The notes under the pieces were generated by a model. That model saw only the letters and a list, made by a program, of their open reading frames with translations. It searched no databases and had not been told where the DNA came from. The position numbers were made by a program, and so were the translations under genes. A stretch of 42,966 nucleotides of DNA from IMG/VR virus record IMGVR_UViG_3300045988_093752. One strand, given 5' to 3'. Source of the stretch: a virus. This document shows positions 1 to 42,966 of the stretch, one piece after another (the stretch's first letter is position 1; the number at the start of each line of letters is the position of its first letter).

Positions 1-55
1 CTATTTATGCTTTATATAAAGTATATTTTACTTAATCCGTAAATTTTTCGTAGAA
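1..55. repeat. Terminal direct repeat, copy 1 (identical to 42912-42966)
   Basis: Read directly: ctatttatgctttatataaagtatattttacttaatccgtaaatttttcgtagaa occurs at both window ends, 55/55 identical, same orientation. Confidence 0.95.
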
Positions 56-77
56 AGATAATGCATTTATAGCATTA

Positions 78-96
78 ATTTATGCTTAAAATATAG
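78..96 (+). repeat. Direct repeat of 3-21 (ATTTATGCTT plus A/T tail); candidate integrase arm-type site
   Basis: atttatgcttaaaatatag vs atttatgctttatataaag at 3-21: first 10 nt identical, 16/19 overall. Lies in the non-coding lysin-to-int region. Confidence 0.4.
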
Positions 97-156
97 GCAT
101 ATGCTCCATGGAAATAAATGAATTTTAATATAATCCATTCTTTTTAAGATGTATTC

Positions 157-175
157 AAGATATAAACGATATCTT
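157..175. repeat. Palindrome AAGATAT-aaacg-ATATCTT; its 12-mer AAGATATAAACG recurs at 42888-42899 beside int
   Basis: Exact 12/12 match between 157-168 and 42888-42899. 7-bp inverted arms at 157-163 and 169-175. Confidence 0.55.
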
Positions 176-303
176 AATTTTTGAAGAATTTTCCAAAGTT
201 AAACCCATCAGCATTTAGCCTCATAAAAAAAAGCACTATTTTGGAAACTACTACGAAATTGATTTGGATTAAGGCCTATTGGATTGATCTTTTTCTTTTG
301 CGC

Positions 304-334
304 ATAAAAAAGAACCTACGCATTACACGTAGGC
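304..334 (-). terminator. Rho-independent terminator after the lysis cassette
   Basis: Minus strand reads cctacg-tgtaatg-cgtagg followed by ttctttttt; located downstream of the endolysin stop. Confidence 0.6.
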
Positions 335-477
335 TCAATAGTCAATAAATAATAGTTGAACGTTTTTTTTGTGTCAAAAATTTATAATATGACACATTTT
401 ACGACATATAAATGCCGATTTTGTACATTTTGTACGTTTTTGAATCTTTTCGCGTTGTATTTTGCTACGTATTGATT

Positions 478-1335
478 CTATTCAATCTCTGTCAATGGAC
501 CGGCTTTAACCCATACACCATTGATTCTGACGGTATCAGTTTGTAAATTAACCGCATCAACGCGTACACGATCAACATATACTACAGCATCCGTTGTATG
601 TAATACTTGGTCATTGTATCCATCTGAACCAGGAACCTTTGATACCATTGAGCATGGAAACCATCCACCTAATTGTTCTAGGTAGCAACATAAATCATCG
701 TTGATTTTCTTTAAGCCGACATTGCCAATTTTCATTTTGATTGAAGTTACCCAAGAACCTACATGAAGAATCTGATCAATAGCTTCTTTTGGTGCAGGCG
801 CAGGTGTACTTGGTACTGGCTTACCATCAAGTTTAGCATTTACTTCTTGAGCTAACTGATTCATTTTGCTATGTAAATAAGGCCCTGGACAAGATGTAGC
901 TGCGAACATTCTATGTTCTGTTAAGCTACCATTCGCATTACCAGTATAGCTTAATCTGAATCCGTATCGTTTACATACATCAACACATAGATTTACCAAT
1001 GCATTCCATGCTTTATCTGATACAGTCCAATTTGGAGCACAAGTTTCATTTGCAACCTCTACAGTAATAGCTTGACAATCGTTATAGTAATTCGATGAAG
1101 TCCATGCACGATTCTCTTCGTCAACATTCGCAACAATAGTACCATCTGAACCAATACAATAGTTAGCACTAGCCATTCGTCCACTTACTTGGAATGATTG
1201 AGCACATCTTTCTGCGGTCCATTGACAAGCCATGTGATGTACTGTAATTTTACAAACTTTAAAGCCGCCACGACCACGAGTGTAGTTGCTAGCAATTGCA
1301 GGAATATATTTATTCGCTAATTTAGAATATGACAT
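478..1335 (-). CDS. Endolysin: N-acetylmuramoyl-L-alanine amidase (Amidase_2/PGRP type) with C-terminal cell-wall-binding region
   Basis: Motifs KITVHHMA, SANYCIGSDG, AWTSSNYYND and AITVEVANE are typical of family-2 amidases. Last gene of the late operon, next to the holin. Confidence 0.85.
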   Translation of the reverse strand: MSYSKLANKYIPAIASNYTRGRGGFKVCKITVHHMACQWTAERCAQSFQVSGRMASANYCIGSDGTIVANVDEENRAWTSSNYYNDCQAITVEVANETCAPNWTVSDKAWNALVNLCVDVCKRYGFRLSYTGNANGSLTEHRMFAATSCPGPYLHSKMNQLAQEVNAKLDGKPVPSTPAPAPKEAIDQILHVGSWVTSIKMKIGNVGLKKINDDLCCYLEQLGGWFPCSMVSKVPGSDGYNDQVLHTTDAVVYVDRVRVDAVNLQTDTVRINGVWVKAGPLTEIE

Positions 1336-1418
1336 TAATCTTCACCTTCTTCTTTTCCATTTGATAACTCTGATTGAGCTTCTTCTGATAGTTCTTCAAA
1401 CTTCAATTCTTCATCCAT
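1335..1418 (-). CDS. Small acidic peptide (27 aa), hypothetical
   Basis: Not in the ORF track (<60 aa). AGGAGG lies 9 nt upstream of the ATG; stop overlaps the endolysin start (TAATG). Sequence MDEELKFEELSEEAQSELSNGKEEGED. Confidence 0.3.
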   Translation of the reverse strand: MDEELKFEELSEEAQSELSNGKEEGED

Positions 1419-1431
1419 AGACTTATACCTC

Positions 1432-1836
1432 CTAATTTTTCTCAACTAAATAATCTTGTATCTCTTTCCGAGTGGTCTTTAAGCTTTCTTTGTCACCATC
1501 CGACAACATTCCATCAAGAATAGCCATGTTTGCCTTTAACATCAGATCGCCTCGCTTCTTGTCCTCTTCCAACCGACCATCATGATCTGATAGAATGCGA
1601 GTATGTTCTTCTAATTTGCGATTGATACCTTCCTGATTCAAGGTTATCTTTTCAAGCGAATTCAATCGTTCGTTATCTCGATGCAATAATTCTGTATGTC
1701 TCTTCACCGTTTCTTTAAGATCATCACTCGGCTTTTTTAATTCTTTAACAATCTTCACAACACCCCAAATGGATGCTATGAATCCACAAATCCATACAAT
1801 TTGTTGGCTTGTAATTACAAAATCCATGCAAGCCAC
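1432..1836 (-). CDS. Membrane-anchored coiled-coil protein of the lysis cassette (function unknown)
   Basis: N-terminal hydrophobic helix VWICGFIASIWGVVKIV followed by a charged heptad-like region. Sits between holin and endolysin. Confidence 0.5.
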   Translation of the reverse strand: MACMDFVITSQQIVWICGFIASIWGVVKIVKELKKPSDDLKETVKRHTELLHRDNERLNSLEKITLNQEGINRKLEEHTRILSDHDGRLEEDKKRGDLMLKANMAILDGMLSDGDKESLKTTRKEIQDYLVEKN

Positions 1837-1841
1837 CTATT

Positions 1842-2111
1842 CTATTTTTCTTCTGTTTTGCCTTCAATAAAACGTGTGAAAGCTTGATGCATTCCAGTAC
1901 TAGCTAAACCCATCAAAGCGCCATACACTGCATTCTCGATTGACAAACCACTTACTGCTAAGTTTAGTACTAATCCAACAAATGCAAGCACTGTAGGAAT
2001 GTATTTATTTGGGAAACTTTCAAACGAAGTCTTTAAAATGTAGCCAACAATCAAGCAAGCCACAACAACAGCCAAAACAAAATATTTACTCAATTCTGCA
2101 AAATCAATCAT
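1842..2111 (-). CDS. Holin (putative)
   Basis: 89 aa with 2-3 hydrophobic helices (YFVLAVVVACLIVGYIL, IPTVLAFVGLVLNLAVSGL, VYGALMGLASTGM) and a charged C-terminus EGKTEEK. Upstream of the endolysin. Confidence 0.65.
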   Translation of the reverse strand: MIDFAELSKYFVLAVVVACLIVGYILKTSFESFPNKYIPTVLAFVGLVLNLAVSGLSIENAVYGALMGLASTGMHQAFTRFIEGKTEEK

Positions 2112-2123
2112 CTTTTATTCCTC

Positions 2124-2372
2124 CTATAATTTAGTTACATTCAACATCACATAACCATCTTTGAATCCATCATTAGTCGTGATGCTTCTAATTTGTGTCA
2201 TTCTAAACAAACCTGTATCTGTTTCTTTTCCTTCGTCTAACGATACTTGTTTAAATAACACATAGTCTTGTTCATTGATTTGTTTATCCGTCAAATCAAG
2301 AATGATAAAGTCGTGTTCTTGGAAAAAATTCCATAATTTAGTATTTAAATTGATTTCATGTGTTTTAACCAT
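2124..2372 (-). CDS. Small DUF3850/ASCH-like protein (tentative)
   Basis: 82 aa; the pattern THEINL...DFIILD...DYVLFKQ...TGLFRMTQI...GYVMLNV resembles DUF3850. By-eye assignment only. Confidence 0.4.
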   Translation of the reverse strand: MVKTHEINLNTKLWNFFQEHDFIILDLTDKQINEQDYVLFKQVSLDEGKETDTGLFRMTQIRSITTNDGFKDGYVMLNVTKL

Positions 2373-2414
2373 ATAAAATCCTCCTATTAATATAAAAAAG
2401 CGAGGTAAACAAAA

Positions 2415-3308
2415 ATGCTATATTCTGACAAATTAACATCCTGGTTAAAGGAAAAGAAAATCTATCTAAAATACAGCACTTACACAAATTATTGTAATGT
2501 GATCCACAATCATATATTACCATCACTTGGCAATTACCAGATTGAAGAGCTGAACAACGATATTCTGCAGGAGTATATTCTTCAAAAACTTGAAAATGGT
2601 CGCAAAGACGGAAAAAGCGGTATTTCTTTTAAATACGCAAAAGACATTATTCAAATTCTTAAATTTACACTTCCGTTCAAAGTCGATATTCAACTTCCCT
2701 ATCATCCACCTAAGGCGGTTGAGATTTTTGAAAAAGAACATCAAATAACATTAATTAATCACCTCCAATCTGAAATAAATCACAAGAACTTTGGAATACT
2801 TTTATGCATCCATACAGGAATCCGTATCGGTGAGCTATGCGCTCTTAAATGGTCTGATATAAACACTCAAACCAAGCTATTAAACATAAGCAAAACTATG
2901 ATACGTACATACACAAAAGAAGATGGTAGTCACTTGTATGTGACCCCACCTAAATCACGCTCTAGCACCAGAATGATTCCATTGAATAATTGGATAATGC
3001 ACTACGCAATCCTTCTACAAGGTGATGCAGATAACTATGTATTAACGAATCGAGATAAGCCAATAGAGCCTAATAAATATAGACTTTACTATAATAGAGT
3101 TTTAAAAGAACTTGACCTACCACACCTTAAATTCCATGCACTTCGTCATACATTCGCAACGAGATGTATTGAATGTGGATGTGATTACAAATCATTGAGC
3201 GAATTACTCGGCCACTCCAACGTATCAATCACAATGAACATCTACGTGCATCCTCAAATGGAGTTAAAACGTAAATGTGTTGAATTGCTTTGTGATTACT
3301 ATAAATGA
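2415..3308 (+). CDS. Tyrosine site-specific recombinase (Xer/Rci-like), candidate tail-fibre invertase
   Basis: Catalytic signature GIRIGE (Arg), HALRHTFATR (HxxR) and LLGHSNVSITMNIYVH (His/Tyr). 297 aa, RBS GAGGT. One of only a few plus-strand genes, 24 bp upstream of fibre cassette 1. Confidence 0.85.
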   Translation: MLYSDKLTSWLKEKKIYLKYSTYTNYCNVIHNHILPSLGNYQIEELNNDILQEYILQKLENGRKDGKSGISFKYAKDIIQILKFTLPFKVDIQLPYHPPKAVEIFEKEHQITLINHLQSEINHKNFGILLCIHTGIRIGELCALKWSDINTQTKLLNISKTMIRTYTKEDGSHLYVTPPKSRSSTRMIPLNNWIMHYAILLQGDADNYVLTNRDKPIEPNKYRLYYNRVLKELDLPHLKFHALRHTFATRCIECGCDYKSLSELLGHSNVSITMNIYVHPQMELKRKCVELLCDYYK

Positions 3309-3330
3309 CCATATACCAATAGATGTAAAT

Positions 3331-3343
3331 GTATGTCCTTTGA
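3331..3343 (+). repeat. Putative crossover site 1: GTATGTCCTTTGA
   Basis: Matches the reverse complement of 4186-4198 at 11/13 positions and 3618-3630 at 10/13. Contains the ATG that opens cassette 1. Confidence 0.7.
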
Positions 3344-3617
3344 TACTTACACTGTAGGAGGTGAGTACCGGCATAAACTGACAATTGATGAATTACCATC
3401 TCATGCCCATAAGCCTCACGATTGGGATGTCATCACTGCTCAAGGTGGTAATACCGGATATTACAACATGACATATCTAAGTGATCGAACCGGAGTATTT
3501 AATCCTTTCACTTATGATTATGACAAAGATAGATATGGTTCATATGTCGGTAATAATGAGCCTCACTACAATGTACCTCCATACGTTGTCACATACTTTT
3601 GGCGTAGAATCGCATAG
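3333..3617 (+). CDS. Silent alternative tail-fibre C-terminal cassette 1 (tail-collar-type tip)
   Basis: MSFDTYTVGGEYRHKLTIDELPSHAHKP...PHYNVPPYVVTYFWRRIA parallels the last 94 aa of the fibre. No Shine-Dalgarno upstream; opposite strand to the fibre. Confidence 0.75.
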   Translation: MSFDTYTVGGEYRHKLTIDELPSHAHKPHDWDVITAQGGNTGYYNMTYLSDRTGVFNPFTYDYDKDRYGSYVGNNEPHYNVPPYVVTYFWRRIA

Positions 3618-3630
3618 GTATGTCATTTAC
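3618..3630 (+). repeat. Putative crossover site 2: GTATGTCATTTAC
   Basis: 12/13 match to the reverse complement of 4186-4198. Contains the ATG that opens cassette 2. Confidence 0.7.
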
Positions 3631-3919
3631 AACCTTTGGAGCAGGTGGCGAGTACAATCACAAATTGGACTGTTACGAGATGCCAAACCACTCACATAAC
3701 GAATATGCAATGATTGAAGGATATAGCGAATGGGATAGCTTTACCCCTATTCCCTATTCAATGTTGTTTAATTGGGGAAAAGGAGAATATCGTGACAGTG
3801 GAACATATCATGCTGCTAGAGTACCGTTAAACTCTGTCACTTCAGATGAAGGAGGAAGCCGAAGCCACAACAACATTCAACCTTATATCGTTGTTTATTT
3901 CTGGAGAAGAATTAACTAA
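3620..3919 (+). CDS. Silent alternative tail-fibre C-terminal cassette 2 (tail-collar-type tip)
   Basis: MSFTTFGAGGEYNHKLDCYEMPNHSHNE...SHNNIQPYIVVYFWRRIN. No Shine-Dalgarno. Its stop overlaps the fibre stop convergently (8-bp overlap, 3912-3919). Confidence 0.75.
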   Translation: MSFTTFGAGGEYNHKLDCYEMPNHSHNEYAMIEGYSEWDSFTPIPYSMLFNWGKGEYRDSGTYHAARVPLNSVTSDEGGSRSHNNIQPYIVVYFWRRIN

Positions 3920-5786
3920 TACGTTTCCAAAAATATACAGTAATGTATGGTTGTATATTATTATGCGATTTCCCACTTCCAACGTAGCCGGTTGGTTGTG
4001 GAACTGTAGACGAGCGCCCCCACGTTAAATTTGGTATTTTATATCCACCTTCATTTTTGTCTGTAAACGAACCGATTTCTCTTGTACTTCCATTGCCCAA
4101 GAAATATAAAGCTTCGGTATGATTGTGTTTTGGCATTTCAGCAATTTCTAAACTATGTACATATTCGCCACCATTAGAATTAGACGTAAAGGACATACTT
4201 GTACTACCATCATTTCCGGTCCCTTCACCAACCAAAGTTCGACCTTGCCCAAAGCGCTCCCAAGTGCCTCCTAAGAAGTTACCTGGATTGTTGTTGCCAT
4301 ATGTAATATAAACTGCACCAACTGGGAATATCTTATTCAAGAACACAGGAGCTACAATATCGCCTAATATAGTTAACGTGTCTTTTTGATTAGCATCTTG
4401 ACCGAAGAAAGTTAATGATCGTCCGTCTTTTCCAAAGTTAATTAAAGTGTAAGTTGGAGTTACAGTAAATATATTCCATGAATAATCATTCATGAATTTA
4501 TCCTTAACACCGAACGCAACCTCATAAGTAGCCGTTGTTGAAGTAAATAAATTACCTGCCTTGTAGTCTTGTTCAAGAGTATAGTTGTTATCCCATGAGT
4601 TTATTTTCGTCCACGAACTAGCACCACTTACTCGATATTGAATATAGAATGATGTAACATTCTTACCACTCAAACTTGTAAAGCCAACTTTGAAGTGTAA
4701 CAACGCATATGTTCCACTTGCTTCATCAATCACATAACTAGAATTAGCACGTTTAGCACTGATGTTGGTCATGCTTGGACTAGAATACGGAACTACTGCA
4801 ACCGAACCACTTTTAGAAGCAGTTCTACCACGTGAGTCTGTAACTGTTGTTGTATAGTTGATTGTTCCACTTGCATAGATTGTTGAAGTGGTAAAGTTGC
4901 TACCAATGTAATCTGCCGAATTGAACCGAGTTGATATAGACGAGATACTTGAACCTTGACTACCACTAGCACTAATTGCAAACTTTAATGCCGATTGACT
5001 CTGTACGATTTGTCCAATTCCTGCACAAATTGAATTTGTATCTGAAATTGAGATTGTACCAATACTAGGAACAACACCACTTCTAACTTTGATAGTCGCA
5101 TTTACCGACTTAGAACCAACGGATGTTGAACCACTGAATGTTTCTAAAGTAAATGTTGCGATACCACTTGTTGAGTTTGGTAAGTTCTTTTCCCAATCTG
5201 TAGGAATGGTATAAGAAAAGCTAGGGGATGTTGTTCCACTAGCTATTGTTCCTAAATATGTCGTTGTTCCGTTCCATGTTACATAAACTTTATGCGAGAA
5301 GTTACTTGATGCACTTGTACCACTGATTGTGATTGTATTACCACAATCTAAACTTGGCTTATTTATTGATGGTGTTGTTGCTCTTGGTATAGTTGTTAAA
5401 TTAACCGTTCCACTACAACTACCACTTCGAGGTGAGTAATATTGCGTGTTGCTACAACTAAATGATGCACTAACACTGATTGATTTAGAACCATCTGCAT
5501 TATGTGTAACTGTTATGTAACCATCCTTTACACCTAAAGTTTGTCCTTTCCCACAAGTAAGTGTGAAGTCCTTGTCAAGAACTGTTGTTCCATTTACAAC
5601 AACTTTGAAATGTTGCGGAACACTATTAAATGAATGATATTGTGTGTTAGAACGAATGCCAACCCACCAATAAACACGAGAAGTATTGTTTTCGATTGAG
5701 TAAGAATCTTCCCAACATTTTAGTATAAGAGAATATTTATTCTCATCACCTGCCGTGATTCGTATACTGCCACTAAATTCTGCCAT
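3912..5786 (-). CDS. Tail fibre / receptor-binding protein with C-terminal phage-tail-collar-type domain
   Basis: 624 aa, Ser/Thr/Gly-rich beta-type body. C-terminus PVGAVYITYG...GGTWERFGQGRTLVG...GGEYVHSLEIAEMPKHNHTE...SHNNIQPYITVYFWKRIS fits the collar (MdpB-like) pattern. Directly follows Tal. Confidence 0.8.
   Translation of the reverse strand: MAEFSGSIRITAGDENKYSLILKCWEDSYSIENNTSRVYWWVGIRSNTQYHSFNSVPQHFKVVVNGTTVLDKDFTLTCGKGQTLGVKDGYITVTHNADGSKSISVSASFSCSNTQYYSPRSGSCSGTVNLTTIPRATTPSINKPSLDCGNTITISGTSASSNFSHKVYVTWNGTTTYLGTIASGTTSPSFSYTIPTDWEKNLPNSTSGIATFTLETFSGSTSVGSKSVNATIKVRSGVVPSIGTISISDTNSICAGIGQIVQSQSALKFAISASGSQGSSISSISTRFNSADYIGSNFTTSTIYASGTINYTTTVTDSRGRTASKSGSVAVVPYSSPSMTNISAKRANSSYVIDEASGTYALLHFKVGFTSLSGKNVTSFYIQYRVSGASSWTKINSWDNNYTLEQDYKAGNLFTSTTATYEVAFGVKDKFMNDYSWNIFTVTPTYTLINFGKDGRSLTFFGQDANQKDTLTILGDIVAPVFLNKIFPVGAVYITYGNNNPGNFLGGTWERFGQGRTLVGEGTGNDGSTSMSFTSNSNGGEYVHSLEIAEMPKHNHTEALYFLGNGSTREIGSFTDKNEGGYKIPNLTWGRSSTVPQPTGYVGSGKSHNNIQPYITVYFWKRIS
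4186..4198 (-). repeat. Putative crossover site in the fibre gene: GTATGTCCTTTAC on the minus strand
   Basis: Plus strand reads gtaaaggacatac. Covers the fibre codons S-M-S-F. Inverted relative to the sites at 3331 and 3618. Confidence 0.7.
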
Positions 5787-5790
5787 TCAA

Positions 5791-8700
5791 TCACCCTACT
5801 TTCTTGAAGTCCAATGAACCATTTGCTCTTGGCACGAATCCAAATGCACCAACTTTTAAAGACTGCGTAAATTGACCGTCTGTAATGTACATTGTTTGAT
5901 CGTTTATATATGTTACCTTTGCACCATTCTTTTGAATCGACCATTCTTGGTTTGTAATCTTAGTTTTAAATGCACTGTCTGATTTACCTAAAGTTAATCC
6001 ATCATTATTAAAGCTCATGTAATTATTTACGTTGTCTGTGGTTTGCTTCAAGCCATCTAATCTTCCATTTACACTATTAATCTGACCGTTTAATTCGTTC
6101 TTTGCATCTGAAACATTCTGACTGATTTCCCATTTGAACTCACTCTTCGTCTGAGTAAACTGACTTGATACAGTATTTTGATAATGCTCAAATGCCGAAT
6201 TTGATACATAAGTTTCAGAAACCTTTGAAGTAATTTCATTTGCCTTAGTTTCAATTGCAGACTGTCGCTCAGTACGTTCAGTGTTTATTGCTTCATCTAC
6301 ATCTTCTGGAGCAGGAGTCCAGTCTGTTGCTTTGTTACCTTTTTCAAGTTTGAAATTACTCAAGATGATATTTGATGCAGTAGATGGCCGTCCTGTAAGA
6401 TCATCAATAATAAACTCCGTCCCTGGCAATATATCATTATTCGGGGTTCCAGTAGCATAACATCGTCCATTCTTATTTATGTATAATTGCCATGTCGCAT
6501 TTTGAACAGTTACTCCAAAAGACCAATTGCATCCACTCGGTACATTCGAAGCATCACATGATATAGTGTATATCTCTCCTTTAATTAGCTTTTGATATGC
6601 TTTCAAGTAGAAATATGTATCATCTACTCCTGTACCAACCTTTATTGATAAATCATCTATTTTGGTTATCTGGCCACCAGCTCGTATATATTGCATTAAT
6701 AAATTACGCCCACCAATTTGTAAGTTATCAATCTTATTACTAGTTTCAGTAATCGAAGTAGCTTGTAATTTAATCGCATTTGCATTTTGTTCAATTTTAG
6801 TTGTATTTGAAGAAACTTTGTTTGTTAGTTCTGCGAGTTCTTTCTGAGCTTGTTCTGCTTTAGCTTTTGCATCATCCGCCACTCCTTGAGCTGTCTTTGC
6901 ATTGCTGATTGCCGTAGTTGCGTTGCCTTGAGCCTTAGTTGCATCAGATTGAGCTTTCTCCACTGCAGTTTCTGCGTTTGTTAAACGAGTTTGAGCTTTT
7001 GTGATTTCGCTCTCAGTCGCATCAACTCTACCAGTCACTGATTCTAGATTAGCTTTTGCATCCGCTAATTCCTTGTTAGCATTGTCTAAATTTAATTGAG
7101 CACTGTCTGCCTTTTGTTTAGCTTCATCTGCTAATGACTGAGCACTCTGTGCATTTGTAATTGCTTGACTAGCAGTTGATTGTGCTTGCGTTGCCTTTTT
7201 TGTTGCTTCAGTAATATCTAACTGAGCTTGAGTTGTATCTGATTGCAATCTTTCAATTGAACTTGCTTGAGTTGATATTGTATCTGCAGTTTGTTGAAAC
7301 TTCGTGTTCATACTTCCTTCAAGTGTTGTTAAATCACTCTTAGAAGCATAATTTTGAGAAACTGTAGTCGACAGTTCACCGACTTTCTCTTCGATTTCAG
7401 TTGTTACCTCTGCATGAATAGATTTTGATTCAGTAGTTAAATCAACTTTTGTAGCATACGTTTCTTTTACAGTAGCAATTTCTCCTGCATTGGCATTTGC
7501 CTTATCAACTGCATCTTGAATCTGTTGCTTTGAATCATTGATATCCCCTTTAATCGCATCAATCTGTTTCTGAGCGTTACCAGTACTAGTATTTGCTTCT
7601 TGTGCTAGTTGCTTAGCTTCACTTGATTGAGTGTTAGCAGTATTAGCTAATTCATTCGCTTTTGTTGCATCTGCCTGAGCTTGTGTTGCCTTATCAACTG
7701 CTTCTTTTGATTGAGTATTTGCTACTGATACTTGAGTGTGAATCTCACCAATCTTTGCATCAATTTCATTCCATGTGTTATCAAAAATAGCTTTCGTATA
7801 TTTGATTTCACTCGGATTAGCATACGTACACTTCCAACGTTTCCATAGGAACTTATCACTTTGATAAACCACATTACCAACGAACCATTCACCACCGATT
7901 AATTCGGTTTGAGATGTAGAATAATAGAATTGTTCCTCGGCACTCACAAATGACTGACCATCTTCACCTTTGATTGCACTCCATCTGTACTTAGTTGGGT
8001 CTTCAGAACCATACTGCTTTGAATCAGAATACTGACCAATAAATTTACGATTTGAATCTGTCAAACTAAAATCAACTCGCCCATCTGAACTATTGGCATA
8101 GGCAATATGTACATATGCGCTTGTTCCATTCTGACCGTCTTGTAGTCGCATTACAGTGACTTCTGCAGTGGCTTTTAGTATTTCACCGCTCATCGCTTTA
8201 AATCGGTATACAGCCTTTTCTGTGAAGTCTGAAGCATTGACTGTGATTGTTTGGCTTGTTGATATTTGCTCATCATCCTTGAACCATGTAATTGAATACT
8301 TAGATGTAATATCAACCCCAGCATCCTTTACCAATGCAGTCAATTTAGTGCTATCTGAATCATTTTTAAAAAGAACCCCATTTGAAGATACAATCGAGCC
8401 TTCATAAACTTTCTTTAACTCAATCATCTTGTTCATTTCACTGATCAGAGCTGAACTTATCTGTGATTGCTTTTCTTCAAAGTTATCAAAGATTGTCTTG
8501 CACTTCTCGGAATCCGTAAAGCAAATCTCCTGTTCTGTAATTCGTGCTTCTAAATATAAAGTAGGACTATACTCCGCATCTTCGATTGTAAATGTATCAC
8601 CGATATCTGCATCAATATATGCATCCACATCATATGTAACTTTAGGAACACAATTCTTTTTTAATTCTGCTAAAGCTTGTCCATATAATACCTCTACATT

Positions 8701-9576
8701 ATCGGTGTCGTAACTCCATATCTTAGCAATATACATATCATTATTGTGATTTGTGATTAATGTACTAGGAAACCTATCTCTGGCTTGTGGAGCTAACAAA
8801 TTGTTGCCGCCAACTTTGTACAGCACATTACCATTTGAGTCTTTAACCACTCGACCACTGATTGAATTTAACTGTAATCCGTTCCTACCGGTTGGCCTTA
8901 TCGCAGTATACAATTCAGTAATATCACTTGTTTTAGTGATTCCGTAAATATTATTAGGATATCTTAAGATCGTACTGCGTTTATCTGTTCCCATTCCTTG
9001 AGCACTATCTGAATGAGCACGATAAACATTCAATACAACTCTTTTCAATGAATAATCATCATTCAATTGAGTTACAAACTCTAATTCTGCGTCAAATACA
9101 TTTGCGATTGAATACAATCGAGCCAGAACTGTATCATCACCGGTCCATTCATGTGTGATTCGTTTATCTGATACTTCATTTTTGCCGATAACAAATGATT
9201 GTTCAAATCCAAACGCATTTACATATTCCGCAAATGACATAGCTCTAGGAGCTTTATATTCACCTACATATTCATTTGTCAATTCTAGGCAAAGACCATA
9301 GGCAGTGACTTTTGTTTCGTCACCGCCCTTTTCAACATTCATGATTGTTAAATAATATCCTTTGTTTTTTCTTATAAAGCTCAGTTTATTTCCTTCAACT
9401 AAAAAGGCTGCATCATTATGTGCAGTCAATGTAGTAAATTCAAATGTATACGATGAGCCTTTTAAATAAGTATGCAATGTTTCATCGAAGTAATGCATTG
9501 CGCTAGGCACAGTATTGTCTAGAAAAGCTAACACCTTATCGTAAGGAGTTAATACTGCTATTCTTATAAATTCCAT
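5791..9576 (-). CDS. Tail-associated (Tal / prophage tail endopeptidase-type) baseplate protein with long coiled coil and CBM-like module
   Basis: About 1260 aa after Dit. Likely start is ATG at 9576 (GGGAGG 10 nt upstream, TAATG coupling with the Dit stop). Ala/Gln-rich coiled coil at ~6720-7760; GGRNLL...KLEKGNKATDWTPAPED module at ~6300-6720. Confidence 0.75.
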   Translation of the reverse strand: MEFIRIAVLTPYDKVLAFLDNTVPSAMHYFDETLHTYLKGSSYTFEFTTLTAHNDAAFLVEGNKLSFIRKNKGYYLTIMNVEKGGDETKVTAYGLCLELTNEYVGEYKAPRAMSFAEYVNAFGFEQSFVIGKNEVSDKRITHEWTGDDTVLARLYSIANVFDAELEFVTQLNDDYSLKRVVLNVYRAHSDSAQGMGTDKRSTILRYPNNIYGITKTSDITELYTAIRPTGRNGLQLNSISGRVVKDSNGNVLYKVGGNNLLAPQARDRFPSTLITNHNNDMYIAKIWSYDTDNVEVLYGQALAELKKNCVPKVTYDVDAYIDADIGDTFTIEDAEYSPTLYLEARITEQEICFTDSEKCKTIFDNFEEKQSQISSALISEMNKMIELKKVYEGSIVSSNGVLFKNDSDSTKLTALVKDAGVDITSKYSITWFKDDEQISTSQTITVNASDFTEKAVYRFKAMSGEILKATAEVTVMRLQDGQNGTSAYVHIAYANSSDGRVDFSLTDSNRKFIGQYSDSKQYGSEDPTKYRWSAIKGEDGQSFVSAEEQFYYSTSQTELIGGEWFVGNVVYQSDKFLWKRWKCTYANPSEIKYTKAIFDNTWNEIDAKIGEIHTQVSVANTQSKEAVDKATQAQADATKANELANTANTQSSEAKQLAQEANTSTGNAQKQIDAIKGDINDSKQQIQDAVDKANANAGEIATVKETYATKVDLTTESKSIHAEVTTEIEEKVGELSTTVSQNYASKSDLTTLEGSMNTKFQQTADTISTQASSIERLQSDTTQAQLDITEATKKATQAQSTASQAITNAQSAQSLADEAKQKADSAQLNLDNANKELADAKANLESVTGRVDATESEITKAQTRLTNAETAVEKAQSDATKAQGNATTAISNAKTAQGVADDAKAKAEQAQKELAELTNKVSSNTTKIEQNANAIKLQATSITETSNKIDNLQIGGRNLLMQYIRAGGQITKIDDLSIKVGTGVDDTYFYLKAYQKLIKGEIYTISCDASNVPSGCNWSFGVTVQNATWQLYINKNGRCYATGTPNNDILPGTEFIIDDLTGRPSTASNIILSNFKLEKGNKATDWTPAPEDVDEAINTERTERQSAIETKANEITSKVSETYVSNSAFEHYQNTVSSQFTQTKSEFKWEISQNVSDAKNELNGQINSVNGRLDGLKQTTDNVNNYMSFNNDGLTLGKSDSAFKTKITNQEWSIQKNGAKVTYINDQTMYITDGQFTQSLKVGAFGFVPRANGSLDFKKVG

Positions 9577-11099
9577 TACAACCATGCCTCCCTAATTCTA
9601 GCTTTTATCGTTGGCTTTGATTCCGTCCAACTTGAACAAGTAAGCTTTACTTCCGTCTCACCTACTGGTGCTTTGAAATATTTAGTTCCCAACACCTCAT
9701 CTTGAGGTCTAGACATTCCATTTACATAAACATGAGATGATTCACCATCAATTGTAATCTTAGTGCCACTTGGATATCTATTAGGAATATCTCTCCATTT
9801 TGTTACGTTATTTTTGAAGAAGTTGATAACATTGAAACCTAACATATTCAACATCTGGTTGCCACTACGATTACCCCATTGTTTAAATGCAACTTGAATC
9901 TTAGCACACTCCATATCAGCAATTTCCGGAATGTAATAATTGTAGTATTTACCATAGTAGAAGAATCTGATGTTTCCACCCTCTTTTAACACATCGCAGT
10001 GCCCCCAGTTCCAGTACCAAGGATTTTGGCTGTTCAAATGTGATGATGTATATTTCCATTGCTTTAAAGTTTTGCCATTTGCCCATATGTCATAATGAGC
10101 GCTGTTACCAACCGCATCCGTCTTATGCCAGTTACAACCACAGATTAATTTATTATCTGCAGTTAAAAAGTTAATACACATTTCACCGGTTTGACCCATA
10201 AGACTTGCCCAAAGCAACACATGAAAGTAGCAATAAAAGTTCTTTGCACCTTTTTTACCAGTTGAATCTGCAGGAAGAACAAATGTTCTTAATCCACCAT
10301 TCGCATTTCCTTTTTTATTTCCAACAGTTCCAAAGCCAAGAAACTTTGTGTTAAACCATGTATGTTGAGCACAAGTACCATTAGCACCATACTGTGGATG
10401 CATATACTCAGTACCATTTACATCGTCCGGACAATTGAAAAAGTCATTAATGCTAGCTAGTTGTTCACTCTGTTGATATGTTTCAGAATCTAATTCTTCA
10501 ATCTTTCCGTACTGCATAACTCCTTCAGTTGATACGATACCAATATATCCAGTTTCAGATGTTGTCTGAACTTCATAATCAATACTTACCGGTACAGTTC
10601 CCTCATTTACAATATTTAATACTCCATCAGTATCGGTAAATTCTTTTTCAGTTGTTGAATACTTGCGTGGGTCAGAACAATAGATTTCGATTTCACCGAT
10701 CACGTTATTACTTCCGCCATCAACTTGTGTATTTGAAGTTTTTGTTCCAATAAAATACTTGTTACTTTCATCGTTAAAAATGACTTTTACTTGCTCACCA
10801 CTCAACAATTTATTCATCTTATTGTAAGCTTCTCGAAATTCTCTGCTTCCTCTAGCTCTCAACTGGTACCTAACAGTAATTGTTCTTGCAGGAGTTGTTT
10901 TATATCTGTAATAAGAACCATCCATTCCATCAATTTCAGTATGTGTTACTTCTGATTCCATCAACTCACGTCCTGTTACAGAAAGTGTACGATATCCATC
11001 TATTTCATTTTCTAAATATACACCATTATATGACATGGCTTCTGTCGGTAGGTTAGTACCGACGATGCCACTATTTACAGTATTTACGAACGCATACAT
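9576..11099 (-). CDS. Distal tail protein (Dit), enlarged 'evolved' form
   Basis: Position directly after the tape measure. N-terminus MYAFVNTVNSG...SYNGVYLENEIDGYRTLSVTGRE is typical of siphovirus Dit. 507 aa, longer than I recall for classical Dit proteins. Confidence 0.7.
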   Translation of the reverse strand: MYAFVNTVNSGIVGTNLPTEAMSYNGVYLENEIDGYRTLSVTGRELMESEVTHTEIDGMDGSYYRYKTTPARTITVRYQLRARGSREFREAYNKMNKLLSGEQVKVIFNDESNKYFIGTKTSNTQVDGGSNNVIGEIEIYCSDPRKYSTTEKEFTDTDGVLNIVNEGTVPVSIDYEVQTTSETGYIGIVSTEGVMQYGKIEELDSETYQQSEQLASINDFFNCPDDVNGTEYMHPQYGANGTCAQHTWFNTKFLGFGTVGNKKGNANGGLRTFVLPADSTGKKGAKNFYCYFHVLLWASLMGQTGEMCINFLTADNKLICGCNWHKTDAVGNSAHYDIWANGKTLKQWKYTSSHLNSQNPWYWNWGHCDVLKEGGNIRFFYYGKYYNYYIPEIADMECAKIQVAFKQWGNRSGNQMLNMLGFNVINFFKNNVTKWRDIPNRYPSGTKITIDGESSHVYVNGMSRPQDEVLGTKYFKAPVGETEVKLTCSSWTESKPTIKARIREAWL

Positions 11100-14000
11100 T
11101 ATCTGTTACCTCGCAATCTCTCATTGAATTTTGAATGTTTGTTAATCTCATTCTGATTTGCTCTGTATGTTGCACGTGCGAACTCTCTGTCATTGATATA
11201 AAGTGGTGCTTCAACAGTTAATTGAGCGTTGCTAGTGTAATCGTATTCTGCATTCATATCACTCACAACACCTCCAAAAGCCATTTTAGGAGTGTTCATC
11301 ATTGGAAGATATAATAATTCCTCCGCCGCTTTTTTTGCTTGAGGAACCATTCCTAGAATACCATTACAGAAGCCTTTTCCAATCCACATACCATCTTTTT
11401 TAGTAACTTTAGATGGAGAACCGATTTTAGCCTTTGCTTGGATTGCAGCATCTGCAGCTGCTGCTAAACTAGCGGCCGCTGCTCTAACAGAACCTTCACT
11501 AGCTCTTAAACCATTTGCCAATCCTTGACCAATCATACGACCACAGTATTCTGCTCGTGATTGACATGCATTGAATGCACTGATAATGCTATTGCATGAA
11601 GATCTTGCAACAGACACACCTTTTGAAAGTCCACCTTTTAAGCCACTCGTAAAGTTGGTTCCCATTGCAGTTCCTGAAGTAGTAGCTTTTGCCTCTGCAT
11701 TTGTTAATGCACTTGTAATCATTGACATACTGCTCACAACAACACTAGATGCACTTGTAAATGCTCCGCTGATTAATGATGCTACTGTAACGAGTGCCGC
11801 CATACTTGCAGATGTTGCCATTACTGAACTTGCTACAGGTGCAATAGCTCCTGCAAATGCAGTCATAGCTCCACTTGCAACTGTTAATGGTTCTGAAATT
11901 CCGCTTAATGAGCTTAAAGCATCTGATAATAATGGAATCGTCGCAGATAACGATTCGATACCTGCTTGCGTTGCAACAATCATTGTTAGCGCAGTTGCCA
12001 ATGTCATCATTTGAGCACCTACATCACCTAAACCGCTTGATGCGGTTGCAATGGCACCAACTCCTGTTGCTACTGCAGCTAAACTTGCACCTATATCAAA
12101 TAAATTCAAACTAGTAATGATTTGGATTCCTTTTGCTAATTCCTTGAATCCTTTACCTGCATTCAATGCCGATTGACCAATCGAATCAATCACACCTGCT
12201 AATGAATCTAAAATACCACTTACTGCATCACCAAATGATGTAATCACATCTGAAATTCCATCGAACACTGTTTTAATAACATCGCCAAACGATTGCAATG
12301 TATTACAAATTCCTTCAAAGGTTGTCTGAATCACAGGTCCCAATGCAGTTACGACTGTGCCAACACCTTCAAGGATCGCTTGCATTCCTTCTCCTTGAGA
12401 AGCAACCAACGCCATAGCAACACCAACTGCTAGAATTGCAACCGATAATGCCAACCATGTAGTTGGCGGTACTAATGCAATTGCAGTTCCTAAACCTGTA
12501 AATGCAGTTGCCAATCCTTGTCCGATTCCTTGTGCTACTGTACTGATTGCAGTACCGAATGATTCAATGACTGTACCGACCCCTTCCAAAGCCGATTTAA
12601 TGCCTTGCCCGATACCTTGAAATGCAGTACTAATAGCTTCTCCTAAACCTGTGATGATTCCCTTTACACCTTCACATACTGAAGAAATAACATTTGAAAT
12701 CCCTTCAAATGCGGATTTTATAATCTGTGCTGCTTTAGATGTTTTATATGCGGTTTTCATTGTGGTATCACCAATACCATCACTTGGAGTTTGATTTTGT
12801 GGTAATTGTCCAGGTATTTCTTGAGTTGGTTCTTTTCCTAAACCTTTGATTTTATCAATGATTGATTTTAGTTTTGAATATCCGCCTTTCGCAGAGCCAA
12901 CAACTCCACTAATTGTGCTAGAAACTTTGCTACCTACTTTGATACCAACAAATGCTCCTGCCAACAATTTAATTGCACCTGCAAACTTCTTAACATCTTC
13001 TGTTTTAAGATTTGCTATAAAATCTGCGATTTTTCCTGTTACTTCTGATACTTTAGATACAATATTTCCAATATCTTGACCTAACTGTTCAAAGACTTTA
13101 CTGTCTTGCAACTTATCCATTACATTTCCAATAGCATCTTTGATTTTATCGAACATCGTGATTGCGTTTTGTACTGCATCTGTTTTCATGAATCCGTCAT
13201 AGAATTGTTGGATCATAGCTTTAGCATTGTTTGCTCTGTCAGCCAACCAATCCATAGCCTTTGATACATTTTCCATGACTTCTGGTTTAAAGTCCCATGT
13301 CAAACCATCGTCCTTAGTTTCCATAATTGAATTTCTGAAATCATAGATTTTTGATTTAATCTTTTCTAGATTATCAACTAATCCACCCATAGCTTTCGAT
13401 TTCATCATATTGTCCATAGCCGACATAAAGCCTTGTTCAAGGTTCTGTACCGCACTCTTGATGTTAGTCATGGATGTTTTAACACCTTTAGAAGCTTCTA
13501 ATGCAGTTTCTGCAAATCCACCTGTTTCAGTATCACATTCAATCATTGCATCATTGAATTGGTCGAATGTAATCGTTCCATTCTTTAAGGCCTCATATAA
13601 TTCATTTGCATCTCCGCTCGCAATACCTAGTTTCTTAGATACTTTAGTCAATGCAGGTGCCATTGTTTCCTGCAGTGTTCGCCATGATTGCATATCTACT
13701 GACCCTTTAGCGAGCATCTGTGAATACTGTTGTAAGCCACGTGATGCATCTTCGGAACTAGATCCACTTGCTAAAAACGCATGGTTCAATGCGATTGTAG
13801 TATCAGTTGCCTTATCAATATTACCTGTAACGGCAGCCAACGACTTAGATGTTGTTACTACATCCGCCAAACTCGTTGGTAAGCCTTGTACTGATTGATT
13901 TAATTTCGCAACACTCCTTTGAGATTGCTCAACTGAGAATCCCAAAGACTTCATTACTTTTGGATAGGATTGCATGGTATCAAATCTTGTGATAGCACCA

Positions 14001-14182
14001 TCCATGGATGAGCTAAGAACGTTCATTGTTGCGCCAATAGCTTTTGTTATGCCGACACCTGCCACAATAGATTTAACTCTATCGCCAAATGATTCGCACG
14101 CTCCTAAAGCTTTTTTCATTGTAGACGTCATGTTTTTGTCGGTTGCCGACAATATAGCTTCAACGCTAAAACTTTCTGCCAT
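11099..14182 (-). CDS. Tape measure protein
   Basis: 1027 aa, largely helical with Gly/Ala-rich hydrophobic repeats. Located after the chaperone pair and before Dit. Confidence 0.85.
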   Translation of the reverse strand: MAESFSVEAILSATDKNMTSTMKKALGACESFGDRVKSIVAGVGITKAIGATMNVLSSSMDGAITRFDTMQSYPKVMKSLGFSVEQSQRSVAKLNQSVQGLPTSLADVVTTSKSLAAVTGNIDKATDTTIALNHAFLASGSSSEDASRGLQQYSQMLAKGSVDMQSWRTLQETMAPALTKVSKKLGIASGDANELYEALKNGTITFDQFNDAMIECDTETGGFAETALEASKGVKTSMTNIKSAVQNLEQGFMSAMDNMMKSKAMGGLVDNLEKIKSKIYDFRNSIMETKDDGLTWDFKPEVMENVSKAMDWLADRANNAKAMIQQFYDGFMKTDAVQNAITMFDKIKDAIGNVMDKLQDSKVFEQLGQDIGNIVSKVSEVTGKIADFIANLKTEDVKKFAGAIKLLAGAFVGIKVGSKVSSTISGVVGSAKGGYSKLKSIIDKIKGLGKEPTQEIPGQLPQNQTPSDGIGDTTMKTAYKTSKAAQIIKSAFEGISNVISSVCEGVKGIITGLGEAISTAFQGIGQGIKSALEGVGTVIESFGTAISTVAQGIGQGLATAFTGLGTAIALVPPTTWLALSVAILAVGVAMALVASQGEGMQAILEGVGTVVTALGPVIQTTFEGICNTLQSFGDVIKTVFDGISDVITSFGDAVSGILDSLAGVIDSIGQSALNAGKGFKELAKGIQIITSLNLFDIGASLAAVATGVGAIATASSGLGDVGAQMMTLATALTMIVATQAGIESLSATIPLLSDALSSLSGISEPLTVASGAMTAFAGAIAPVASSVMATSASMAALVTVASLISGAFTSASSVVVSSMSMITSALTNAEAKATTSGTAMGTNFTSGLKGGLSKGVSVARSSCNSIISAFNACQSRAEYCGRMIGQGLANGLRASEGSVRAAAASLAAAADAAIQAKAKIGSPSKVTKKDGMWIGKGFCNGILGMVPQAKKAAEELLYLPMMNTPKMAFGGVVSDMNAEYDYTSNAQLTVEAPLYINDREFARATYRANQNEINKHSKFNERLRGNR

Positions 14183-14184
14183 AG

Positions 14185-14918
14185 TTATCCCTCCTTTTCT
14201 GATTTTTCATTTATGAAACGTGCCAGGTCACTGAATTTTCCTGTTGTTTTCTTATTAACACCTAAAACTTTGTTAACTTCTTTTTCATAATCAAAGAACT
14301 TATTAAATTTCGTATAAACCATCTTTTGTTTCTTACCAACTCGTTTTTTAGCTCGTGCTTTCATATTCAAATATGCTTGTAAGTGCAGATAATACTGGTC
14401 ATCTACCATTTGTAGCTCTTTAGACTTCATTAAAAGACGATATTCATAAGGTGTAACATTATTAACTTGCTCAATGCTTTTGAAGCCTAGATAGCGAAAA
14501 CAACTGATCACAACACGTTCATACATTTCATTGAATGTTTCTTCTATTTCTTCGTCTCTGTTACCTGCGTGCTCAATAGTGGTTTCACTTCTTTTTTGCA
14601 TGCATTCGCTTGAGATAAAAAATTGATTACATCCTCAAAAACTTTGTCGATATCTTCAACATCTTCTAAATAGCTTTCTACCTGTGCTTTCTTTAATCTA
14701 GGTGATTGTCCGATATTCATATAGAAAATACAGTCTGCCAATGCATCAATATCGCCATCAATGATGCTTGCAACCATGTATTTCAATCCGACTTCTTTTT
14801 TTGTACCTGTATTCGGTACATCAATTGATAACTTTTTGTTTACTTCGTGTAAGAATCCAAACCCTGCTACTAGTTGGTAGATTTCTCCATTTACTTCAAT
14901 TTCCATGTATTTGCTCAT
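14185..14918 (-). CDS. Tail assembly chaperone G-T fusion made by -1 programmed frameshift
   Basis: ORFs 14544-14918 and 14185-14601 overlap, and the downstream frame is -1 relative to the upstream one. An A6 run (gcAAAAAAg) lies in the overlap. Canonical position between major tail and tape measure. Confidence 0.6.
14544..14918 (-). CDS. Tail assembly chaperone (G-like, unshifted product)
   Basis: 124 aa acidic protein immediately downstream of the major tail protein gene. Confidence 0.7.
   Translation of the reverse strand: MSKYMEIEVNGEIYQLVAGFGFLHEVNKKLSIDVPNTGTKKEVGLKYMVASIIDGDIDALADCIFYMNIGQSPRLKKAQVESYLEDVEDIDKVFEDVINFLSQANACKKEVKPLLSTQVTETKK
14592..14598 (-). other. Candidate -1 slippery sequence (AAAAAA in tgc-aaa-aaa-gaa)
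   Basis: Plus strand reads cttttttg. After a -1 slip the reading continues aga-agt-gaa, the frame of ORF 14185-14601. Confidence 0.5.
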
Positions 14919-14942
14919 TCAAAATCCTCGCTTTCTAAATAT

Positions 14943-14970
14943 GAAAATAAAAGGGGCTTTTCTGCCCCTG
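14943..14970 (-). terminator. Hairpin/terminator after the major tail gene
   Basis: Minus strand reads aggggc-agaaaa-gcccct followed by tttattttc. Confidence 0.55.
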
Positions 14971-14981
14971 TTCTATACATT

Positions 14982-15521
14982 TCATTCTTCTTTTTTAACA
15001 TCTTTATAAACATAAGATGCAACTTCCTGTTGTTCTTTAGTTACTGTTGCATATCCATCTGCACCATTTCCATTTGCACCGAATGTTAATTCGATTTCAA
15101 CTGAGCCTTCCGCACCTGAGGAGATAGAGCATTCTGTCAAATATCCTTGGTAATATTTAGATTTGAACTTGCCGGCATTTGTTTCAGTTCCTTCTTCTGC
15201 TAGGTTTACTTCCCAACATTCAACTAATTTGTCTTCCAACATAGCTTTTTCTAATTTGCCGATAATTGCATCACCTTTTGACAAAATAGATGTTGATGTG
15301 ATTTCAATTTCTGCCACTGATGGAGTACGAATACTTCCATCTTTTGTAGCAGTTGTATCTGCATCTTTAGAAATATTACGCTCGTTTTCTGTAGGGAAAG
15401 CAATTGCACTTGCATCTTCTTTTTTTGAATCTTCTGCGACTCTGAAAAGGTAAATTAATTGTTTACCTTGCACTGCTTCAACTACTGAATCTGCGAACAT
15501 TTGTAAATCGAACTTATTCAT
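14982..15521 (-). CDS. Major tail protein
   Basis: 179 aa, AGGAGG RBS, position after the connector genes. N-terminus MNKFDLQMFADS carries the LQMFA leader. Confidence 0.75.
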   Translation of the reverse strand: MNKFDLQMFADSVVEAVQGKQLIYLFRVAEDSKKEDASAIAFPTENERNISKDADTTATKDGSIRTPSVAEIEITSTSILSKGDAIIGKLEKAMLEDKLVECWEVNLAEEGTETNAGKFKSKYYQGYLTECSISSGAEGSVEIELTFGANGNGADGYATVTKEQQEVASYVYKDVKKEE

Positions 15522-15931
15522 TATTTCTTTCCTCCTGTAATTCTAAAATCCAACTCAAGAACTCCATGCATCAATGTTGTTCCTGTACTTGTATCTGACA
15601 ATATCCGTTGGTTGATATTGCTAATCTGAAAAGCAAAATTGCTTGTTCTGTTAATCTGTCGAGCTACATTTTTCACTATCATCATGATTTCCGACAATTC
15701 TCCACGTTTCCTTGGGTTGTTGTGCCAAACATCCACAACTTGCGTGATATTGCCTAAAACCATTGTTTTGTTTCCGTAATCATCGACTAGTTGACTTGAT
15801 CCTATGTATACAAACGGATAGGGTGTCCCTTCGTCCGGTAGACACGAGTCATAAACCTTAATTTTTTTGCTTTTCAATGTTTTTTCTAATTGCACTTTTA
15901 GCGCAATAAATAACTCCTGCTGTGAATCCAT
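15521..15931 (-). CDS. Tail completion / tail terminator-like protein (by position)
   Basis: 136 aa, translationally coupled (ATG overlaps the next gene), between the gp10-like protein and the major tail protein. Confidence 0.5.
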   Translation of the reverse strand: MDSQQELFIALKVQLEKTLKSKKIKVYDSCLPDEGTPYPFVYIGSSQLVDDYGNKTMVLGNITQVVDVWHNNPRKRGELSEIMMIVKNVARQINRTSNFAFQISNINQRILSDTSTGTTLMHGVLELDFRITGGKK

Positions 15932-15939
15932 TGCATCAC

Positions 15940-16287
15940 CTACTTACATAGCTTTTTCATATCGGATTTGAAGATTGGCACTTGTCGATGATATGCAGGG
16001 CCAACGAAAGGTTGCGCATCCATGAAACGTGTACCATGTTCAACATAAGGTGCATATTCTGTTGTCGGTCCTTCCGCATATTCAAAACCACCTTTGCGTA
16101 TTTCACCTCTGATACTTCTTTTGGTTGTCCCTGTGGAATATCCTTTTGTGAATACTGCATTTTTACCTGTGTTCCTTTGCATTTCAGTGCCATTTTGTTT
16201 AATTACTGTTTTCACATCATTAAGTGTGCAGTTTTCCTTTAACTTCTTCTGAAGCTTTTCCAATCCCTTTATTTCGATTTTTGCCAT
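15940..16287 (-). CDS. HK97 gp10-family head-tail joining protein
   Basis: MAKIEIKGLEKLQKKLKEN...YAPYVEHGT...PFVGPA resembles the gp10 family; position fits. Confidence 0.6.
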   Translation of the reverse strand: MAKIEIKGLEKLQKKLKENCTLNDVKTVIKQNGTEMQRNTGKNAVFTKGYSTGTTKRSIRGEIRKGGFEYAEGPTTEYAPYVEHGTRFMDAQPFVGPAYHRQVPIFKSDMKKLCK

Positions 16288-16589
16288 TAGTACACCTCCG
16301 ACAAAACAAAAGACTCCTTTGTTCGGAGTCTTCGTGAATAATCTGCTTTGTATTTTTTTGTACCGATTCTAATGAAATCAAAAGGCTTGTCATAGATGTT
16401 TTGAATATGGCAAGTCAAGCTACCTTGTCTAATTTGTCCGTATATTTGCATCATCGTTTGTGTTTGTGTATCCATTACAGATGCCATTACCATATCTTCT
16501 ACAATCGAATCATCATCATAATTGCCTGTTTGCTCATTGTAAGAACCTTGTACCATTCTTTGAAAATAAATAGGCTTGTCATACCTCAT
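16287..16589 (-). CDS. Head closure / head-tail adaptor protein
   Basis: 100 aa, coupled to its neighbours; order is connector, closure, gp10-like. Confidence 0.5.
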   Translation of the reverse strand: MRYDKPIYFQRMVQGSYNEQTGNYDDDSIVEDMVMASVMDTQTQTMMQIYGQIRQGSLTCHIQNIYDKPFDFIRIGTKKYKADYSRRLRTKESFVLSEVY

Positions 16590-16915
16590 AGAAATCTAAC
16601 CCTTCCTTTATTTTGATTGGCTTGCTCATCTCTCCAGGATTGAATCTCAGAAGAGAAAGAAGAGAAGTCATCATCATTAAATGACATTGACTCCCCTTCT
16701 ACTGAATGTGTTTGAACACCTTCAGAACCAATCCTATTAAAGCGTTTGATGGACACTTCAGTAATGATATATTCTAGTTCATCCGGTATGATTTTTACGC
16801 TTAGAAGCGCTTTAAGTCGACCTTCCGTAAGTCTTACAATGGTCTCTAGCTTTTCATCATCAGTTTGCAAGCCAAGAAGCAGTTTTACATCATTTAATAC
16901 GGTTGTTGTCGACAT
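16586..16915 (-). CDS. gp6-like head-tail connector protein
   Basis: VLNDVKLLLGLQTDDEKLETIVRL is typical of the Phage_connect_1 N-terminus. Directly follows the capsid gene. Confidence 0.6.
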   Translation of the reverse strand: MSTTTVLNDVKLLLGLQTDDEKLETIVRLTEGRLKALLSVKIIPDELEYIITEVSIKRFNRIGSEGVQTHSVEGESMSFNDDDFSSFSSEIQSWRDEQANQNKGRVRFL

Positions 16916-16925
16916 CTTTAATCAC

Positions 16926-18131
16926 CTATGCCTTTAAATCAACAACTACATCGCCTTTTGATACTGCTTTGTAGTTTCTGTCACATTCTACAACAGTGCA
17001 GTGATTAGATTCTGCTGCTTTGATATCTGCTCCTGCTTCGAAGTTCTTCCATGATTTAACATCTGTGCCATATGCCACTGTTTCTTCAGAAGCTCCTACC
17101 TTATATTTGAATTTGTTGTTCATAGATTGTAACTGTTCATCAACTGCTACCTTAGTAGTTCCTGTTTCTTCACCTTTAGAAGCTGTTAATGTTAAATTAC
17201 GCAATGTCTGAGTGTCAGAACCACCTACTGCAAAGTGTGCAATTGCATCTTGGTATTCACACATTAAACGTAATCCCATGATAGCGAACATATCAGAAAT
17301 AGCACGATCATAGTTTCCTTCTACATGGAATCCTAAGAAGCCAGTAGTACTGTCAGTAGTATATGAAAGTCCTGCTTTAACAAATTCAGAATCGCTTGGA
17401 TCTACGTAATATGCAATGATGTTGTTCATTGGAGTGGCTACTACTGTTTTTTCTGCTACTCGGTCTGTTAAGAATACAATATCTGCTCCTAAGAAGCTCT
17501 TAATGTATGTTAAACCGAATGCAGTCTGCATAGATACATTAGCTTCTCCTAAATAGCGGTAAGCATCCAATGTGTTGACGAATACAGCAATACCAGTAGT
17601 ATTTCGTTTCATCTTCTGGAATTTGTGTTTAACATTACCGATTGCCATCGCAATTGCCATTTGCCAAGTTGCTTCATGTCCTACTAAGCTACCTGAGTTC
17701 AACTGTTTATATAAGCGATCAGTGATGTTATCTTGCAAATCAATACGGAATTGTTCATCTGTATCAGATACTGCAGCTTCATATCCTTTCTCTGCAATTG
17801 CTTCAATTGGAACGGCTTTACGGAATTTCTCGATTTGAATTGTATCAAAAACTTCTTCTTCAACTTTATATTCGCTTAATGGAATTGATTCACCTTCTGC
17901 TACATGTCCATCTTTTAATGTTCCTGTTACTTTCTTTGTTTTTAAAACAGAACCATTTGCTTTACGGATTGGACGAATGATTCCTAATACATCCAATAAA
18001 GCCTGGATATTCTTTCCAAAACTAGTAACAAAATCAATTTCGTGTGCTCTAACTTGGATGTTGCCTGTTCCTGTTAATCCTTCAGGTGCTGCGAACATTT
18101 GCAAGTTCATACCTTTATAAATTTTTTTCAT
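16926..18131 (-). CDS. Major capsid protein
   Basis: 401 aa after the scaffold gene, AAGGAG RBS. N-terminal leader MKKIYKGMNLQMFAAPEG. Confidence 0.75.
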   Translation of the reverse strand: MKKIYKGMNLQMFAAPEGLTGTGNIQVRAHEIDFVTSFGKNIQALLDVLGIIRPIRKANGSVLKTKKVTGTLKDGHVAEGESIPLSEYKVEEEVFDTIQIEKFRKAVPIEAIAEKGYEAAVSDTDEQFRIDLQDNITDRLYKQLNSGSLVGHEATWQMAIAMAIGNVKHKFQKMKRNTTGIAVFVNTLDAYRYLGEANVSMQTAFGLTYIKSFLGADIVFLTDRVAEKTVVATPMNNIIAYYVDPSDSEFVKAGLSYTTDSTTGFLGFHVEGNYDRAISDMFAIMGLRLMCEYQDAIAHFAVGGSDTQTLRNLTLTASKGEETGTTKVAVDEQLQSMNNKFKYKVGASEETVAYGTDVKSWKNFEAGADIKAAESNHCTVVECDRNYKAVSKGDVVVDLKA

Positions 18132-18152
18132 ATGTTAGTTCTCCTTTTTCTA

Positions 18153-18773
18153 TTACTGGAATAAATCCATATTCTCCGCAATCATGCGTTGTCTTTCCAT
18201 TGGATCAGTGATATTCATGATTGATTCACGAGTTACCCCCTTGTTTGAACCACCACGTTTAGGACCGTTGCCTTTCAGTTTTTCTTTAACTGCTTTTTCT
18301 ACTTCAGATTCAAACATCTTAACAAATGCATCAACCGCTTTCTTTGTTTTATCTGCATCTTTATTAACTAGAACAGATAAAAGACCATCTCCAACGTTAA
18401 TATCATGCTCTGCGCACATTTTACGTGCTTCATTTGTCATTTCTGCGATTGCGTTTTTTGCTTTCAATTCATCTAGCTCTTTTTGCACCTTGTCACGTTC
18501 TGCTTCTGCTCGTTCTTGTGCATTCATTTCAGCTAAGCGCTCAGCTTCTTTTTTTTCTTTTTCTTGATCGGCTTTCCAACGTGCAAATCTTTTGTCAAGA
18601 ATCGCATTCAAATCTTTATCTGAATATTTCTTTTCAGATGATTTGTCTTTTTCTTGGTTGTCTTGTCCCTCAGTTGATTGAGTGTTTTCTGTTCCTGTAC
18701 TCTCATTTTCACCGGAAGTTTCATCTGCAAAAAGTTGTAAGCAAAAAGGTAGTCTGTCATTGAATTTTTTCAT
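18153..18773 (-). CDS. Scaffolding protein
   Basis: Glu/Lys-rich coiled coil. Start reassigned to ATG 18773 (AGGAGG 8 nt upstream), giving MKKFNDRLPFCLQLFADETSG. Confidence 0.7.
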   Translation of the reverse strand: MKKFNDRLPFCLQLFADETSGENESTGTENTQSTEGQDNQEKDKSSEKKYSDKDLNAILDKRFARWKADQEKEKKEAERLAEMNAQERAEAERDKVQKELDELKAKNAIAEMTNEARKMCAEHDINVGDGLLSVLVNKDADKTKKAVDAFVKMFESEVEKAVKEKLKGNGPKRGGSNKGVTRESIMNITDPMERQRMIAENMDLFQ

Positions 18774-18862
18774 ATTTATATTTCCTCCTATTTTTCTGAC
18801 TTTGCTTGTCAATTTCCCATATCTTTTTTAGGCTTAAATGCTTGGCCTATAACCCATACAGT

Positions 18863-19030
18863 TTAACGACGTAAATGCTTGGTCTTGTTTGGTAGTGTGG
18901 ATATGTAGGCTTTATAAGTCTTGGCTTTTCCACAAAAAATGCACCGTTGATTACGTACTTCAACGATGCATTCTAGCCATTGATCAAAATAAACCTTTTC
19001 GACACGCTCCAAATATTTGTGATTACACAT
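18863..19030 (-). CDS. Small Cys-containing protein (55 aa), hypothetical
   Basis: Not in the ORF track. MCNHKYLERVEKVYFDQWLECIVEVRNQRCIFCGKAKTYKAYISTLPNKTKHLRR. Start overlaps the end of the Prp-like gene by 8 nt; fills an otherwise empty gap. Confidence 0.35.
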   Translation of the reverse strand: MCNHKYLERVEKVYFDQWLECIVEVRNQRCIFCGKAKTYKAYISTLPNKTKHLRR

Positions 19031-19331
19031 CTCTCAGTTCCACACATTCAGGATATGCTTCTTCTGTACTTTTGCATCCAATTCTGAAGAAATTAATTGC
19101 TAATTCTCCAGCAAGGTCCAAACCCGAGATATACAACGTCTTGCTATCTTTATCAGGTTCGTAATATCTACAAAGTGCGTCGGATGTTTCGTCGATTGAA
19201 TTGGCCAATGTCAAAAATAGTACTGAGATAGCGCTGCAGACGATATCCTTTCCTATCGGAGCGTAACGAGCATGGCCATGTACTTCAATCAGGCAATCAC
19301 TTTCTGTCTGTTTAATCTTAATTTTTATCAC
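19023..19331 (-). CDS. Prp-like cysteine protease (DUF464 / ribosomal-processing protease family)
   Basis: MIKIKIKQTESDCLIEVHGHARYAPIGKDIVCSAISVL contains the GHA His and the DIVC(S/A)A Cys of the Prp dyad. 102 aa, the family-typical size. Confidence 0.7.
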   Translation of the reverse strand: MIKIKIKQTESDCLIEVHGHARYAPIGKDIVCSAISVLFLTLANSIDETSDALCRYYEPDKDSKTLYISGLDLAGELAINFFRIGCKSTEEAYPECVELRDV

Positions 19332-19385
19332 ATAGTATCACTCCCTTGCATAATAAAAGGCCACTCCTTTGAGTGACCTAACTAT

Positions 19386-19718
19386 TTAGAATCCTGGAAT
19401 AATGTCTTTGACATCCTTTAGAGTATTCTTAACTTTTTGAAGCATAGAATTTTCAAATAAATATTCAATTCCCTTCGGAGTGATAATCATATTTGTTAAA
19501 TCACCCCAAATAATGCCATCTTTTGTTCTTTGAGGATTTATACCTTCAATGTATCCATCCTTTAATAATCCAATAATTATATATTGCCAATAATTTTCCG
19601 GTATAGAATATTCATCATTTGTTAAAAATCTTCTATCTGGTTTTTCACCTTTTTTCAAGCAATCATATAAGTACTTAAGTACCTGATATACAATTACAAA
19701 ATAATCATCTCTTGCCAC
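19386..19718 (-). CDS. YjcQ-family winged-helix protein
   Basis: FVIVYQVLKYLYDCLKKG...IIIGLLKDGYIEGI resembles YjcQ. GTG start with AGGAGG 5 nt upstream. Confidence 0.55.
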   Translation of the reverse strand: MARDDYFVIVYQVLKYLYDCLKKGEKPDRRFLTNDEYSIPENYWQYIIIGLLKDGYIEGINPQRTKDGIIWGDLTNMIITPKGIEYLFENSMLQKVKNTLKDVKDIIPGF

Positions 19719-19738
19719 AACTTCCTCCTAAAACATAG

Positions 19739-19897
19739 CTACTTATCTACGAAACCTTTTTTCGGTTTTTTTAATTCTTCTTGATGTTTCTCAAAAGCTT
19801 CTTTAATTTCCTGTGGAGTATCCGGCTTTAATACCTTTTTTTTAATTGTTGACTTTTCCCTGTCAATGTAAGGATACCAAATTGGCGCCCAATGCAT
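19739..19897 (-). CDS. Small basic protein (52 aa), hypothetical
   Basis: Not in the ORF track. AAGGAGG RBS. MHWAPIWYPYIDREKSTIKKKVLKPDTPQEIKEAFEKHQEELKKPKKGFVDK. Confidence 0.4.
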   Translation of the reverse strand: MHWAPIWYPYIDREKSTIKKKVLKPDTPQEIKEAFEKHQEELKKPKKGFVDK

Positions 19898-19905
19898 GAT
19901 TATAT

Positions 19906-21585
19906 TTACCTCCTTAATTTAATTTCTACTAATCGTTTGATTTCTTTTGATATTTCATGAGCGTTATCACCATTTATAAAACAATCACTAAAAGCTTCTG
20001 CCATAGTTTCTGAATAACTTTCGGATGCATATCCTGAAATATCTTCAATCAATACATTTAATCTTTTCCCTTTAATTATACCTTTTGCTTGGAGATTATT
20101 AAAGGCTTCTAAGACTACTTTTCCAGATTCATTACAGTTGTTCCATGCATTTTCCTTTTGCAATGTATTTTTATAATTAATATTCCTATTCAAAAATACA
20201 AATTCTAAAACGTGTGCAGCTTCATGCACCATATCGCTTTCAATTGTTGTCCCCTTCATCCAATACCCTATATTTACCTGCTCTTTTATAAGGTTTCTAT
20301 AGGCGTCGGGGTCTTTAAAAAGCTTAGGATTTAAGCTAATGTCATTTTTACTTGGTCTAAACACCATTGCTCCATTATCTGAAGTTGCTATACGCTTTAC
20401 ATATTTATTGATTTCCGGATATTGATTTAGCATGTTTCTTAAGCTTTTAAGTGATCTTGAAACACTTGAGTAATTAAGCTCTTTTACAGACTCGTCTATC
20501 TCAATATTAAAATCATTCTTCCATTCTGTGGATAAATCGGCATAACGCTTATCGTTTGATGCTTCCGTGAGTTTACTTTTTACCTTTGACATTAAAAAGC
20601 CTTTGCTTTTATCTGATTGCCTTTCTTTCCACTCATCAAACCTTAAACTATGTTCTCCATTTGCTAGGCCATCTAGCCATTTTTCATACTCCTTACAATC
20701 TGAATATGGTGCCGTTGCACAGTGACAATTTGGATGCATAGGTGGAGCGTTTTCTCCTATTTCCATGTCTTTAAGCTTGAATGTTTTGCCATCCATTTCT
20801 TTACATAATGGACACACGTCTTTTAATCCGCACGCAATATATTCATACTCATCTATTCCGTTTGATTCGTAAGATTCTGCCTGTGCTTGTGTTTGAACTC
20901 GCGCAATTTCTGTTCGCAACAATCTTTCTGCATTGCATCTTGATACATCGAATTTCTTTCGTATCTGAGGGATAAACTCTCTTGGATTCTTACCTTGAAT
21001 CAATGCACTGGATAGAACACTGGATAAACTGTTTTTTAGCTGGTCTTGATTTACCCAAATTCGTTCTGAAAAGGTTGCGTTCTTAAAAGATGAATCTGCT
21101 ACTGTTTTGGCCATCTTCGCATTGTCAATCACTGTATCACCTAAGATAGAAGCATTACGTTTGAGTTCTTCTAAATAGGCTCCTTCCAGTTTATCACCAG
21201 TATACGACTTCAATTCGTCATGGCCTGCCACAAGTTCTAATCCAATGTTTGCTTTTAAAAGCTCCAATCGGTTGACTTTCATTGCTAAGTTATAAAGTCT
21301 CATCTGTTCATTGGCTTCATCTGAAAAGTTCTTTTCCTTTACATACTTCTTAGCTTTTCTTTGATATGCTTGGATATCTATGTTAGAAACTCTCTTTTTG
21401 GCTTCTGCCATAGTGATGTTTTCTTTATTGGCATAGCGAGTAAAAAAGGATTCGATTTCCTTTTCAACCGAATCCATCATGTTTGCATATATTTCTTGTA
21501 TCTCATCCGCATATTGCTTTTCATCTTTTAAGCGTTTCTTTTTCCATTCAAGCTCACGATCTCGCCAATATGTTTTACTGCTCAT
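19906..21585 (-). CDS. Minor head protein (SPP1 gp7 / Mu F family) fused to a C-terminal HExxH metallopeptidase-like domain
   Basis: MuF core RLLRTEIARVQTQAQ...CPLCKEMDGKTF...PPMHPNCHCATAP. The C-terminal ~260 aa contain MVHEAAHVLEF and a downstream ETMAEAFSD. Start at 21585 or 21603 is uncertain. Confidence 0.75.
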   Translation of the reverse strand: MSSKTYWRDRELEWKKKRLKDEKQYADEIQEIYANMMDSVEKEIESFFTRYANKENITMAEAKKRVSNIDIQAYQRKAKKYVKEKNFSDEANEQMRLYNLAMKVNRLELLKANIGLELVAGHDELKSYTGDKLEGAYLEELKRNASILGDTVIDNAKMAKTVADSSFKNATFSERIWVNQDQLKNSLSSVLSSALIQGKNPREFIPQIRKKFDVSRCNAERLLRTEIARVQTQAQAESYESNGIDEYEYIACGLKDVCPLCKEMDGKTFKLKDMEIGENAPPMHPNCHCATAPYSDCKEYEKWLDGLANGEHSLRFDEWKERQSDKSKGFLMSKVKSKLTEASNDKRYADLSTEWKNDFNIEIDESVKELNYSSVSRSLKSLRNMLNQYPEINKYVKRIATSDNGAMVFRPSKNDISLNPKLFKDPDAYRNLIKEQVNIGYWMKGTTIESDMVHEAAHVLEFVFLNRNINYKNTLQKENAWNNCNESGKVVLEAFNNLQAKGIIKGKRLNVLIEDISGYASESYSETMAEAFSDCFINGDNAHEISKEIKRLVEIKLRR

Positions 21586-22933
21586 CGTTTTGTGAATCCT
21601 CATTATTTTGGAAGATTCGGTTTTCAGTTTCTACCATATCATTCTCATCTTCCTTTTTGATACGTTCCATTTCGGCATTCGTATCTTCAACTGCCGAGAT
21701 AAACGACAATTGAGTTTCGTGAGACACGATTCCTGATAATTGTGCAGCAGTCTGTGCTTCTTCTAATAAGTTTGCAGGATAATTTTGTGTAAACTTGTAT
21801 TCAACCTCAAGCCAGTCATTCTCAGAACGATGTGTGATCGCATTACTAAATAAGACTCGATATCTACGATTCATTCCAGATGTGAACTTACGCTCTTTCG
21901 CTTTTGCTAGGTTTGACATAGAAAGAAGTTTATATCTCAATGCAATACCTGAAGTCGTTCCAAAGTTCTCATCATTGATATTGGCCACCATTGAGTTTTG
22001 GAAGATTAAACGTTCTAATCTGTTAATTAGATTTTCCTGTGTTGCATCTGCATTAGGTTTTGACATGAAATCAACTACAATTCCATCACCACTTCCATCC
22101 ATTGACTCAAAGTTAATTGTTCGATTATCTCGAATGTGTACCAAATCTGACTCTTCTAATTTAGGACCTAAGATTTTTAAATAGGCATCTGCAAAGTAAT
22201 CAACATCATTTGCTTTTTCTGACATTGCCTTGTTATAGGCATTAATCAAACTGTATGTTGATTCAAAAATAGACATACGTTCTTCATTTTCAATAAATTC
22301 AGTGGCCGGAATATCATTGAATCCATGCTCTACGCCATTAAATACATGAAGACCGCCTTTATCATTGAACTCATACTTATATGTTTTGTCATAGATATAC
22401 CCACGCATAACCTCGTCTACAATCTGATATGTTACGAAATATCTAGGTTTCTGCACTGTTGATTCATCATAAACCATGAAGCCTTCTCTTGGATCTAAAT
22501 AAGTGATTCCTAAATTTCCATAATCATCATTGAAATACAATTCATATCCTTTTCCAAAAACACTACAAATCTTAGATAGTTCTGCATTGTTGTCGTCCTG
22601 ATCATTGTATTTATCTAGCAAGTTGATATAATCATCAATTTCTTTGTTCTTAGAAGATACTTTGATTGGAACCCCAATAAAAAAACCGTTGAATGTGTCA
22701 ACAATGTATTTCGCAAAGTTGACCACAACACGGTTATCGGGTTTATAGGTTTCTTTATTGGCTTGATGCAAGATTGGATAATCTCCAATATAGGCATCAT
22801 AAAGCTTTTTATATCTGCTTGTTATTAATGTTTTATGACTTGTTATCAATCCATTCAACACTTCAATGTTAAGGATGTCTTTATCGTCAGATAGCTTAAA
22901 TATCGTATCCGGTTTAATAATGTATGCGTTCAT
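21575..22933 (-). CDS. Portal protein (SPP1 gp6-like)
   Basis: 452 aa between terL and the MuF gene, with an acidic C-terminal tail. Confidence 0.8.
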   Translation of the reverse strand: MNAYIIKPDTIFKLSDDKDILNIEVLNGLITSHKTLITSRYKKLYDAYIGDYPILHQANKETYKPDNRVVVNFAKYIVDTFNGFFIGVPIKVSSKNKEIDDYINLLDKYNDQDDNNAELSKICSVFGKGYELYFNDDYGNLGITYLDPREGFMVYDESTVQKPRYFVTYQIVDEVMRGYIYDKTYKYEFNDKGGLHVFNGVEHGFNDIPATEFIENEERMSIFESTYSLINAYNKAMSEKANDVDYFADAYLKILGPKLEESDLVHIRDNRTINFESMDGSGDGIVVDFMSKPNADATQENLINRLERLIFQNSMVANINDENFGTTSGIALRYKLLSMSNLAKAKERKFTSGMNRRYRVLFSNAITHRSENDWLEVEYKFTQNYPANLLEEAQTAAQLSGIVSHETQLSFISAVEDTNAEMERIKKEDENDMVETENRIFQNNEDSQNDEQ

Positions 22934-23688
22934 TAAATACCTCCTTTAAACGTCCTTACTTTAACTCGGCCAAATGCATATTTTTCTACTGCATATCGCA
23001 TTGCATCCATCAAGTGGTTGAAATCATCAATTGGTCGATTTATTTTGTTTCCTAATCTATCTTCATCCCATGTATAGTTTCCTATTTCGGTTATGAAATT
23101 AACACATCTAGGATGAATGATAATTTCAAAATCTTGAATATATTGAATCCCATGCATAATGGAATCTTTTCCTTTTTGTGACTTTTCAACACGAAGGCCA
23201 TACCCTCTAAGCTCATCAATCGACTTAGGCTCTGCACAGTCTGCCGTGTAAGACTTCTTTTGATAATGTGAGCTTTCGATCTCCTCATAAAGCCTTTTGT
23301 TGGAAAGGCCTTTTTTATACACCTCATCCCAAACATAAAGTTTTTTATGTTCTGTATCAATGAAACCTATAAAAACTGCAGCAGGGTCATTCGTATACCC
23401 AAAGTCAATACCATCTACAGAATCACAGTTAACGACTTGATCTAGTGTATATTCTTCCTCTTTCCAATTCTCATAAACCAATCCATCAACAATACCCCAA
23501 TTTCCTAATCCGGCCACCTGATATCGTCTAGGATTGTTCTTCTTCATATTTTCGAACAACCTTAAATCGGCATCATCCAACCATTCATTACACTTATAAT
23601 TGGTTGTGATAGCCAATATGTCAGGATCATTCTCTGCATCAAAGAATCTTTTTTTAAGCCAATGGTGTTCATTCCCATTTGTGTTCAT
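22933..23688 (-). CDS. terL: Terminase large subunit, exon 2 (C-terminal nuclease half)
   Basis: NEHHWLKKRFF...ITTNYKCNEWL...YQVAGLGNWG...GIDFGYTNDPAA...DCAEPKSIDEL...DDFNHLMDAMRYA matches PBSX-type terminases. The ATG at 23688 is probably not a real start. Confidence 0.8.
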   Translation of the reverse strand: MNTNGNEHHWLKKRFFDAENDPDILAITTNYKCNEWLDDADLRLFENMKKNNPRRYQVAGLGNWGIVDGLVYENWKEEEYTLDQVVNCDSVDGIDFGYTNDPAAVFIGFIDTEHKKLYVWDEVYKKGLSNKRLYEEIESSHYQKKSYTADCAEPKSIDELRGYGLRVEKSQKGKDSIMHGIQYIQDFEIIIHPRCVNFITEIGNYTWDEDRLGNKINRPIDDFNHLMDAMRYAVEKYAFGRVKVRTFKGGI

Positions 23689-23689
23689 G

Positions 23690-24595
23690 TAAGGTCGTTA
23701 ATCTTACACCGCTTTCGCAGCTCATTGTTACCAATGAGATCAGACTATATCACCATCTTGAATTTTCAAGATACCCCCCATTTCCGCTCACTTGAGCGTA
23801 CTCCATTAAAAAAACCGCATTAATTGCGGTTAGGATAGTCGTTAAACTTTTTTTATTTTCATTCCGTTAATAACACATTCGTTTGATTTAGATAATTTAT
23901 TTATTAATTTAGTTGATAAATTATATCTCTTTTGTAATTGATATCCGCTTATAAATACTTCACCTGTTGTCTCGTTTATATACTTTCCAGTTAGTTCGAT
24001 TTCTATAAGCTCTCCAGATTCAACCATTTTATAAACCTTATGCCTTGTAACACCTAAACAATCAGCAGCTTCTCTCATTGATGAAAAACATTGTTTTCCA
24101 TCTGGTGTAGAAACAGGCTTTCTTATTGAATTGTTTAGATCTTCTTTTTGTTCACCAGTCCATACATTTGCTATGGTCTTTTTGTGCTTTTCTGTATAAG
24201 CGATTTCTTTATCTATTGCATCTTTTTTTGTGCTTGCAGTATCAACGATTGCTATTTCAACATCTTTGAACAATTCAAGATTGTTTGCAATCATGTATTT
24301 ATGTATTGGCTGTTGACGTGTTTTATCTCTGAAGCCTCTTCTATGCTCATTGATACGAGCACCGATTGTCCGTGTGCTTCCTACATAAATAATCTTTTGT
24401 GTTTTAATTTCTCGAAATAGATATATGTAATAAAATGGTGTTTGTTTCATATCTATATTTTACCATTATATTTCATTCCAAGCAACAAACGAAAATAAAA
24501 CTTAGCTTTTGATTGCCCTCTCTTTCGAGTAGGGTTTTCCAAAAATTAAAGGGGTTTTCATATAAAATCACTTTTATATGCCGCAAAATCTACGG
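23690..24595 (-). mobile_element. Group I intron (boundaries approximate) interrupting terL and carrying a homing endonuclease ORF
   Basis: ~900-nt insert between the two terminase halves. Its non-coding flanks contain four GNRA-capped hairpins: 24559-24580 (GTGA loop), 24516-24534 (GAAA), 23721-23738 (GTAA), 23709-23720 (GAAA). Confidence 0.65.
23842..24450 (-). CDS. GIY-YIG homing endonuclease with C-terminal HTH DNA-binding domain
   Basis: FYYIYLFREIKTQKIIYVGSTRTIGARINEHRRG gives the GIY...YIG...R...E motif order. The C-terminus LGVTRHKVYKMVESGEL is HTH-like. Weak RBS, as is usual for intron ORFs. Confidence 0.8.
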   Translation of the reverse strand: MKQTPFYYIYLFREIKTQKIIYVGSTRTIGARINEHRRGFRDKTRQQPIHKYMIANNLELFKDVEIAIVDTASTKKDAIDKEIAYTEKHKKTIANVWTGEQKEDLNNSIRKPVSTPDGKQCFSSMREAADCLGVTRHKVYKMVESGELIEIELTGKYINETTGEVFISGYQLQKRYNLSTKLINKLSKSNECVINGMKIKKV

Positions 24596-25105
24596 GTTGA
24601 ATGTAATCATCCACTGTTTCCAAAGATGTGGTGGTAACTCACCACGAATTGACTCATCTAGGGTATCAAAGTCTTTTTCACTTGTTATCTCATAGGCTTC
24701 TTCAAGCCATGCCCAACACAAATATCCATACTCAACAGTAATAGATGTTACTTTTAATGGATCGTCGAGTCCTCTAAAGAGAATCTTTTGCCCAGTTGGA
24801 AGATATGTTGCCTCCAAAGGCGAATATTTAAATTCCCATAAGTGTTCAACCTCTAGTCTCCTTGTTGCCCATTTTAAATCCGTGAAACACGAATCTTTAA
24901 GCGTTCGATAAGTCTTACGCACAACTAATGTATTCGATTTATCGTATTTCATCATGTTGTATATGATGCGTAATGCAGTTGTTTTTGACTTCTTAGAAGC
25001 ACGAGAACCTTTGCATGCAGCATAACGTCCTCTGAAATTCCAATAGGATTTATATCCTTTCCCTACTATTTTAGGTAACTTAATAGTTTTAGTCTTCAAG
25101 ATCAT
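24590..25105 (-). CDS. terL: Terminase large subunit, exon 1 (N-terminal ATPase half)
   Basis: Walker A-like ACKGSRASKKSKT, then LFRGLDDP and WLEEAYE (Walker B-like), ending ...WMITFNP followed by an in-frame stop at the intron. Overlaps the terS end. Confidence 0.8.
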   Translation of the reverse strand: MILKTKTIKLPKIVGKGYKSYWNFRGRYAACKGSRASKKSKTTALRIIYNMMKYDKSNTLVVRKTYRTLKDSCFTDLKWATRRLEVEHLWEFKYSPLEATYLPTGQKILFRGLDDPLKVTSITVEYGYLCWAWLEEAYEITSEKDFDTLDESIRGELPPHLWKQWMITFNP

Positions 25106-25586
25106 CCTCTCCTTCAAATTTAGGGACTACGATTTCTGCTTGAACTTTGTCTGTAAACAGTGAATATCTTTTTCCAAGTAATTCCGCAGCTTTATTTGCA
25201 TCAGAAAGCTTTGCAGGAATCTCAACGATTTGAGGAACTTCTTCTTTGACCGTTTTCTTTCTTGGTTTTCCATCTCCTGTATCAACATACTCTGAATGTT
25301 CTTTTGTCACTGTGACAACAACAGATTCTTTCATTTCTCGTCGCATTACTTTTGTGAGGTATTCCATGACTTCTTGAACATCTGCTATCTTTCCGGAACT
25401 GACTTTTTCAAGTTGTTCATCAATATAATCTTTGACCTTAGCATTTCTTAGCAATTTAGCAGCACACACTGCAGCGGAACTATCCTTTTTAACATTTGGA
25501 TATACTGCTTTATATGCCCTTGTTGCATTCAGATCAATCAAATACTCGTCAACAAATAGTTTCTGCTTTTCTGTCAGATTAGCCAT
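25089..25586 (-). CDS. terS: Terminase small subunit
   Basis: LTEKQKLFVDEYLIDLNATRAYKAVYPNVK...AKLLRNAKVKDYI is the classic Terminase_2 N-terminus. Start set to ATG 25586 (GAGGAGG upstream). Confidence 0.85.
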   Translation of the reverse strand: MANLTEKQKLFVDEYLIDLNATRAYKAVYPNVKKDSSAAVCAAKLLRNAKVKDYIDEQLEKVSSGKIADVQEVMEYLTKVMRREMKESVVVTVTKEHSEYVDTGDGKPRKKTVKEEVPQIVEIPAKLSDANKAAELLGKRYSLFTDKVQAEIVVPKFEGEDDLED

Positions 25587-25753
25587 AGAATTCCTCCTCT
25601 CTTGCGTAAAAAAAGCCAAGACATCTGTCTTGACATAATTTCTTATGATATTAGTTTACCACTTATTCAAGTACACAGTGTGCACCAATATAATAAAAGC
25701 CCATTTACCGGCTATATATATGGACTTATTCTTTATATATAATATTATTCTAA

Positions 25754-25888
25754 TTAGATTGTATAGTTAATCTTGTTTGATTTCGGATCAACATAAAATC
25801 TAAAAGCTTTCTTACCGTAATCTTTTGCGTAATACGTTACGCCATCACGTGTAAAGTGAGTACAAAAAATAACTTTTTGTTGCTTCAT
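25754..25888 (-). CDS. Small protein (44 aa), hypothetical
   Basis: Not in the ORF track. AAAGGAGGAA RBS. MKQQKVIFCTHFTRDGVTYYAKDYGKKAFRFYVDPKSNKINYTI. Confidence 0.45.
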   Translation of the reverse strand: MKQQKVIFCTHFTRDGVTYYAKDYGKKAFRFYVDPKSNKINYTI

Positions 25889-25995
25889 ATTACATTCCTC
25901 CTTTCACAATCTTGAAAGGAGCGTCGCAAAATGATACAATTCAATTGATCTATTGAAGAGTTTAGCCGCATTTTGTGTGCTCATCTCAAGATTTT

Positions 25996-26026
25996 AGAAT
26001 CAAGTTGCAGCTTGATTCTTTTTTTA
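25996..26026 (+). terminator. Terminator-like hairpin oriented on the plus strand
   Basis: agaatcaag-ttgcag-cttgattct followed by ttttttt. A second imperfect hairpin sits at 26027-26060. No plus-strand gene upstream, so the role is unclear. Confidence 0.3.
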
Positions 26027-26064
26027 TATTCAATGTTCAAAAAAAGCTGAACATTCAATATAGT

Positions 26065-26589
26065 CTATTTTTTAAAATTTTCAACTTGTATCTTTGCACA
26101 TTGCCAAGATACTTTACAATTTTTCACGATATCATTTGCACTCATATTTTTTACTAAATCCATAGGAACTAAAAGCTCAGCTGCAAATGTATTTGCTTGC
26201 CATTCCGGGTTTATATAGAACGGAATTTCTTCGTTTACTCTTGCAAAACGAATGTGATTCGCCGTATGGAAAAGGTAATGAAACAATTCATGCGCTAACG
26301 TGAATCTAGATCTCCCGTCTCCATTAATTGCTTTTTCGTAAACGTCTGACCGCACTACCATCTCATGAGTATCAGGATATGTTATAGCGTAATGTCCAGG
26401 TGTGATTTCATCTGGCTCAACAATACTCAGAGAAAATTCTTCATCAATTGTTGGCAACACAACATCAAGAAACTTAACTATCGGAAAACAATATCCCTTA
26501 ATATTGAAAATTTTTCTAAGTCTTTTAGCAATTAATCGAATCTCATTTCTTGACAAACCATCCGCCTGGCACATTGTACTCATAAGCAA
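26065..26589 (-). CDS. ImmA/IrrE-family (M78) zinc metallopeptidase
   Basis: FTLAHELFHYLFH (HExxH) followed by EWQANTFAAELLVP, the typical ImmA/IrrE arrangement. Directly follows an XRE gene. Confidence 0.8.
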   Translation of the reverse strand: MLMSTMCQADGLSRNEIRLIAKRLRKIFNIKGYCFPIVKFLDVVLPTIDEEFSLSIVEPDEITPGHYAITYPDTHEMVVRSDVYEKAINGDGRSRFTLAHELFHYLFHTANHIRFARVNEEIPFYINPEWQANTFAAELLVPMDLVKNMSANDIVKNCKVSWQCAKIQVENFKK

Positions 26590-26943
26590 CTAATCCTCCT
26601 TTAATACTTTTTCAATAGCTTTGATTTGATTCTCTGTTAATGAATCAAACTTTCGAGCAAAAGCATTGGCTAAGCCCGCTAAATCAGCATCTTTCCCAAT
26701 CAGATTTATATTCACGTTCTGTTTAGATAAATCCGCTGCTTTTTCCAGATTTTCTATCTCATTCTGTGAAAGACTGTATAAAGAAGTTAATGAACTAATA
26801 AAAGATTTTGGAATTGCTTTTTTTCCATGCTCAATCGCAGATAAATACGATGATTTCACACCTAAACTATCCGCCATTGTTTTTAATAGTTCTCCTCGAT
26901 CTAAACGAATTTTTCTGACTTCCTTCCCAAACGCTGTAAGCAT
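26590..26943 (-). CDS. XRE-family HTH transcriptional regulator
   Basis: IRLDRGELLKTMADSLGVKSSYLSAIEHGKKAIP is a Cro/CI-type HTH. GGAGG RBS. Confidence 0.8.
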   Translation of the reverse strand: MLTAFGKEVRKIRLDRGELLKTMADSLGVKSSYLSAIEHGKKAIPKSFISSLTSLYSLSQNEIENLEKAADLSKQNVNINLIGKDADLAGLANAFARKFDSLTENQIKAIEKVLKED

Positions 26944-26979
26944 AAAGCAGTCCTCCTATCATTTCTCTAATGTCCATAG

Positions 26980-27009
26980 ATATTATCTCATAAAAAATTA
27001 ATATGTCAA
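26980..27009 (-). promoter_or_regulatory. Sigma-70-type promoter for the XRE-ImmA pair
   Basis: Minus strand reads TTGACA, 18-nt spacer, TAATAT, about 30 nt upstream of the XRE start. Confidence 0.55.
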
Positions 27010-27016
27010 CTTTTTA

Positions 27017-27034
27017 AAGTTATCATTTTAACTT
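27017..27034. promoter_or_regulatory. Palindromic operator candidate AAGTTA-N6-TAACTT
   Basis: Perfect 6-bp inverted arms just upstream of the -35. Related AAAGTT(A/G)A words are repeated nearby. Confidence 0.4.
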
Positions 27035-27052
27035 TGTATGGGTTAACTTTTT

Positions 27053-27490
27053 TTACACTAAACTGTGTATCTCATTTCTTATATGTTTCCATAACCCTTT
27101 TCTAGAATATCCATATTTATCGGCTACATCATATGTATTCATATTCCAGAAGTATAGATCAAACAAAATATTCTGGTCTTGCAAAGATAAAAGCTCGATT
27201 GCTCTGCATTCATTTAAACGTCTGCGATAATAATTTATTTCTTCCACTTTTAAAGTTTCTTCTTCCATCATTCCTAAAGGACTTGTATAAGAACCATGAA
27301 AGGTCGGCATAGGAGCACTGGATTTCTCCTGCTCCTTTGTCAACCTAATTGGATTATGGCTTAGTCCTAACATTTTATGATTCAGAACCTCAAGTTCCTC
27401 GTTTAATTCAATGATTCGATGGCAGCAATAGTTTGCCGACTTCAAATCATTCAACATTTGATTTACTTTTAATTTGTTCATTTTGTCCAC
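27053..27490 (-). CDS. ArpU/RinA-like late transcriptional regulator (sigma-70 region-4-like HTH)
   Basis: 145 aa. C-terminus LSLQDQNILFDLYFWNMNTYDVADKYGYSRKGLWKHIRNEI looks like sigma region 4. Position is last in the early region, upstream of the packaging genes. Confidence 0.5.
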   Translation of the reverse strand: MDKMNKLKVNQMLNDLKSANYCCHRIIELNEELEVLNHKMLGLSHNPIRLTKEQEKSSAPMPTFHGSYTSPLGMMEEETLKVEEINYYRRRLNECRAIELLSLQDQNILFDLYFWNMNTYDVADKYGYSRKGLWKHIRNEIHSLV

Positions 27491-27766
27491 CTACTTCTTC
27501 TTTGTGACAACTGACCCTCTATGCCAGGACTCTTCCCCACTACGATATCTTCTTTCGTTTGCTCTTTCCTGGTGTTTCTTATATTCTTTTAAACCTAAAT
27601 TCTCACGTTCAAGCTTGACGATGTATTCGGTAATTTTTAAGACTGCTTTGTTTAGCTCGAAGAAATCTTTTTCTTGTAAAATTCTATATCTGATATGAGT
27701 ATGTAATCTAATACACTCCTTTTGAATTAATTCATCGTGAATATCATATTCAGTTATGCTCATCAC
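27491..27766 (-). CDS. Hypothetical protein (91 aa)
   Basis: ORF abutting the next gene on the operon strand; no recognisable motif. Confidence 0.5.
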   Translation of the reverse strand: MMSITEYDIHDELIQKECIRLHTHIRYRILQEKDFFELNKAVLKITEYIVKLERENLGLKEYKKHQERANERRYRSGEESWHRGSVVTKKK

Positions 27767-27821
27767 TTCGTCTCCTTAAGTCCTTTTTGTTTTGCTCCAA
27801 TTCATTCATTAATACTTCATT

Positions 27822-27920
27822 CTAGTATTCCAGGTTGTTGATTCGTTCTCCTGCTATCGTTGAATACAGAATTAAACTGATTATATTTCCAATAAATAAG
27901 CCAATCGACAACCACATCAT
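27822..27920 (-). CDS. Tiny membrane peptide (32 aa), hypothetical
   Basis: MMWLSIGLFIGNIISLILYSTIAGERINNLEY. ATGA start/stop overlap with the upstream ORF. Confidence 0.3.
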   Translation of the reverse strand: MMWLSIGLFIGNIISLILYSTIAGERINNLEY

Positions 27921-28141
27921 TCAATATATCCTCCTAAATAATTATCTGTATATTTATCAGACTCAAACTCTTCAATCATCATTGTGAATCTTTTTCTCCA
28001 AGGATCGCTAGCTTTCTTCAATAACGTTTCTTTCATTTTTTCTGCATTCGCTTTTGATGTGAATATTCCATATGCGTGTAATTCACATCCACACTCTTCT
28101 TCGTATGCATCTTCATACAGTAGATATAACTTCATTCTCAA
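27917..28141 (-). CDS. Hypothetical protein (74 aa)
   Basis: Coupled ORF in the early operon. Confidence 0.5.
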   Translation of the reverse strand: MRMKLYLLYEDAYEEECGCELHAYGIFTSKANAEKMKETLLKKASDPWRKRFTMMIEEFESDKYTDNYLGGYIE

Positions 28142-28353
28142 TCCTCCACAAATTCAATTTGTTCTCTTCCAACAATAAATCTAGCACCATCTTCAAATTC
28201 AATATCAAATAAAGTTTTAACAACTCCATTACGTATTAGTCTATGCTTCACATCTATAATGTTTCCGATTTTACCAACGTAATATCCAGAAGTCCAATCT
28301 GCTAAAAAAAGCACGTCATTATCGTTTAAATACAATAGTATAGCTTTACGCAT
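28138..28353 (-). CDS. Hypothetical protein (71 aa)
   Basis: 4-nt overlap with its downstream neighbour and 1-nt overlap with its upstream neighbour. Confidence 0.5.
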   Translation of the reverse strand: MRKAILLYLNDNDVLFLADWTSGYYVGKIGNIIDVKHRLIRNGVVKTLFDIEFEDGARFIVGREQIEFVED

Positions 28354-28943
28354 TATTCAATCACCTCACAATTTGCTAGAATATCTGTAATTTTTTCACT
28401 CTTATTAACGTCTTTGAAATACCCTTTTTCTTTCATTACGACTAAAGGATTTATATCTTTAAACTTGTATCCGTTTGCATAGCTTTGTAACAAATCATAT
28501 TCAAACTGATTTAATTGATATTTTCGCTTAAATGTCTTTAACATCCATTCCATTCTCTTTCTAGCACATGTAAAACGCTTATCGTTAAAATAACATTGAT
28601 CACACAAACTATTTCGGCACGTTGTAGGTTTTCCATTTACTAGCGCAAACTCATAGCCTGCATATTTGATTTCGTCTTTATAATGTTCAAGATTTGTTTC
28701 TTGCTTTTCTTCTTCTAACCAACCTAATTCTTTGCATTGCTGGATGATTGCTTTTAGTTCTGAATCCGTGATAGTTACGGAGTCAATAACCCCTTTTGCT
28801 TTCACAAACCGCTTCTCTTTAACAAAAAACTCAAGTATAATATTCTTTTCATAGAGTCTATACGGAATAACTTTATCTTTTACATATGCAGCTTCATCGG
28901 CAAGTTTATATCCAAGCTCTTCAAACATTTCTCTAGCAGTCAT
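28353..28943 (-). CDS. Hypothetical protein (196 aa)
   Basis: Long ORF on the operon strand with a Cys cluster (CRNSLCDQCYF..C). Confidence 0.55.
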   Translation of the reverse strand: MTAREMFEELGYKLADEAAYVKDKVIPYRLYEKNIILEFFVKEKRFVKAKGVIDSVTITDSELKAIIQQCKELGWLEEEKQETNLEHYKDEIKYAGYEFALVNGKPTTCRNSLCDQCYFNDKRFTCARKRMEWMLKTFKRKYQLNQFEYDLLQSYANGYKFKDINPLVVMKEKGYFKDVNKSEKITDILANCEVIE

Positions 28944-28962
28944 ATTCCCTTATCTCCCTTTT

Positions 28963-29196
28963 TTAATCGTCAATAGCCTGTTTAACTTGTTTCAAGTCTA
29001 AATCTACGTTAGAAACTAAATCTGCCATACGATTGTTAGAATAGCTCTGTAAAGCCGATTCTAGCGTTGTATGGTATGAGATAGGCTTTTGTACGTCTAT
29101 CACATTTCCCTCTTTATCCTTGCCCTTTCCAAACATTACAAGGGCGAATGAACCACTGCTAGAAGTGATTGCATAATTGTTTTGTAATCTAATCAT
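28963..29196 (-). CDS. Hypothetical protein (77 aa)
   Basis: ORF on the operon strand. Confidence 0.45.
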   Translation of the reverse strand: MIRLQNNYAITSSSGSFALVMFGKGKDKEGNVIDVQKPISYHTTLESALQSYSNNRMADLVSNVDLDLKQVKQAIDD

Positions 29197-29461
29197 TTTC
29201 TACAACCTCTCCATTTTCAAAATGATATTTTTTTAAAATATCCTCAAATTTCAATTTTAAAGGTTCTGTCGATAATACAATGTAATTTTCGTTTAATTCC
29301 TGTCCATCAAACAAACCGACAATATATCCAAAACAATCACCGAAAATATACCATTCAGTTAAAGGTATCATTTGAAATTCATCTTCGTCTTTAATACCTC
29401 TTTCTTCCATAAAATCTTTCAGTTTTTTAACTTCTAACATTTTATTACTCATTCCTCTCAC
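29189..29461 (-). CDS. Hypothetical protein (~83-90 aa, start uncertain)
   Basis: ORF on the operon strand; several candidate ATGs (M1/M4/M8). Confidence 0.45.
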   Translation of the reverse strand: MRGMSNKMLEVKKLKDFMEERGIKDEDEFQMIPLTEWYIFGDCFGYIVGLFDGQELNENYIVLSTEPLKLKFEDILKKYHFENGEVVEND

Positions 29462-29579
29462 TTTTATAACTGCCTGTTAACAACAATAACAATAAAAACC
29501 AATAACTATAATTTGCACACATATAACAAGTAATTCCTATTATTGCTAGGTTGTATAACATACAAGCTATTTCAACCAT
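29445..29579 (-). CDS. Small membrane peptide (44 aa), hypothetical
   Basis: AGGAGA RBS. MVEIACMLYNLAIIGITCYMCANYSYWFLLLLLLTGSYKSERNE. Confidence 0.35.
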   Translation of the reverse strand: MVEIACMLYNLAIIGITCYMCANYSYWFLLLLLLTGSYKSERNE

Positions 29580-29591
29580 TTTCTTTCTCTC

Positions 29592-29747
29592 CTATTTTTT
29601 GCATTCCAGTATGCCAGCAATAATAGTAATAATGATAAGTACAATTTCAATGATTCCTGGAAGTAATACCAACCACCAAGACCATGCAATTACATTAATT
29701 AATTTCAAAATTATAAAAACAATTGTCAGTATTTCTAAAAATCCCAT
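29592..29747 (-). CDS. Small membrane peptide (51 aa), hypothetical
   Basis: AAGGAGGAA RBS. MGFLEILTIVFIILKLINVIAWSWWLVLLPGIIEIVLIIITIIAGILECKK (two hydrophobic helices). Confidence 0.4.
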   Translation of the reverse strand: MGFLEILTIVFIILKLINVIAWSWWLVLLPGIIEIVLIIITIIAGILECKK

Positions 29748-29748
29748 T

Positions 29749-29991
29749 TTATTCCTCCTTTAATGATTCCAATTCACGAATAAAATAATCCATCATCGTA
29801 ATACGTTTTTCTTTTTCATCAATTCGTTTGGCTAAATTGCTGTATTTATCTTCCATTCCAATAAACACATCTTGATTCAATATTCTTTTCATATCTTCAA
29901 TTTCCATGTCTCTGAGATTAGTTTCTACTCTAATTCTGTCTCGATATACATGGATTAAATCATCAATTTTGCTCATTACTTTCTTTCTCAC
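29749..29991 (-). CDS. Hypothetical coiled-coil protein (80 aa)
   Basis: ORF on the operon strand. Confidence 0.45.
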   Translation of the reverse strand: MRKKVMSKIDDLIHVYRDRIRVETNLRDMEIEDMKRILNQDVFIGMEDKYSNLAKRIDEKEKRITMMDYFIRELESLKEE

Positions 29992-30571
29992 TTTCTTTAG
30001 TAAATCTATCGACTAATTCTTGCAATAACTCAAAATTCATTTCTTCTTCTTTTGACATTTTTGCTAAATCATCATTTTTGTAATCTTTCAGTTCTTCAAC
30101 GAATGCTTTCTTAATCATCATCAATGCACGTTGGTATTTATATGCTTCTGGATATTTTTTCATGTATTCAAGCTCCTTTCGTAAATCGGCCATAGTCTCA
30201 GTATCTACTGATTTTACTTTGCTCATTCGCTCATCGTATTCTTCTTTCGTAACGATTAGCTTGAATGGTGGATTGTCTGCGTGCTCATACATACATTCTT
30301 GGCAAGTCTGACAAGTGATTTTCTTTGTGTAATGTTTGCAATATAAGCATCCCATTTGACCACGAATATCTGGACTTCCCCAAGTACCTGGATAACTTCT
30401 CCCACAAAACTTTTTCCTACCATGCCCCATCTTAATGATGTGCCTACATCCCTCACACTTTTCATCATAGAAATATGAATGTGTAGGCAAATCATTCCAT
30501 CTTTCACATACTTCATATTCTTCAAGTTTGCCACGATCGTTAGGAATCTTGATTTTAATTTCTTTGAGCAT
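29963..30571 (-). CDS. Cys-rich (zinc-binding?) hypothetical protein (202 aa)
   Basis: Multiple CxxC-type pairs (CEGCRH, CLYCKH, CQTCQEC). Confidence 0.5.
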   Translation of the reverse strand: MLKEIKIKIPNDRGKLEEYEVCERWNDLPTHSYFYDEKCEGCRHIIKMGHGRKKFCGRSYPGTWGSPDIRGQMGCLYCKHYTKKITCQTCQECMYEHADNPPFKLIVTKEEYDERMSKVKSVDTETMADLRKELEYMKKYPEAYKYQRALMMIKKAFVEELKDYKNDDLAKMSKEEEMNFELLQELVDRFTKESEKESNEQN

Positions 30572-30574
30572 TAA

Positions 30575-30745
30575 TTAAAAATCATCCTCCTCATTTGAAT
30601 CATCATTAATAATTGCGTTGTATAAGTATTCAATACGTTCTCTGTATTCCTCTTTTGTAATCTCTGATAAAGACTTTTTAAATCCTGTAGGCAACAATTT
30701 AAATCCAAATTCTTTTTCAAATTCATCTAAATCTTTTTCTGTCAT
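30575..30745 (-). CDS. Small acidic protein (56 aa), hypothetical
   Basis: Not in the ORF track. MTEKDLDEFEKEFGFKLLPTGFKKSLSEITKEEYRERIEYLYNAIINDDSNEEDDF. Fills the 30572-30757 gap. Confidence 0.35.
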   Translation of the reverse strand: MTEKDLDEFEKEFGFKLLPTGFKKSLSEITKEEYRERIEYLYNAIINDDSNEEDDF

Positions 30746-30757
30746 ATTTGCACCTCA

Positions 30758-31048
30758 TCACTTTTCTTTTTGTTCTAACATGCGAAATTCTGAATAGTCG
30801 ACTCTTTTCTTTACTGTTACCACTTCATCATCTGCAGGCATATAGAACGTTAATCCACACTGATTCGCAATAAGTTCTTCAATTCTATCTAGAACCTTCA
30901 ACGCTTTTTCTTCTGTTGAATAAACGCCTAATCTATCAGTGACTCCTCCTGCACTCTCGCAATATATTACCCAACCATCTGATTCATTACACATGAACAT
31001 TAAATTGATATCTGCTAACATATTTCTTTTTTGGCTTCTAATCCACAT
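30758..31048 (-). CDS. Hypothetical protein (96 aa)
   Basis: ORF on the operon strand. Confidence 0.45.
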   Translation of the reverse strand: MWIRSQKRNMLADINLMFMCNESDGWVIYCESAGGVTDRLGVYSTEEKALKVLDRIEELIANQCGLTFYMPADDEVVTVKKRVDYSEFRMLEQKEK

Positions 31049-31049
31049 C

Positions 31050-31565
31050 TTAATAGCCTTCTTTCAATCTTTGATAATTCACTTTGTTTTTATCGCAGTA
31101 AGCTTCGTAAATTTGTTGGATGTTGAATCCAATGTATTCACTTATTGCGATTAATTGAAGAATTCTTCCTTTCGGACTCATTAATAAATTGCCTAATGCT
31201 AACGATAATCCATCCGATTCAATAAGCACGCGATATGTATTTAATATCCTGTTAATTTCATCTAATGTATAATGATCAAAATATCTAGTTCCTTTTAAAT
31301 TCACATTTACATGAATCAATACAAAATGCCAAATATCAACTAATTCTTCTAGCACTTTTTTTCTATCAACAGGAGCTTGGCTTTTCTTCCACCAGCACCA
31401 GTCGCCTTTTAGTTCATGAGTGAATTCACCAATCTCATCAAGTGTGGCCAAGTCAATCTGTTCCTTTGAAATTGTAGTCAAGCCAAACTCTTTCATGATG
31501 GCCGAATTCAGCTCATCTTGTTTCTTTAGCATTGTCTCAATCATGCGTAGTTCTGAGTCTTTCAT
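31050..31565 (-). CDS. All-alpha NTP pyrophosphohydrolase (dimeric dUTPase-like), tentative
   Basis: LDEIGEFTHELKGDWCWWKK...VLEELVDIWHFVL resembles dimeric dUTPase/MazG-like motifs. Start set to ATG 31565 (AAGGAGG upstream). Confidence 0.45.
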   Translation of the reverse strand: MKDSELRMIETMLKKQDELNSAIMKEFGLTTISKEQIDLATLDEIGEFTHELKGDWCWWKKSQAPVDRKKVLEELVDIWHFVLIHVNVNLKGTRYFDHYTLDEINRILNTYRVLIESDGLSLALGNLLMSPKGRILQLIAISEYIGFNIQQIYEAYCDKNKVNYQRLKEGY

Positions 31566-31661
31566 TACTTTTCCTCCTTGTTGTCTTTTGATGAAATCCA
31601 TTCAAGCGTTTTGAATGTTTCCTCGTTTTGTTTTTTTGCTTTAAAACTTCGCCATTCTTCA

Positions 31662-32171
31662 TCAGAAAGGCAAATCATCCGATGCAATCTCAAGAGCATC
31701 AACTTCGGCTTGTTGAGTCAAGCTTTGCGCATACTGCACATTCGATTGATTGTGATTCCTTGTCTGAGCTCCATACGATTGATTCTGAGCGTAACTTTGA
31801 GTGCCATAGGTATTTGTAACTCCTAGAGTGTTTTGCTCGTTAAAATCATTTCTAGGTGTCAAAAACTGCACGTTCTCTGCGATGACTTCTGTGACATAGA
31901 CTTTTTGCCCTTGCTGGTTGTCGTATGAACGTGTATTGATTCGGCCTTCAATGCCCAGCTGATTCCCTTTCTTCTGGTACAGTTGGATGTTGTCGGCCAG
32001 TTTGTTCCAGGCTACGCAGTTGATGAAATCAGCCTCTTGTGTTCCGTCTTGATTCTGTCTTCGATTGACTGCCAAGGTAAACGAACACACGCTTGTTCCG
32101 CTCTGTGTCTTTCTGAGCTCTGGATCACGTGTCAATCGGCCAATCAGAACGACTCTGTTGATATCCTGCAT
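31662..32171 (-). CDS. ssb: Single-stranded DNA-binding protein
   Basis: [34 protein letters not shown] is an OB fold. Gln/Asn-rich linker and C-terminal acidic tip DDLPF. Confidence 0.9.
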
Positions 32172-32175
32172 AGGC

Positions 32176-32661
32176 TCACGCTTTCAATCCGCAATCATTC
32201 GCGATTGCCTGCATAGATTCGACCATCATCTGACGCATCTTTTTCGTATCTGCAGTAACCAAGTCGACCAGGTCGTTGAATTCCGCCATGTTGATTGTGC
32301 TCTTGAAAGCTTGATACTTCTCAACAAGTGTCGGTTCGACTTCTGGCTCTTCTTCCTGGATGGATTCAACCACCTGAGCTTCTTCTGGTTTTGATTCAGA
32401 TGCTGCATTGACTACGACCTCCGTTTTTTCTTCGACTTGCTTTTTGACAGCGGGTCTTCCACGTCGCTTTGCGATTTTCTCGACGATATCCGATTCACGG
32501 ATATTCATGCCGTTGATTCGGTATGGTGCTACGTTGTCTGTATCGTCAACGTATGCGATAAGTCCTTCTCTGTCCACTCCTGCACAGTGATAAACGACTT
32601 TATCACCAGGAGCGTATTTGAGTTCTTGTTTTTCGATTTGTTTTTTAGTTTTCATTTTCAC
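32176..32661 (-). CDS. Hypothetical protein (161 aa)
   Basis: ORF between the replisome organiser and SSB; acidic middle region. Confidence 0.5.
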
Positions 32662-33620
32662 AGTTCTCCATTTTTGATTTTTTCCTGCAGCTGCGCTAAT
32701 TCGCTTTGCAGTTGCTCTTCTGACATCTGGACTGGTTTAGCATAGAACTTCTCATCCAGCTGGATTGCTTTGATTCCTGGGTTGTCTTCTTCACGTTCCG
32801 CTTTGCTCCATTTCTTCAAAAGTCCTTTCCAGTCCCTGATAGGGTCATTGCCTGTCTTCCATCCGGTGGATTCATAGTGTTTCCAAAACTTTTTGGCATC
32901 TACGTTCAAGTTGTGTTCCTGGATGTAGTCCACGATTTCTGAAATGGACGGTTTAACAAAACAGTCAGTCCAGTCAGTCTGCACATTTTCGTTTGTTGCA
33001 CTTTTTGACGCAGCCACACTATCTAACTTCTGACTACTGACTGACTTATTTCTAGACTCTAGACTCTTATCTCTAGACTCTAATCTCTTATCGGACAATG
33101 TCCTTTTTTTGTCCGGGAAAATGTCCTCCACTTTGTCCTTCGATTTTTTCTCTGTTTTTGAGCTCGTTTTTCGAGTGTTTTTTGAGCCTTTTTTAGGACT
33201 CTTTTCAGACGGATTTTTCTGTTTATTTTCACGATACAATCGCTTTTTTTGTGCCCATCCGGTCTCTGATCCAATCATCGATTCATAATTTGCAATCTTC
33301 ATCACATTGTTCTCAGACACTACAATCAGTCTTAAATTCTGGAATAATTCAAGGGCCGCTCTGACTGTGTCTGCGGAAAAAAACTTTGTGTCACGTGCAA
33401 TTTTATCGACAGTGTATGGAACTAATATATTGCCAATTTTTGTAGCTAAAACACCATTTGTGTTTGATGTCATGGTGCACAATTTAATGTATAGGGTTAC
33501 GTATTTACATCCGTCTTCCTGGGATAAAAGAAAATCGATTGCGTCACTTTCGAAAAAATCAGTCTTCAACTTGATCCAATAATAAACTTTGCTATTATCC
33601 TTGATTTCCGACATATGCAA
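32658..33620 (-). CDS. Phage replisome organiser / DnaD-like replication initiation protein
   Basis: N-terminus YYWIKLKTDFFESDAIDFLLSQEDGCKYVTLYIKLC is the replisome-organiser N-terminal pattern. C-terminus KFWKHYESTGWKTGNDPIRDWKGLLKKW is DnaD/DnaB_2-like. Confidence 0.75.
   Translation of the reverse strand: MHMSEIKDNSKVYYWIKLKTDFFESDAIDFLLSQEDGCKYVTLYIKLCTMTSNTNGVLATKIGNILVPYTVDKIARDTKFFSADTVRAALELFQNLRLIVVSENNVMKIANYESMIGSETGWAQKKRLYRENKQKNPSEKSPKKGSKNTRKTSSKTEKKSKDKVEDIFPDKKRTLSDKRLESRDKSLESRNKSVSSQKLDSVAASKSATNENVQTDWTDCFVKPSISEIVDYIQEHNLNVDAKKFWKHYESTGWKTGNDPIRDWKGLLKKWSKAEREEDNPGIKAIQLDEKFYAKPVQMSEEQLQSELAQLQEKIKNGEL
32962..33090. repeat. Cluster of direct and inverted short repeats inside the replisome-organiser gene (candidate ori)
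   Basis: CAGTCAGTC x2 tandem (32962-32979). Inverted copy gactgact within 33032-33046. CTAGACTC x3 at 33052-33059, 33059-33066 and 33072-33079. Confidence 0.5.
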
Positions 33621-33626
33621 TCCTTT

Positions 33627-34058
33627 CTATTCTTCTTCTGGTTCTATTTCATTTATAACTACCATTACGCATGGCTTTTGTGCATATCTCTTGAAGACAT
33701 GCAGGTCTGATACTTGCTTATCATCTTCGAAAGCCACTTTATTTAAGGAGTCCAGTACAACTTTTGCAATGTTGTCGGAATCTGGCTTCTTTTGTGGTTG
33801 GATTTCATTTGCGAGCATCTTATTTAGTTTCACTTTTGATACATTCTTAGGTGGTGAGAAATACGCGAAAATCTTCACTTCCAGGGACCCTTCCAGCATG
33901 CTTGGAGTGCCACACTGTTCCATGAAGCTTAATCGTACTAGATTCTCATATTCAACTGTTTTAGGTGGTGTATGCACACTTACATACTTACCACGATTAG
34001 AGAATCGAGGTCTTCCTTTGGACCCCGGTTCTCCTGGTACTACAAACTGATAACGCAT
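33627..34058 (-). CDS. rusA: RusA-family Holliday junction resolvase
   Basis: FVVPGEPGSKGRPRF...KPDSDNIAKVVLDSLNKVAFEDDKQV matches RusA motifs. Confidence 0.8.
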   Translation of the reverse strand: MRYQFVVPGEPGSKGRPRFSNRGKYVSVHTPPKTVEYENLVRLSFMEQCGTPSMLEGSLEVKIFAYFSPPKNVSKVKLNKMLANEIQPQKKPDSDNIAKVVLDSLNKVAFEDDKQVSDLHVFKRYAQKPCVMVVINEIEPEEE

Positions 34059-34864
34059 TATTCTTTGATTTCTCCGGTTACTGGATCTTCACCAGGTTGT
34101 TCCTGATATTCTGCATCAAAGAATTCATTTGGAACATCTGCCATATCTTCTTCAATCGTTGTCTTGATTGATTCATCTGTATTCATTTGCTTAACGAATT
34201 CAGTTTTCAAAGGAGCATATTTTAACAATTTCTTTAAAACTGTTTTCTTGGCCATTTCATCAAAGTTTGTTTTCCATGGGCCGCTGCTATATGACTTAGA
34301 ATATTTTTTCGCATGATCAAGAACATCTTCATACGACATGACCTGGAATCCTTGGCCACCATTCACTAATTTGAACGTTGCATAATAATAGATTGGCTTG
34401 CCTCGATTTGTTCTTGCAGGTTTATGTTTAAGTACTGGATCCATTCCAAGCTCATACTCAAACTCATCATTTTCATAAACGACTTGAGCATCAATCATCT
34501 TGACTTCGCCTGAACGATATGCCAGGTCAATCAATCCCTTGTAGCCAATCTGGAACTGACAAGCTCCACCATACGGAATCAGATAGGCTTGTCCTAACGG
34601 AGTGTTTGGCTCCAATCCTAATTGTGCTGCATTCATCATTGCAGCCAAGAATGACTGTGGAGTACATGATGCTAGCTTGGCATTATTAGATACTGCAGAT
34701 AATGCGATTCGTGTGAATCGTTCTGGAGTCATTACACTAGGCAATGCCTTTGCGATTTCTCCTGACATAACAGAAATGTAATCTTTAATTGTTTGTGGCT
34801 GCTTTTTGGCCACTTTATTCGACTGCGTCTTTGCAATCATTCCTTGTTGATTTGTTGTAGTCAT
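34058..34864 (-). CDS. recT: RecT-family single-strand annealing recombinase
   Basis: LGLEPNTPLGQAYLIPYGG.CQFQIGYKGLIDLAYRSGEV. Paired with an upstream exonuclease. Confidence 0.85.
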   Translation of the reverse strand: MTTTNQQGMIAKTQSNKVAKKQPQTIKDYISVMSGEIAKALPSVMTPERFTRIALSAVSNNAKLASCTPQSFLAAMMNAAQLGLEPNTPLGQAYLIPYGGACQFQIGYKGLIDLAYRSGEVKMIDAQVVYENDEFEYELGMDPVLKHKPARTNRGKPIYYYATFKLVNGGQGFQVMSYEDVLDHAKKYSKSYSSGPWKTNFDEMAKKTVLKKLLKYAPLKTEFVKQMNTDESIKTTIEEDMADVPNEFFDAEYQEQPGEDPVTGEIKE

Positions 34865-34877
34865 ATAATTTATCCTC

Positions 34878-35816
34878 CTATTGTTCTTTGACTAAAAATC
34901 TTCTCATTTTCTTCTGTGTTAAGTATTGATCATAAAGTTCAGGCTCATCTTTTCTGAATTCTTTAGTATCGAATGTGTTTGATACCGATGTTTTCCATGT
35001 AACTTTGAATTTGTCGGATGTTCCGATACCAGAATCGCCTAAGTAGTTCTTAACTTCATTCTCATATTTTTTCTGAATGTCCTGAAGCTCCTTGATTTTA
35101 TCTTTGACAAGCTTCAATGCATTCAGTTCCTGCTGCAATGGAGTTAGATCCACAATGTTGTCTTCATCATTTTCTGCCGGATGAAGTTCACTGATTGCTT
35201 GTGCAGTGAAATCAGAACCATCGATTGGCGGTTCAATGTCATTCTCCACACAGTTCCAGAATTCTTCTTCTGTCTTAATCAACGCATCGATTTCCTCATC
35301 GCTTCTTAAAACCTCGTAGCAGTACAAGTCAACTCCAGGAATATAAATTGCTATATACCACTTAGAAAGGCCAGTAACCGCCATATAATGCATACACTGT
35401 GCATAATACTGAGGTGGAATGTTTCCTTTCGAATATAAGTCTTTGTTGTATTCAGACGTGGTCTTTATTTCTAGACCTGCATTCTCTCCAACAACCAATC
35501 TGTCAACGTTGGCCAACATGAATGGATGATCTACAGATTGAAATGAAAATCCACTCTTTCTGCATTTCTTACCGGTTTCTTCTTCCCAACGTTTGGCCAC
35601 ATAGGCTTCTGCATCTCGACCAAATCGCATACGCTCATTGTCAATGTTCTTATGGATTCGGCCAGTTTTTTCACACCATAGTGCATAAGCCGATTTGTAT
35701 TTGTTCATACCTAGAACGGAACCGGCATCCGATCCACCGATTCCCTTTAGACGATTGTCCAGCCACTCTTCATGAGTAGCTGGTAACTTATGTTTGATTA
35801 CTTTATTCATCTTCAT
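34878..35816 (-). CDS. YqaJ-like (lambda Exo-type) recombination exonuclease
   Basis: EWLDNRLKGIGGSDAGSVLGMNKYKSAYALWCEKTG. Start uncertain (ATG 35816, 35825 or 35894). Confidence 0.8.
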   Translation of the reverse strand: MKMNKVIKHKLPATHEEWLDNRLKGIGGSDAGSVLGMNKYKSAYALWCEKTGRIHKNIDNERMRFGRDAEAYVAKRWEEETGKKCRKSGFSFQSVDHPFMLANVDRLVVGENAGLEIKTTSEYNKDLYSKGNIPPQYYAQCMHYMAVTGLSKWYIAIYIPGVDLYCYEVLRSDEEIDALIKTEEEFWNCVENDIEPPIDGSDFTAQAISELHPAENDEDNIVDLTPLQQELNALKLVKDKIKELQDIQKKYENEVKNYLGDSGIGTSDKFKVTWKTSVSNTFDTKEFRKDEPELYDQYLTQKKMRRFLVKEQ

Positions 35817-35918
35817 TTGATTCATCCTCTTTTTCTTCTTCTGGTTCACCTGGATCATCAATGTAACGATTGTCGTTCCATTCTCTCCAGTCATCGATGT
35901 CTTTAAAGAATGGCATTG

Positions 35919-36182
35919 CTAGTTCTCCTTGAATGGTGGATGCTCCGCTAGAAATCTGTCCATTTCATCATCGTAGCATTCTCTACAGACTGCAAATCCA
36001 AATCCATATGCAGTATGTACTTCTCTCGATGTGTACATCTCACCATATTTGTGTAATCTGCCACATTGTGCGCATGGCACCATCTTTTCCATGTCTTCTT
36101 CATACGTTCTACATTCATCAGGAAGAAGAACATCTTCATACTTATGCAGCTTCGTGTTGTATTTACCTGCTCTAACGGACAT
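35919..36182 (-). CDS. Small Cys-rich hypothetical protein (87 aa)
   Basis: CAQCGRLH...CRECYDD is zinc-ribbon-like. Confidence 0.5.
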   Translation of the reverse strand: MSVRAGKYNTKLHKYEDVLLPDECRTYEEDMEKMVPCAQCGRLHKYGEMYTSREVHTAYGFGFAVCRECYDDEMDRFLAEHPPFKEN

Positions 36183-36257
36183 AACACTTGCCTCTTTTAT
36201 TTGCGTTGTTGATATCGCAATAACTTCTGATTTTTTGTTCCATATTGATGTCTCCCC

Positions 36258-36638
36258 CTAATGAATCTGATGATCGACTTTGTTCATGTTGATTTGTCTT
36301 TCAAGTTCTTTGGAAAAAGCCTGCGTACACGCTTTGAAGCATTCAGCGATTAGATCAGGCTTCATATTTGTAGTAATCCCAAAGATTAAAGCACCGGCTT
36401 TGGAGGATTCACCAGTTACAACCGGACTATCGAATCCAGGAATTACTCTCAATTCAAATGCTGCTTCGCAATTCTTAACTAGATTCTGGAATTCTTCTAT
36501 AATTGCGTCACCCTCTTCTTCCGATACATCACCTTGTAGCTTTTCATAAAGCTCATTAAGCTTGTCATTCATTGCATTATATTTTTTCGACTCATCATCG
36601 AATTCATTCCCACTTTTTTTCAATACAAATTGTTTCAT
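36258..36638 (-). CDS. Hypothetical protein (126 aa)
   Basis: AAAGGAG RBS; first gene after the 330-bp non-coding gap. Confidence 0.55.
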   Translation of the reverse strand: MKQFVLKKSGNEFDDESKKYNAMNDKLNELYEKLQGDVSEEEGDAIIEEFQNLVKNCEAAFELRVIPGFDSPVVTGESSKAGALIFGITTNMKPDLIAECFKACTQAFSKELERQINMNKVDHQIH

Positions 36639-36664
36639 TTTTGATTTTCTCCTTTTTACCTTTA

Positions 36665-36683
36665 CTCAAACCCTGCAACCTGG
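36665..36683. repeat. Left arm of a 19-bp imperfect inverted repeat (partner 36891-36909)
   Basis: The reverse complement ccaggttgcagggtttgag matches ccaggttgcaagatttgag at 17/19. Confidence 0.7.
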
Positions 36684-36890
36684 ATATCGCAATCTGCTGA
36701 TAGCCTAAATTCGAACCATTGTTTTTGCTTTATCTTAGGAAGTTTTCAAACCAGTTAGTTACAATTATGGATTTTTTGACGTGCTTGCAATTATAACGTG
36801 TTTTTTTGAGTAGGATAGGAGTATTGAAATATCATCAATCCGTTAAAGAAATATATTTTTTTTAGCAGACCACGTCACTTACGGCAATAC

Positions 36891-36909
36891 CCAGGTTGCA
36901 AGATTTGAG
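36891..36909. repeat. Right arm of the 19-bp imperfect inverted repeat
   Basis: See 36665-36683. The arms flank 207 bp of AT-rich non-coding DNA. Confidence 0.7.
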
Positions 36910-36924
36910 ATATATGTATATAAT
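36896..36924 (+). promoter_or_regulatory. Plus-strand sigma-70-type promoter candidate
   Basis: TTGCAA, 17-nt spacer, TATAAT. Overlaps the right inverted-repeat arm and points at a terminator ~25 nt downstream. Confidence 0.4.
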
Positions 36925-36944
36925 TTAGTTGTTCATTTTTGATT

Positions 36945-36973
36945 GGCCACTTTCCTAATAAGTGGTCTTTTTT
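36945..36973 (+). terminator. Plus-strand rho-independent terminator hairpin
   Basis: ggccact-ttcctaata-agtggtc (one G-U pair) followed by tttttt. The T-run overlaps the stop codon of the convergent minus-strand ORF. Confidence 0.5.
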
Positions 36974-37238
36974 ATGCTCTGCATGACTTACGCAGCTTGA
37001 TCAGATTGTCCAAATATGGCTGCAAGCCAAGAACATTGATTACTTTAGTTGTTGGCCATCCAAAACAATTGGATTCAACACCAAGTTTATTGAGTTCGGT
37101 TTTTACAGTTGCACTACAACATCCAATAATCTCTGCCAAGTCTCCTTGCGTGATATATGCATACTTTGTAAGCTTCTGGATCTTGTCCTCAACTTCCGCA
37201 TCATATTCCTGACGAGATACAGTTCTTATAGTTTTCAT
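36972..37238 (-). CDS. Small HTH DNA-binding protein (88 aa), function unknown
   Basis: ITQGDLAEIIGCCSATVKTELNKLG is an HTH-like segment. Confidence 0.5.
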   Translation of the reverse strand: MKTIRTVSRQEYDAEVEDKIQKLTKYAYITQGDLAEIIGCCSATVKTELNKLGVESNCFGWPTTKVINVLGLQPYLDNLIKLRKSCRA

Positions 37239-37253
37239 ATGTGATTCACCTCC

Positions 37254-37508
37254 TTACCAAATTTGCTTTGCTAAGATAACGAAATTTAACAATGTGACCA
37301 TGAATCCAAATGCGTACAGGATAAACAACGTTCCTTTTTCTTCACTGTCGATTCTGCCACCTTTTTCAAAGATTACCTGGACATTGACTTCCGGTTGTTC
37401 CTTGGTTGGTTGTCCAAAATTGAAATCAGGAATATCCAATTGATTCTCCATCACTTGATCCGCTTTCTTAACTGTTGCTTTGTTCGCTGATGCGTTTGCT
37501 CTTGGCAT
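37254..37508 (-). CDS. Small C-terminally membrane-anchored protein
   Basis: C-terminal helix LFILYAFGFMVTLLNFVILA. Start set to ATG 37508 (GAAGGA RBS); overlaps the end of the upstream gene. Confidence 0.45.
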   Translation of the reverse strand: MPRANASANKATVKKADQVMENQLDIPDFNFGQPTKEQPEVNVQVIFEKGGRIDSEEKGTLFILYAFGFMVTLLNFVILAKQIW

Positions 37509-37791
37509 GTTTAAATCCTTCACTTTCTATTTTTTCGATTACTTCATCCAATTTAAATCTGAAATTGAACTCTTCAATATCCTGCATTCCCAGATAATAT
37601 AGAAGGTCAATATCTTCATGATTGAATACGTAACAATGTTCTTTATCCATATAACCTTCTGGCCATGGACATCCTGCATAGTCGTAGAGCTTTTTTGTTT
37701 TTGGATTCGCTTGAAGTCTTCCGATAATCATCAACTTCTTTGTTCCTTCTTTAAGAACCACGACACTTCCAATAGGTAATAATTCTTGCAT
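37468..37791 (-). CDS. DUF4176-family protein
   Basis: LLPIGSVVVLKEGTKKLMIIGR...YDYAGCPWPEGY...FNHEDIDLLYYLGMQD is a DUF4176-like pattern. Confidence 0.6.
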   Translation of the reverse strand: MQELLPIGSVVVLKEGTKKLMIIGRLQANPKTKKLYDYAGCPWPEGYMDKEHCYVFNHEDIDLLYYLGMQDIEEFNFRFKLDEVIEKIESEGFKHAKSKRISEQSNS

Positions 37792-37792
37792 G

Positions 37793-37850
37793 TTCTACTC
37801 CTTTCTACTGCGTTCTACTATGTTTCTACTATGTTCTACTACGTTCTGGT
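37793..37850. repeat. Helically phased array of TTCTACT heptamers (5 perfect, 1 degenerate)
   Basis: Heptamers at 37793, 37803, 37813, 37824 and 37834, plus TTCTGGT at 37844. Spacing is 10, 10, 11, 10, 10 bp. Immediately upstream of the DUF4176 gene start. Confidence 0.85.
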
Positions 37851-38353
37851 GCAGCACTTGAGGTGCCACTTCACTGTATTGATACTCATAGACTTTGGAA
37901 TTTGATTTTTTAATCGTTTCAGTTATTGGGGATATCTTTAACGATATTTTGTTAGTAGTTTTGGAGGCTGTACTCACCTCTTTAATAAAGTGTTATTGTT
38001 ATGCTAGATTATAGTTTTTTCTATATGTACATTTTTATGATCAAACCACTAAGTCTAATATCTGTTTTTTGCGAAAAGAGGTATTTCTTTTTTGTATCAA
38101 CAGTATTCTGCTAGAAAATTTAAGGGGTTTTATTTTGAAACAATCTACTCCTGAACAACTGCATGTGATAAGGTCTGTAGAGCACTGATCCAGGATTCGA
38201 TTGGACTTGAACGAACAAACTAGCAGGTTTATGTATAAGAGCTTTTCTTAGGCTCTCGAAGCAACACCTCAAGTACTGACCAGAGTATTTCTGCATTTAT
38301 GTGCACTTATTAAAATTCGATGATACTATGTATCCTGGAAGGAGGTGATTTAT

Positions 38354-38869
38354 ATGCGTAAATGCTTTTTTGTTACACCTATTGGCGACAAAGGGTCAGA
38401 AGTTCGTATTCATTCTGATCAAGTGTTGAGGCACCTGTTGAAACCAGTATGTTCAGAACTAGATTTTGAACCTATTCGAGTAGATAAAATTGCTAAGACT
38501 TCAGTTTTAACAGATGACATATTCAACCACTTAAAAGATGATGACCTTGTAATCGTAGATATCACGGGTCACAATCCTAATGTTTTTCTTGAACTGGGCT
38601 ACCGTATGGGCCTTGGTAGACCGTACATCATCATTCAGGACTGTGAATATAAAGCAAACTACCCTTTTGATATTTCAAATATTCGTATCATGTCTTATAG
38701 CCTGGACCTAGATGGTATTGAAACTTCAAAAAGTGAACTTAGTAGTTTTATCAAAAACACAGACTTTTCCAGTCTAAACACTATAAATGTTTTTCCAGAT
38801 GTCCCAGGAGAATCAAATTTAGAAGTCATTCGTGAACCTGATGGCGGAATTAGCATCAATGTTAAGTAA
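38354..38869 (+). CDS. Plus-strand moron: Rossmann-like protein (nucleoside 2-deoxyribosyltransferase/TIR-like signature), function unknown
   Basis: GGAGG 8 nt upstream of ATG 38354. KCFFVTPIGDKGSE...DDLVIVDITGHNPNVFLELGYRMGLGRPYIIIQ. Opposite strand to the surrounding early genes. Confidence 0.6.
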   Translation: MRKCFFVTPIGDKGSEVRIHSDQVLRHLLKPVCSELDFEPIRVDKIAKTSVLTDDIFNHLKDDDLVIVDITGHNPNVFLELGYRMGLGRPYIIIQDCEYKANYPFDISNIRIMSYSLDLDGIETSKSELSSFIKNTDFSSLNTINVFPDVPGESNLEVIREPDGGISINVK

Positions 38870-39065
38870 GGGTTACACTAATCTTTACTTTCTTTAAAAG
38901 CTGGATTTCATTGTGAAGTTCAGCTTCTTTTTGTTCTGCCAAAGCCACACTAAAGCTTCCGTCTACGAACATTTCATGAAGCTCCTGGCTTAACTTTTCG
39001 ATTCTTTGATAATTGTCGATTGTGATATCAATCTGTTTAGGTTCTACTTTTAAGCTCATGTTCAT
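38862..39065 (-). CDS. Hypothetical coiled-coil protein (67 aa)
   Basis: ORF on the early-operon strand; convergent 8-nt overlap with the moron. Confidence 0.4.
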   Translation of the reverse strand: MNMSLKVEPKQIDITIDNYQRIEKLSQELHEMFVDGSFSVALAEQKEAELHNEIQLLKKVKISVTLT

Positions 39066-39143
39066 TCTCCTTTGTATGCTCGCAGCATACTTTTTCTGAT
39101 TTTCTATGTGTTACAATCTCCTTTTGGAAGGAGGTGTATATAA

Positions 39144-39371
39144 ATGTCAAATCAGCACGTGACTAAACGTTCAGATGGTAACTGGCAAGTGCGTGGTGAA
39201 GGTAACTCCAGAGCTACAGTTGTGACTAAAACTCAAAGAGAAGCCATCAGCAAAGCAAGAGACATTGCTATCAACCAAAGAGCAGAAGTTGTCATTCATG
39301 GTGTGAATGGTAGAATCCGTAATAAGAACAGCTACGGAAACGACCCTTGCCCACCTAGAGACAAGAAGTAG
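39144..39371 (+). CDS. DUF2188-family protein
   Basis: HVTKRSDGNWQVRGEGNSRATVVTKTQREAISKARDIAINQRAEVVIHGVNGRI. GGAGGTG RBS. Confidence 0.7.
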   Translation: MSNQHVTKRSDGNWQVRGEGNSRATVVTKTQREAISKARDIAINQRAEVVIHGVNGRIRNKNSYGNDPCPPRDKK

Positions 39372-39372
39372 G

Positions 39373-39528
39373 TTACTCTTTCGGAACCAATCTAACGTTT
39401 AAATCAGAACTAGTTATTTCAACACCGTCACTGTTGATAATGACTAGTTTTTCTTTTGTTTTTTCATCCTCAACAATAAGTTCTTTCCAATCATTGGATA
39501 GAATCTTTAATGATTCATCTTTTCTCAT
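39373..39528 (-). CDS. Small protein (51 aa), hypothetical
   Basis: Not in the ORF track. GGAGGAA RBS. MRKDESLKILSNDWKELIVEDEKTKEKLVIINSDGVEITSSDLNVRLVPKE. Confidence 0.4.
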   Translation of the reverse strand: MRKDESLKILSNDWKELIVEDEKTKEKLVIINSDGVEITSSDLNVRLVPKE

Positions 39529-39623
39529 ATAATTTCCTCCATCCTCAAGTACTGCACCAATCTTATGTTATTTAATTTCTGTGGTAGTCGTTGGTAGTAT
39601 TCTTTGAAATAAGTTTAATATTC

Positions 39624-39839
39624 TTAAACTTTTTCTGTAAAAAAATAATATCCTACTTGGTCTTTCGGAATATTTAACATATCGCATATTTTAACGATAT
39701 CATCTCGTGAAAATGGCGTTTTACTTTGCATTTTTCGAGACATTGTATTTTCAGATGTTCCAAACGCTTCTGCAAATTGGCTTTGACTCCCATATTTCTC
39801 GATCATTTTAGCTTTTAAAGCGTTAAAATCAAACTTCAT
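39624..39839 (-). CDS. Cro-like XRE HTH regulator (first gene of the leftward early operon)
   Basis: GSQSQFAEAFGTSENTMSRKMQSKTPFS is an HTH. Start set to ATG 39839 (GGAGGAGGTG upstream). Divergent from the CI-like gene. Confidence 0.75.
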   Translation of the reverse strand: MKFDFNALKAKMIEKYGSQSQFAEAFGTSENTMSRKMQSKTPFSRDDIVKICDMLNIPKDQVGYYFFTEKV

Positions 39840-39868
39840 TTTTAACACCTCCTCCATTTGACAACTAA

Positions 39869-39897
39869 AGTTTATCTTTATTTAACTCTTTTGTCAA
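39869..39897 (-). promoter_or_regulatory. Early leftward promoter candidate
   Basis: Minus strand reads TTGACA, 17-nt spacer, TAAACT. Confidence 0.45.
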
Positions 39898-39928
39898 CAC
39901 GTTTATTTAATTTTATTGAATTTTATTG

Positions 39929-39957
39929 TTGATTTACTTAATTTTGTTCAATATAAT
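39929..39957 (+). promoter_or_regulatory. Repressor (rightward) promoter candidate
   Basis: TTGATT, 17-nt spacer, TATAAT, about 20 nt upstream of the CI-like start. Confidence 0.5.
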
Positions 39958-39978
39958 TAAATCGTGAGGTATATAAAT

Positions 39979-40344
39979 ATGTCAGAAATTAAAGATAGAA
40001 TTATTGAAGCATTAAAATACAATAGAATGAGTGCAAAAGAACTTAGTGATAAAACTGGTATTCCAAAATCGTCTATATCTCAATATATGAGCGGATATGC
40101 CAAACCAAAACATGACCGAATTTATCTAATTGCTAAAGCATTACACGTTGATGAAGCTTGGTTGATCAGCTATGATGTTCCGATGGTTAAAGAGACATTC
40201 ACACAGAATCTCTCTCCTAACGAAAAAAATCTCTTGGATATATATCGTGTTTTGGACGACAAAGGCCAGCACACAGTGGATACAGTAACACAAATGGAAT
40301 ACGAAAGAGTTAAAGGTGGCAGTACTGCCATATTGAAGAAATAG
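39979..40344 (+). CDS. CI-like XRE repressor (no S24 peptidase domain)
   Basis: MSAKELSDKTGIPKSSISQYMSGYAKPKHDRIYLIAKALHVDEAWL. 121 aa, so too short for a LexA-type autocleavage domain. Confidence 0.75.
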   Translation: MSEIKDRIIEALKYNRMSAKELSDKTGIPKSSISQYMSGYAKPKHDRIYLIAKALHVDEAWLISYDVPMVKETFTQNLSPNEKNLLDIYRVLDDKGQHTVDTVTQMEYERVKGGSTAILKK

Positions 40345-40356
40345 GAGGTGTTTTAA

Positions 40357-41316
40357 ATGGAAGAAATTAAACAAAAACTTGTGGATAAAAGTATTGAAGC
40401 GTTTATTATGGGGTTAGAAATTTATAATAAGCCAACTATTAAATATAGGATTGAAGGTTTTAGCTTCTTCATATGTAATGCTTGGGAACTCATGTTAAAA
40501 GCTGAGTTGTTAAATCGAAATGAAGATATTTATTACAGTGATAAATCAGGTAGGACGCTAAGTTTAGAACCAACAATTAAAAAAATATACTCTGATAAAA
40601 ATACCAGAGTTAGGTTAAATCTAGAAAAAATCATTGAGTTGAGAAACATTAGCACTCATTTTATTACTGAGGACTATGAAGCAAAATACGCACCTTTATT
40701 TCAAGCTTGTGTTTTAAATTTTGTAAATGAAATAAAACGGTTTCACAACATAGATATTTCAAATTATATCTCTCAGAACTTTCTAACAATAACTGCAAAC
40801 TATGAACCGCTATCGAATGAGCAAATTCGATTAAAATATCCACCTGAAATTGCAGAAAGATTTATTCAACAATCTAATCAAATTGATGTATTGACTCAAG
40901 AGTATGATTCAGATAAGTTTGCTATTCCAATTAAGCAAAATTTATATATAACAAAAAAGAAAGATGAGGCAGATTTTGTCATCGCTATGGCTAGTGAATC
41001 ACCTAATAAAGTTGCTATTGTTAAGGAATTAAAAGATCCCGCAAATACACATAAATACGCTTTTAACAATGTAATTGCAGTTGTAAACAATAGACTTTCC
41101 AAGTCAAATATAAAACTTGGCTACAAAAACGGTTTTAATTCTTATGTTTTAAATCTATTTATAGAGTTTTACGATATCAAAAGCGATAATAAGTATTCAT
41201 ATAAACATTCATTAGGAAATTCTACATCATACACATACTCTGAAAGATTAATTGATTTTATCATAAACGAAATAAAAAAGAATCCTGATGGATTCGTTGA
41301 AAGTTTGAAAAAGTAA
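40357..41316 (+). CDS. DUF3644-like protein co-transcribed with the repressor (candidate lysogen-expressed exclusion/defence factor)
   Basis: VDKSIEAFIMGLEIYNKPTIKYRIEGFSFFICNAWELMLKAELL...LRNISTHF is a DUF3644-like pattern. GGAGGTG RBS 12 nt after the CI stop. Confidence 0.55.
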   Translation: MEEIKQKLVDKSIEAFIMGLEIYNKPTIKYRIEGFSFFICNAWELMLKAELLNRNEDIYYSDKSGRTLSLEPTIKKIYSDKNTRVRLNLEKIIELRNISTHFITEDYEAKYAPLFQACVLNFVNEIKRFHNIDISNYISQNFLTITANYEPLSNEQIRLKYPPEIAERFIQQSNQIDVLTQEYDSDKFAIPIKQNLYITKKKDEADFVIAMASESPNKVAIVKELKDPANTHKYAFNNVIAVVNNRLSKSNIKLGYKNGFNSYVLNLFIEFYDIKSDNKYSYKHSLGNSTSYTYSERLIDFIINEIKKNPDGFVESLKK

Positions 41317-41565
41317 AAAAGAGATCAACCCCAGGCACATAGGAATGCTCAGTGATTACTCACCTACCCCGTTCTGGGACCCAGCGTTTATCCTTCGCAA
41401 GTTGATCTGTACTTATATTATACTTAAATACATATGAAAGTCAATTTTGACGATTTTCGATTGAGGTGTTAATATACATATAGAGATAAGACCTGAGATA
41501 CGCAAGTCAATCTTAAGTGTAGTGTAATCTGCACTGCTACTTGGGCACTCTAACATGTATTCAAT

Positions 41566-41625
41566 AAGCCTTAATCGTAACTCTCGTTATCTGAGATCAA
41601 GTTGTGATTAAGGCTTTTTCTTTTA
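41566..41625 (+). terminator. Plus-strand terminator-like long hairpin
   Basis: aagccttaatc (41566-41576) pairs with gattaaggctt (41606-41616), followed by tttcttttat. The loop is 29 nt, unusually long. Confidence 0.4.
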
Positions 41626-41626
41626 T

Positions 41627-41659
41627 AAAAAAAATCCTGGATGCTGTGAACATCCAGGA
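41627..41659 (-). terminator. Minus-strand rho-independent terminator
   Basis: 9-bp perfect stem tcctggatg/catccagga preceded on the plus strand by A8, which is U8 after the stem on the minus strand. Confidence 0.5.
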
Positions 41660-41754
41660 CGATTAAGAGTACTACCAATACTCTCACATAAAAAGATGAC
41701 TACCACATCAAACTTTTTATGTGCTCATTTTAGCATAGAACGGAGGAAATTTAA

Positions 41755-42834
41755 ATGCCTATTTATGAGCGCCTACACAATGGAAAGAAACAATGGTGTT
41801 ACCGTTGTTACTATACTGATTTTAATGGAGATCGTGTTCAAAAACATTCCAAATGGTTTAACGCCAGGAAAGAAGCGGTAGCAGCTGAATCTGCTTTTAT
41901 GCAATTGAAAGTTGTTGGAGATCAGAACGTAACCTTCTATGAAGTTACTTTAAAATGGTATGAATTTAAGTCTAGAACATTGAAGCCATCCACACTGGAT
42001 ACTAAAAGAGTATATCTAAATATGTTGTCCCCGCTTAATGATAAGAAGATGGCCAAGATTACATATCTTGATATCGATAACTTTTTCGAATTACCACAGA
42101 TCAAATCTTATAAGTATTCGACCAAAAAAACTTTATTAACTAATCTCAGAAATATCTTTAAATTCGCGAAGAAATACTACGGTATTATCAATGATCCATT
42201 TTTTAAGATGGCACCTTTGGTTAAGCCTGTGTCCACGGAGGCTAAGAAGCTTGAAATCGTACCTAAAAGTGATTTTAAGACACTTTTTGAATATGCGGTA
42301 ACATCTAGAGAGGGAGCATGGAAAGATACGGCATACGCAATTTGGACGATGTATATGACAGGCATGCGTGTATCCGAATGTTTATCTTTAACCTTTGAGG
42401 ATTTTGACGGAAAATACATCCATATTCGCAGACAATATATTCGTGGTAAGTGGCAGACGCCAAAGACCAAGAATTCAATTCGTAAGATTGCAGTCGATGA
42501 AAAGACAAAATCTTTTATTTATGAATTGAAGAAATACTATTCTTCATTTGATGAATTTGAAGAGTCGTGGTTCATTTTTGGTGGATATAGACATATGGAT
42601 CCTGAAATGTTGAGATTAAGAAAAAACAAATTGTGTGCAGAAGCTGGAATCCATGAATTCAATATTCATGCGTTAAGGCACTCGCATGCTTCAAATTTGA
42701 TTGAGGCAGGTGTTAATATGTACAAGATATCGAAACGTCTAGGGCACTCTTCTATACGTACTACAATGGATATTTATGGACACTTGATTGACACTGAAGA
42801 AGAAGAGGTTTTGAATGCAATTTCGAACTTCTAA
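41755..42834 (+). CDS. int: Tyrosine integrase (lysogeny)
   Basis: GMRVSECLSLTFEDF (Arg), HALRHSHASNLIEAG (HxxR) and LGHSSIRTTMDIYGHL (His/Tyr). 359 aa with an N-terminal SAM-like region, GGAGGAA RBS. Confidence 0.9.
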   Translation: MPIYERLHNGKKQWCYRCYYTDFNGDRVQKHSKWFNARKEAVAAESAFMQLKVVGDQNVTFYEVTLKWYEFKSRTLKPSTLDTKRVYLNMLSPLNDKKMAKITYLDIDNFFELPQIKSYKYSTKKTLLTNLRNIFKFAKKYYGIINDPFFKMAPLVKPVSTEAKKLEIVPKSDFKTLFEYAVTSREGAWKDTAYAIWTMYMTGMRVSECLSLTFEDFDGKYIHIRRQYIRGKWQTPKTKNSIRKIAVDEKTKSFIYELKKYYSSFDEFEESWFIFGGYRHMDPEMLRLRKNKLCAEAGIHEFNIHALRHSHASNLIEAGVNMYKISKRLGHSSIRTTMDIYGHLIDTEEEEVLNAISNF

Positions 42835-42843
42835 AAACTCAAA

Positions 42844-42876
42844 AAAGCTAGAGAAAATCTAGCTTTTTATTTTTTT
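42844..42876 (+). terminator. Rho-independent terminator after int
   Basis: aaagctag-agaaaat-ctagcttt followed by a T-rich run. Confidence 0.7.
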
Positions 42877-42911
42877 GAGATATAAATAAGATATAAACGC
42901 TTTACAATGTG

Positions 42912-42966
42912 CTATTTATGCTTTATATAAAGTATATTTTACTTAATCCGTAAATTTTTCGTAGAA
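42912..42966. repeat. Terminal direct repeat, copy 2 (identical to 1-55)
   Basis: 55/55 identity with the window start. Confidence 0.95.

Follow-up and report, generated by a model that had tools for sequence, protein, structure and literature searches.

Exchangeable adhesin tips are a hallmark of the R64/IncI1 shufflon, which comprises the Rci recombinase, sfx sites, and a set of PilV tips. In phages, tail-fibre inversion switches are represented by the Gin/G segment of Mu, the Cin/C segment of P1, and Min of p15B (summarised in PMC6109161). Among known systems, the Rin shufflon, carried by prophages of Bifidobacterium and Eggerthella, is closest to the locus described here. In prophages of Bifidobacterium breve and B. 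longum, the tyrosine invertase Rin is encoded by the phage and shuffles the tips of the receptor-binding protein in a Gram-positive siphophage (Mavrich et al. 2018, PMC6109161), and the Rin shufflon was also found in Eggerthella lenta clade 1 prophages (PMC8778435, 2022). BV01-like phages of Phocaeicola vulgatus likewise possess a tail-fibre shufflon, all configurations of which were observed in reads (preprint, PMC13596623, 2026). A preliminary description of the present locus had considered a tail-fibre switch driven by a tyrosine recombinase in a Gram-positive siphophage not to be a described system; this view has to be abandoned, since the Rin shufflon had been reported in 2018 (PMC6109161). 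The kind of switch is already known; its occurrence in a phage of Erysipelotrichaceae has apparently not been described so far.

The DNA analysed (42,966 nucleotides, IMG/VR record IMGVR_UViG_3300045988_093752, in the following termed the window) represents a temperate gut siphophage with a size of about 42.9 kb, whose host is probably Holdemanella (Erysipelotrichaceae). The locus compiled in Table 1 is very likely a site-specific DNA-inversion shufflon which swaps the tip of a tail protein among three versions. The ORF list reproduced all coordinates given previously for the recombinase, the two cassettes, and the fibre gene, as well as the gap of 24 nt between the recombinase stop codon and the ATG of cassette 1. 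Cassette 2 and the fibre gene overlap by 8 nt at their stop codons, tail to tail. Within 3331–4198, the ORF list and Pfam searches did not reveal any other ORF of ≥40 aa with a family match.

Table 1. Features of the putative shufflon locus (window coordinates)
Feature	Position	Strand	Size or sequence	Evidence and remarks
Putative shufflon recombinase	2415..3308	+	297 aa	ORF list, Pfam, catalytic residues
Crossover site 1	3325..3343	+	GTAAAT / GTATGTC / CTTTGA	Core 3331-3337; left breakpoint of 868-bp inversion (L003, L075)
Largest invertible segment	3331..4198		868 bp, core to core	L003/L075 have it inverted (99.8-100% identity)
Silent tip cassette 1	3333..3617	+	94 aa	Pfam Gp10_C; fused in frame in L003, L075
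Crossover site 2	3612..3630	+	GCATAG / GTATGTC / ATTTAC	Core 3618-3624; left breakpoint of 581-bp inversion (L004, L076)
Nested invertible segment	3618-4198		581 bp	Inverted in L004/L076
Silent tip cassette 2	3620..3919	+	99 aa	Pfam Gp10_C; fused in L004, L076 (629 aa)
Full distal tail protein (fibre)	3912..5786	-	624 aa	ORF list, Pfam
Tip expressed at present	3912..4196	-	Fibre residues 531-624	Aligns with cassettes 1 and 2
Crossover site F, within fibre gene	4186..4204	-	GTACAA / GTATGTC / CTTTAC	Core 4198-4192; right breakpoint of both inversions
Constant part of distal tail protein	4197..5786	-	Residues 1-530	Pfam DUF859, PHROG 372

The fibre gene follows the tape measure, Dit, and Tal-like genes. 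Its product matches Pfam DUF859 (E 5e-39) and PHROG 372 "tail protein" (E 6e-75), and residues 483–623 match Gp10_C (E 2e-24) and the structure of T4 gp10 (PDB 2FKK, E 7e-8). The constant part comprises DUF859 plus the first third of the T4 gp10-like C-terminal head domain, and both cassettes match only the C-terminal part of Gp10_C (profile positions 55–139). Pairwise identities among the three tips are 36–44%, with a variable middle and conserved ends (GGEY.H.L...E.P.H.H and HNN.QPY..VYFW.RI), which agrees with the earlier proposal that the small ORFs are alternative versions of the same module. The tip that is currently expressed in the window occurs as a lone 94-aa ORF in eight contigs. 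Homology to the C-terminal domain of T4 gp10 and the position of the gene suggest that the tip binds the receptor and would therefore determine host range. A predicted structure model was unusable (pLDDT 39).

Since both small ORFs start with ATG, and since they are located on the same strand downstream of the recombinase gene, so that co-transcription is possible, they might be translated separately, e.g. as chaperones of the fibre or as decoys, and resemble the tip due to common ancestry only. However, inspection by eye did not reveal a purine-rich stretch ahead of either cassette ATG, bearing out the previous statement that the cassettes lack a Shine-Dalgarno sequence; GAGG is found, also by eye, 9 nt ahead of the ATG of the recombinase gene. 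The cassette ATG moreover belongs to the recombination core and codes for an internal methionine of the fibre, each cassette is confined to the C-terminal two-thirds of a single domain, and in other samples both ORFs form in-frame fusions with the fibre body. In view of these fusions, free-standing proteins such as chaperones are highly improbable, and we regard the ORFs as silent tips.

The three site copies, GTATGTCCTTTAC in the fibre gene, GTATGTCATTTAC at cassette 2, and GTATGTCCTTTGA at cassette 1, have GTATGTC-N-TTT exactly in common. The 13-bp shared sequence of the preliminary description is indeed present at both cassette starts and, inverted, in the fibre gene, but its copies are not identical. 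The pattern GTATGTCNTTTRM has three matches in the window, exclusively at 3331(+), 3618(+), and 4186–4198(-), as compared to 0.02 expected from dinucleotide shuffles of the 43-kb window. The consensus consists of the asymmetric 7-bp core GTATGTC, which includes a Met codon, with N-TTTAC on its downstream side and a weakly conserved GTAAA-like arm upstream; because this left arm overlaps the stop codons of the upstream ORFs, its conservation may partly reflect coding. The ATG of cassette 1 is situated within the core of site 1, and site F codes for ...S-T-S-M-S-F-T... in the fibre. As the conserved Met-Ser-Phe-Thr codons in which the core is embedded are located centrally in the gp10-like head domain, only part of this domain is exchanged. 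Among relatives, the expressed site GGTAGTACAAGTATG did not vary (31/31), all of 129 cassette starts share GTATG[T/A]C-N-TTT-AC, and each locus contains a single core type (GTATGTC in 44 loci, GTATGAC in 7, mixed in none).

Both inversions predicted from these sites occur in independent public assemblies. In L004 and L076, the segment 3618–4198 of the window is inverted at 100% identity, joining the 530 constant residues to cassette 2 in a 629-aa fibre ending in ...RRIN. The inversion of 3331–4198 in L003 and L075 (99.8–100% identity) results in a 624-aa fibre composed of the constant residues and cassette 1, ending in ...RRIA. In all four, the flanks are colinear with the window, and apart from the inversion the variants match it at 99.8–100% over 3.7 kb. 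The arrangement of the window itself recurs in L001, L002, and L147, and L152, a relative with 91–94% identity, is arranged like L004/L076 with cassette 2 fused. Thus, the in-frame products anticipated in the preliminary description exist at about 100% DNA identity, with breakpoints of the assembled contigs in the shared site as foreseen. At the L004 junctions, the upstream G/A and downstream A/C differences are found on opposite sides of GTATGTC, indicating that the exchange took place within these 7 bp; the overlap region of tyrosine recombinases is 7 bp in size. The proposed three-state switch holds with respect to protein states, while the number of reachable DNA configurations is four. 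The fourth (cassette 2 on the plus strand, old tip and cassette 1 on the minus strand) was not seen among the assemblies.

The evidence for inversion is drawn from assembled contigs throughout, and one IMG/VR contig (L040) has a fold-back copy of the 3' end of the recombinase gene at its terminus, so assembly artefacts had to be considered. However, the same two inversions were obtained from Logan, MEGAHIT, and SPAdes-style ENA assemblies of different samples, the repeat is below every k used, and the products are exactly in frame, which renders an artefactual origin extremely improbable.

Several assemblies break exactly at the core. Contigs end or start at 3341 (L006), 3624 (L007), or 3331 (L075 and L149), the contig L009 of a Holdemanella MAG breaks at ...GTATGTC, and the end of L005, which stems from a k=127 assembly, is at 3331+127-1. 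L078 and L079 are 581-bp contigs that consist of 3618–4198 alone, with the core at both ends. A break at the core or a separate contig of the invertible segment was found in at least four samples, and 22 of 58 fibre-carrying IMG/VR contigs end ≤330 nt from site F. As assembler k-mers exceed the 13-bp repeat in length, only real mixtures should branch assemblies there; the breaks and the 581-bp contigs suggest, indirectly, that both orientations coexist in one sample.

Coexistence bears on the possibility that the three arrangements are fixed alleles, derived from rare past rearrangements in separate lineages, rather than states of an active, reversible switch. Consistent with fixed alleles, each long contig shows one arrangement only, and some relatives look degenerate, L003 having a stop codon in the fibre gene, while the recombinases of L064, L070, and L071 are truncated. 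On the other hand, the near-identity of the variants apart from the inversion, the breaks or separate segment contigs in the samples mentioned above, the recurrence of the same break in related IMG/VR contigs, and the retention of catalytic residues across recombinase relatives argue against it. Fixed alleles thus appear improbable, and active inversion is the preferred interpretation.

The 297-aa protein matches Pfam Phage_integrase (E 4e-29) and Phage_int_SAM_3, with no match to Resolvase. It is composed of a SAM-like core-binding domain and a catalytic domain only; an arm-binding domain is absent. The catalytic residues R137, K180, H241, R244, H267, and Y277 are present and unvarying in 118 relatives, so that the R-K-H-R-H-Y set is complete, in agreement with the intact R/HxxR/H/Y signature noted originally. 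Its separateness from the lysogeny integrase (41755–42834, 359 aa) was likewise substantiated, as the two proteins are only 25% identical over the catalytic domain. Among solved structures, Tn1549 Int (6EMY, E 1e-17) and XerA are nearest. All NCBIfam models scored below their cut-offs (XerA was highest, with 74 bits versus 220), and the FimB/FimE invertase models NF007370 and NF007371 scored 25.9 and 18.9 bits, as compared to cut-offs of 221 and 222. In a tblastn search against 72,556 plasmids, Salmonella occurred once among the 40 matches listed, and Escherichia was outside the ten commonest organism names listed, the tenth of which comprised 28 records. Neither the NCBIfam models nor the plasmid matches listed connected the enzyme with Rci.

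We infer that the adjacent recombinase catalyzes the inversion. Other conceivable catalysts are the phage integrase (41755–42834), an invertase supplied in trans (a host Xer-type enzyme or another one), or RecA, which would use the short repeats. Efficient homologous recombination requires more than 11–13 bp, which speaks against RecA, and the breakpoint lies within the 7-bp core, as expected of tyrosine recombinases. Trans-acting invertases such as Mpi of Bacteroides do exist (cited in PMC6109161), but every related contig of sufficient length carries the recombinase together with the cassettes, cassette-free relatives lack it, and its more distant homologues also stand in inversion contexts, on Bacteroidales and other gut contigs. 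Catalysis by another enzyme is therefore very unlikely, leaving the adjacent recombinase as the candidate.

In 52 viral loci, the recombinase gene is followed by variously oriented cassettes, numbering from one to about eight, and then by the fibre gene, and the recombinase is present in all 29 contigs that reach at least 1.4 kb beyond the fibre gene. Distant fibre homologues in phages of Blautia and Streptococcus are accompanied by neither recombinase nor cassettes. Internal inversions distinguish 23 further pairs of related loci, and the sample of related gut phage loci comprises about 40 tip types. Bacteroidales genomes contain homologues of the recombinase with 32–41% identity, and one recombinase cluster alone comprises 2,215 sequences. 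We tentatively propose, at somewhat less than even probability, that the locus belongs to a very common receptor-binding-protein shufflon family that evolved independently in Erysipelotrichaceae phages, the first for phages of Bacillota, with a recombinase perhaps belonging to a cross-phylum clade of invertases. This clade would also flip surface-protein genes of Bacteroidales and self-contained invertible segments of other gut elements, from which phages may have captured it.

According to the proposed mechanism, the last tail gene codes for a constant body of 530 residues and a 94-aa tip that completes the T4 gp10-like head domain. Two further tips are located downstream on the opposite strand, with neither promoter nor ribosome-binding site, next to a dedicated armless recombinase. 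Recombination of the fibre site with a cassette site of opposite orientation would invert 581 or 868 bp, joining the body in frame to a new tip and storing the old tip as a silent plus-strand cassette. The three sites would give rise to four DNA configurations and three proteins, and deletion between sites in direct orientation, e.g. 1 and 2, should also be possible. Switching presumably occurs mainly in the prophage; a late transcript would cross the recombinase gene in antisense.

With one recombinase and three 19-bp sites in 1.8 kb, the locus is a small model system, whose state switching can be traced in existing metagenomes. Human gut datasets are rich in this shufflon family. As it consistently interrupts assemblies at the fibre gene, it has consequences for recovering phage genomes and predicting host ranges in the case of Holdemanella and related bacteria. 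The defined core and a natural library of about 40 tips might be used for engineering phages with switchable receptor specificity. A Bacillota example is added to the tyrosine-invertase tail-tip shufflons of Actinomycetota and Bacteroidota, supporting the view that temperate gut phages generally hedge over variable host surfaces.

Like Gin, Cin, and Min, the locus encodes a phage-borne invertase that would swap the C-terminal part of a tail fibre, which in those systems changes host range, with switching in the lysogen. However, Gin, Cin, and Min are serine recombinases that involve an enhancer and Fis, whereas the present enzyme is a tyrosine recombinase devoid of a Resolvase domain, and they co-invert a chaperone gene, whereas the segment described here holds tips only. 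With the R64 shufflon, it shares a tyrosine recombinase, multiple inversions, short asymmetric sites whose central region measures 7 bp, and exchange of C-terminal segments of one adhesin-like protein from cassettes in mixed orientation. The site sequences are unrelated, and the target of the Enterobacteria plasmid system is the conjugative-pilus adhesin PilV instead of a phage tail protein (DUF859, Gp10_C, PHROG 372). The shufflon of BV01-like phages resembles it in being a recombinase-flanked, multi-cassette invertible region over the distal end of a tail fibre in a temperate gut phage, but has a Bacteroidota host and six isoforms that differ by stop position; its motif TGGGAGAACT is absent here. 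In terms of layout, the locus is most similar to the Rin shufflon: an armless tyrosine recombinase, distinct from the integrase, is located beside the receptor-binding-protein locus, a constant N-terminal gene part is combined with several promoterless C-terminal cassettes, and a short asymmetric repeat, at which the inversion breakpoints are found, occurs at the cassette starts and inside the gene. Both belong to temperate siphophages of Gram-positive gut bacteria. The rix sequence TTCCCTAACCC does not occur in the locus, its sole match in the window, with one mismatch, being at 27087. The present system thus differs from Rin in its site (GTATGTC-N-TTTAC versus rix), in its host (Bacillota, Erysipelotrichaceae, versus Actinomycetota), and in the part that is swapped, which is a portion of a T4 gp10-like head domain rather than a TP901-1-like or H-type-lectin tip.

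The window is a circular assembly with a G+C content of 35.7% and a 55-bp direct overlap between its ends (1-55 and 42912-42966), which indicates a complete, circularly assembled phage genome of ~42.9 kb. The phage is a temperate siphophage, and nearly all of its genes lie on the minus strand. The circular junction, running from integrase to amidase, is visible in contig L001, and in L002 and L005 the prophage adjoins bacterial genes; the bacterial flank in L002 diverges near window position 23, a putative attachment site. As to the host, the best genome match was a Holdemanella MAG (93%), followed by Floccifex and other Erysipelotrichaceae. Four consecutive tail genes, including that of the fibre, are followed on the same strand by holin and amidase genes, and the plus strand between fibre and lysis genes holds three ORFs, coding for a tyrosine recombinase and cassettes 1 and 2 (see the table). 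The 82-aa ORF between recombinase and holin is kept in all close relatives and had no match in Pfam, PHROG or PADLOC. Scans of the window for tRNAs and Rfam families gave no matches. Two genes, a PDC-S19-like one in the lysogeny module and a TIR-like one, look like prophage-borne defence genes.

Features of the window discussed in the text (site sequences as left arm, core, right arm)
Feature	Position	Strand	Remarks
82-aa ORF	2124-2372	-	
Tyrosine recombinase, 297 aa	2415-3308	+	Phage_integrase E 4e-29 and SAM-like core-binding domain; no arm-binding domain
Cassette 1 site	3325-3343	+	GTAAAT, GTATGTC, CTTTGA
Cassette 1, 94-aa ORF	3333-3617	+	Gp10_C profile positions 55-139 only
Cassette 2 site	3612-3630	+	GCATAG, GTATGTC, ATTTAC
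Cassette 2, 99-aa ORF	3620-3919	+	Gp10_C profile positions 55-139 only
Fibre site	4204-4186	-	GTACAA, GTATGTC, CTTTAC (cassette sense)
"Tail protein" (fibre), 624 aa	3912-5786	-	PHROG match; DUF859 and C-terminal Gp10_C, residues 483-623
Tal-like host-specificity protein, 1264 aa	5791-9585		PHROG match
Dit	9576-11099		PHROG match
Tape measure	11099-14182		PHROG match
TIR-like gene, 174-aa ORF	38345-38869	+	TIR effector model, E 2.9e-15
PDC-S19-like gene	40357-41316	+	Lysogeny module; PADLOC candidate family PDC-S19, E 9e-148; Pfam DUF3644 and EC042_2821
Lysogeny integrase	41755-42834		

The Gp10_C domain of the fibre matches the C-terminal domain of T4 gp10 (PDB 2FKK, E 7e-8). The preliminary description had taken the two small plus-strand ORFs for alternative versions of the fibre tip module, and this was borne out: both match the Gp10_C profile and share 36-44% identity with the final 94 fibre residues, with conserved ends and a variable middle. 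The claim of a dedicated recombinase with an intact signature, separate from the lysogeny integrase, also held, as R137, K180, H241, R244, H267 and Y277 are present and invariant across 118 relatives, and identity to the integrase is only 25%. The ORFs of cassette 2 and the fibre converge, their stop codons overlapping by 8 nt (3912-3919, TTAACTAA), so that the two tips lie tail to tail without a spacer and shift as one unit on inversion. Megablast of 2300-6000 against INPHARED phages returned no match; none of the isolated phages has a close relative, and the best recombinase match (38%) was to unannotated faecal contigs. A predicted structure of the C-terminal 155 residues of the fibre, based on a three-row alignment, was unusable (pLDDT 39, pTM 0.28). 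A diversity-generating retroelement was dropped as a candidate, since variation is cassette-wise and the eight ORFs scanned (478-5786) had no Pfam reverse-transcriptase match.

A shared 13-bp site, expected at the cassettes and inverted in the fibre gene, is present at all three positions, but the three copies are not identical. The 43 kb contain exactly three occurrences of the pattern GTATGTCNTTTRM, one at each of these sites and none elsewhere, versus 0.02 expected; the 11-13-bp sites were absent from the best 25 pairs of a generic inverted-repeat search (seed 8) and were recovered by the pattern search. The fibre site has the opposite orientation to the two cassette sites. The core contains the opening ATG of each cassette, and in the fibre the same ATG is the internal Met531.

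The feature is real, and the mechanism first proposed for it is supported by natural recombinants. Exact protein-sequence look-ups of the recombinase, tip and cassettes in public assemblies recovered human gut contigs essentially identical to the window at the DNA level, and these represent three states. State A (the window, L001, L002 and L147; colinear, 100% identity over 2300-6000) encodes the 624-aa fibre with its own tip. In state B (L004, SRR33906041; L076, SRR33454245), 3618-4198 is inverted at 100% identity between colinear flanks, yielding a fibre of 629 aa composed of the constant 530 residues and cassette 2. In state C (L003, SRR25638801; L075, ERZ1744964), 3331-4198 is inverted (99.8-100% identity), joining the constant part to cassette 1 in a 624-aa fibre, which is intact in L075 and has a premature in-frame stop in the constant part (~4900) in L003. 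The old tip is a silent plus-strand ORF in states B and C. Both products of the predicted inversion between the fibre site and either cassette site, each an in-frame fusion to a new tip, are therefore found in public contigs. At the hybrid junctions of L004, an upstream G/A and a downstream A/C difference flank GTATGTC on opposite sides, which places strand exchange within those 7 bp; the overlap region of tyrosine recombinases is of this size.

The geometry of the sites implies four DNA configurations, linked by inversions between sites of opposite orientation, and three expressed proteins, so that the earlier notion of a three-state switch applies to the proteins but not to the DNA. With T denoting the window's own tip and c1 and c2 the cassettes, configurations A (c1+, c2+, T-), B (c1+, T+, c2-) and C (T+, c2-, c1-) were observed, and D (c2+, T-, c1-) was not. 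A search of IMG/VR for D gave 0 matches; this result is uninformative, since a control junction representing the window's own state also gave 0.

Several samples show signs of mixed orientations, the evidence, from assemblies, being indirect. No assembler k-mer is as short as these repeats (11-13 bp), so branches at the core are expected only where reads support more than one connection. L006 ends at window position 3341 and L007 at 3624, and L075 and L149 begin at 3331. In ERZ920083, a k=127 assembly, L005 ends at 3457 (3331+127-1), and L149 comes from the same sample. ERZ28665006 contains a 912-bp scaffold in which the invertible segment is joined to the left flank as in state C, and L006 stops at the site. 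Scaffolds of 581 bp from two further samples (L078, L079) are identical to 3618-4198, starting with GTATGTC and ending with GACATAC, and contig L009 of the Holdemanella MAG terminates at ...GTATGTC.

An IMG/VR scan with the recombinase as query yielded 52 loci (62-96% identity), nearly all with the same layout of recombinase, 1 to ~8 tip cassettes in mixed orientation, and constant part of the fibre. GTATG[T/A]C-N-TTT-AC was found at 129/129 cassette starts in related loci. The consensus of 89 unique silent sites, gtaaAt-GTATGTC-nTTTAC, reads as imperfect inverted arms (GTAAA / TTTAC) around an asymmetric core, but conservation of the left arm may be partly coding, because it overlaps stop codons of preceding ORFs. 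Each locus uses a single type of core (GTATGTC in 44 loci, GTATGAC in 7, mixed in 0), as expected if partner cores must match. Another 23 pairs of related loci, 88-99% identical, differ by internal inversions between colinear flanks, and 55 loci encode 128 unique tip proteins, which fall into ~40 clusters (≥50% identity). When the constant part of the fibre served as query, a second scan yielded 63 loci; 22 of the 58 retaining the end of the constant part stop ≤330 nt from the crossover site, many of them at +55/56 or +100, offsets typical of k-mer overhangs, and the recombinase is present in 29/29 contigs reaching at least 1.4 kb further. Blautia phage NatCom_24097 and Streptococcus phage Javan57 have fibre homologues (~30% identity) that are followed directly by the lysis genes, with neither recombinase nor cassettes. 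Together with the linkage, these cassette-free homologues make the recombinase-plus-cassette unit look like a module inserted between fibre and lysis genes.

We infer that the adjacent recombinase is the probable catalyst, given that linkage is strict, that its catalytic residues are intact and that more distant homologues (L016, L080, L081) lie in inversion contexts. L016 (966-9583) comes from a Bacteroidales MAG; its homologue of the recombinase (37% identity) lies between inverted duplicate genes, namely 245-aa outer-membrane protein genes and coiled-coil lipoprotein genes (~1000 aa), an arrangement resembling a surface-protein inversion locus of non-phage origin. In the unannotated human faecal "Bacteriophage sp." contigs L080 (1576-2996) and L081 (1063-2502), homologues of 35-38% identity are bracketed by inverted repeats of 29 nt and 24 nt, ~1.37 kb apart, which puts the recombinase gene inside a putative invertible segment; that of L080 adjoins Tad-pilus-like genes.

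Switching would take place mainly in the lysogen; the late fibre-to-holin/lysin transcript would cross the recombinase gene in the antisense direction, with no terminator-like site found. In a scan of 1800-6000, terminators were absent and promoter-like sites were not commoner than in shuffles. As the fibre gene is followed on its own strand by the lysis genes, late transcription would also pass antisense through the cassettes. The swapped 94-99 residues would complete a gp10-like head domain, the variable middle of which presumably sets receptor specificity. Differences in cassette number, and recombinases that are truncated in some relatives (L064, at residue 216; L070, 153; L071, 68), suggest that deletion between directly oriented sites sometimes happens. 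The recombinase ORF of L152 is called at only 101 aa; L003, L064, L070, L071 and L152 look decayed or locked. L008 (5317-11044) has a 94%-identical recombinase copy that is interrupted near residue 248 by an insert encoding three large serine recombinases in a row (510, 545 and 539 aa); neither cassettes nor fibre follow this copy.

Among known systems, Gin, Cin and Min are serine recombinases with co-inverted chaperone genes, neither of which applies to this locus. The R64 Rci shufflon works similarly, but its target is a pilus adhesin; the matches listed from tblastn of the recombinase against plasmids were generic integrases, and nothing tied the enzyme to Rci. Tail fibres are among the enriched targets of programmed inversions in a systematic survey (PMC9881135), and a read-verified tail-fibre shufflon was described for BV01-like Phocaeicola phages (PMC13596623, 2026 preprint), whose 10-bp motif differs from the present site and is absent here. 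In the full-text library searched, no such system was reported in phages of Erysipelotrichaceae or other Bacillota, which is not proof of absence. The in-silico evidence for this shufflon is unusually complete, with the crossover core mapped to 7 bp, and the family is relevant to the assembly of gut phages and to inferring host range. The closest described system is the Rin shufflon of Bifidobacterium (PMC6109161) and Eggerthella lenta (PMC8778435) prophages, in which an armless tyrosine invertase lies beside the constant gene part, a variable tip set and 11-bp rix sites (PMC6109161, PMC8778435), and which its authors call the first phage-encoded tyrosine-family invertase (PMC6109161). The present locus agrees with it in every architectural criterion, but differs in host phylum, in the fold of the swapped module and in site sequence, rix being absent; Rin and the present recombinase may not be homologues. 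The preliminary view that the combination was not a described system was not borne out, as the principle has been published since 2018 (Rin, PMC6109161); the locus is a new, abundant instance of tyrosine-invertase tail-tip shufflons rather than a new category.

Follow-up and report, generated by a model that had tools for sequence, protein, structure and literature searches.

Known tail-fibre and adhesin shufflons

The systems closest to the locus described here are DNA shufflons of phages and plasmids. The Rin shufflon is found in Bifidobacterium prophages and also in Eggerthella lenta prophages (PMC6109161; PMC8778435). In the shufflon of R64 and other IncI plasmids, the recombinase is Rci, its sites are called sfx, and the variable protein is the PilV adhesin (PMC11852207). 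The Enterobacter phage FR-phi has a shufflon driven by Gin, with three isoforms (PMC13418256), and BV01-like phages of Phocaeicola vulgatus carry a tail-fibre shufflon of which every configuration has been found in reads (PMC13596623). Fibre shufflons run by tyrosine invertases are already known (Rin is an example), but none was found described for the present phage group in the literature searched.

The locus lies in a 42,966-nucleotide stretch of viral DNA, IMG/VR record IMGVR_UViG_3300045988_093752, which was analysed as a whole and is called the window. It is very probably a multiple-inversion shufflon of tail-fibre tips, run by the adjacent tyrosine recombinase via sites of about 21 bp. 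A first-pass annotation of the same DNA had proposed a similar interpretation, and comparative sequence data support it with small corrections.

The recombinase and its association with the array

The putative shufflon recombinase (Table 1) contains a SAM-like core-binding domain and a catalytic domain only, and lacks an arm-binding domain. Sequence motifs point to R137, K180, H241, R244, H267 and Y277 as candidate catalytic residues, and the C-terminus lies 20 aa past Tyr277. The closest solved structure is that of Tn1549 Int (1e-17). No serine recombinase or resolvase domain is present among the 32 window ORFs scanned.

It may be asked whether the sites are real but are used by a host enzyme or another trans-acting invertase, the adjacent recombinase being, for example, a second integrase or an Xer-like resolvase. 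Such enzymes exist, as in the case of Mpi in Bacteroides, and an inverted locus without a recombinase has been reported in bifidophages (PMC6109161). Additionally, three loci with a truncated recombinase gene (L044, L050 and L051) retain one or two sites. These three have the fewest sites, however, as expected for decayed switches, and several further observations make a trans-acting enzyme highly improbable. The recombinase is next to a cassette array in 52 viral loci, and in every intact locus its gene ends 7-25 bp before the first site, at protein identities of 62-96% and across several host genera. More distant relatives in Bacteroidales (37-41% identity) are likewise found in inversion-type contexts, and the phage already has a separate, longer integrase (359 aa, 41755-42834). 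The adjacent recombinase is thus the probable catalyst at these sites.

The fibre gene and the silent cassettes

The fibre protein matches Pfam DUF859 (5e-39) and Gp10_C (2e-24), a PHROG tail protein and PDB entry 2fkk (5e-9). Its C-terminal domain is similar to that of T4 gp10, and the crossover falls within this domain. Pfam Gp10_C matches both silent cassettes and the fibre tip at profile positions ~55-139. Inspection by eye of the DNA upstream of the cassettes revealed no Shine-Dalgarno sequence, a promoter and terminator scan found no enrichment around the recombinase or cassettes, and Rfam gave no match anywhere in the window.

Table 1. Coordinates of the tail-fibre switch in the window, with the sequence or content of each feature.
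Feature	Position	Strand	Description
Shufflon recombinase (putative)	2415..3308	+	297-aa tyrosine recombinase; Pfam Phage_integrase 4e-29, Phage_int_SAM_3 5e-12
Site 1, recombinase-adjoining	3324..3344	+	TGTAAA-t-GTATGTC-c-TTTGAT
Silent cassette 1	3333..3617	+	94 aa; C-terminal part of Gp10_C domain
Outer invertible segment, site 1 x fibre site	3344..4185		homologous event in L006 vs L049
Site 2, internal	3611..3631	+	CGCATA-g-GTATGTC-a-TTTACA
Silent cassette 2	3620..3919	+	99 aa; convergent with fibre ORF, 8-bp overlap (3912-3919)
Inner invertible segment, site 2 x fibre site	3631..4185		holds two convergent cassette bodies
Tail fibre / receptor-binding protein gene	3912..5786	-	624 aa; constant part is residues 1-530
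Expressed tip	3912..4196	-	last 94 aa of the fibre, core ATG through stop
Fibre site	4185..4205	-	AGTACA-a-GTATGTC-c-TTTACG; within fibre ORF at ...STS|MSFT...

The conserved site

Three copies of a 13-bp core had been reported, and all are present at the positions and on the strands claimed: GTATGTCCTTTGA at 3331-3343 (+), GTATGTCATTTAC at 3618-3630 (+) and GTATGTCCTTTAC at 4186-4198 (-). The ATG in the core is in frame in all three, as had been noted, and starts the 94-aa ORF, the 99-aa ORF and the last 94 residues of the fibre. DNA identity also falls on either side of the core, from 10-12/13 within it to 8-13/30 on the left and 14-17/30 on the right. The six of nine upstream bases said to be common to cassette 1 and the fibre are five of nine on recounting.

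Could these 13-mers be a chance or compositional coincidence? The AT-rich composition of the window speaks for this and nothing more does. The degenerate pattern has three exact matches in the window against 0.02 on average, and never more than 1, in dinucleotide-preserving shuffles, and the same core recurs at approximately 170 sites in approximately 60 related loci; chance is refuted on both counts, and its probability is negligible. One further near match, a one-mismatch 13-mer at 9230-9242, lies inside a 1264-aa tail gene, lacks the G at +1, and is a coding coincidence.

About 65 related loci were recovered; they belong to gut phages whose hosts are Holdemanella or further Erysipelotrichaceae. 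A blastn search with positions 2300-6000 gave no match among 50,697 phage records, so no close sequenced isolate is to be found there. In the related loci, the core reads GTATG(T/A)C-N-TTTAC, with two to eight sites per locus and internal sites in both orientations. When cassette starts are picked by protein features alone (138 candidates, four of them mis-registered), all 134 true starts carry GTATG(T/A)C. The Phe codon at these starts is always TTT and never TTC, the GT preceding the ATG is invariant, non-coding contexts included, and an A at -2 is present in 134/138.

While exchange does occur at the 13-bp cores that had been proposed as crossover points, alignment of the sites supports a longer functional site of about 21 bp, AGTAAA-n-GTATGTC-n-TTTACT, with a shorter crossover core of 7 bp. 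The left arm (AGTAAA, -7 to -2) is the inverted repeat of the right arm (TTTACT, +9 to +14). Whether the arms are asymmetric had been raised as a question, and they are: the right arm is near-invariant, with 5.2-5.7 of 6 matches whatever the context, whereas the left arm has about 5/6 matches at recombinase-proximal and fibre sites and is degenerate at internal sites (3.6-3.8/6).

The sites of the window differ in how closely they approach this consensus. Site 1 matches at 5/6 positions in the left arm and 4/6 in the right, and its mismatches are at +12 and +13, the two best-conserved positions in the family (92-99%). Because no right arm in the family deviates more than this one (TTTGA), site 1 may be a poor substrate of uncertain activity; L069 and L070, the closest relatives, carry the same deviant site. 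Site 2 matches at 3/6 and 5/6 positions, and its left arm extends over the end of cassette 1, stop codon included. The left arm of the fibre site, AGTACA, is identical in 40/40 fibre sites.

Rearrangements between relatives

A search for relatives with the locus in alternative orientations, which the first-pass annotation had suggested, found pairs that differ by core-bounded inversions. In L068/L069, L011/L026 and L016/L003, the inverted segments run from core to core and the flanks are collinear, which supports the cores as exchange points. For example, positions 1160-1740 of L068 correspond to 4483-3903 of L069, inverted, at 91% identity. Window positions 3866-4198 similarly match L065 in inverted orientation (93%).

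Both inversions predicted for the window have the geometry that had been described, and both have counterparts. The inner one has been observed for cassettes of the window's own cassette-2 type; L068 expresses such a cassette, and L069 and L070, like L067, keep it silent. L065 and L066 harbour, as a silent cassette, a 94-aa copy of the tip expressed in the window, at 95% identity. Exact junction patterns for window cassette 2 gave no match in IMG/VR, and a metagenome scan found three contigs. When cassette 2 and the expressed tip were used as protein queries, cassette-size ORFs were the only matches and no full-length fibre came up, a result that says nothing on expression, since 90% clustering hides fibre variants that differ in the tip only and the window's own fibre was also not returned.

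For the outer inversion, the predicted (+,-,-) arrangement is present in L018, L031, L040 and L049; L006 (+4,+0,-1) and L049 (+1,-0,-4) differ by exactly an outer-site inversion. This evidence comes from homologous loci, the event not having been seen for the window's own cassette 1. The expressed position of L004 holds a cassette of the window cassette-1 type, and in the closest relatives window cassette 1 was not seen in another position.

The outer inversion had been predicted to expose the locus to deletion between direct sites. The risk is not peculiar to that state, as sites 1 and 2 are already direct in the present one. L066 is L065 (99.98% identity over 5.3 kb) without a 597-bp stretch that lies between two direct sites, and the junction in L066 consists of left flank, GTATGTC and right flank. 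Deletion or insertion between direct sites, judging from this pair, is something that happens in nature. Tandem direct sites nonetheless persist in many loci.

The shufflon also breaks short-read assemblies. A contig end lies no further than 1.5 kb downstream of the gene in 9/52 viral contigs and in 4/5 of the genome contigs that encode close relatives of the recombinase.

Switching may be frequent within a population; contig L020 alone gives a hint of it, as it joins a single recombinase 3' end to two different cassettes. In a self-comparison of all loci, it was the only one with inverted duplications.

Where exchange occurs

The left boundary of exchange is sharp and lies at -1/+1. Position -1 tracks the left flank (96% the same, against a baseline of 30%), and among 37 pairs with the same cassette body and different left contexts, identity is 0.32 at -1 and 1.0 from +1 to +7. 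On the right side, linkage to the cassette body is 0.59 at +8 and exceeds 0.95 beyond +40, graded across approximately 30 bp, and the right limit of exchange is thus not sharp. Two stricter formulations were dropped. That +8 is strictly cassette-linked did not survive a more stringent test (52% right, 43% left, 32% baseline), and a right limit exactly between +7 and +8 was abandoned, as the gradient reaches about +30. No within-locus homogenisation of +8 was detected (0.34 vs 0.335).

In these alignments, exchange maps to the heptamer or immediately to its right, the exact cleavage positions being putative. The graded right side suggests either a contribution from homologous gene conversion between cassettes or rightward migration of Holliday junctions. 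A more speculative possibility is that strands are first exchanged at a fixed point and the junction then migrates into the homologous start of the cassette, which would fit a boundary that is sharp on the left and graded on the right.

Within the heptamer, position +6 varies between loci and not within them. It is T at all sites in 38 multi-site loci and A at all sites in nine loci (seven multi-site), and none of the 47 is truly mixed, against a permutation mean of 19. Such concerted variation is expected if the overlap region must match between partner sites. A-type loci carry recombinases 93-94% identical to those of T-type loci. The one candidate for a mixed-heptamer locus, L004, was discarded; its second form is a spurious match in an unrelated upstream ORF, with no cassette.

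These data also bear on a different account, in which the cassettes are remnants of duplications of the fibre 3' end, the arrangements arise via ordinary homologous recombination or gene conversion, and the 13-mer is no recombinase site and is kept only for the peptide S-M-S-F-T. The mosaic first ~30 bp of the cassettes, with their graded linkage to the body, would be in keeping with this, as would the cassettes that diverged backbones have in common, and the conserved motifs at cassette ends (GGEYxH... and ...QPYIxVYFWRR) could support homologous exchange. Both parts of the account, taken together, are nevertheless very unlikely. Breakpoints lie exactly at the cores, with identity at baseline by -1, and the identity shared there extends over just 13-21 bp. 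Fixation extends to synonymous and non-coding positions (TTT; GT and A(-2) upstream of the ATG), +6 is concerted locus-wide, and a dedicated recombinase gene always adjoins.

A model for the switch

In the shufflon model favoured here, the owner would be a temperate siphophage infecting Holdemanella or related Erysipelotrichaceae. Its 297-aa recombinase would act on one site within the fibre gene and one 5' of each promoterless cassette, with strand exchange within the asymmetric 7-bp centre GTATGTC. The ATG in this centre would become a fibre-internal Met, so that each event would join the 530-residue N-terminal part in frame to a new tip of ~95 residues. From three sites, four arrangements should be reachable, giving three fibre variants. 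The present state would express tip 3; recombination of site 2 with the fibre site would install cassette 2, and that of site 1 with the fibre site cassette 1. The new tips may alter host range.

A more speculative extension, which is rather doubtful at present, is that the sites double as integron-like attachment sites. Modules of ~600 bp with two cassettes (site - cassette -> <- cassette - site) would be cut out as circles and then inserted again, possibly into relatives in a co-infection. This would fit the precise 597-bp module by which L065 and L066 differ, and the repeated modules, separated by 18-bp spacers, of larger loci. It would also fit the greater likeness of shared cassettes (median identity 95%) than of the surrounding recombinase gene (89%) and fibre constant region (86%); one cassette shows 89% identity across backbones with 56% identity in the fibre gene. 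If true, there would be a mobile pool of fibre tips common to the whole family.

Tail-fibre tips determine which bacteria a phage infects. As the window locus is one of a shufflon family common in human-gut Erysipelotrichaceae phages, with up to eight sites per locus, host range in these phages may be a population property rather than a fixed trait. The system is compact, consisting of a 297-aa recombinase and a ~21-bp site whose 7-bp centre has two interchangeable forms (+6 T or A). Being also well defined, it is a candidate orthogonal tool for programmable DNA shuffling beside Rci/sfx. The shufflon could additionally offer a naturally occurring test of the way in which site asymmetry governs inversion versus deletion.

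Comparison with described systems

The overall layout is that of the Rin type. In both, a phage tyrosine recombinase without an arm-binding domain (here distinct from the 359-aa integrase) flanks the array, and the constant N-terminal gene lies opposite. Promoterless cassettes encode C-termini of a receptor-binding protein and, in the window, are homologous to the fibre 3' end. A short asymmetric repeat lies 5' of each cassette; in the window family, this same oriented site is also present within the expressed gene. Multiple inversions are found among relatives, and the alternative arrangements of the window family have their breakpoints at the sites. How deletion between direct sites is avoided is a question common to both. 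The likeness is one of layout and domain makeup. The hosts of Rin are Actinomycetota, whereas those of the window family are Bacillota/Erysipelotrichaceae. The Rin site, rix, is the 11-bp TTCCCTAACCC (PMC6109161), and the window family has a 21-bp site, AGTAAAnGTATGTCnTTTACT, whose GTATGTC centre includes the cassette ATG. The receptor-binding fold in the Rin system is a TP901-1-like head, in contrast to the T4 gp10-like domain of the window.

In the form of its sites, the family resembles R64: a tyrosine recombinase acts on a conserved core of 7 bp between a right arm that is conserved and a left arm that varies, with multiple inversions that exchange the C-terminus of a surface-recognition protein. 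However, Rci has an additional C-terminal domain, believed to restrict it to inversion, while the window enzyme ends soon after its Tyr and shows no specific similarity to Rci. A tblastn search of 72,556 plasmids with the recombinase matched 739 records, with Escherichia and Salmonella outside the ten commonest genera, an indirect sign that Rci of IncI plasmids goes unmatched. The arms are 12 bp in R64 and ~6-7 bp in the window family, and the site sequence is unrelated. Unlike in R64, the two anchor sites of the family are nearly symmetric, with near-consensus left arms. In one pair of the family (L065/L066), natural deletion or insertion between direct sites is seen; in many loci tandem direct sites persist. 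The target is a pilin in R64 and a phage fibre here.

Inversion serves the same end in Gin (Mu), Cin (P1), Min (p15B) and FR-phi, where it exchanges the C-terminal portion of a tail fibre; Min and FR-phi have several segments, which yield several isoforms. Gin, Cin and Min are serine recombinases with a 2-bp crossover and a dependence on an enhancer and Fis, whereas the enzyme adjacent to the window array belongs to the Phage_integrase family and not to the Gin/Cin/Min/Pin serine invertases.

The BV01-like phages share with the window a recombinase-flanked, multi-cassette shufflon over the distal end of a gut-phage tail-fibre gene. Their motif is TGGGAGAACT with 14-18 bp extensions, and host phylum and fibre type also differ. 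In those phages, inversion shifts the position of the stop codon, whereas the window locus swaps complete homologous tips.

Gene content of the switch

Comparison with related sequences supports the interpretation made in the first-pass annotation, with the core repeats as crossover points of nested inversions. The locus is a tyrosine-recombinase tail-fibre shufflon. The window is the complete genome of a temperate siphophage. Its fibre protein combines a DUF859 N-terminal region with a C-terminal domain that matches Pfam Gp10_C (2e-24) and the solved T4 gp10 C-terminal domain (2fkk; 5e-9). The Gp10_C matches of the two silent ORFs are confined to profile positions ~55-139, so the crossover falls inside the domain, between ...GNDGSTS and MSFT....

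The adjacent 297-aa tyrosine recombinase is the candidate catalyst of the switch. It adjoins the cassettes on the strand opposite to the late genes and comprises SAM-like core-binding and catalytic domains, without an arm-binding domain. Its motifs fit R137, K180, H241, R244, H267 and Y277, and the C-terminal end lies 20 residues past the tyrosine. No serine-recombinase domain was found in the 32 window ORFs scanned.

Two further loci are of note. The large terminase gene is split into a Terminase_3 N-terminal part (24590-25117) and a C-terminal part with Terminase_3C (22933-23688, minus strand), with a GIY-YIG and HTH endonuclease ORF between them (23842-24450). This interruption (22933-25117, minus strand) looks like an intron or other homing-endonuclease insertion; the segment has no Rfam match at the gathering threshold. 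Between the repressor-like gene and the integrase is a gene with DUF3644 and EC042_2821 restriction-endonuclease-like domains, which may be a defence or moron gene.

Features of the window; arm scores are matches to the six-base arm consensus
Feature	Position	Strand	Detail
Amidase	478-1335		
Holin	1842-2111		
Tyrosine recombinase	2415-3308		297 aa
Core, site 1	3331-3343	+	GTATGTCCTTTGA; pattern match; left arm 5/6, right arm 4/6 (TTTGAT)
ORF opened by site 1 core ATG	3333-3617		94 aa
Core, site 2	3618-3630	+	GTATGTCATTTAC; pattern match; left arm 3/6, right arm 5/6
ORF opened by site 2 core ATG	3620-3919		99 aa
Fibre	3912-5786	-	624 aa; core ATG in frame, opening the last 94 residues
Core, fibre site	4186-4198	-	GTATGTCCTTTAC; read on minus strand; left arm 5/6, right arm 5/6
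Host-specificity protein	5791-9585		1264 aa
Dit	9576-11099		
Tape measure	11099-14182		
Portal	21575-22933		
Terminase	22933-25619		
SSB, RecT, YqaJ	31662-35894		
HTH repressor-like gene	39964-40344		
DUF3644 gene	40357-41316	+	
Integrase	41755-42834		359 aa

Core repeats

The three 13-bp cores lie at the coordinates and on the strands originally reported, and their number is well above chance: GTATGTCNTTTRM has exactly three matches in the 42,966-base window, against a mean of 0.02 and a maximum of 1 in dinucleotide-preserving shuffles. At the DNA level the three copies agree at 10-12 of 13 core positions and, over the 30 positions on either side, at 8-13 on the left and 14-17 on the right. 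Of the nine bases immediately upstream, five are common to cassette 1 and the fibre gene, rather than the six first counted. The ATG of each core opens a reading frame, as had been proposed. The convergent cassette 2 and fibre ORFs share 8 bp at their stop codons (3912-3919), leaving the invertible segment without spare sequence.

Related loci

A scan of IMG/VR with the recombinase recovered 52 loci with protein identities of 65-96%, and a genome scan recovered homologues in Holdemanella (93%), Floccifex (75%) and other Erysipelotrichaceae and Firmicutes (62-68%). No close relative of the locus was found among sequenced phage isolates. The relatives carry the core GTATG(T/A)C-N-TTTAC at 2 to 8 sites per locus. 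The first site always has the plus orientation, 7-25 bp past the recombinase stop codon, and the last always the minus orientation, within the fibre gene; those in between can point either way. The commonest arrangement is ++- (14 loci), followed by +- (6), +-+- and +-- (4 each) and +++- and +++-+- (3 each), with others of up to eight sites in a few loci.

Three related loci (L044, L050 and L051) have recombinase genes truncated to residues 1-216, 1-153 and 1-68, with one or two sites each, and resemble switches that have decayed and become locked. In 9 of the 52 viral contigs and 4 of the 5 genome contigs encoding close recombinase relatives (L014, L017, L019, L020, L030, L035, L038, L039, L042 and L053-L056), the contig breaks off no more than 1.5 kb past the end of the recombinase gene. 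Such endings are far more numerous than expected for contigs of 20-40 kb and fit assemblies breaking at a heterogeneous shufflon. More distant homologues (37-41% identity) occur in Bacteroidales. One of these (37%), in L060 (4170-6694), is flanked by a pair of inverted copies of an outer-membrane-protein-like gene (245 aa), with inverted repeats of 107 nt. This arrangement probably represents another inversion switch served by the same recombinase lineage, a context that fits assignment of the recombinase to an invertase lineage.

Inversions between relatives

Cassettes were clustered at 90% DNA identity and each locus was written as a signed list of clusters, the sign giving orientation. Identical clusters recur in differing order and orientation, and the alternative orientations sought in related phages are bounded by the cores. 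Between L011 (+17,-8) and L026 (+8,-17), 586 bp are inverted core to core, with both flanks collinear at ~91%. Both inversions predicted for the window have natural counterparts. The outer one, between site 1 and the fibre site, is exactly the event that separates L006 (+4,+0,-1) from L049 (+1,-0,-4), in which the whole segment from first site to fibre site is inverted and the middle site ends up direct to the fibre site. L016 and L003 are distinguished by an inner inversion, at 98.5% identity.

A metagenome scan with the start of cassette 2 found three loci (L068-L070). L069 and L070 are 92-98% identical to the window, with the same deviant site 1 and a silent cassette 2. In L068, a cassette-2-type tip directly follows the fibre ...GGTAGTACAA/GTATGTC junction and is therefore expressed. 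L068 1160-1740 corresponds to L069 4483-3903 inverted (91.4%), with exact core-to-core limits and collinear flanks (recombinase 89%, fibre 87%). This is a natural instance of the predicted inner inversion, between site 2 and the fibre site. The tip currently expressed in the window is 95% identical to the silent 94-aa cassette beside the fibre gene in L065 and L066; window 3866-4198 has an inverted match to L065 at 93%, with flanks at ~80%.

In L020 alone among all loci, an identical recombinase 3' end (96/96 bp) is present twice, inverted (4400-4508 and 5194-5302). The heptamer joins each copy to a different cassette, and the copies differ only at the base following it. The duplication points either to the presence of two isomers in the sample or to a fold-back in the assembly.

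Anatomy of the recombination site

Positions are numbered from the first base of the heptamer GTATGTC (+1), with -1 to its left. To avoid circularity, 138 candidate cassette starts were located by protein features alone, of which 134 were correctly registered; all 134 carry GTATG(T/A)C. The Phe codon is always TTT and never TTC, the GT preceding the ATG is invariant even in non-coding contexts, and -2 is A in 134 of the 138 candidates. In the right arm, A occupies +12 in 92% and C occupies +13 in 97%. The consensus at -7 to -2, AGTAAA, is an inverted repeat of TTTACT at +9 to +14, which defines a site of ~21 bp, AGTAAA-n-GTATGTC-n-TTTACT, whose non-palindromic centre gives it direction.

Whether the arms are asymmetric, as in R64 sfx, had been raised for these sites, and their alignment gives a divided answer. 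Right arms agree with the consensus at 5.2-5.7 of 6 positions whatever their context. Left arms score 5.2 of 6 in recombinase-proximal sites and 5 of 6 in fibre sites (AGTACA in 40/40), making these two anchor sites nearly symmetric. Internal sites are asymmetric and sfx-like; their left arms score 3.6 of 6 where the site follows a cassette stop codon and 3.8 of 6 where it lies in a head-to-head spacer. Site 1 of the window departs from the consensus at the two best-conserved arm positions, a right-arm deviation comparable only to that of the first site of L065/L066 (TTTAG), and cassette 1 may serve poorly as a substrate.

Within the gene for the 1264-aa tail protein, the 13-mer recurs with one mismatch (CTATGTCATTTGC; 9230-9242, minus strand) and encodes ...YMSF.... 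This copy has no G at +1, where that base is otherwise invariant, and is probably a coding coincidence rather than a recombination site. A comparable coincidence occurs in the related locus L022.

Limits of the exchange

The 13-mers had been proposed as the crossover points; the inverted segments in relatives do run from core to core, with the left limit at the heptamer. At +6, 38 multi-site loci have T at all sites and 9 have A at all sites. None is truly mixed, against a permutation mean of 19, and some A-type loci have recombinases 93-94% identical to those of T-type loci. The heptamer is thus not read by protein specificity but must match between partners. Such a matching requirement is characteristic of the overlap region of a tyrosine recombinase.

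The left limit of exchange is sharp in the loci compared. Position -1 goes with the left flank (96%, baseline 30%), and in 37 pairs whose cassette bodies are at least 97% identical but whose left contexts differ, identity jumps from 0.32 at -1 to 1.0 over +1 to +7. The right limit, by the same comparisons, is diffuse. In 39 of 48 loci the sites differ from one another at +8; this position shows no homogenisation by locus and is only partly linked to either flank (right 52%, left 43%, baseline 32%). Linkage to the cassette body is 0.59 at +8, 0.82 at +14 to +20, 0.91 at +21 to +30 and at least 0.95 beyond +40. In the most recent events (L065/L066, both L016/L003 junctions and both L020 junctions), +8 travelled with the cassette. 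From these patterns, we place the start of exchange at the heptamer's left edge. Immediately right of the heptamer, the sequence has been scrambled further, through either gene conversion between similar cassette starts or migration of the junction.

Deletion and cassette exchange

A risk of deletion had been considered peculiar to the outer inversion, but every reachable state holds one direct pair, currently sites 1 and 2. The phages L065 and L066, both from gut metagenomes, agree at 99.98% over 5,290 bp, except that L066 lacks 597 bp (L065 4402-4999; L066 296), a two-cassette module with its 18-bp head-to-head spacer between direct sites. At the junction, GTATGTC is preceded by the left flank of one site and followed by the other site's +8 and right flank. 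The precision of this difference shows that site-specific deletion, or circle insertion, does occur. The recombinase has no C-terminal extension of the Rci type. Most loci keep tandem arrays, which suggests an inversion bias or selection for retaining cassettes.

Cassettes shared between loci have a median identity of 95%, compared with 89% for the adjacent recombinase gene and 86% for the fibre constant region, a comparison biased by the choice of pairs that share a cassette. One cassette is 89% identical across backbones whose fibre genes are 56% identical. Fibre tips appear to move horizontally between phage lineages. By analogy with integron cassettes, modules might also be excised and inserted, forming a common pool among phages, an idea we consider rather unlikely.

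Comparison with known systems

The serine-invertase switches Gin, Cin, Min and FR-phi do the same job as this locus by a different chemistry. Switches of the present kind are already known. The Rin shufflon of Bifidobacterium prophages, with an 11-bp rix site, was described in 2018 as the first case of a tyrosine invertase that is encoded by a phage and acts on cassettes for receptor-binding-protein C-termini (PMC6109161). It was later found in Eggerthella prophages (PMC8778435), and a tail-fibre shufflon was recently described in BV01-like Phocaeicola phages (PMC13596623). No description of the present Erysipelotrichaceae-phage family was found in the searchable literature, and the locus is an addition to the kind.

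In R64 sfx sites a 7-bp core is flanked by a conserved right arm and a variable left arm, and the C-terminal extension of Rci is thought to limit it to inversion (PMC11852207). The locus works like sfx in the design of its sites, but its recombinase has no counterpart of the Rci C-terminal domain. The genera most often represented in tblastn matches to the recombinase do not include hosts of IncI plasmids, an indirect indication that it has no specific similarity to Rci. The absent domain, together with these genera, places the locus outside the Rci/sfx group.

Follow-up and report, generated by a model that had tools for sequence, protein, structure and literature searches.

A Prp-family protease gene in a phage head module and L27-like leaders on the phage scaffold, capsid, and tail-tube proteins

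Firmicutes use Prp, a small cysteine protease, to trim ribosomal protein L27, and the enzyme has been proposed as an antibiotic target. Host Prp is also said, in work by Wall et al. in 2015, to cut the scaffold and capsid proteins of S. aureus phage 80alpha. Does the viral DNA analyzed here (IMGVR_UViG_3300045988_093752; 42,966 nucleotides, referred to as the 43 kb window) encode a Prp of its own, and which proteins would that enzyme process? A sequence-only reading had noted a Prp-like ORF in the head module and similar leaders on three structural proteins. The source phage is a temperate gut phage.

The protease gene and its catalytic segment are located as follows.
19023..19331, minus strand: Prp-family cysteine protease, 102 aa (Pfam PF04327, phrog_4478, AlphaFold, Foldseek)
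19224..19277, minus strand: catalytic loop and helix start, G19-H20 ... G27-x-D29-IV-C32 ... S36, with equivalents in S. aureus Prp

The ORF (19331..19023) opens with a GTG codon, has AAGGGAG 8-9 nt upstream, and encodes a protein beginning MIKIKIKQTESDCLIEVHGHARYAPIGKDIVCSAISVL. The proposed membership of the Prp family was borne out by an HMM search, as PF04327 (Peptidase_Prp) covered residues 1-97 of 102 with 63.2 bits and an E value of 2.7e-17, the curated cut-off being 27 bits. The ORF also matched phrog_4478, a "peptidase" in PHROGs. Of the 12 NCBIfam equivalog models for cellular Prp (PRK14553), every one gave phage Prp a score far under its cut-off; the highest was 37.6 bits, where 133 is required. 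The AlphaFold model (pLDDT 90.3) contains the elements E-E-H-E-E-H-E, that is, the two strands, helix, two strands, helix, and strand of the Prp fold. Its best Foldseek matches were S. aureus Prp 7kld/7jvs (TM 0.83, E = 1e-8), a set that includes the substrate-bound enzyme, and the top 14 PDB matches were all Prp structures (7kld, 7jvs, 2g0j, 2g0i, 2idl, 4peo, and 1s12).

Comparing the residues of the two enzymes, G19, H20, G27, D29, C32, and S36 of the phage protein correspond to G21, H22, G29, D31, C34, and S38 of S. aureus Prp with a uniform offset of -2. The His and Cys dyad noticed earlier is present as H20 and C32, 12 residues apart and equivalent to H22/C34. S. aureus Prp is inactivated by G21A, H22A, D31A, C34A/S, and S38A, and its G29 has been suggested to act as the loop's second hinge (PMC9405229). 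Across 43 diverse homologues, the invariant columns after Met1 are exactly these six residues; in one homologue cluster, P0006, the catalytic His is replaced by Tyr. The G...D loop is 11 residues long, as in S. aureus, whereas that of Thermotoga has 5, and a long flexible loop is typical of L27-cleaving Prps. By profile, predicted fold, and residue pattern, the 102-aa product is a Prp-family cysteine protease, and it would be expected to be catalytic.

Cellular Prp (YsxB/DUF464, MEROPS C108) and phage Prp share the fold, the His-Cys pair, the accessory residues, the loop length, and the recognition motif. They differ in size (median 110 aa versus 102 aa) and in location. The cellular gene lies between rplU and rpmA, with the L27 start about 350 nt after the Prp start, whereas the phage gene is adjoined by a MuF-like head gene on one side and the scaffold gene on the other. 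The cellular Prp-L27 operons used for comparison were sampled in Lachnospiraceae and other Clostridia. The supposed phage Prp of Enterococcus phage Efs 1-1-1 is actually a cellular prp-rpmA operon and was dropped from the counts. Among 185,579 representative genomes, the only near match was a Holdemanella porci contig with a 297-nt prp fragment and a MuF fragment, and the capsid protein had zero matches in this search.

The three structural proteins and their leaders are encoded downstream of the protease gene.
18153..18773, minus strand: scaffolding protein (DUF4355 / phrog_172), 206 aa (PF14265, E = 2e-30; phrog_172, E = 1e-50)
18729..18773, minus strand: scaffold leader MKKFNDRLPFCLQLF, predicted cut before Ala 18728..18726, then ADETSG
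16926..18131, minus strand: major capsid protein (phrog_544), 401 aa (phrog_544, E = 7e-34)
18093..18131, minus strand: capsid leader MKKIYKGMNLQMF, predicted cut before Ala 18092..18090, then AAPEG
14982..15521, minus strand: major tail (tube) protein, TP901-1 family, 179 aa (Phage_tail_2, phrog_238, TIGR02126)
15495..15521, minus strand: tail-tube leader MNKFDLQMF, predicted cut before Ala 15494..15492, then ADSVVE

The earlier coordinates and sequences for the protease ORF and the leaders were all correct, on the minus strand, and the common motif was confirmed at the leader ends of scaffold, capsid, and major tail protein alike. We took as a candidate Prp substrate any protein whose very N terminus is a leader of about 8-16 residues that ends in (L/I)-Q-x-F and is followed by Ala. 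All three proteins have such a leader, of 15 residues in the scaffold (CLQLF/A), 13 in the capsid (NLQMF/A), and 9 in the tail tube (DLQMF/A), and a canonical Shine-Dalgarno sequence stands 5' of each leader Met codon. For the scaffold, AGGAGG lies 8 nt 5' of ATG 18773, and a start at TTG 18812 was rejected on that ground. The C terminus of the capsid protein carries an SbsC-like Ig domain (PF18316, residues 319-395). The tail-tube protein scored 55 bits with Pfam Phage_tail_2 (PF06199), E = 1e-50 with phrog_238, and 86.9 bits with TIGR02126 (cut-off 37). Its gene is followed by 14918..14544, 14601..14185, and then a 1027-aa tape measure protein, a tail-chaperone and tape-measure order that fits a TP901-1 family major tail protein. 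Among solved tubes, the closest are phage NF5 gp11 (43% identity) and 80alpha gp53. The Pfam and TIGRFAM domains of the tube protein begin at residue 15-16, beyond the leader, and the pLDDT of its model is below 50 for residues 1-18.

The P4 Leu, P3 Gln, P1 Phe, and P1' Ala of the three leaders are the residues recognized in the S. aureus Prp-peptide structure, whereas P2' is acidic or small (D, A) in the predicted phage substrates and His or Ser in L27. Each leader fits the site that Prp recognizes and is predicted to be removed. LQxFA, or LQ(L/M)FA, has exactly three copies in the six-frame translation of the window, all of them in the leaders and each 6-12 residues beyond the Met of the scaffold, capsid, or tail-tube protein, which are the most abundant virion proteins. 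Amino-acid composition predicts 0.0034 occurrences of LQxFA in the first 30 residues of the 68 genes, against 3 observed, and 300 block shuffles gave a mean six-frame count of 0.15 and never 3. No further N terminus among the 68 genes bears even a loose version of the motif.

We consider it likely that an active phage-encoded Prp cuts the leaders of scaffold, capsid, and tail tube. The enzyme (MEROPS C108) would be expressed together with the late head genes, recognize N-terminal leaders ending in L-Q-x-F, and cleave after Phe, yielding mature scaffold (ADETSG), capsid (AAPEG), and tail tube (ADSVVE). Judging from L27 and the 80alpha scaffold, the leader probably does its work ahead of cleavage; it may hold the subunits, and with them the flexible N-terminal arm of the tube, in an assembly-incompetent or chaperoned state until it is removed by Prp. 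A phage copy of Prp would add capacity and host independence for some 10^4-10^5 substrate molecules late in infection. As imitations of the N-terminal extension of host L27, the leaders can probably be cut by host Prp too, and removal by the phage enzyme is probably redundant with it.

A minority possibility, to which we still give some weight, is that host Prp does all of the cutting and phage Prp, redundant for virion proteins, serves another purpose, which might be upkeep of L27 maturation and ribosome assembly during infection or some other target. The motif of cellular L27 leaders, LQ[FL]F/AHKKG, is indistinguishable from that of the phage leaders in the sampled organisms, and the leaders may be co-adapted to the host enzyme instead of the phage enzyme. 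Phages 80alpha, phiEf11 (with a leader on its scaffold), and phi13 carry leaders without a Prp of their own; host Prp is therefore enough in some hosts at least, and the phage copy could be dispensable. Cellular Prps (up to 40% identity over 88 aa) and other phage Prps also resemble phage Prp to about the same degree, which makes L27 cutting plausible. A neighbor-joining tree of both places nearly all cellular Prps in one group, but for a protein this short and this divergent (27-43% identity throughout) it does not discriminate between one capture and several.

Against exclusive cutting by the host stands the location of the gene: in at least 18 lineages it has a fixed place in the head-assembly module, immediately ahead of its putative substrates. 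In every lineage it lies one or two genes 5' of the scaffold gene, the presence of Prp in every lineage being partly circular as a finding because most loci were sampled through Prp; in five head modules found via tail-protein homologues (four distinct proteins) and not via Prp, PF04327 was present in all five. The leaders of a genome also change in concert. Over seven variable positions, leaders shared 2.33 identities within a genome and 1.04 between orthologues of different genomes (permutation p < 2e-4 for the within-genome resemblance). In lineage L169, Tyr replaces Phe at P1 in all three substrates, whereas all of the sampled cellular L27 leaders (60+) have Phe there. These comparisons indicate that the leaders evolve in concert within genomes, and the phage encodes no other motif-bearing candidate substrate.

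It is improbable, in our view, that the leaders stay on as permanent assembly signals and that the Prp-like protein is a noncatalytic chaperone that binds them. In 80alpha, the scaffold and capsid need not be cleaved but an intact scaffold leader is needed for assembly (PMC5744158), and it has been suggested that Prp acts as an L27 chaperone (PMC9261936). However, the catalytic and oxyanion-supporting residues are invariant in the 43 homologues, which is unexpected for a pure binder, and conservation within the leader is highest at P1 and P1'. The scaffold LQLF/A core is unchanged in 78 of the 79 relatives compared and the capsid LQMF/A in 79/79, and residues directly after the cut vary freely. 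Across 16 lineages, Leu, Gln, Phe, and Ala are each retained in 36-41 of 41 leaders, encoded by 6, 2, 2, and 4 different codons, respectively, and the P2 Met is replaced by Leu, Ile, Arg, or Lys in other lineages. At the protein level, the leaders have been kept in divergent lineages even though synonymous codons have turned over. Furthermore, tail-tube homologues that lack the leader begin with M-AEAIQGKK, aligned in register with ...LQIF/AEAVQGKK, which is to say at the predicted P1' Ala.

Could another protease in the window mature these proteins? Profile scans of all portal-to-capsid ORFs and 20 further ORFs gave no ClpP-, S49-, or HK97-type match, in keeping with the absence of ClpP- and HK97-type ORFs asserted in the sequence-only reading. 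The sole other peptidase-like match was an ImmA/IrrE M78 domain at 26589..26065, in the regulatory region. A tail-fiber shufflon considered near 2415-3919 was unsupported by an inverted-repeat scan. One head protein has a suggestive annotation.
21603..19906, minus strand: MuF-like minor head protein, 565 aa (phrog_595 "head maturation protease", E = 8e-71)

Maturation by the HExxH-containing C-terminal extension of this protein, which has HEAAH at residue ~459, is very unlikely. The phrog_595 match spans the MuF/SPP1-gp7 part (residues 11-410) and not HExxH, the C-terminal 164 residues have no Pfam match, and relatives bear unrelated cargo there (PBECR3, ADP-ribosyltransferase). In addition, HExxH occurs in 3 of the 15 lineages with a MuF-type gene in the fetched DNA, whereas leaders occur in 15/15. 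The chance that the motif, short as it is at five residues and accompanied by an internal Met within the tail and capsid leaders, is a coincidental likeness or start-codon artifact is negligible, given three copies against ~0.003 expected (0/300 shuffles reached three), Shine-Dalgarno sequences before the upstream Met codons only, and conservation of amino acids with synonymous variation and with Leu, Ile, Arg, or Lys at P2.

Cleavage by a phage-encoded Prp, the reading that we favor, has its closest counterpart in 80alpha, whose scaffold (gp46) and capsid (gp47) are cut at an NLQ(F/H)F/A motif by host Prp (Kizziah et al. 2017, PMC5744158), in agreement with the earlier statement that they mimic the L27 site. 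Both phages have short N-terminal leaders that imitate the L27 extension, with cleavage after Phe (predicted here), a DUF4355-type scaffold, and an SPP1-portal and MuF head module without an HK97/ClpP protease. However, 80alpha has no Prp gene and depends on the host enzyme, and its tail-tube gp53 is without a leader, whereas the tail tube of the source phage is a third predicted substrate. A leader on the major tail protein of S. aureus phage phi13 is mentioned in one sentence by Kizziah et al. 2017 (PMC5744158); the protein, with its L27-like leader, starts MIEKLKQAPRFLKLNLQHF/ADTG. Unlike the source phage, phi13 has an HK97-type head protease, a leaderless capsid, and no Prp gene, and its tube has 317 aa versus 179 aa.

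The earlier suggestion that the phage combines its own Prp with a tail-tube leader holds, but the combination is not special to it. Relatives of Prp occur on at least 565 IMG/VR contigs, scaffold, capsid, and tail-tube leaders occur together in 12 of 17 evaluable phage-Prp lineages, and 97 of the 120 best tail-protein homologues have the tube leader. Judged from these homologues, the arrangement is common in related phages and not peculiar to the source phage. The full three-leader lineages include the isolated phages Brochothrix BL3, Oenococcus Krappator27, and Dorea DO134P1, all with Prp in the head module. In BL3 and Krappator, the tube belongs to the lambda-like family (Phage_tail_3) and Prp precedes the MuF gene. 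Krappator X27 gp4 has been named a "putative maturation head protease" (PMC12403621), and the DO134P1 Prp ORF is present but missing from the GenBank annotation.

Phage Prp shares the niche between portal and scaffold/capsid with HK97-type (S78/U35) and ClpP-type proteases and, presumably, the job of trimming N-terminal segments from head proteins. In contrast to them, it is a 100-aa cysteine protease of unrelated fold and chemistry, shows no sign of prohead packaging, would remove 9-15 residues in place of a delta domain, and has predicted substrates that extend beyond the head to the tail tube. Rrp (SP_1145) of S. pneumoniae was rejected as a Prp, being an Ntn hydrolase according to a 2026 preprint. 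A literature search, with Wall 2015/2017 and Kilcher 2010 (BL3) outside its scope as papers that may mention homologues, returned nothing on phage-encoded Prp function or tail-tube processing, and no cleavage, activity, or virion N terminus for any phage-encoded Prp, those of BL3, Krappator27, and DO134P1 included.

More tentatively, and with doubts that outweigh our confidence, Prp and its leaders might form a self-contained, co-evolving system that licenses head and tail assembly, with an inhibitory tube leader and L27-site copies that could replace host Prp. The tail-tube leader would then act as an inhibitory propeptide, sitting on the N-terminal arm and blocking premature tube polymerization, which would make this the first siphophage tail tube to mature by proteolysis. 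Specificity could shift along with the phage enzyme, an example being the lineage with P1 Tyr in all three substrates. If the phage enzyme recognizes the L27 site, a prophage Prp could therefore replace the essential host Prp. Such copies could blunt Prp-targeted antibiotics and would be a plausible bypass beside the unrelated Rrp of S. pneumoniae. For annotation, candidate morphogenetic protease fits phage Prp, in place of "ribosomal protein" (PLgT-1 in GenBank) or a blank (DO134P1). BL3, Krappator X27, and DO134P1 offer culturable systems for leader function, and the leaderless tube homologues and the P1 Phe-to-Tyr lineage are natural comparisons. A Prp of their own is carried by a large, abundant group of Firmicutes phages, with at least 565 viral contigs as well as Erysipelotrichaceae prophages, and most Prp-carrying phages of the group tag the tail tube as well.

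The window is a complete temperate siphophage genome, and every gene that bears on the finding is encoded on the minus strand. The host may be Holdemanella or another member of the Erysipelotrichaceae.

Landmarks and late gene order of the window
41755-42834, integrase
1335..478, minus, amidase endolysin
Start of the late gene run, minus, terS and then terL (split)
22933..21575, minus, SPP1-type portal, after terL
21603..19906, minus, MuF/SPP1-gp7-like minor head protein of 565 aa, after the portal
After the minor head gene, minus, 52-aa ORF and then a YjcQ-like protein (19718..19386)
19331..19023, minus, Prp-like 102-aa ORF, after the YjcQ-like gene
18863-19030, minus, Cys-rich 55-aa ORF, between the Prp and scaffold genes
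18773..18153, minus, DUF4355 scaffold, after the 55-aa ORF
18131..16926, minus, major capsid protein, after the scaffold
Between the capsid and tail-tube genes, minus, four connector genes
15521..14982, minus, TP901-1-family tail-tube protein, after the connectors
Downstream of the tail tube, minus, two chaperones and then the tape measure protein

The terL gene is divided (minus, 22933-25117) into an N-terminal part (25117..24590) covering Terminase_3 positions 4-137 and a C-terminal part (23688..22933, minus) covering Terminase_3 positions 139-200 and Terminase_3C. Between them lies a GIY-YIG endonuclease ORF (24450..23842, minus). Around it, Rfam gave group I intron matches below threshold (24544..24462, E 0.012; 23934..23721, 29.5 bits, E 2.9e-5), and terL is probably interrupted by a group I intron that carries a homing endonuclease. 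The MuF-like protein carries a C-terminal extension of ~150 aa (19906-20400, minus) with HEAAH, a zinc-metallopeptidase-like motif; its counterparts in relatives end in other domains, such as PBECR3 or ADP-ribosyltransferase, and this variability resembles the polymorphic cargo described in MuF proteins. The 55-aa ORF, with the pattern C..C...CxxC, overlaps the Prp gene stop codon and is kept in 78 of 80 close relatives; family searches with Pfam and PHROGs gave no match for it. Capsid residues 319-395 (16926-17177, minus) form a C-terminal S-layer SbsC-like Ig domain (PF18316, E 1.5e-11), also present in three relatives (L173-L175), which may be a built-in decoration domain. In addition, the stretch 2415-3919 (plus), beside the DUF859/Gp10_C tail fibre gene (5786..3912), holds a second tyrosine recombinase (297 aa) and, after it, a pair of short paralogous ORFs (MSFDTYTVGGEYRHKLTIDELPSHAH... 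and MSFTTFGAGGEYNHKLDCYEMPNHSH...) that converge on the fibre gene. This layout suggests a fibre-switching cassette; an inverted-repeat search near 2415-3919 gave no convincing repeats. An ImmA/IrrE-type M78 peptidase domain protein adjoining an HTH protein (26065-26943, minus) is the usual prophage induction pair, unrelated to virion maturation.

The sequence-only reading had assigned the 102-aa ORF to the Prp family, the small Firmicutes cysteine proteases that trim ribosomal protein L27, and the HMM search it called for agreed (Pfam Peptidase_Prp, 63.2 bits; cut-off 27). The ORF also matched phrog_4478, "peptidase". Modelling with AlphaFold from 12 homologues gave a pLDDT of 90.3, and each of the 14 best PDB matches to the model was a Prp structure, with substrate-bound S. 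aureus Prp at the top (TM 0.83, E 1e-8). Activity of S. aureus Prp is abolished by mutating G21, H22, D31, C34, or S38, while G29 is the proposed second hinge of a flexible loop (PMC9405229). The window residues G19, H20, G27, D29, C32, and S36 are the counterparts of these six at a uniform offset of −2; when 43 homologues with only 22-45% identity are aligned, these six positions and the initial Met alone are invariant. Moreover, the loop from the hinge Gly to the Asp has 11 residues, as is typical for L27-cleaving Prps. The Prp profile matches 5049 clusters at 50% identity (E ≤ 1e-3), a large family; a cellular orthologue was ruled out, as the window protein reached at most 37.6 bits against NCBIfam equivalog cut-offs of 122-225 and sits in a phage head module.

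The L27-like leaders on the scaffold, capsid, and tail tube have exactly the sequences first reported, and the absence of a ClpP- or HK97-type protease also held, with none of these, nor S49, found in the head module or 20 other ORFs scanned. Each initiating Met follows a canonical Shine-Dalgarno sequence; the scaffold starts at ATG 18773, with AGGAGG 8 nt upstream, and the longer TTG ORF is not the real start. LQxFA occurs three times in the six-frame translation of the window, each time at one of these N termini, and even a relaxed motif was absent from every other gene start in the window.

All three leaders were retained in 80 IMG/VR contigs whose Prp is 83-98% identical to that of the window, including one sub-lineage that has diverged far from the window in its scaffold (29% identity), capsid (30%), and tube (45%). 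In close relatives, the Leu, Gln, Phe, and Ala positions were 99-100% conserved and those just after the cut 42-87%. With a profile search, the number of viral contigs that encode a Prp relative rose to at least 565. Clustering the Prps of 168 loci at 70% identity left 18 phage lineages after removal of one cellular cluster. In that rejected cluster (L085; OR846610, "Enterococcus phage Efs 1-1-1", UNVERIFIED_ORG), the match is a cellular prp-rpmA operon, so the record contains bacterial DNA; as a positive control, its L27 reads MLLTMNLQLF/AHKKGG. After re-inspection, 12 of 17 evaluable lineages carried leaders on scaffold, capsid, and tail tube, four on scaffold and capsid only, and one on the capsid only. 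The third leader-bearing protein was a tail-tube protein in every case tested (Pfam Phage_tail_2 or lambda-like Phage_tail_3). Three phages in isolation are among the 12: Brochothrix BL3 (MNLQLF/A, MNLQKF/A, and MDLQKF/A), Oenococcus Krappator27 (NLQRF/A on all three proteins), and Dorea DO134P1, the nearest isolated relative of the window phage. Their mature tubes are predicted to begin AGEIEG, AVDPSA, and SESNTE, respectively. Triple-leader prophages were found in the Erysipelotrichaceae genomes of Dubosiella and Firmicutes bacterium M10-2. The Prp ORF of DO134P1 (OP172779, ~7300-7780), which scores 88 bits against the Prp profile, is unannotated in GenBank and falls in the gap between DO134P1_00010 and DO134P1_00011. 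Separately, four Treponema/Spirochaetia MAGs (L215, L226, L245, and L257) encode Prp homologues with the full GHA...G.DIVC signature, which stand apart from Firmicutes cellular Prps in a rough tree; downstream of Prp in these four, no gene with an L27-type leader was found.

Among 41 leaders from 16 lineages, Leu was retained in 40, Gln and Phe in all, and Ala in 36, while being encoded by six, two, two, and four different codons, respectively, which indicates selection on the leader peptide. Leaders within a genome agree at 2.33 of the 7 variable positions (P10-P5 and P2), compared with 1.04 between genomes and 1.11 for orthologous leaders across genomes (permutation p < 2e-4), a sign of co-evolution. 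One lineage (L165) has the same decapeptide, MKHFDLQLFA, on both capsid and tube.

Searching the protein collection with the window tube protein gave 1433 homologues, and the strict motif was present in 97 of the 120 best cluster representatives; several further homologues carry the variants LQLL/A, LQLC/A, LQLH/A, or LQLF/N. Leaderless homologues start M-AEAIQGKKIVYLYR, in register with ...DLQIF/AEAVQGKKL of leader-bearing forms, and this alignment of starts is the strongest indirect evidence for the predicted cut position. In all five head modules reached via four of these tail proteins, a PF04327 gene immediately precedes the DUF4355 scaffold gene; the tube protein of one of these modules is leaderless.

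We propose that the phage Prp is made together with the head genes and would cut after Phe, removing leaders of 15, 13, and 9 residues from scaffold, capsid, and tube, as host Prp probably can too. We infer the role of the leader. In 80alpha, cleavage is dispensable, yet an intact scaffold leader is needed for assembly (PMC5744158). Tube residues 1-18 are disordered in the AlphaFold model (pLDDT below 50), and the nearest solved tubes, NF5 gp11 (43% identity) and 80alpha gp53, are both leaderless forms. The N-terminal arm of siphophage tubes becomes ordered in the polymer, and a leader on this arm could delay polymerisation until removed.

Alternatively, host Prp alone might cleave the leaders while the phage enzyme has another role, which we consider unlikely. 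In Enterococcus phiEf11, which lacks Prp but whose tube protein is related, only the scaffold bears a leader. S. aureus phi13 has an HK97-type head protease and no Prp, with a leader only on its tube protein, which at 317 aa is much longer than that of the window. Host Prp can therefore suffice for a leader to work, and leaders are gained and lost protein by protein. In one lineage (L169, IMGVR_UViG_3300029705_006942), P1 is Tyr on all three predicted substrates (LQMY/A, LQMY/A, and LQIY/A), encoded 330-4100 nt downstream of the Prp start; P1 Tyr was absent from more than 60 sampled cellular L27 leaders adjoining cellular Prp, all with Phe. Judged from these sequences, the concerted change points to adaptation to a genome-specific protease, and weakly favours the phage over the host enzyme. 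There is only a slim chance that the leaders stay uncleaved and Prp is a chaperone only. That the protease is instead the HExxH extension of the MuF protein is hardly credible, since of the 15 lineages for which the fetched DNA includes the minor head gene, only three have HExxH, and the extension has no Pfam match. Chance sharing of the motif is very improbable, with 0.0034 LQxFA occurrences expected from amino-acid composition within 30 residues of the start across 68 genes and three six-frame matches in 0 of 300 block shuffles.

In the literature searched, phage-encoded Prp appeared only as annotation, with earlier mention possible in Wall 2015 and 2017: PHROGs label it "peptidase", and Krappator X27 gp4 is annotated "putative maturation head protease" (PMC12403621). 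A tail-tube leader appeared there in a single sentence, on phi13. The 80alpha authors remarked that Prp seems tied to large self-assembling complexes, namely ribosomes, procapsids, and tails (PMC5744158). Within its abundant group the window phage is unremarkable, and we see its system as an uncharacterised variation on the 80alpha/host-Prp theme rather than a new kind of system.
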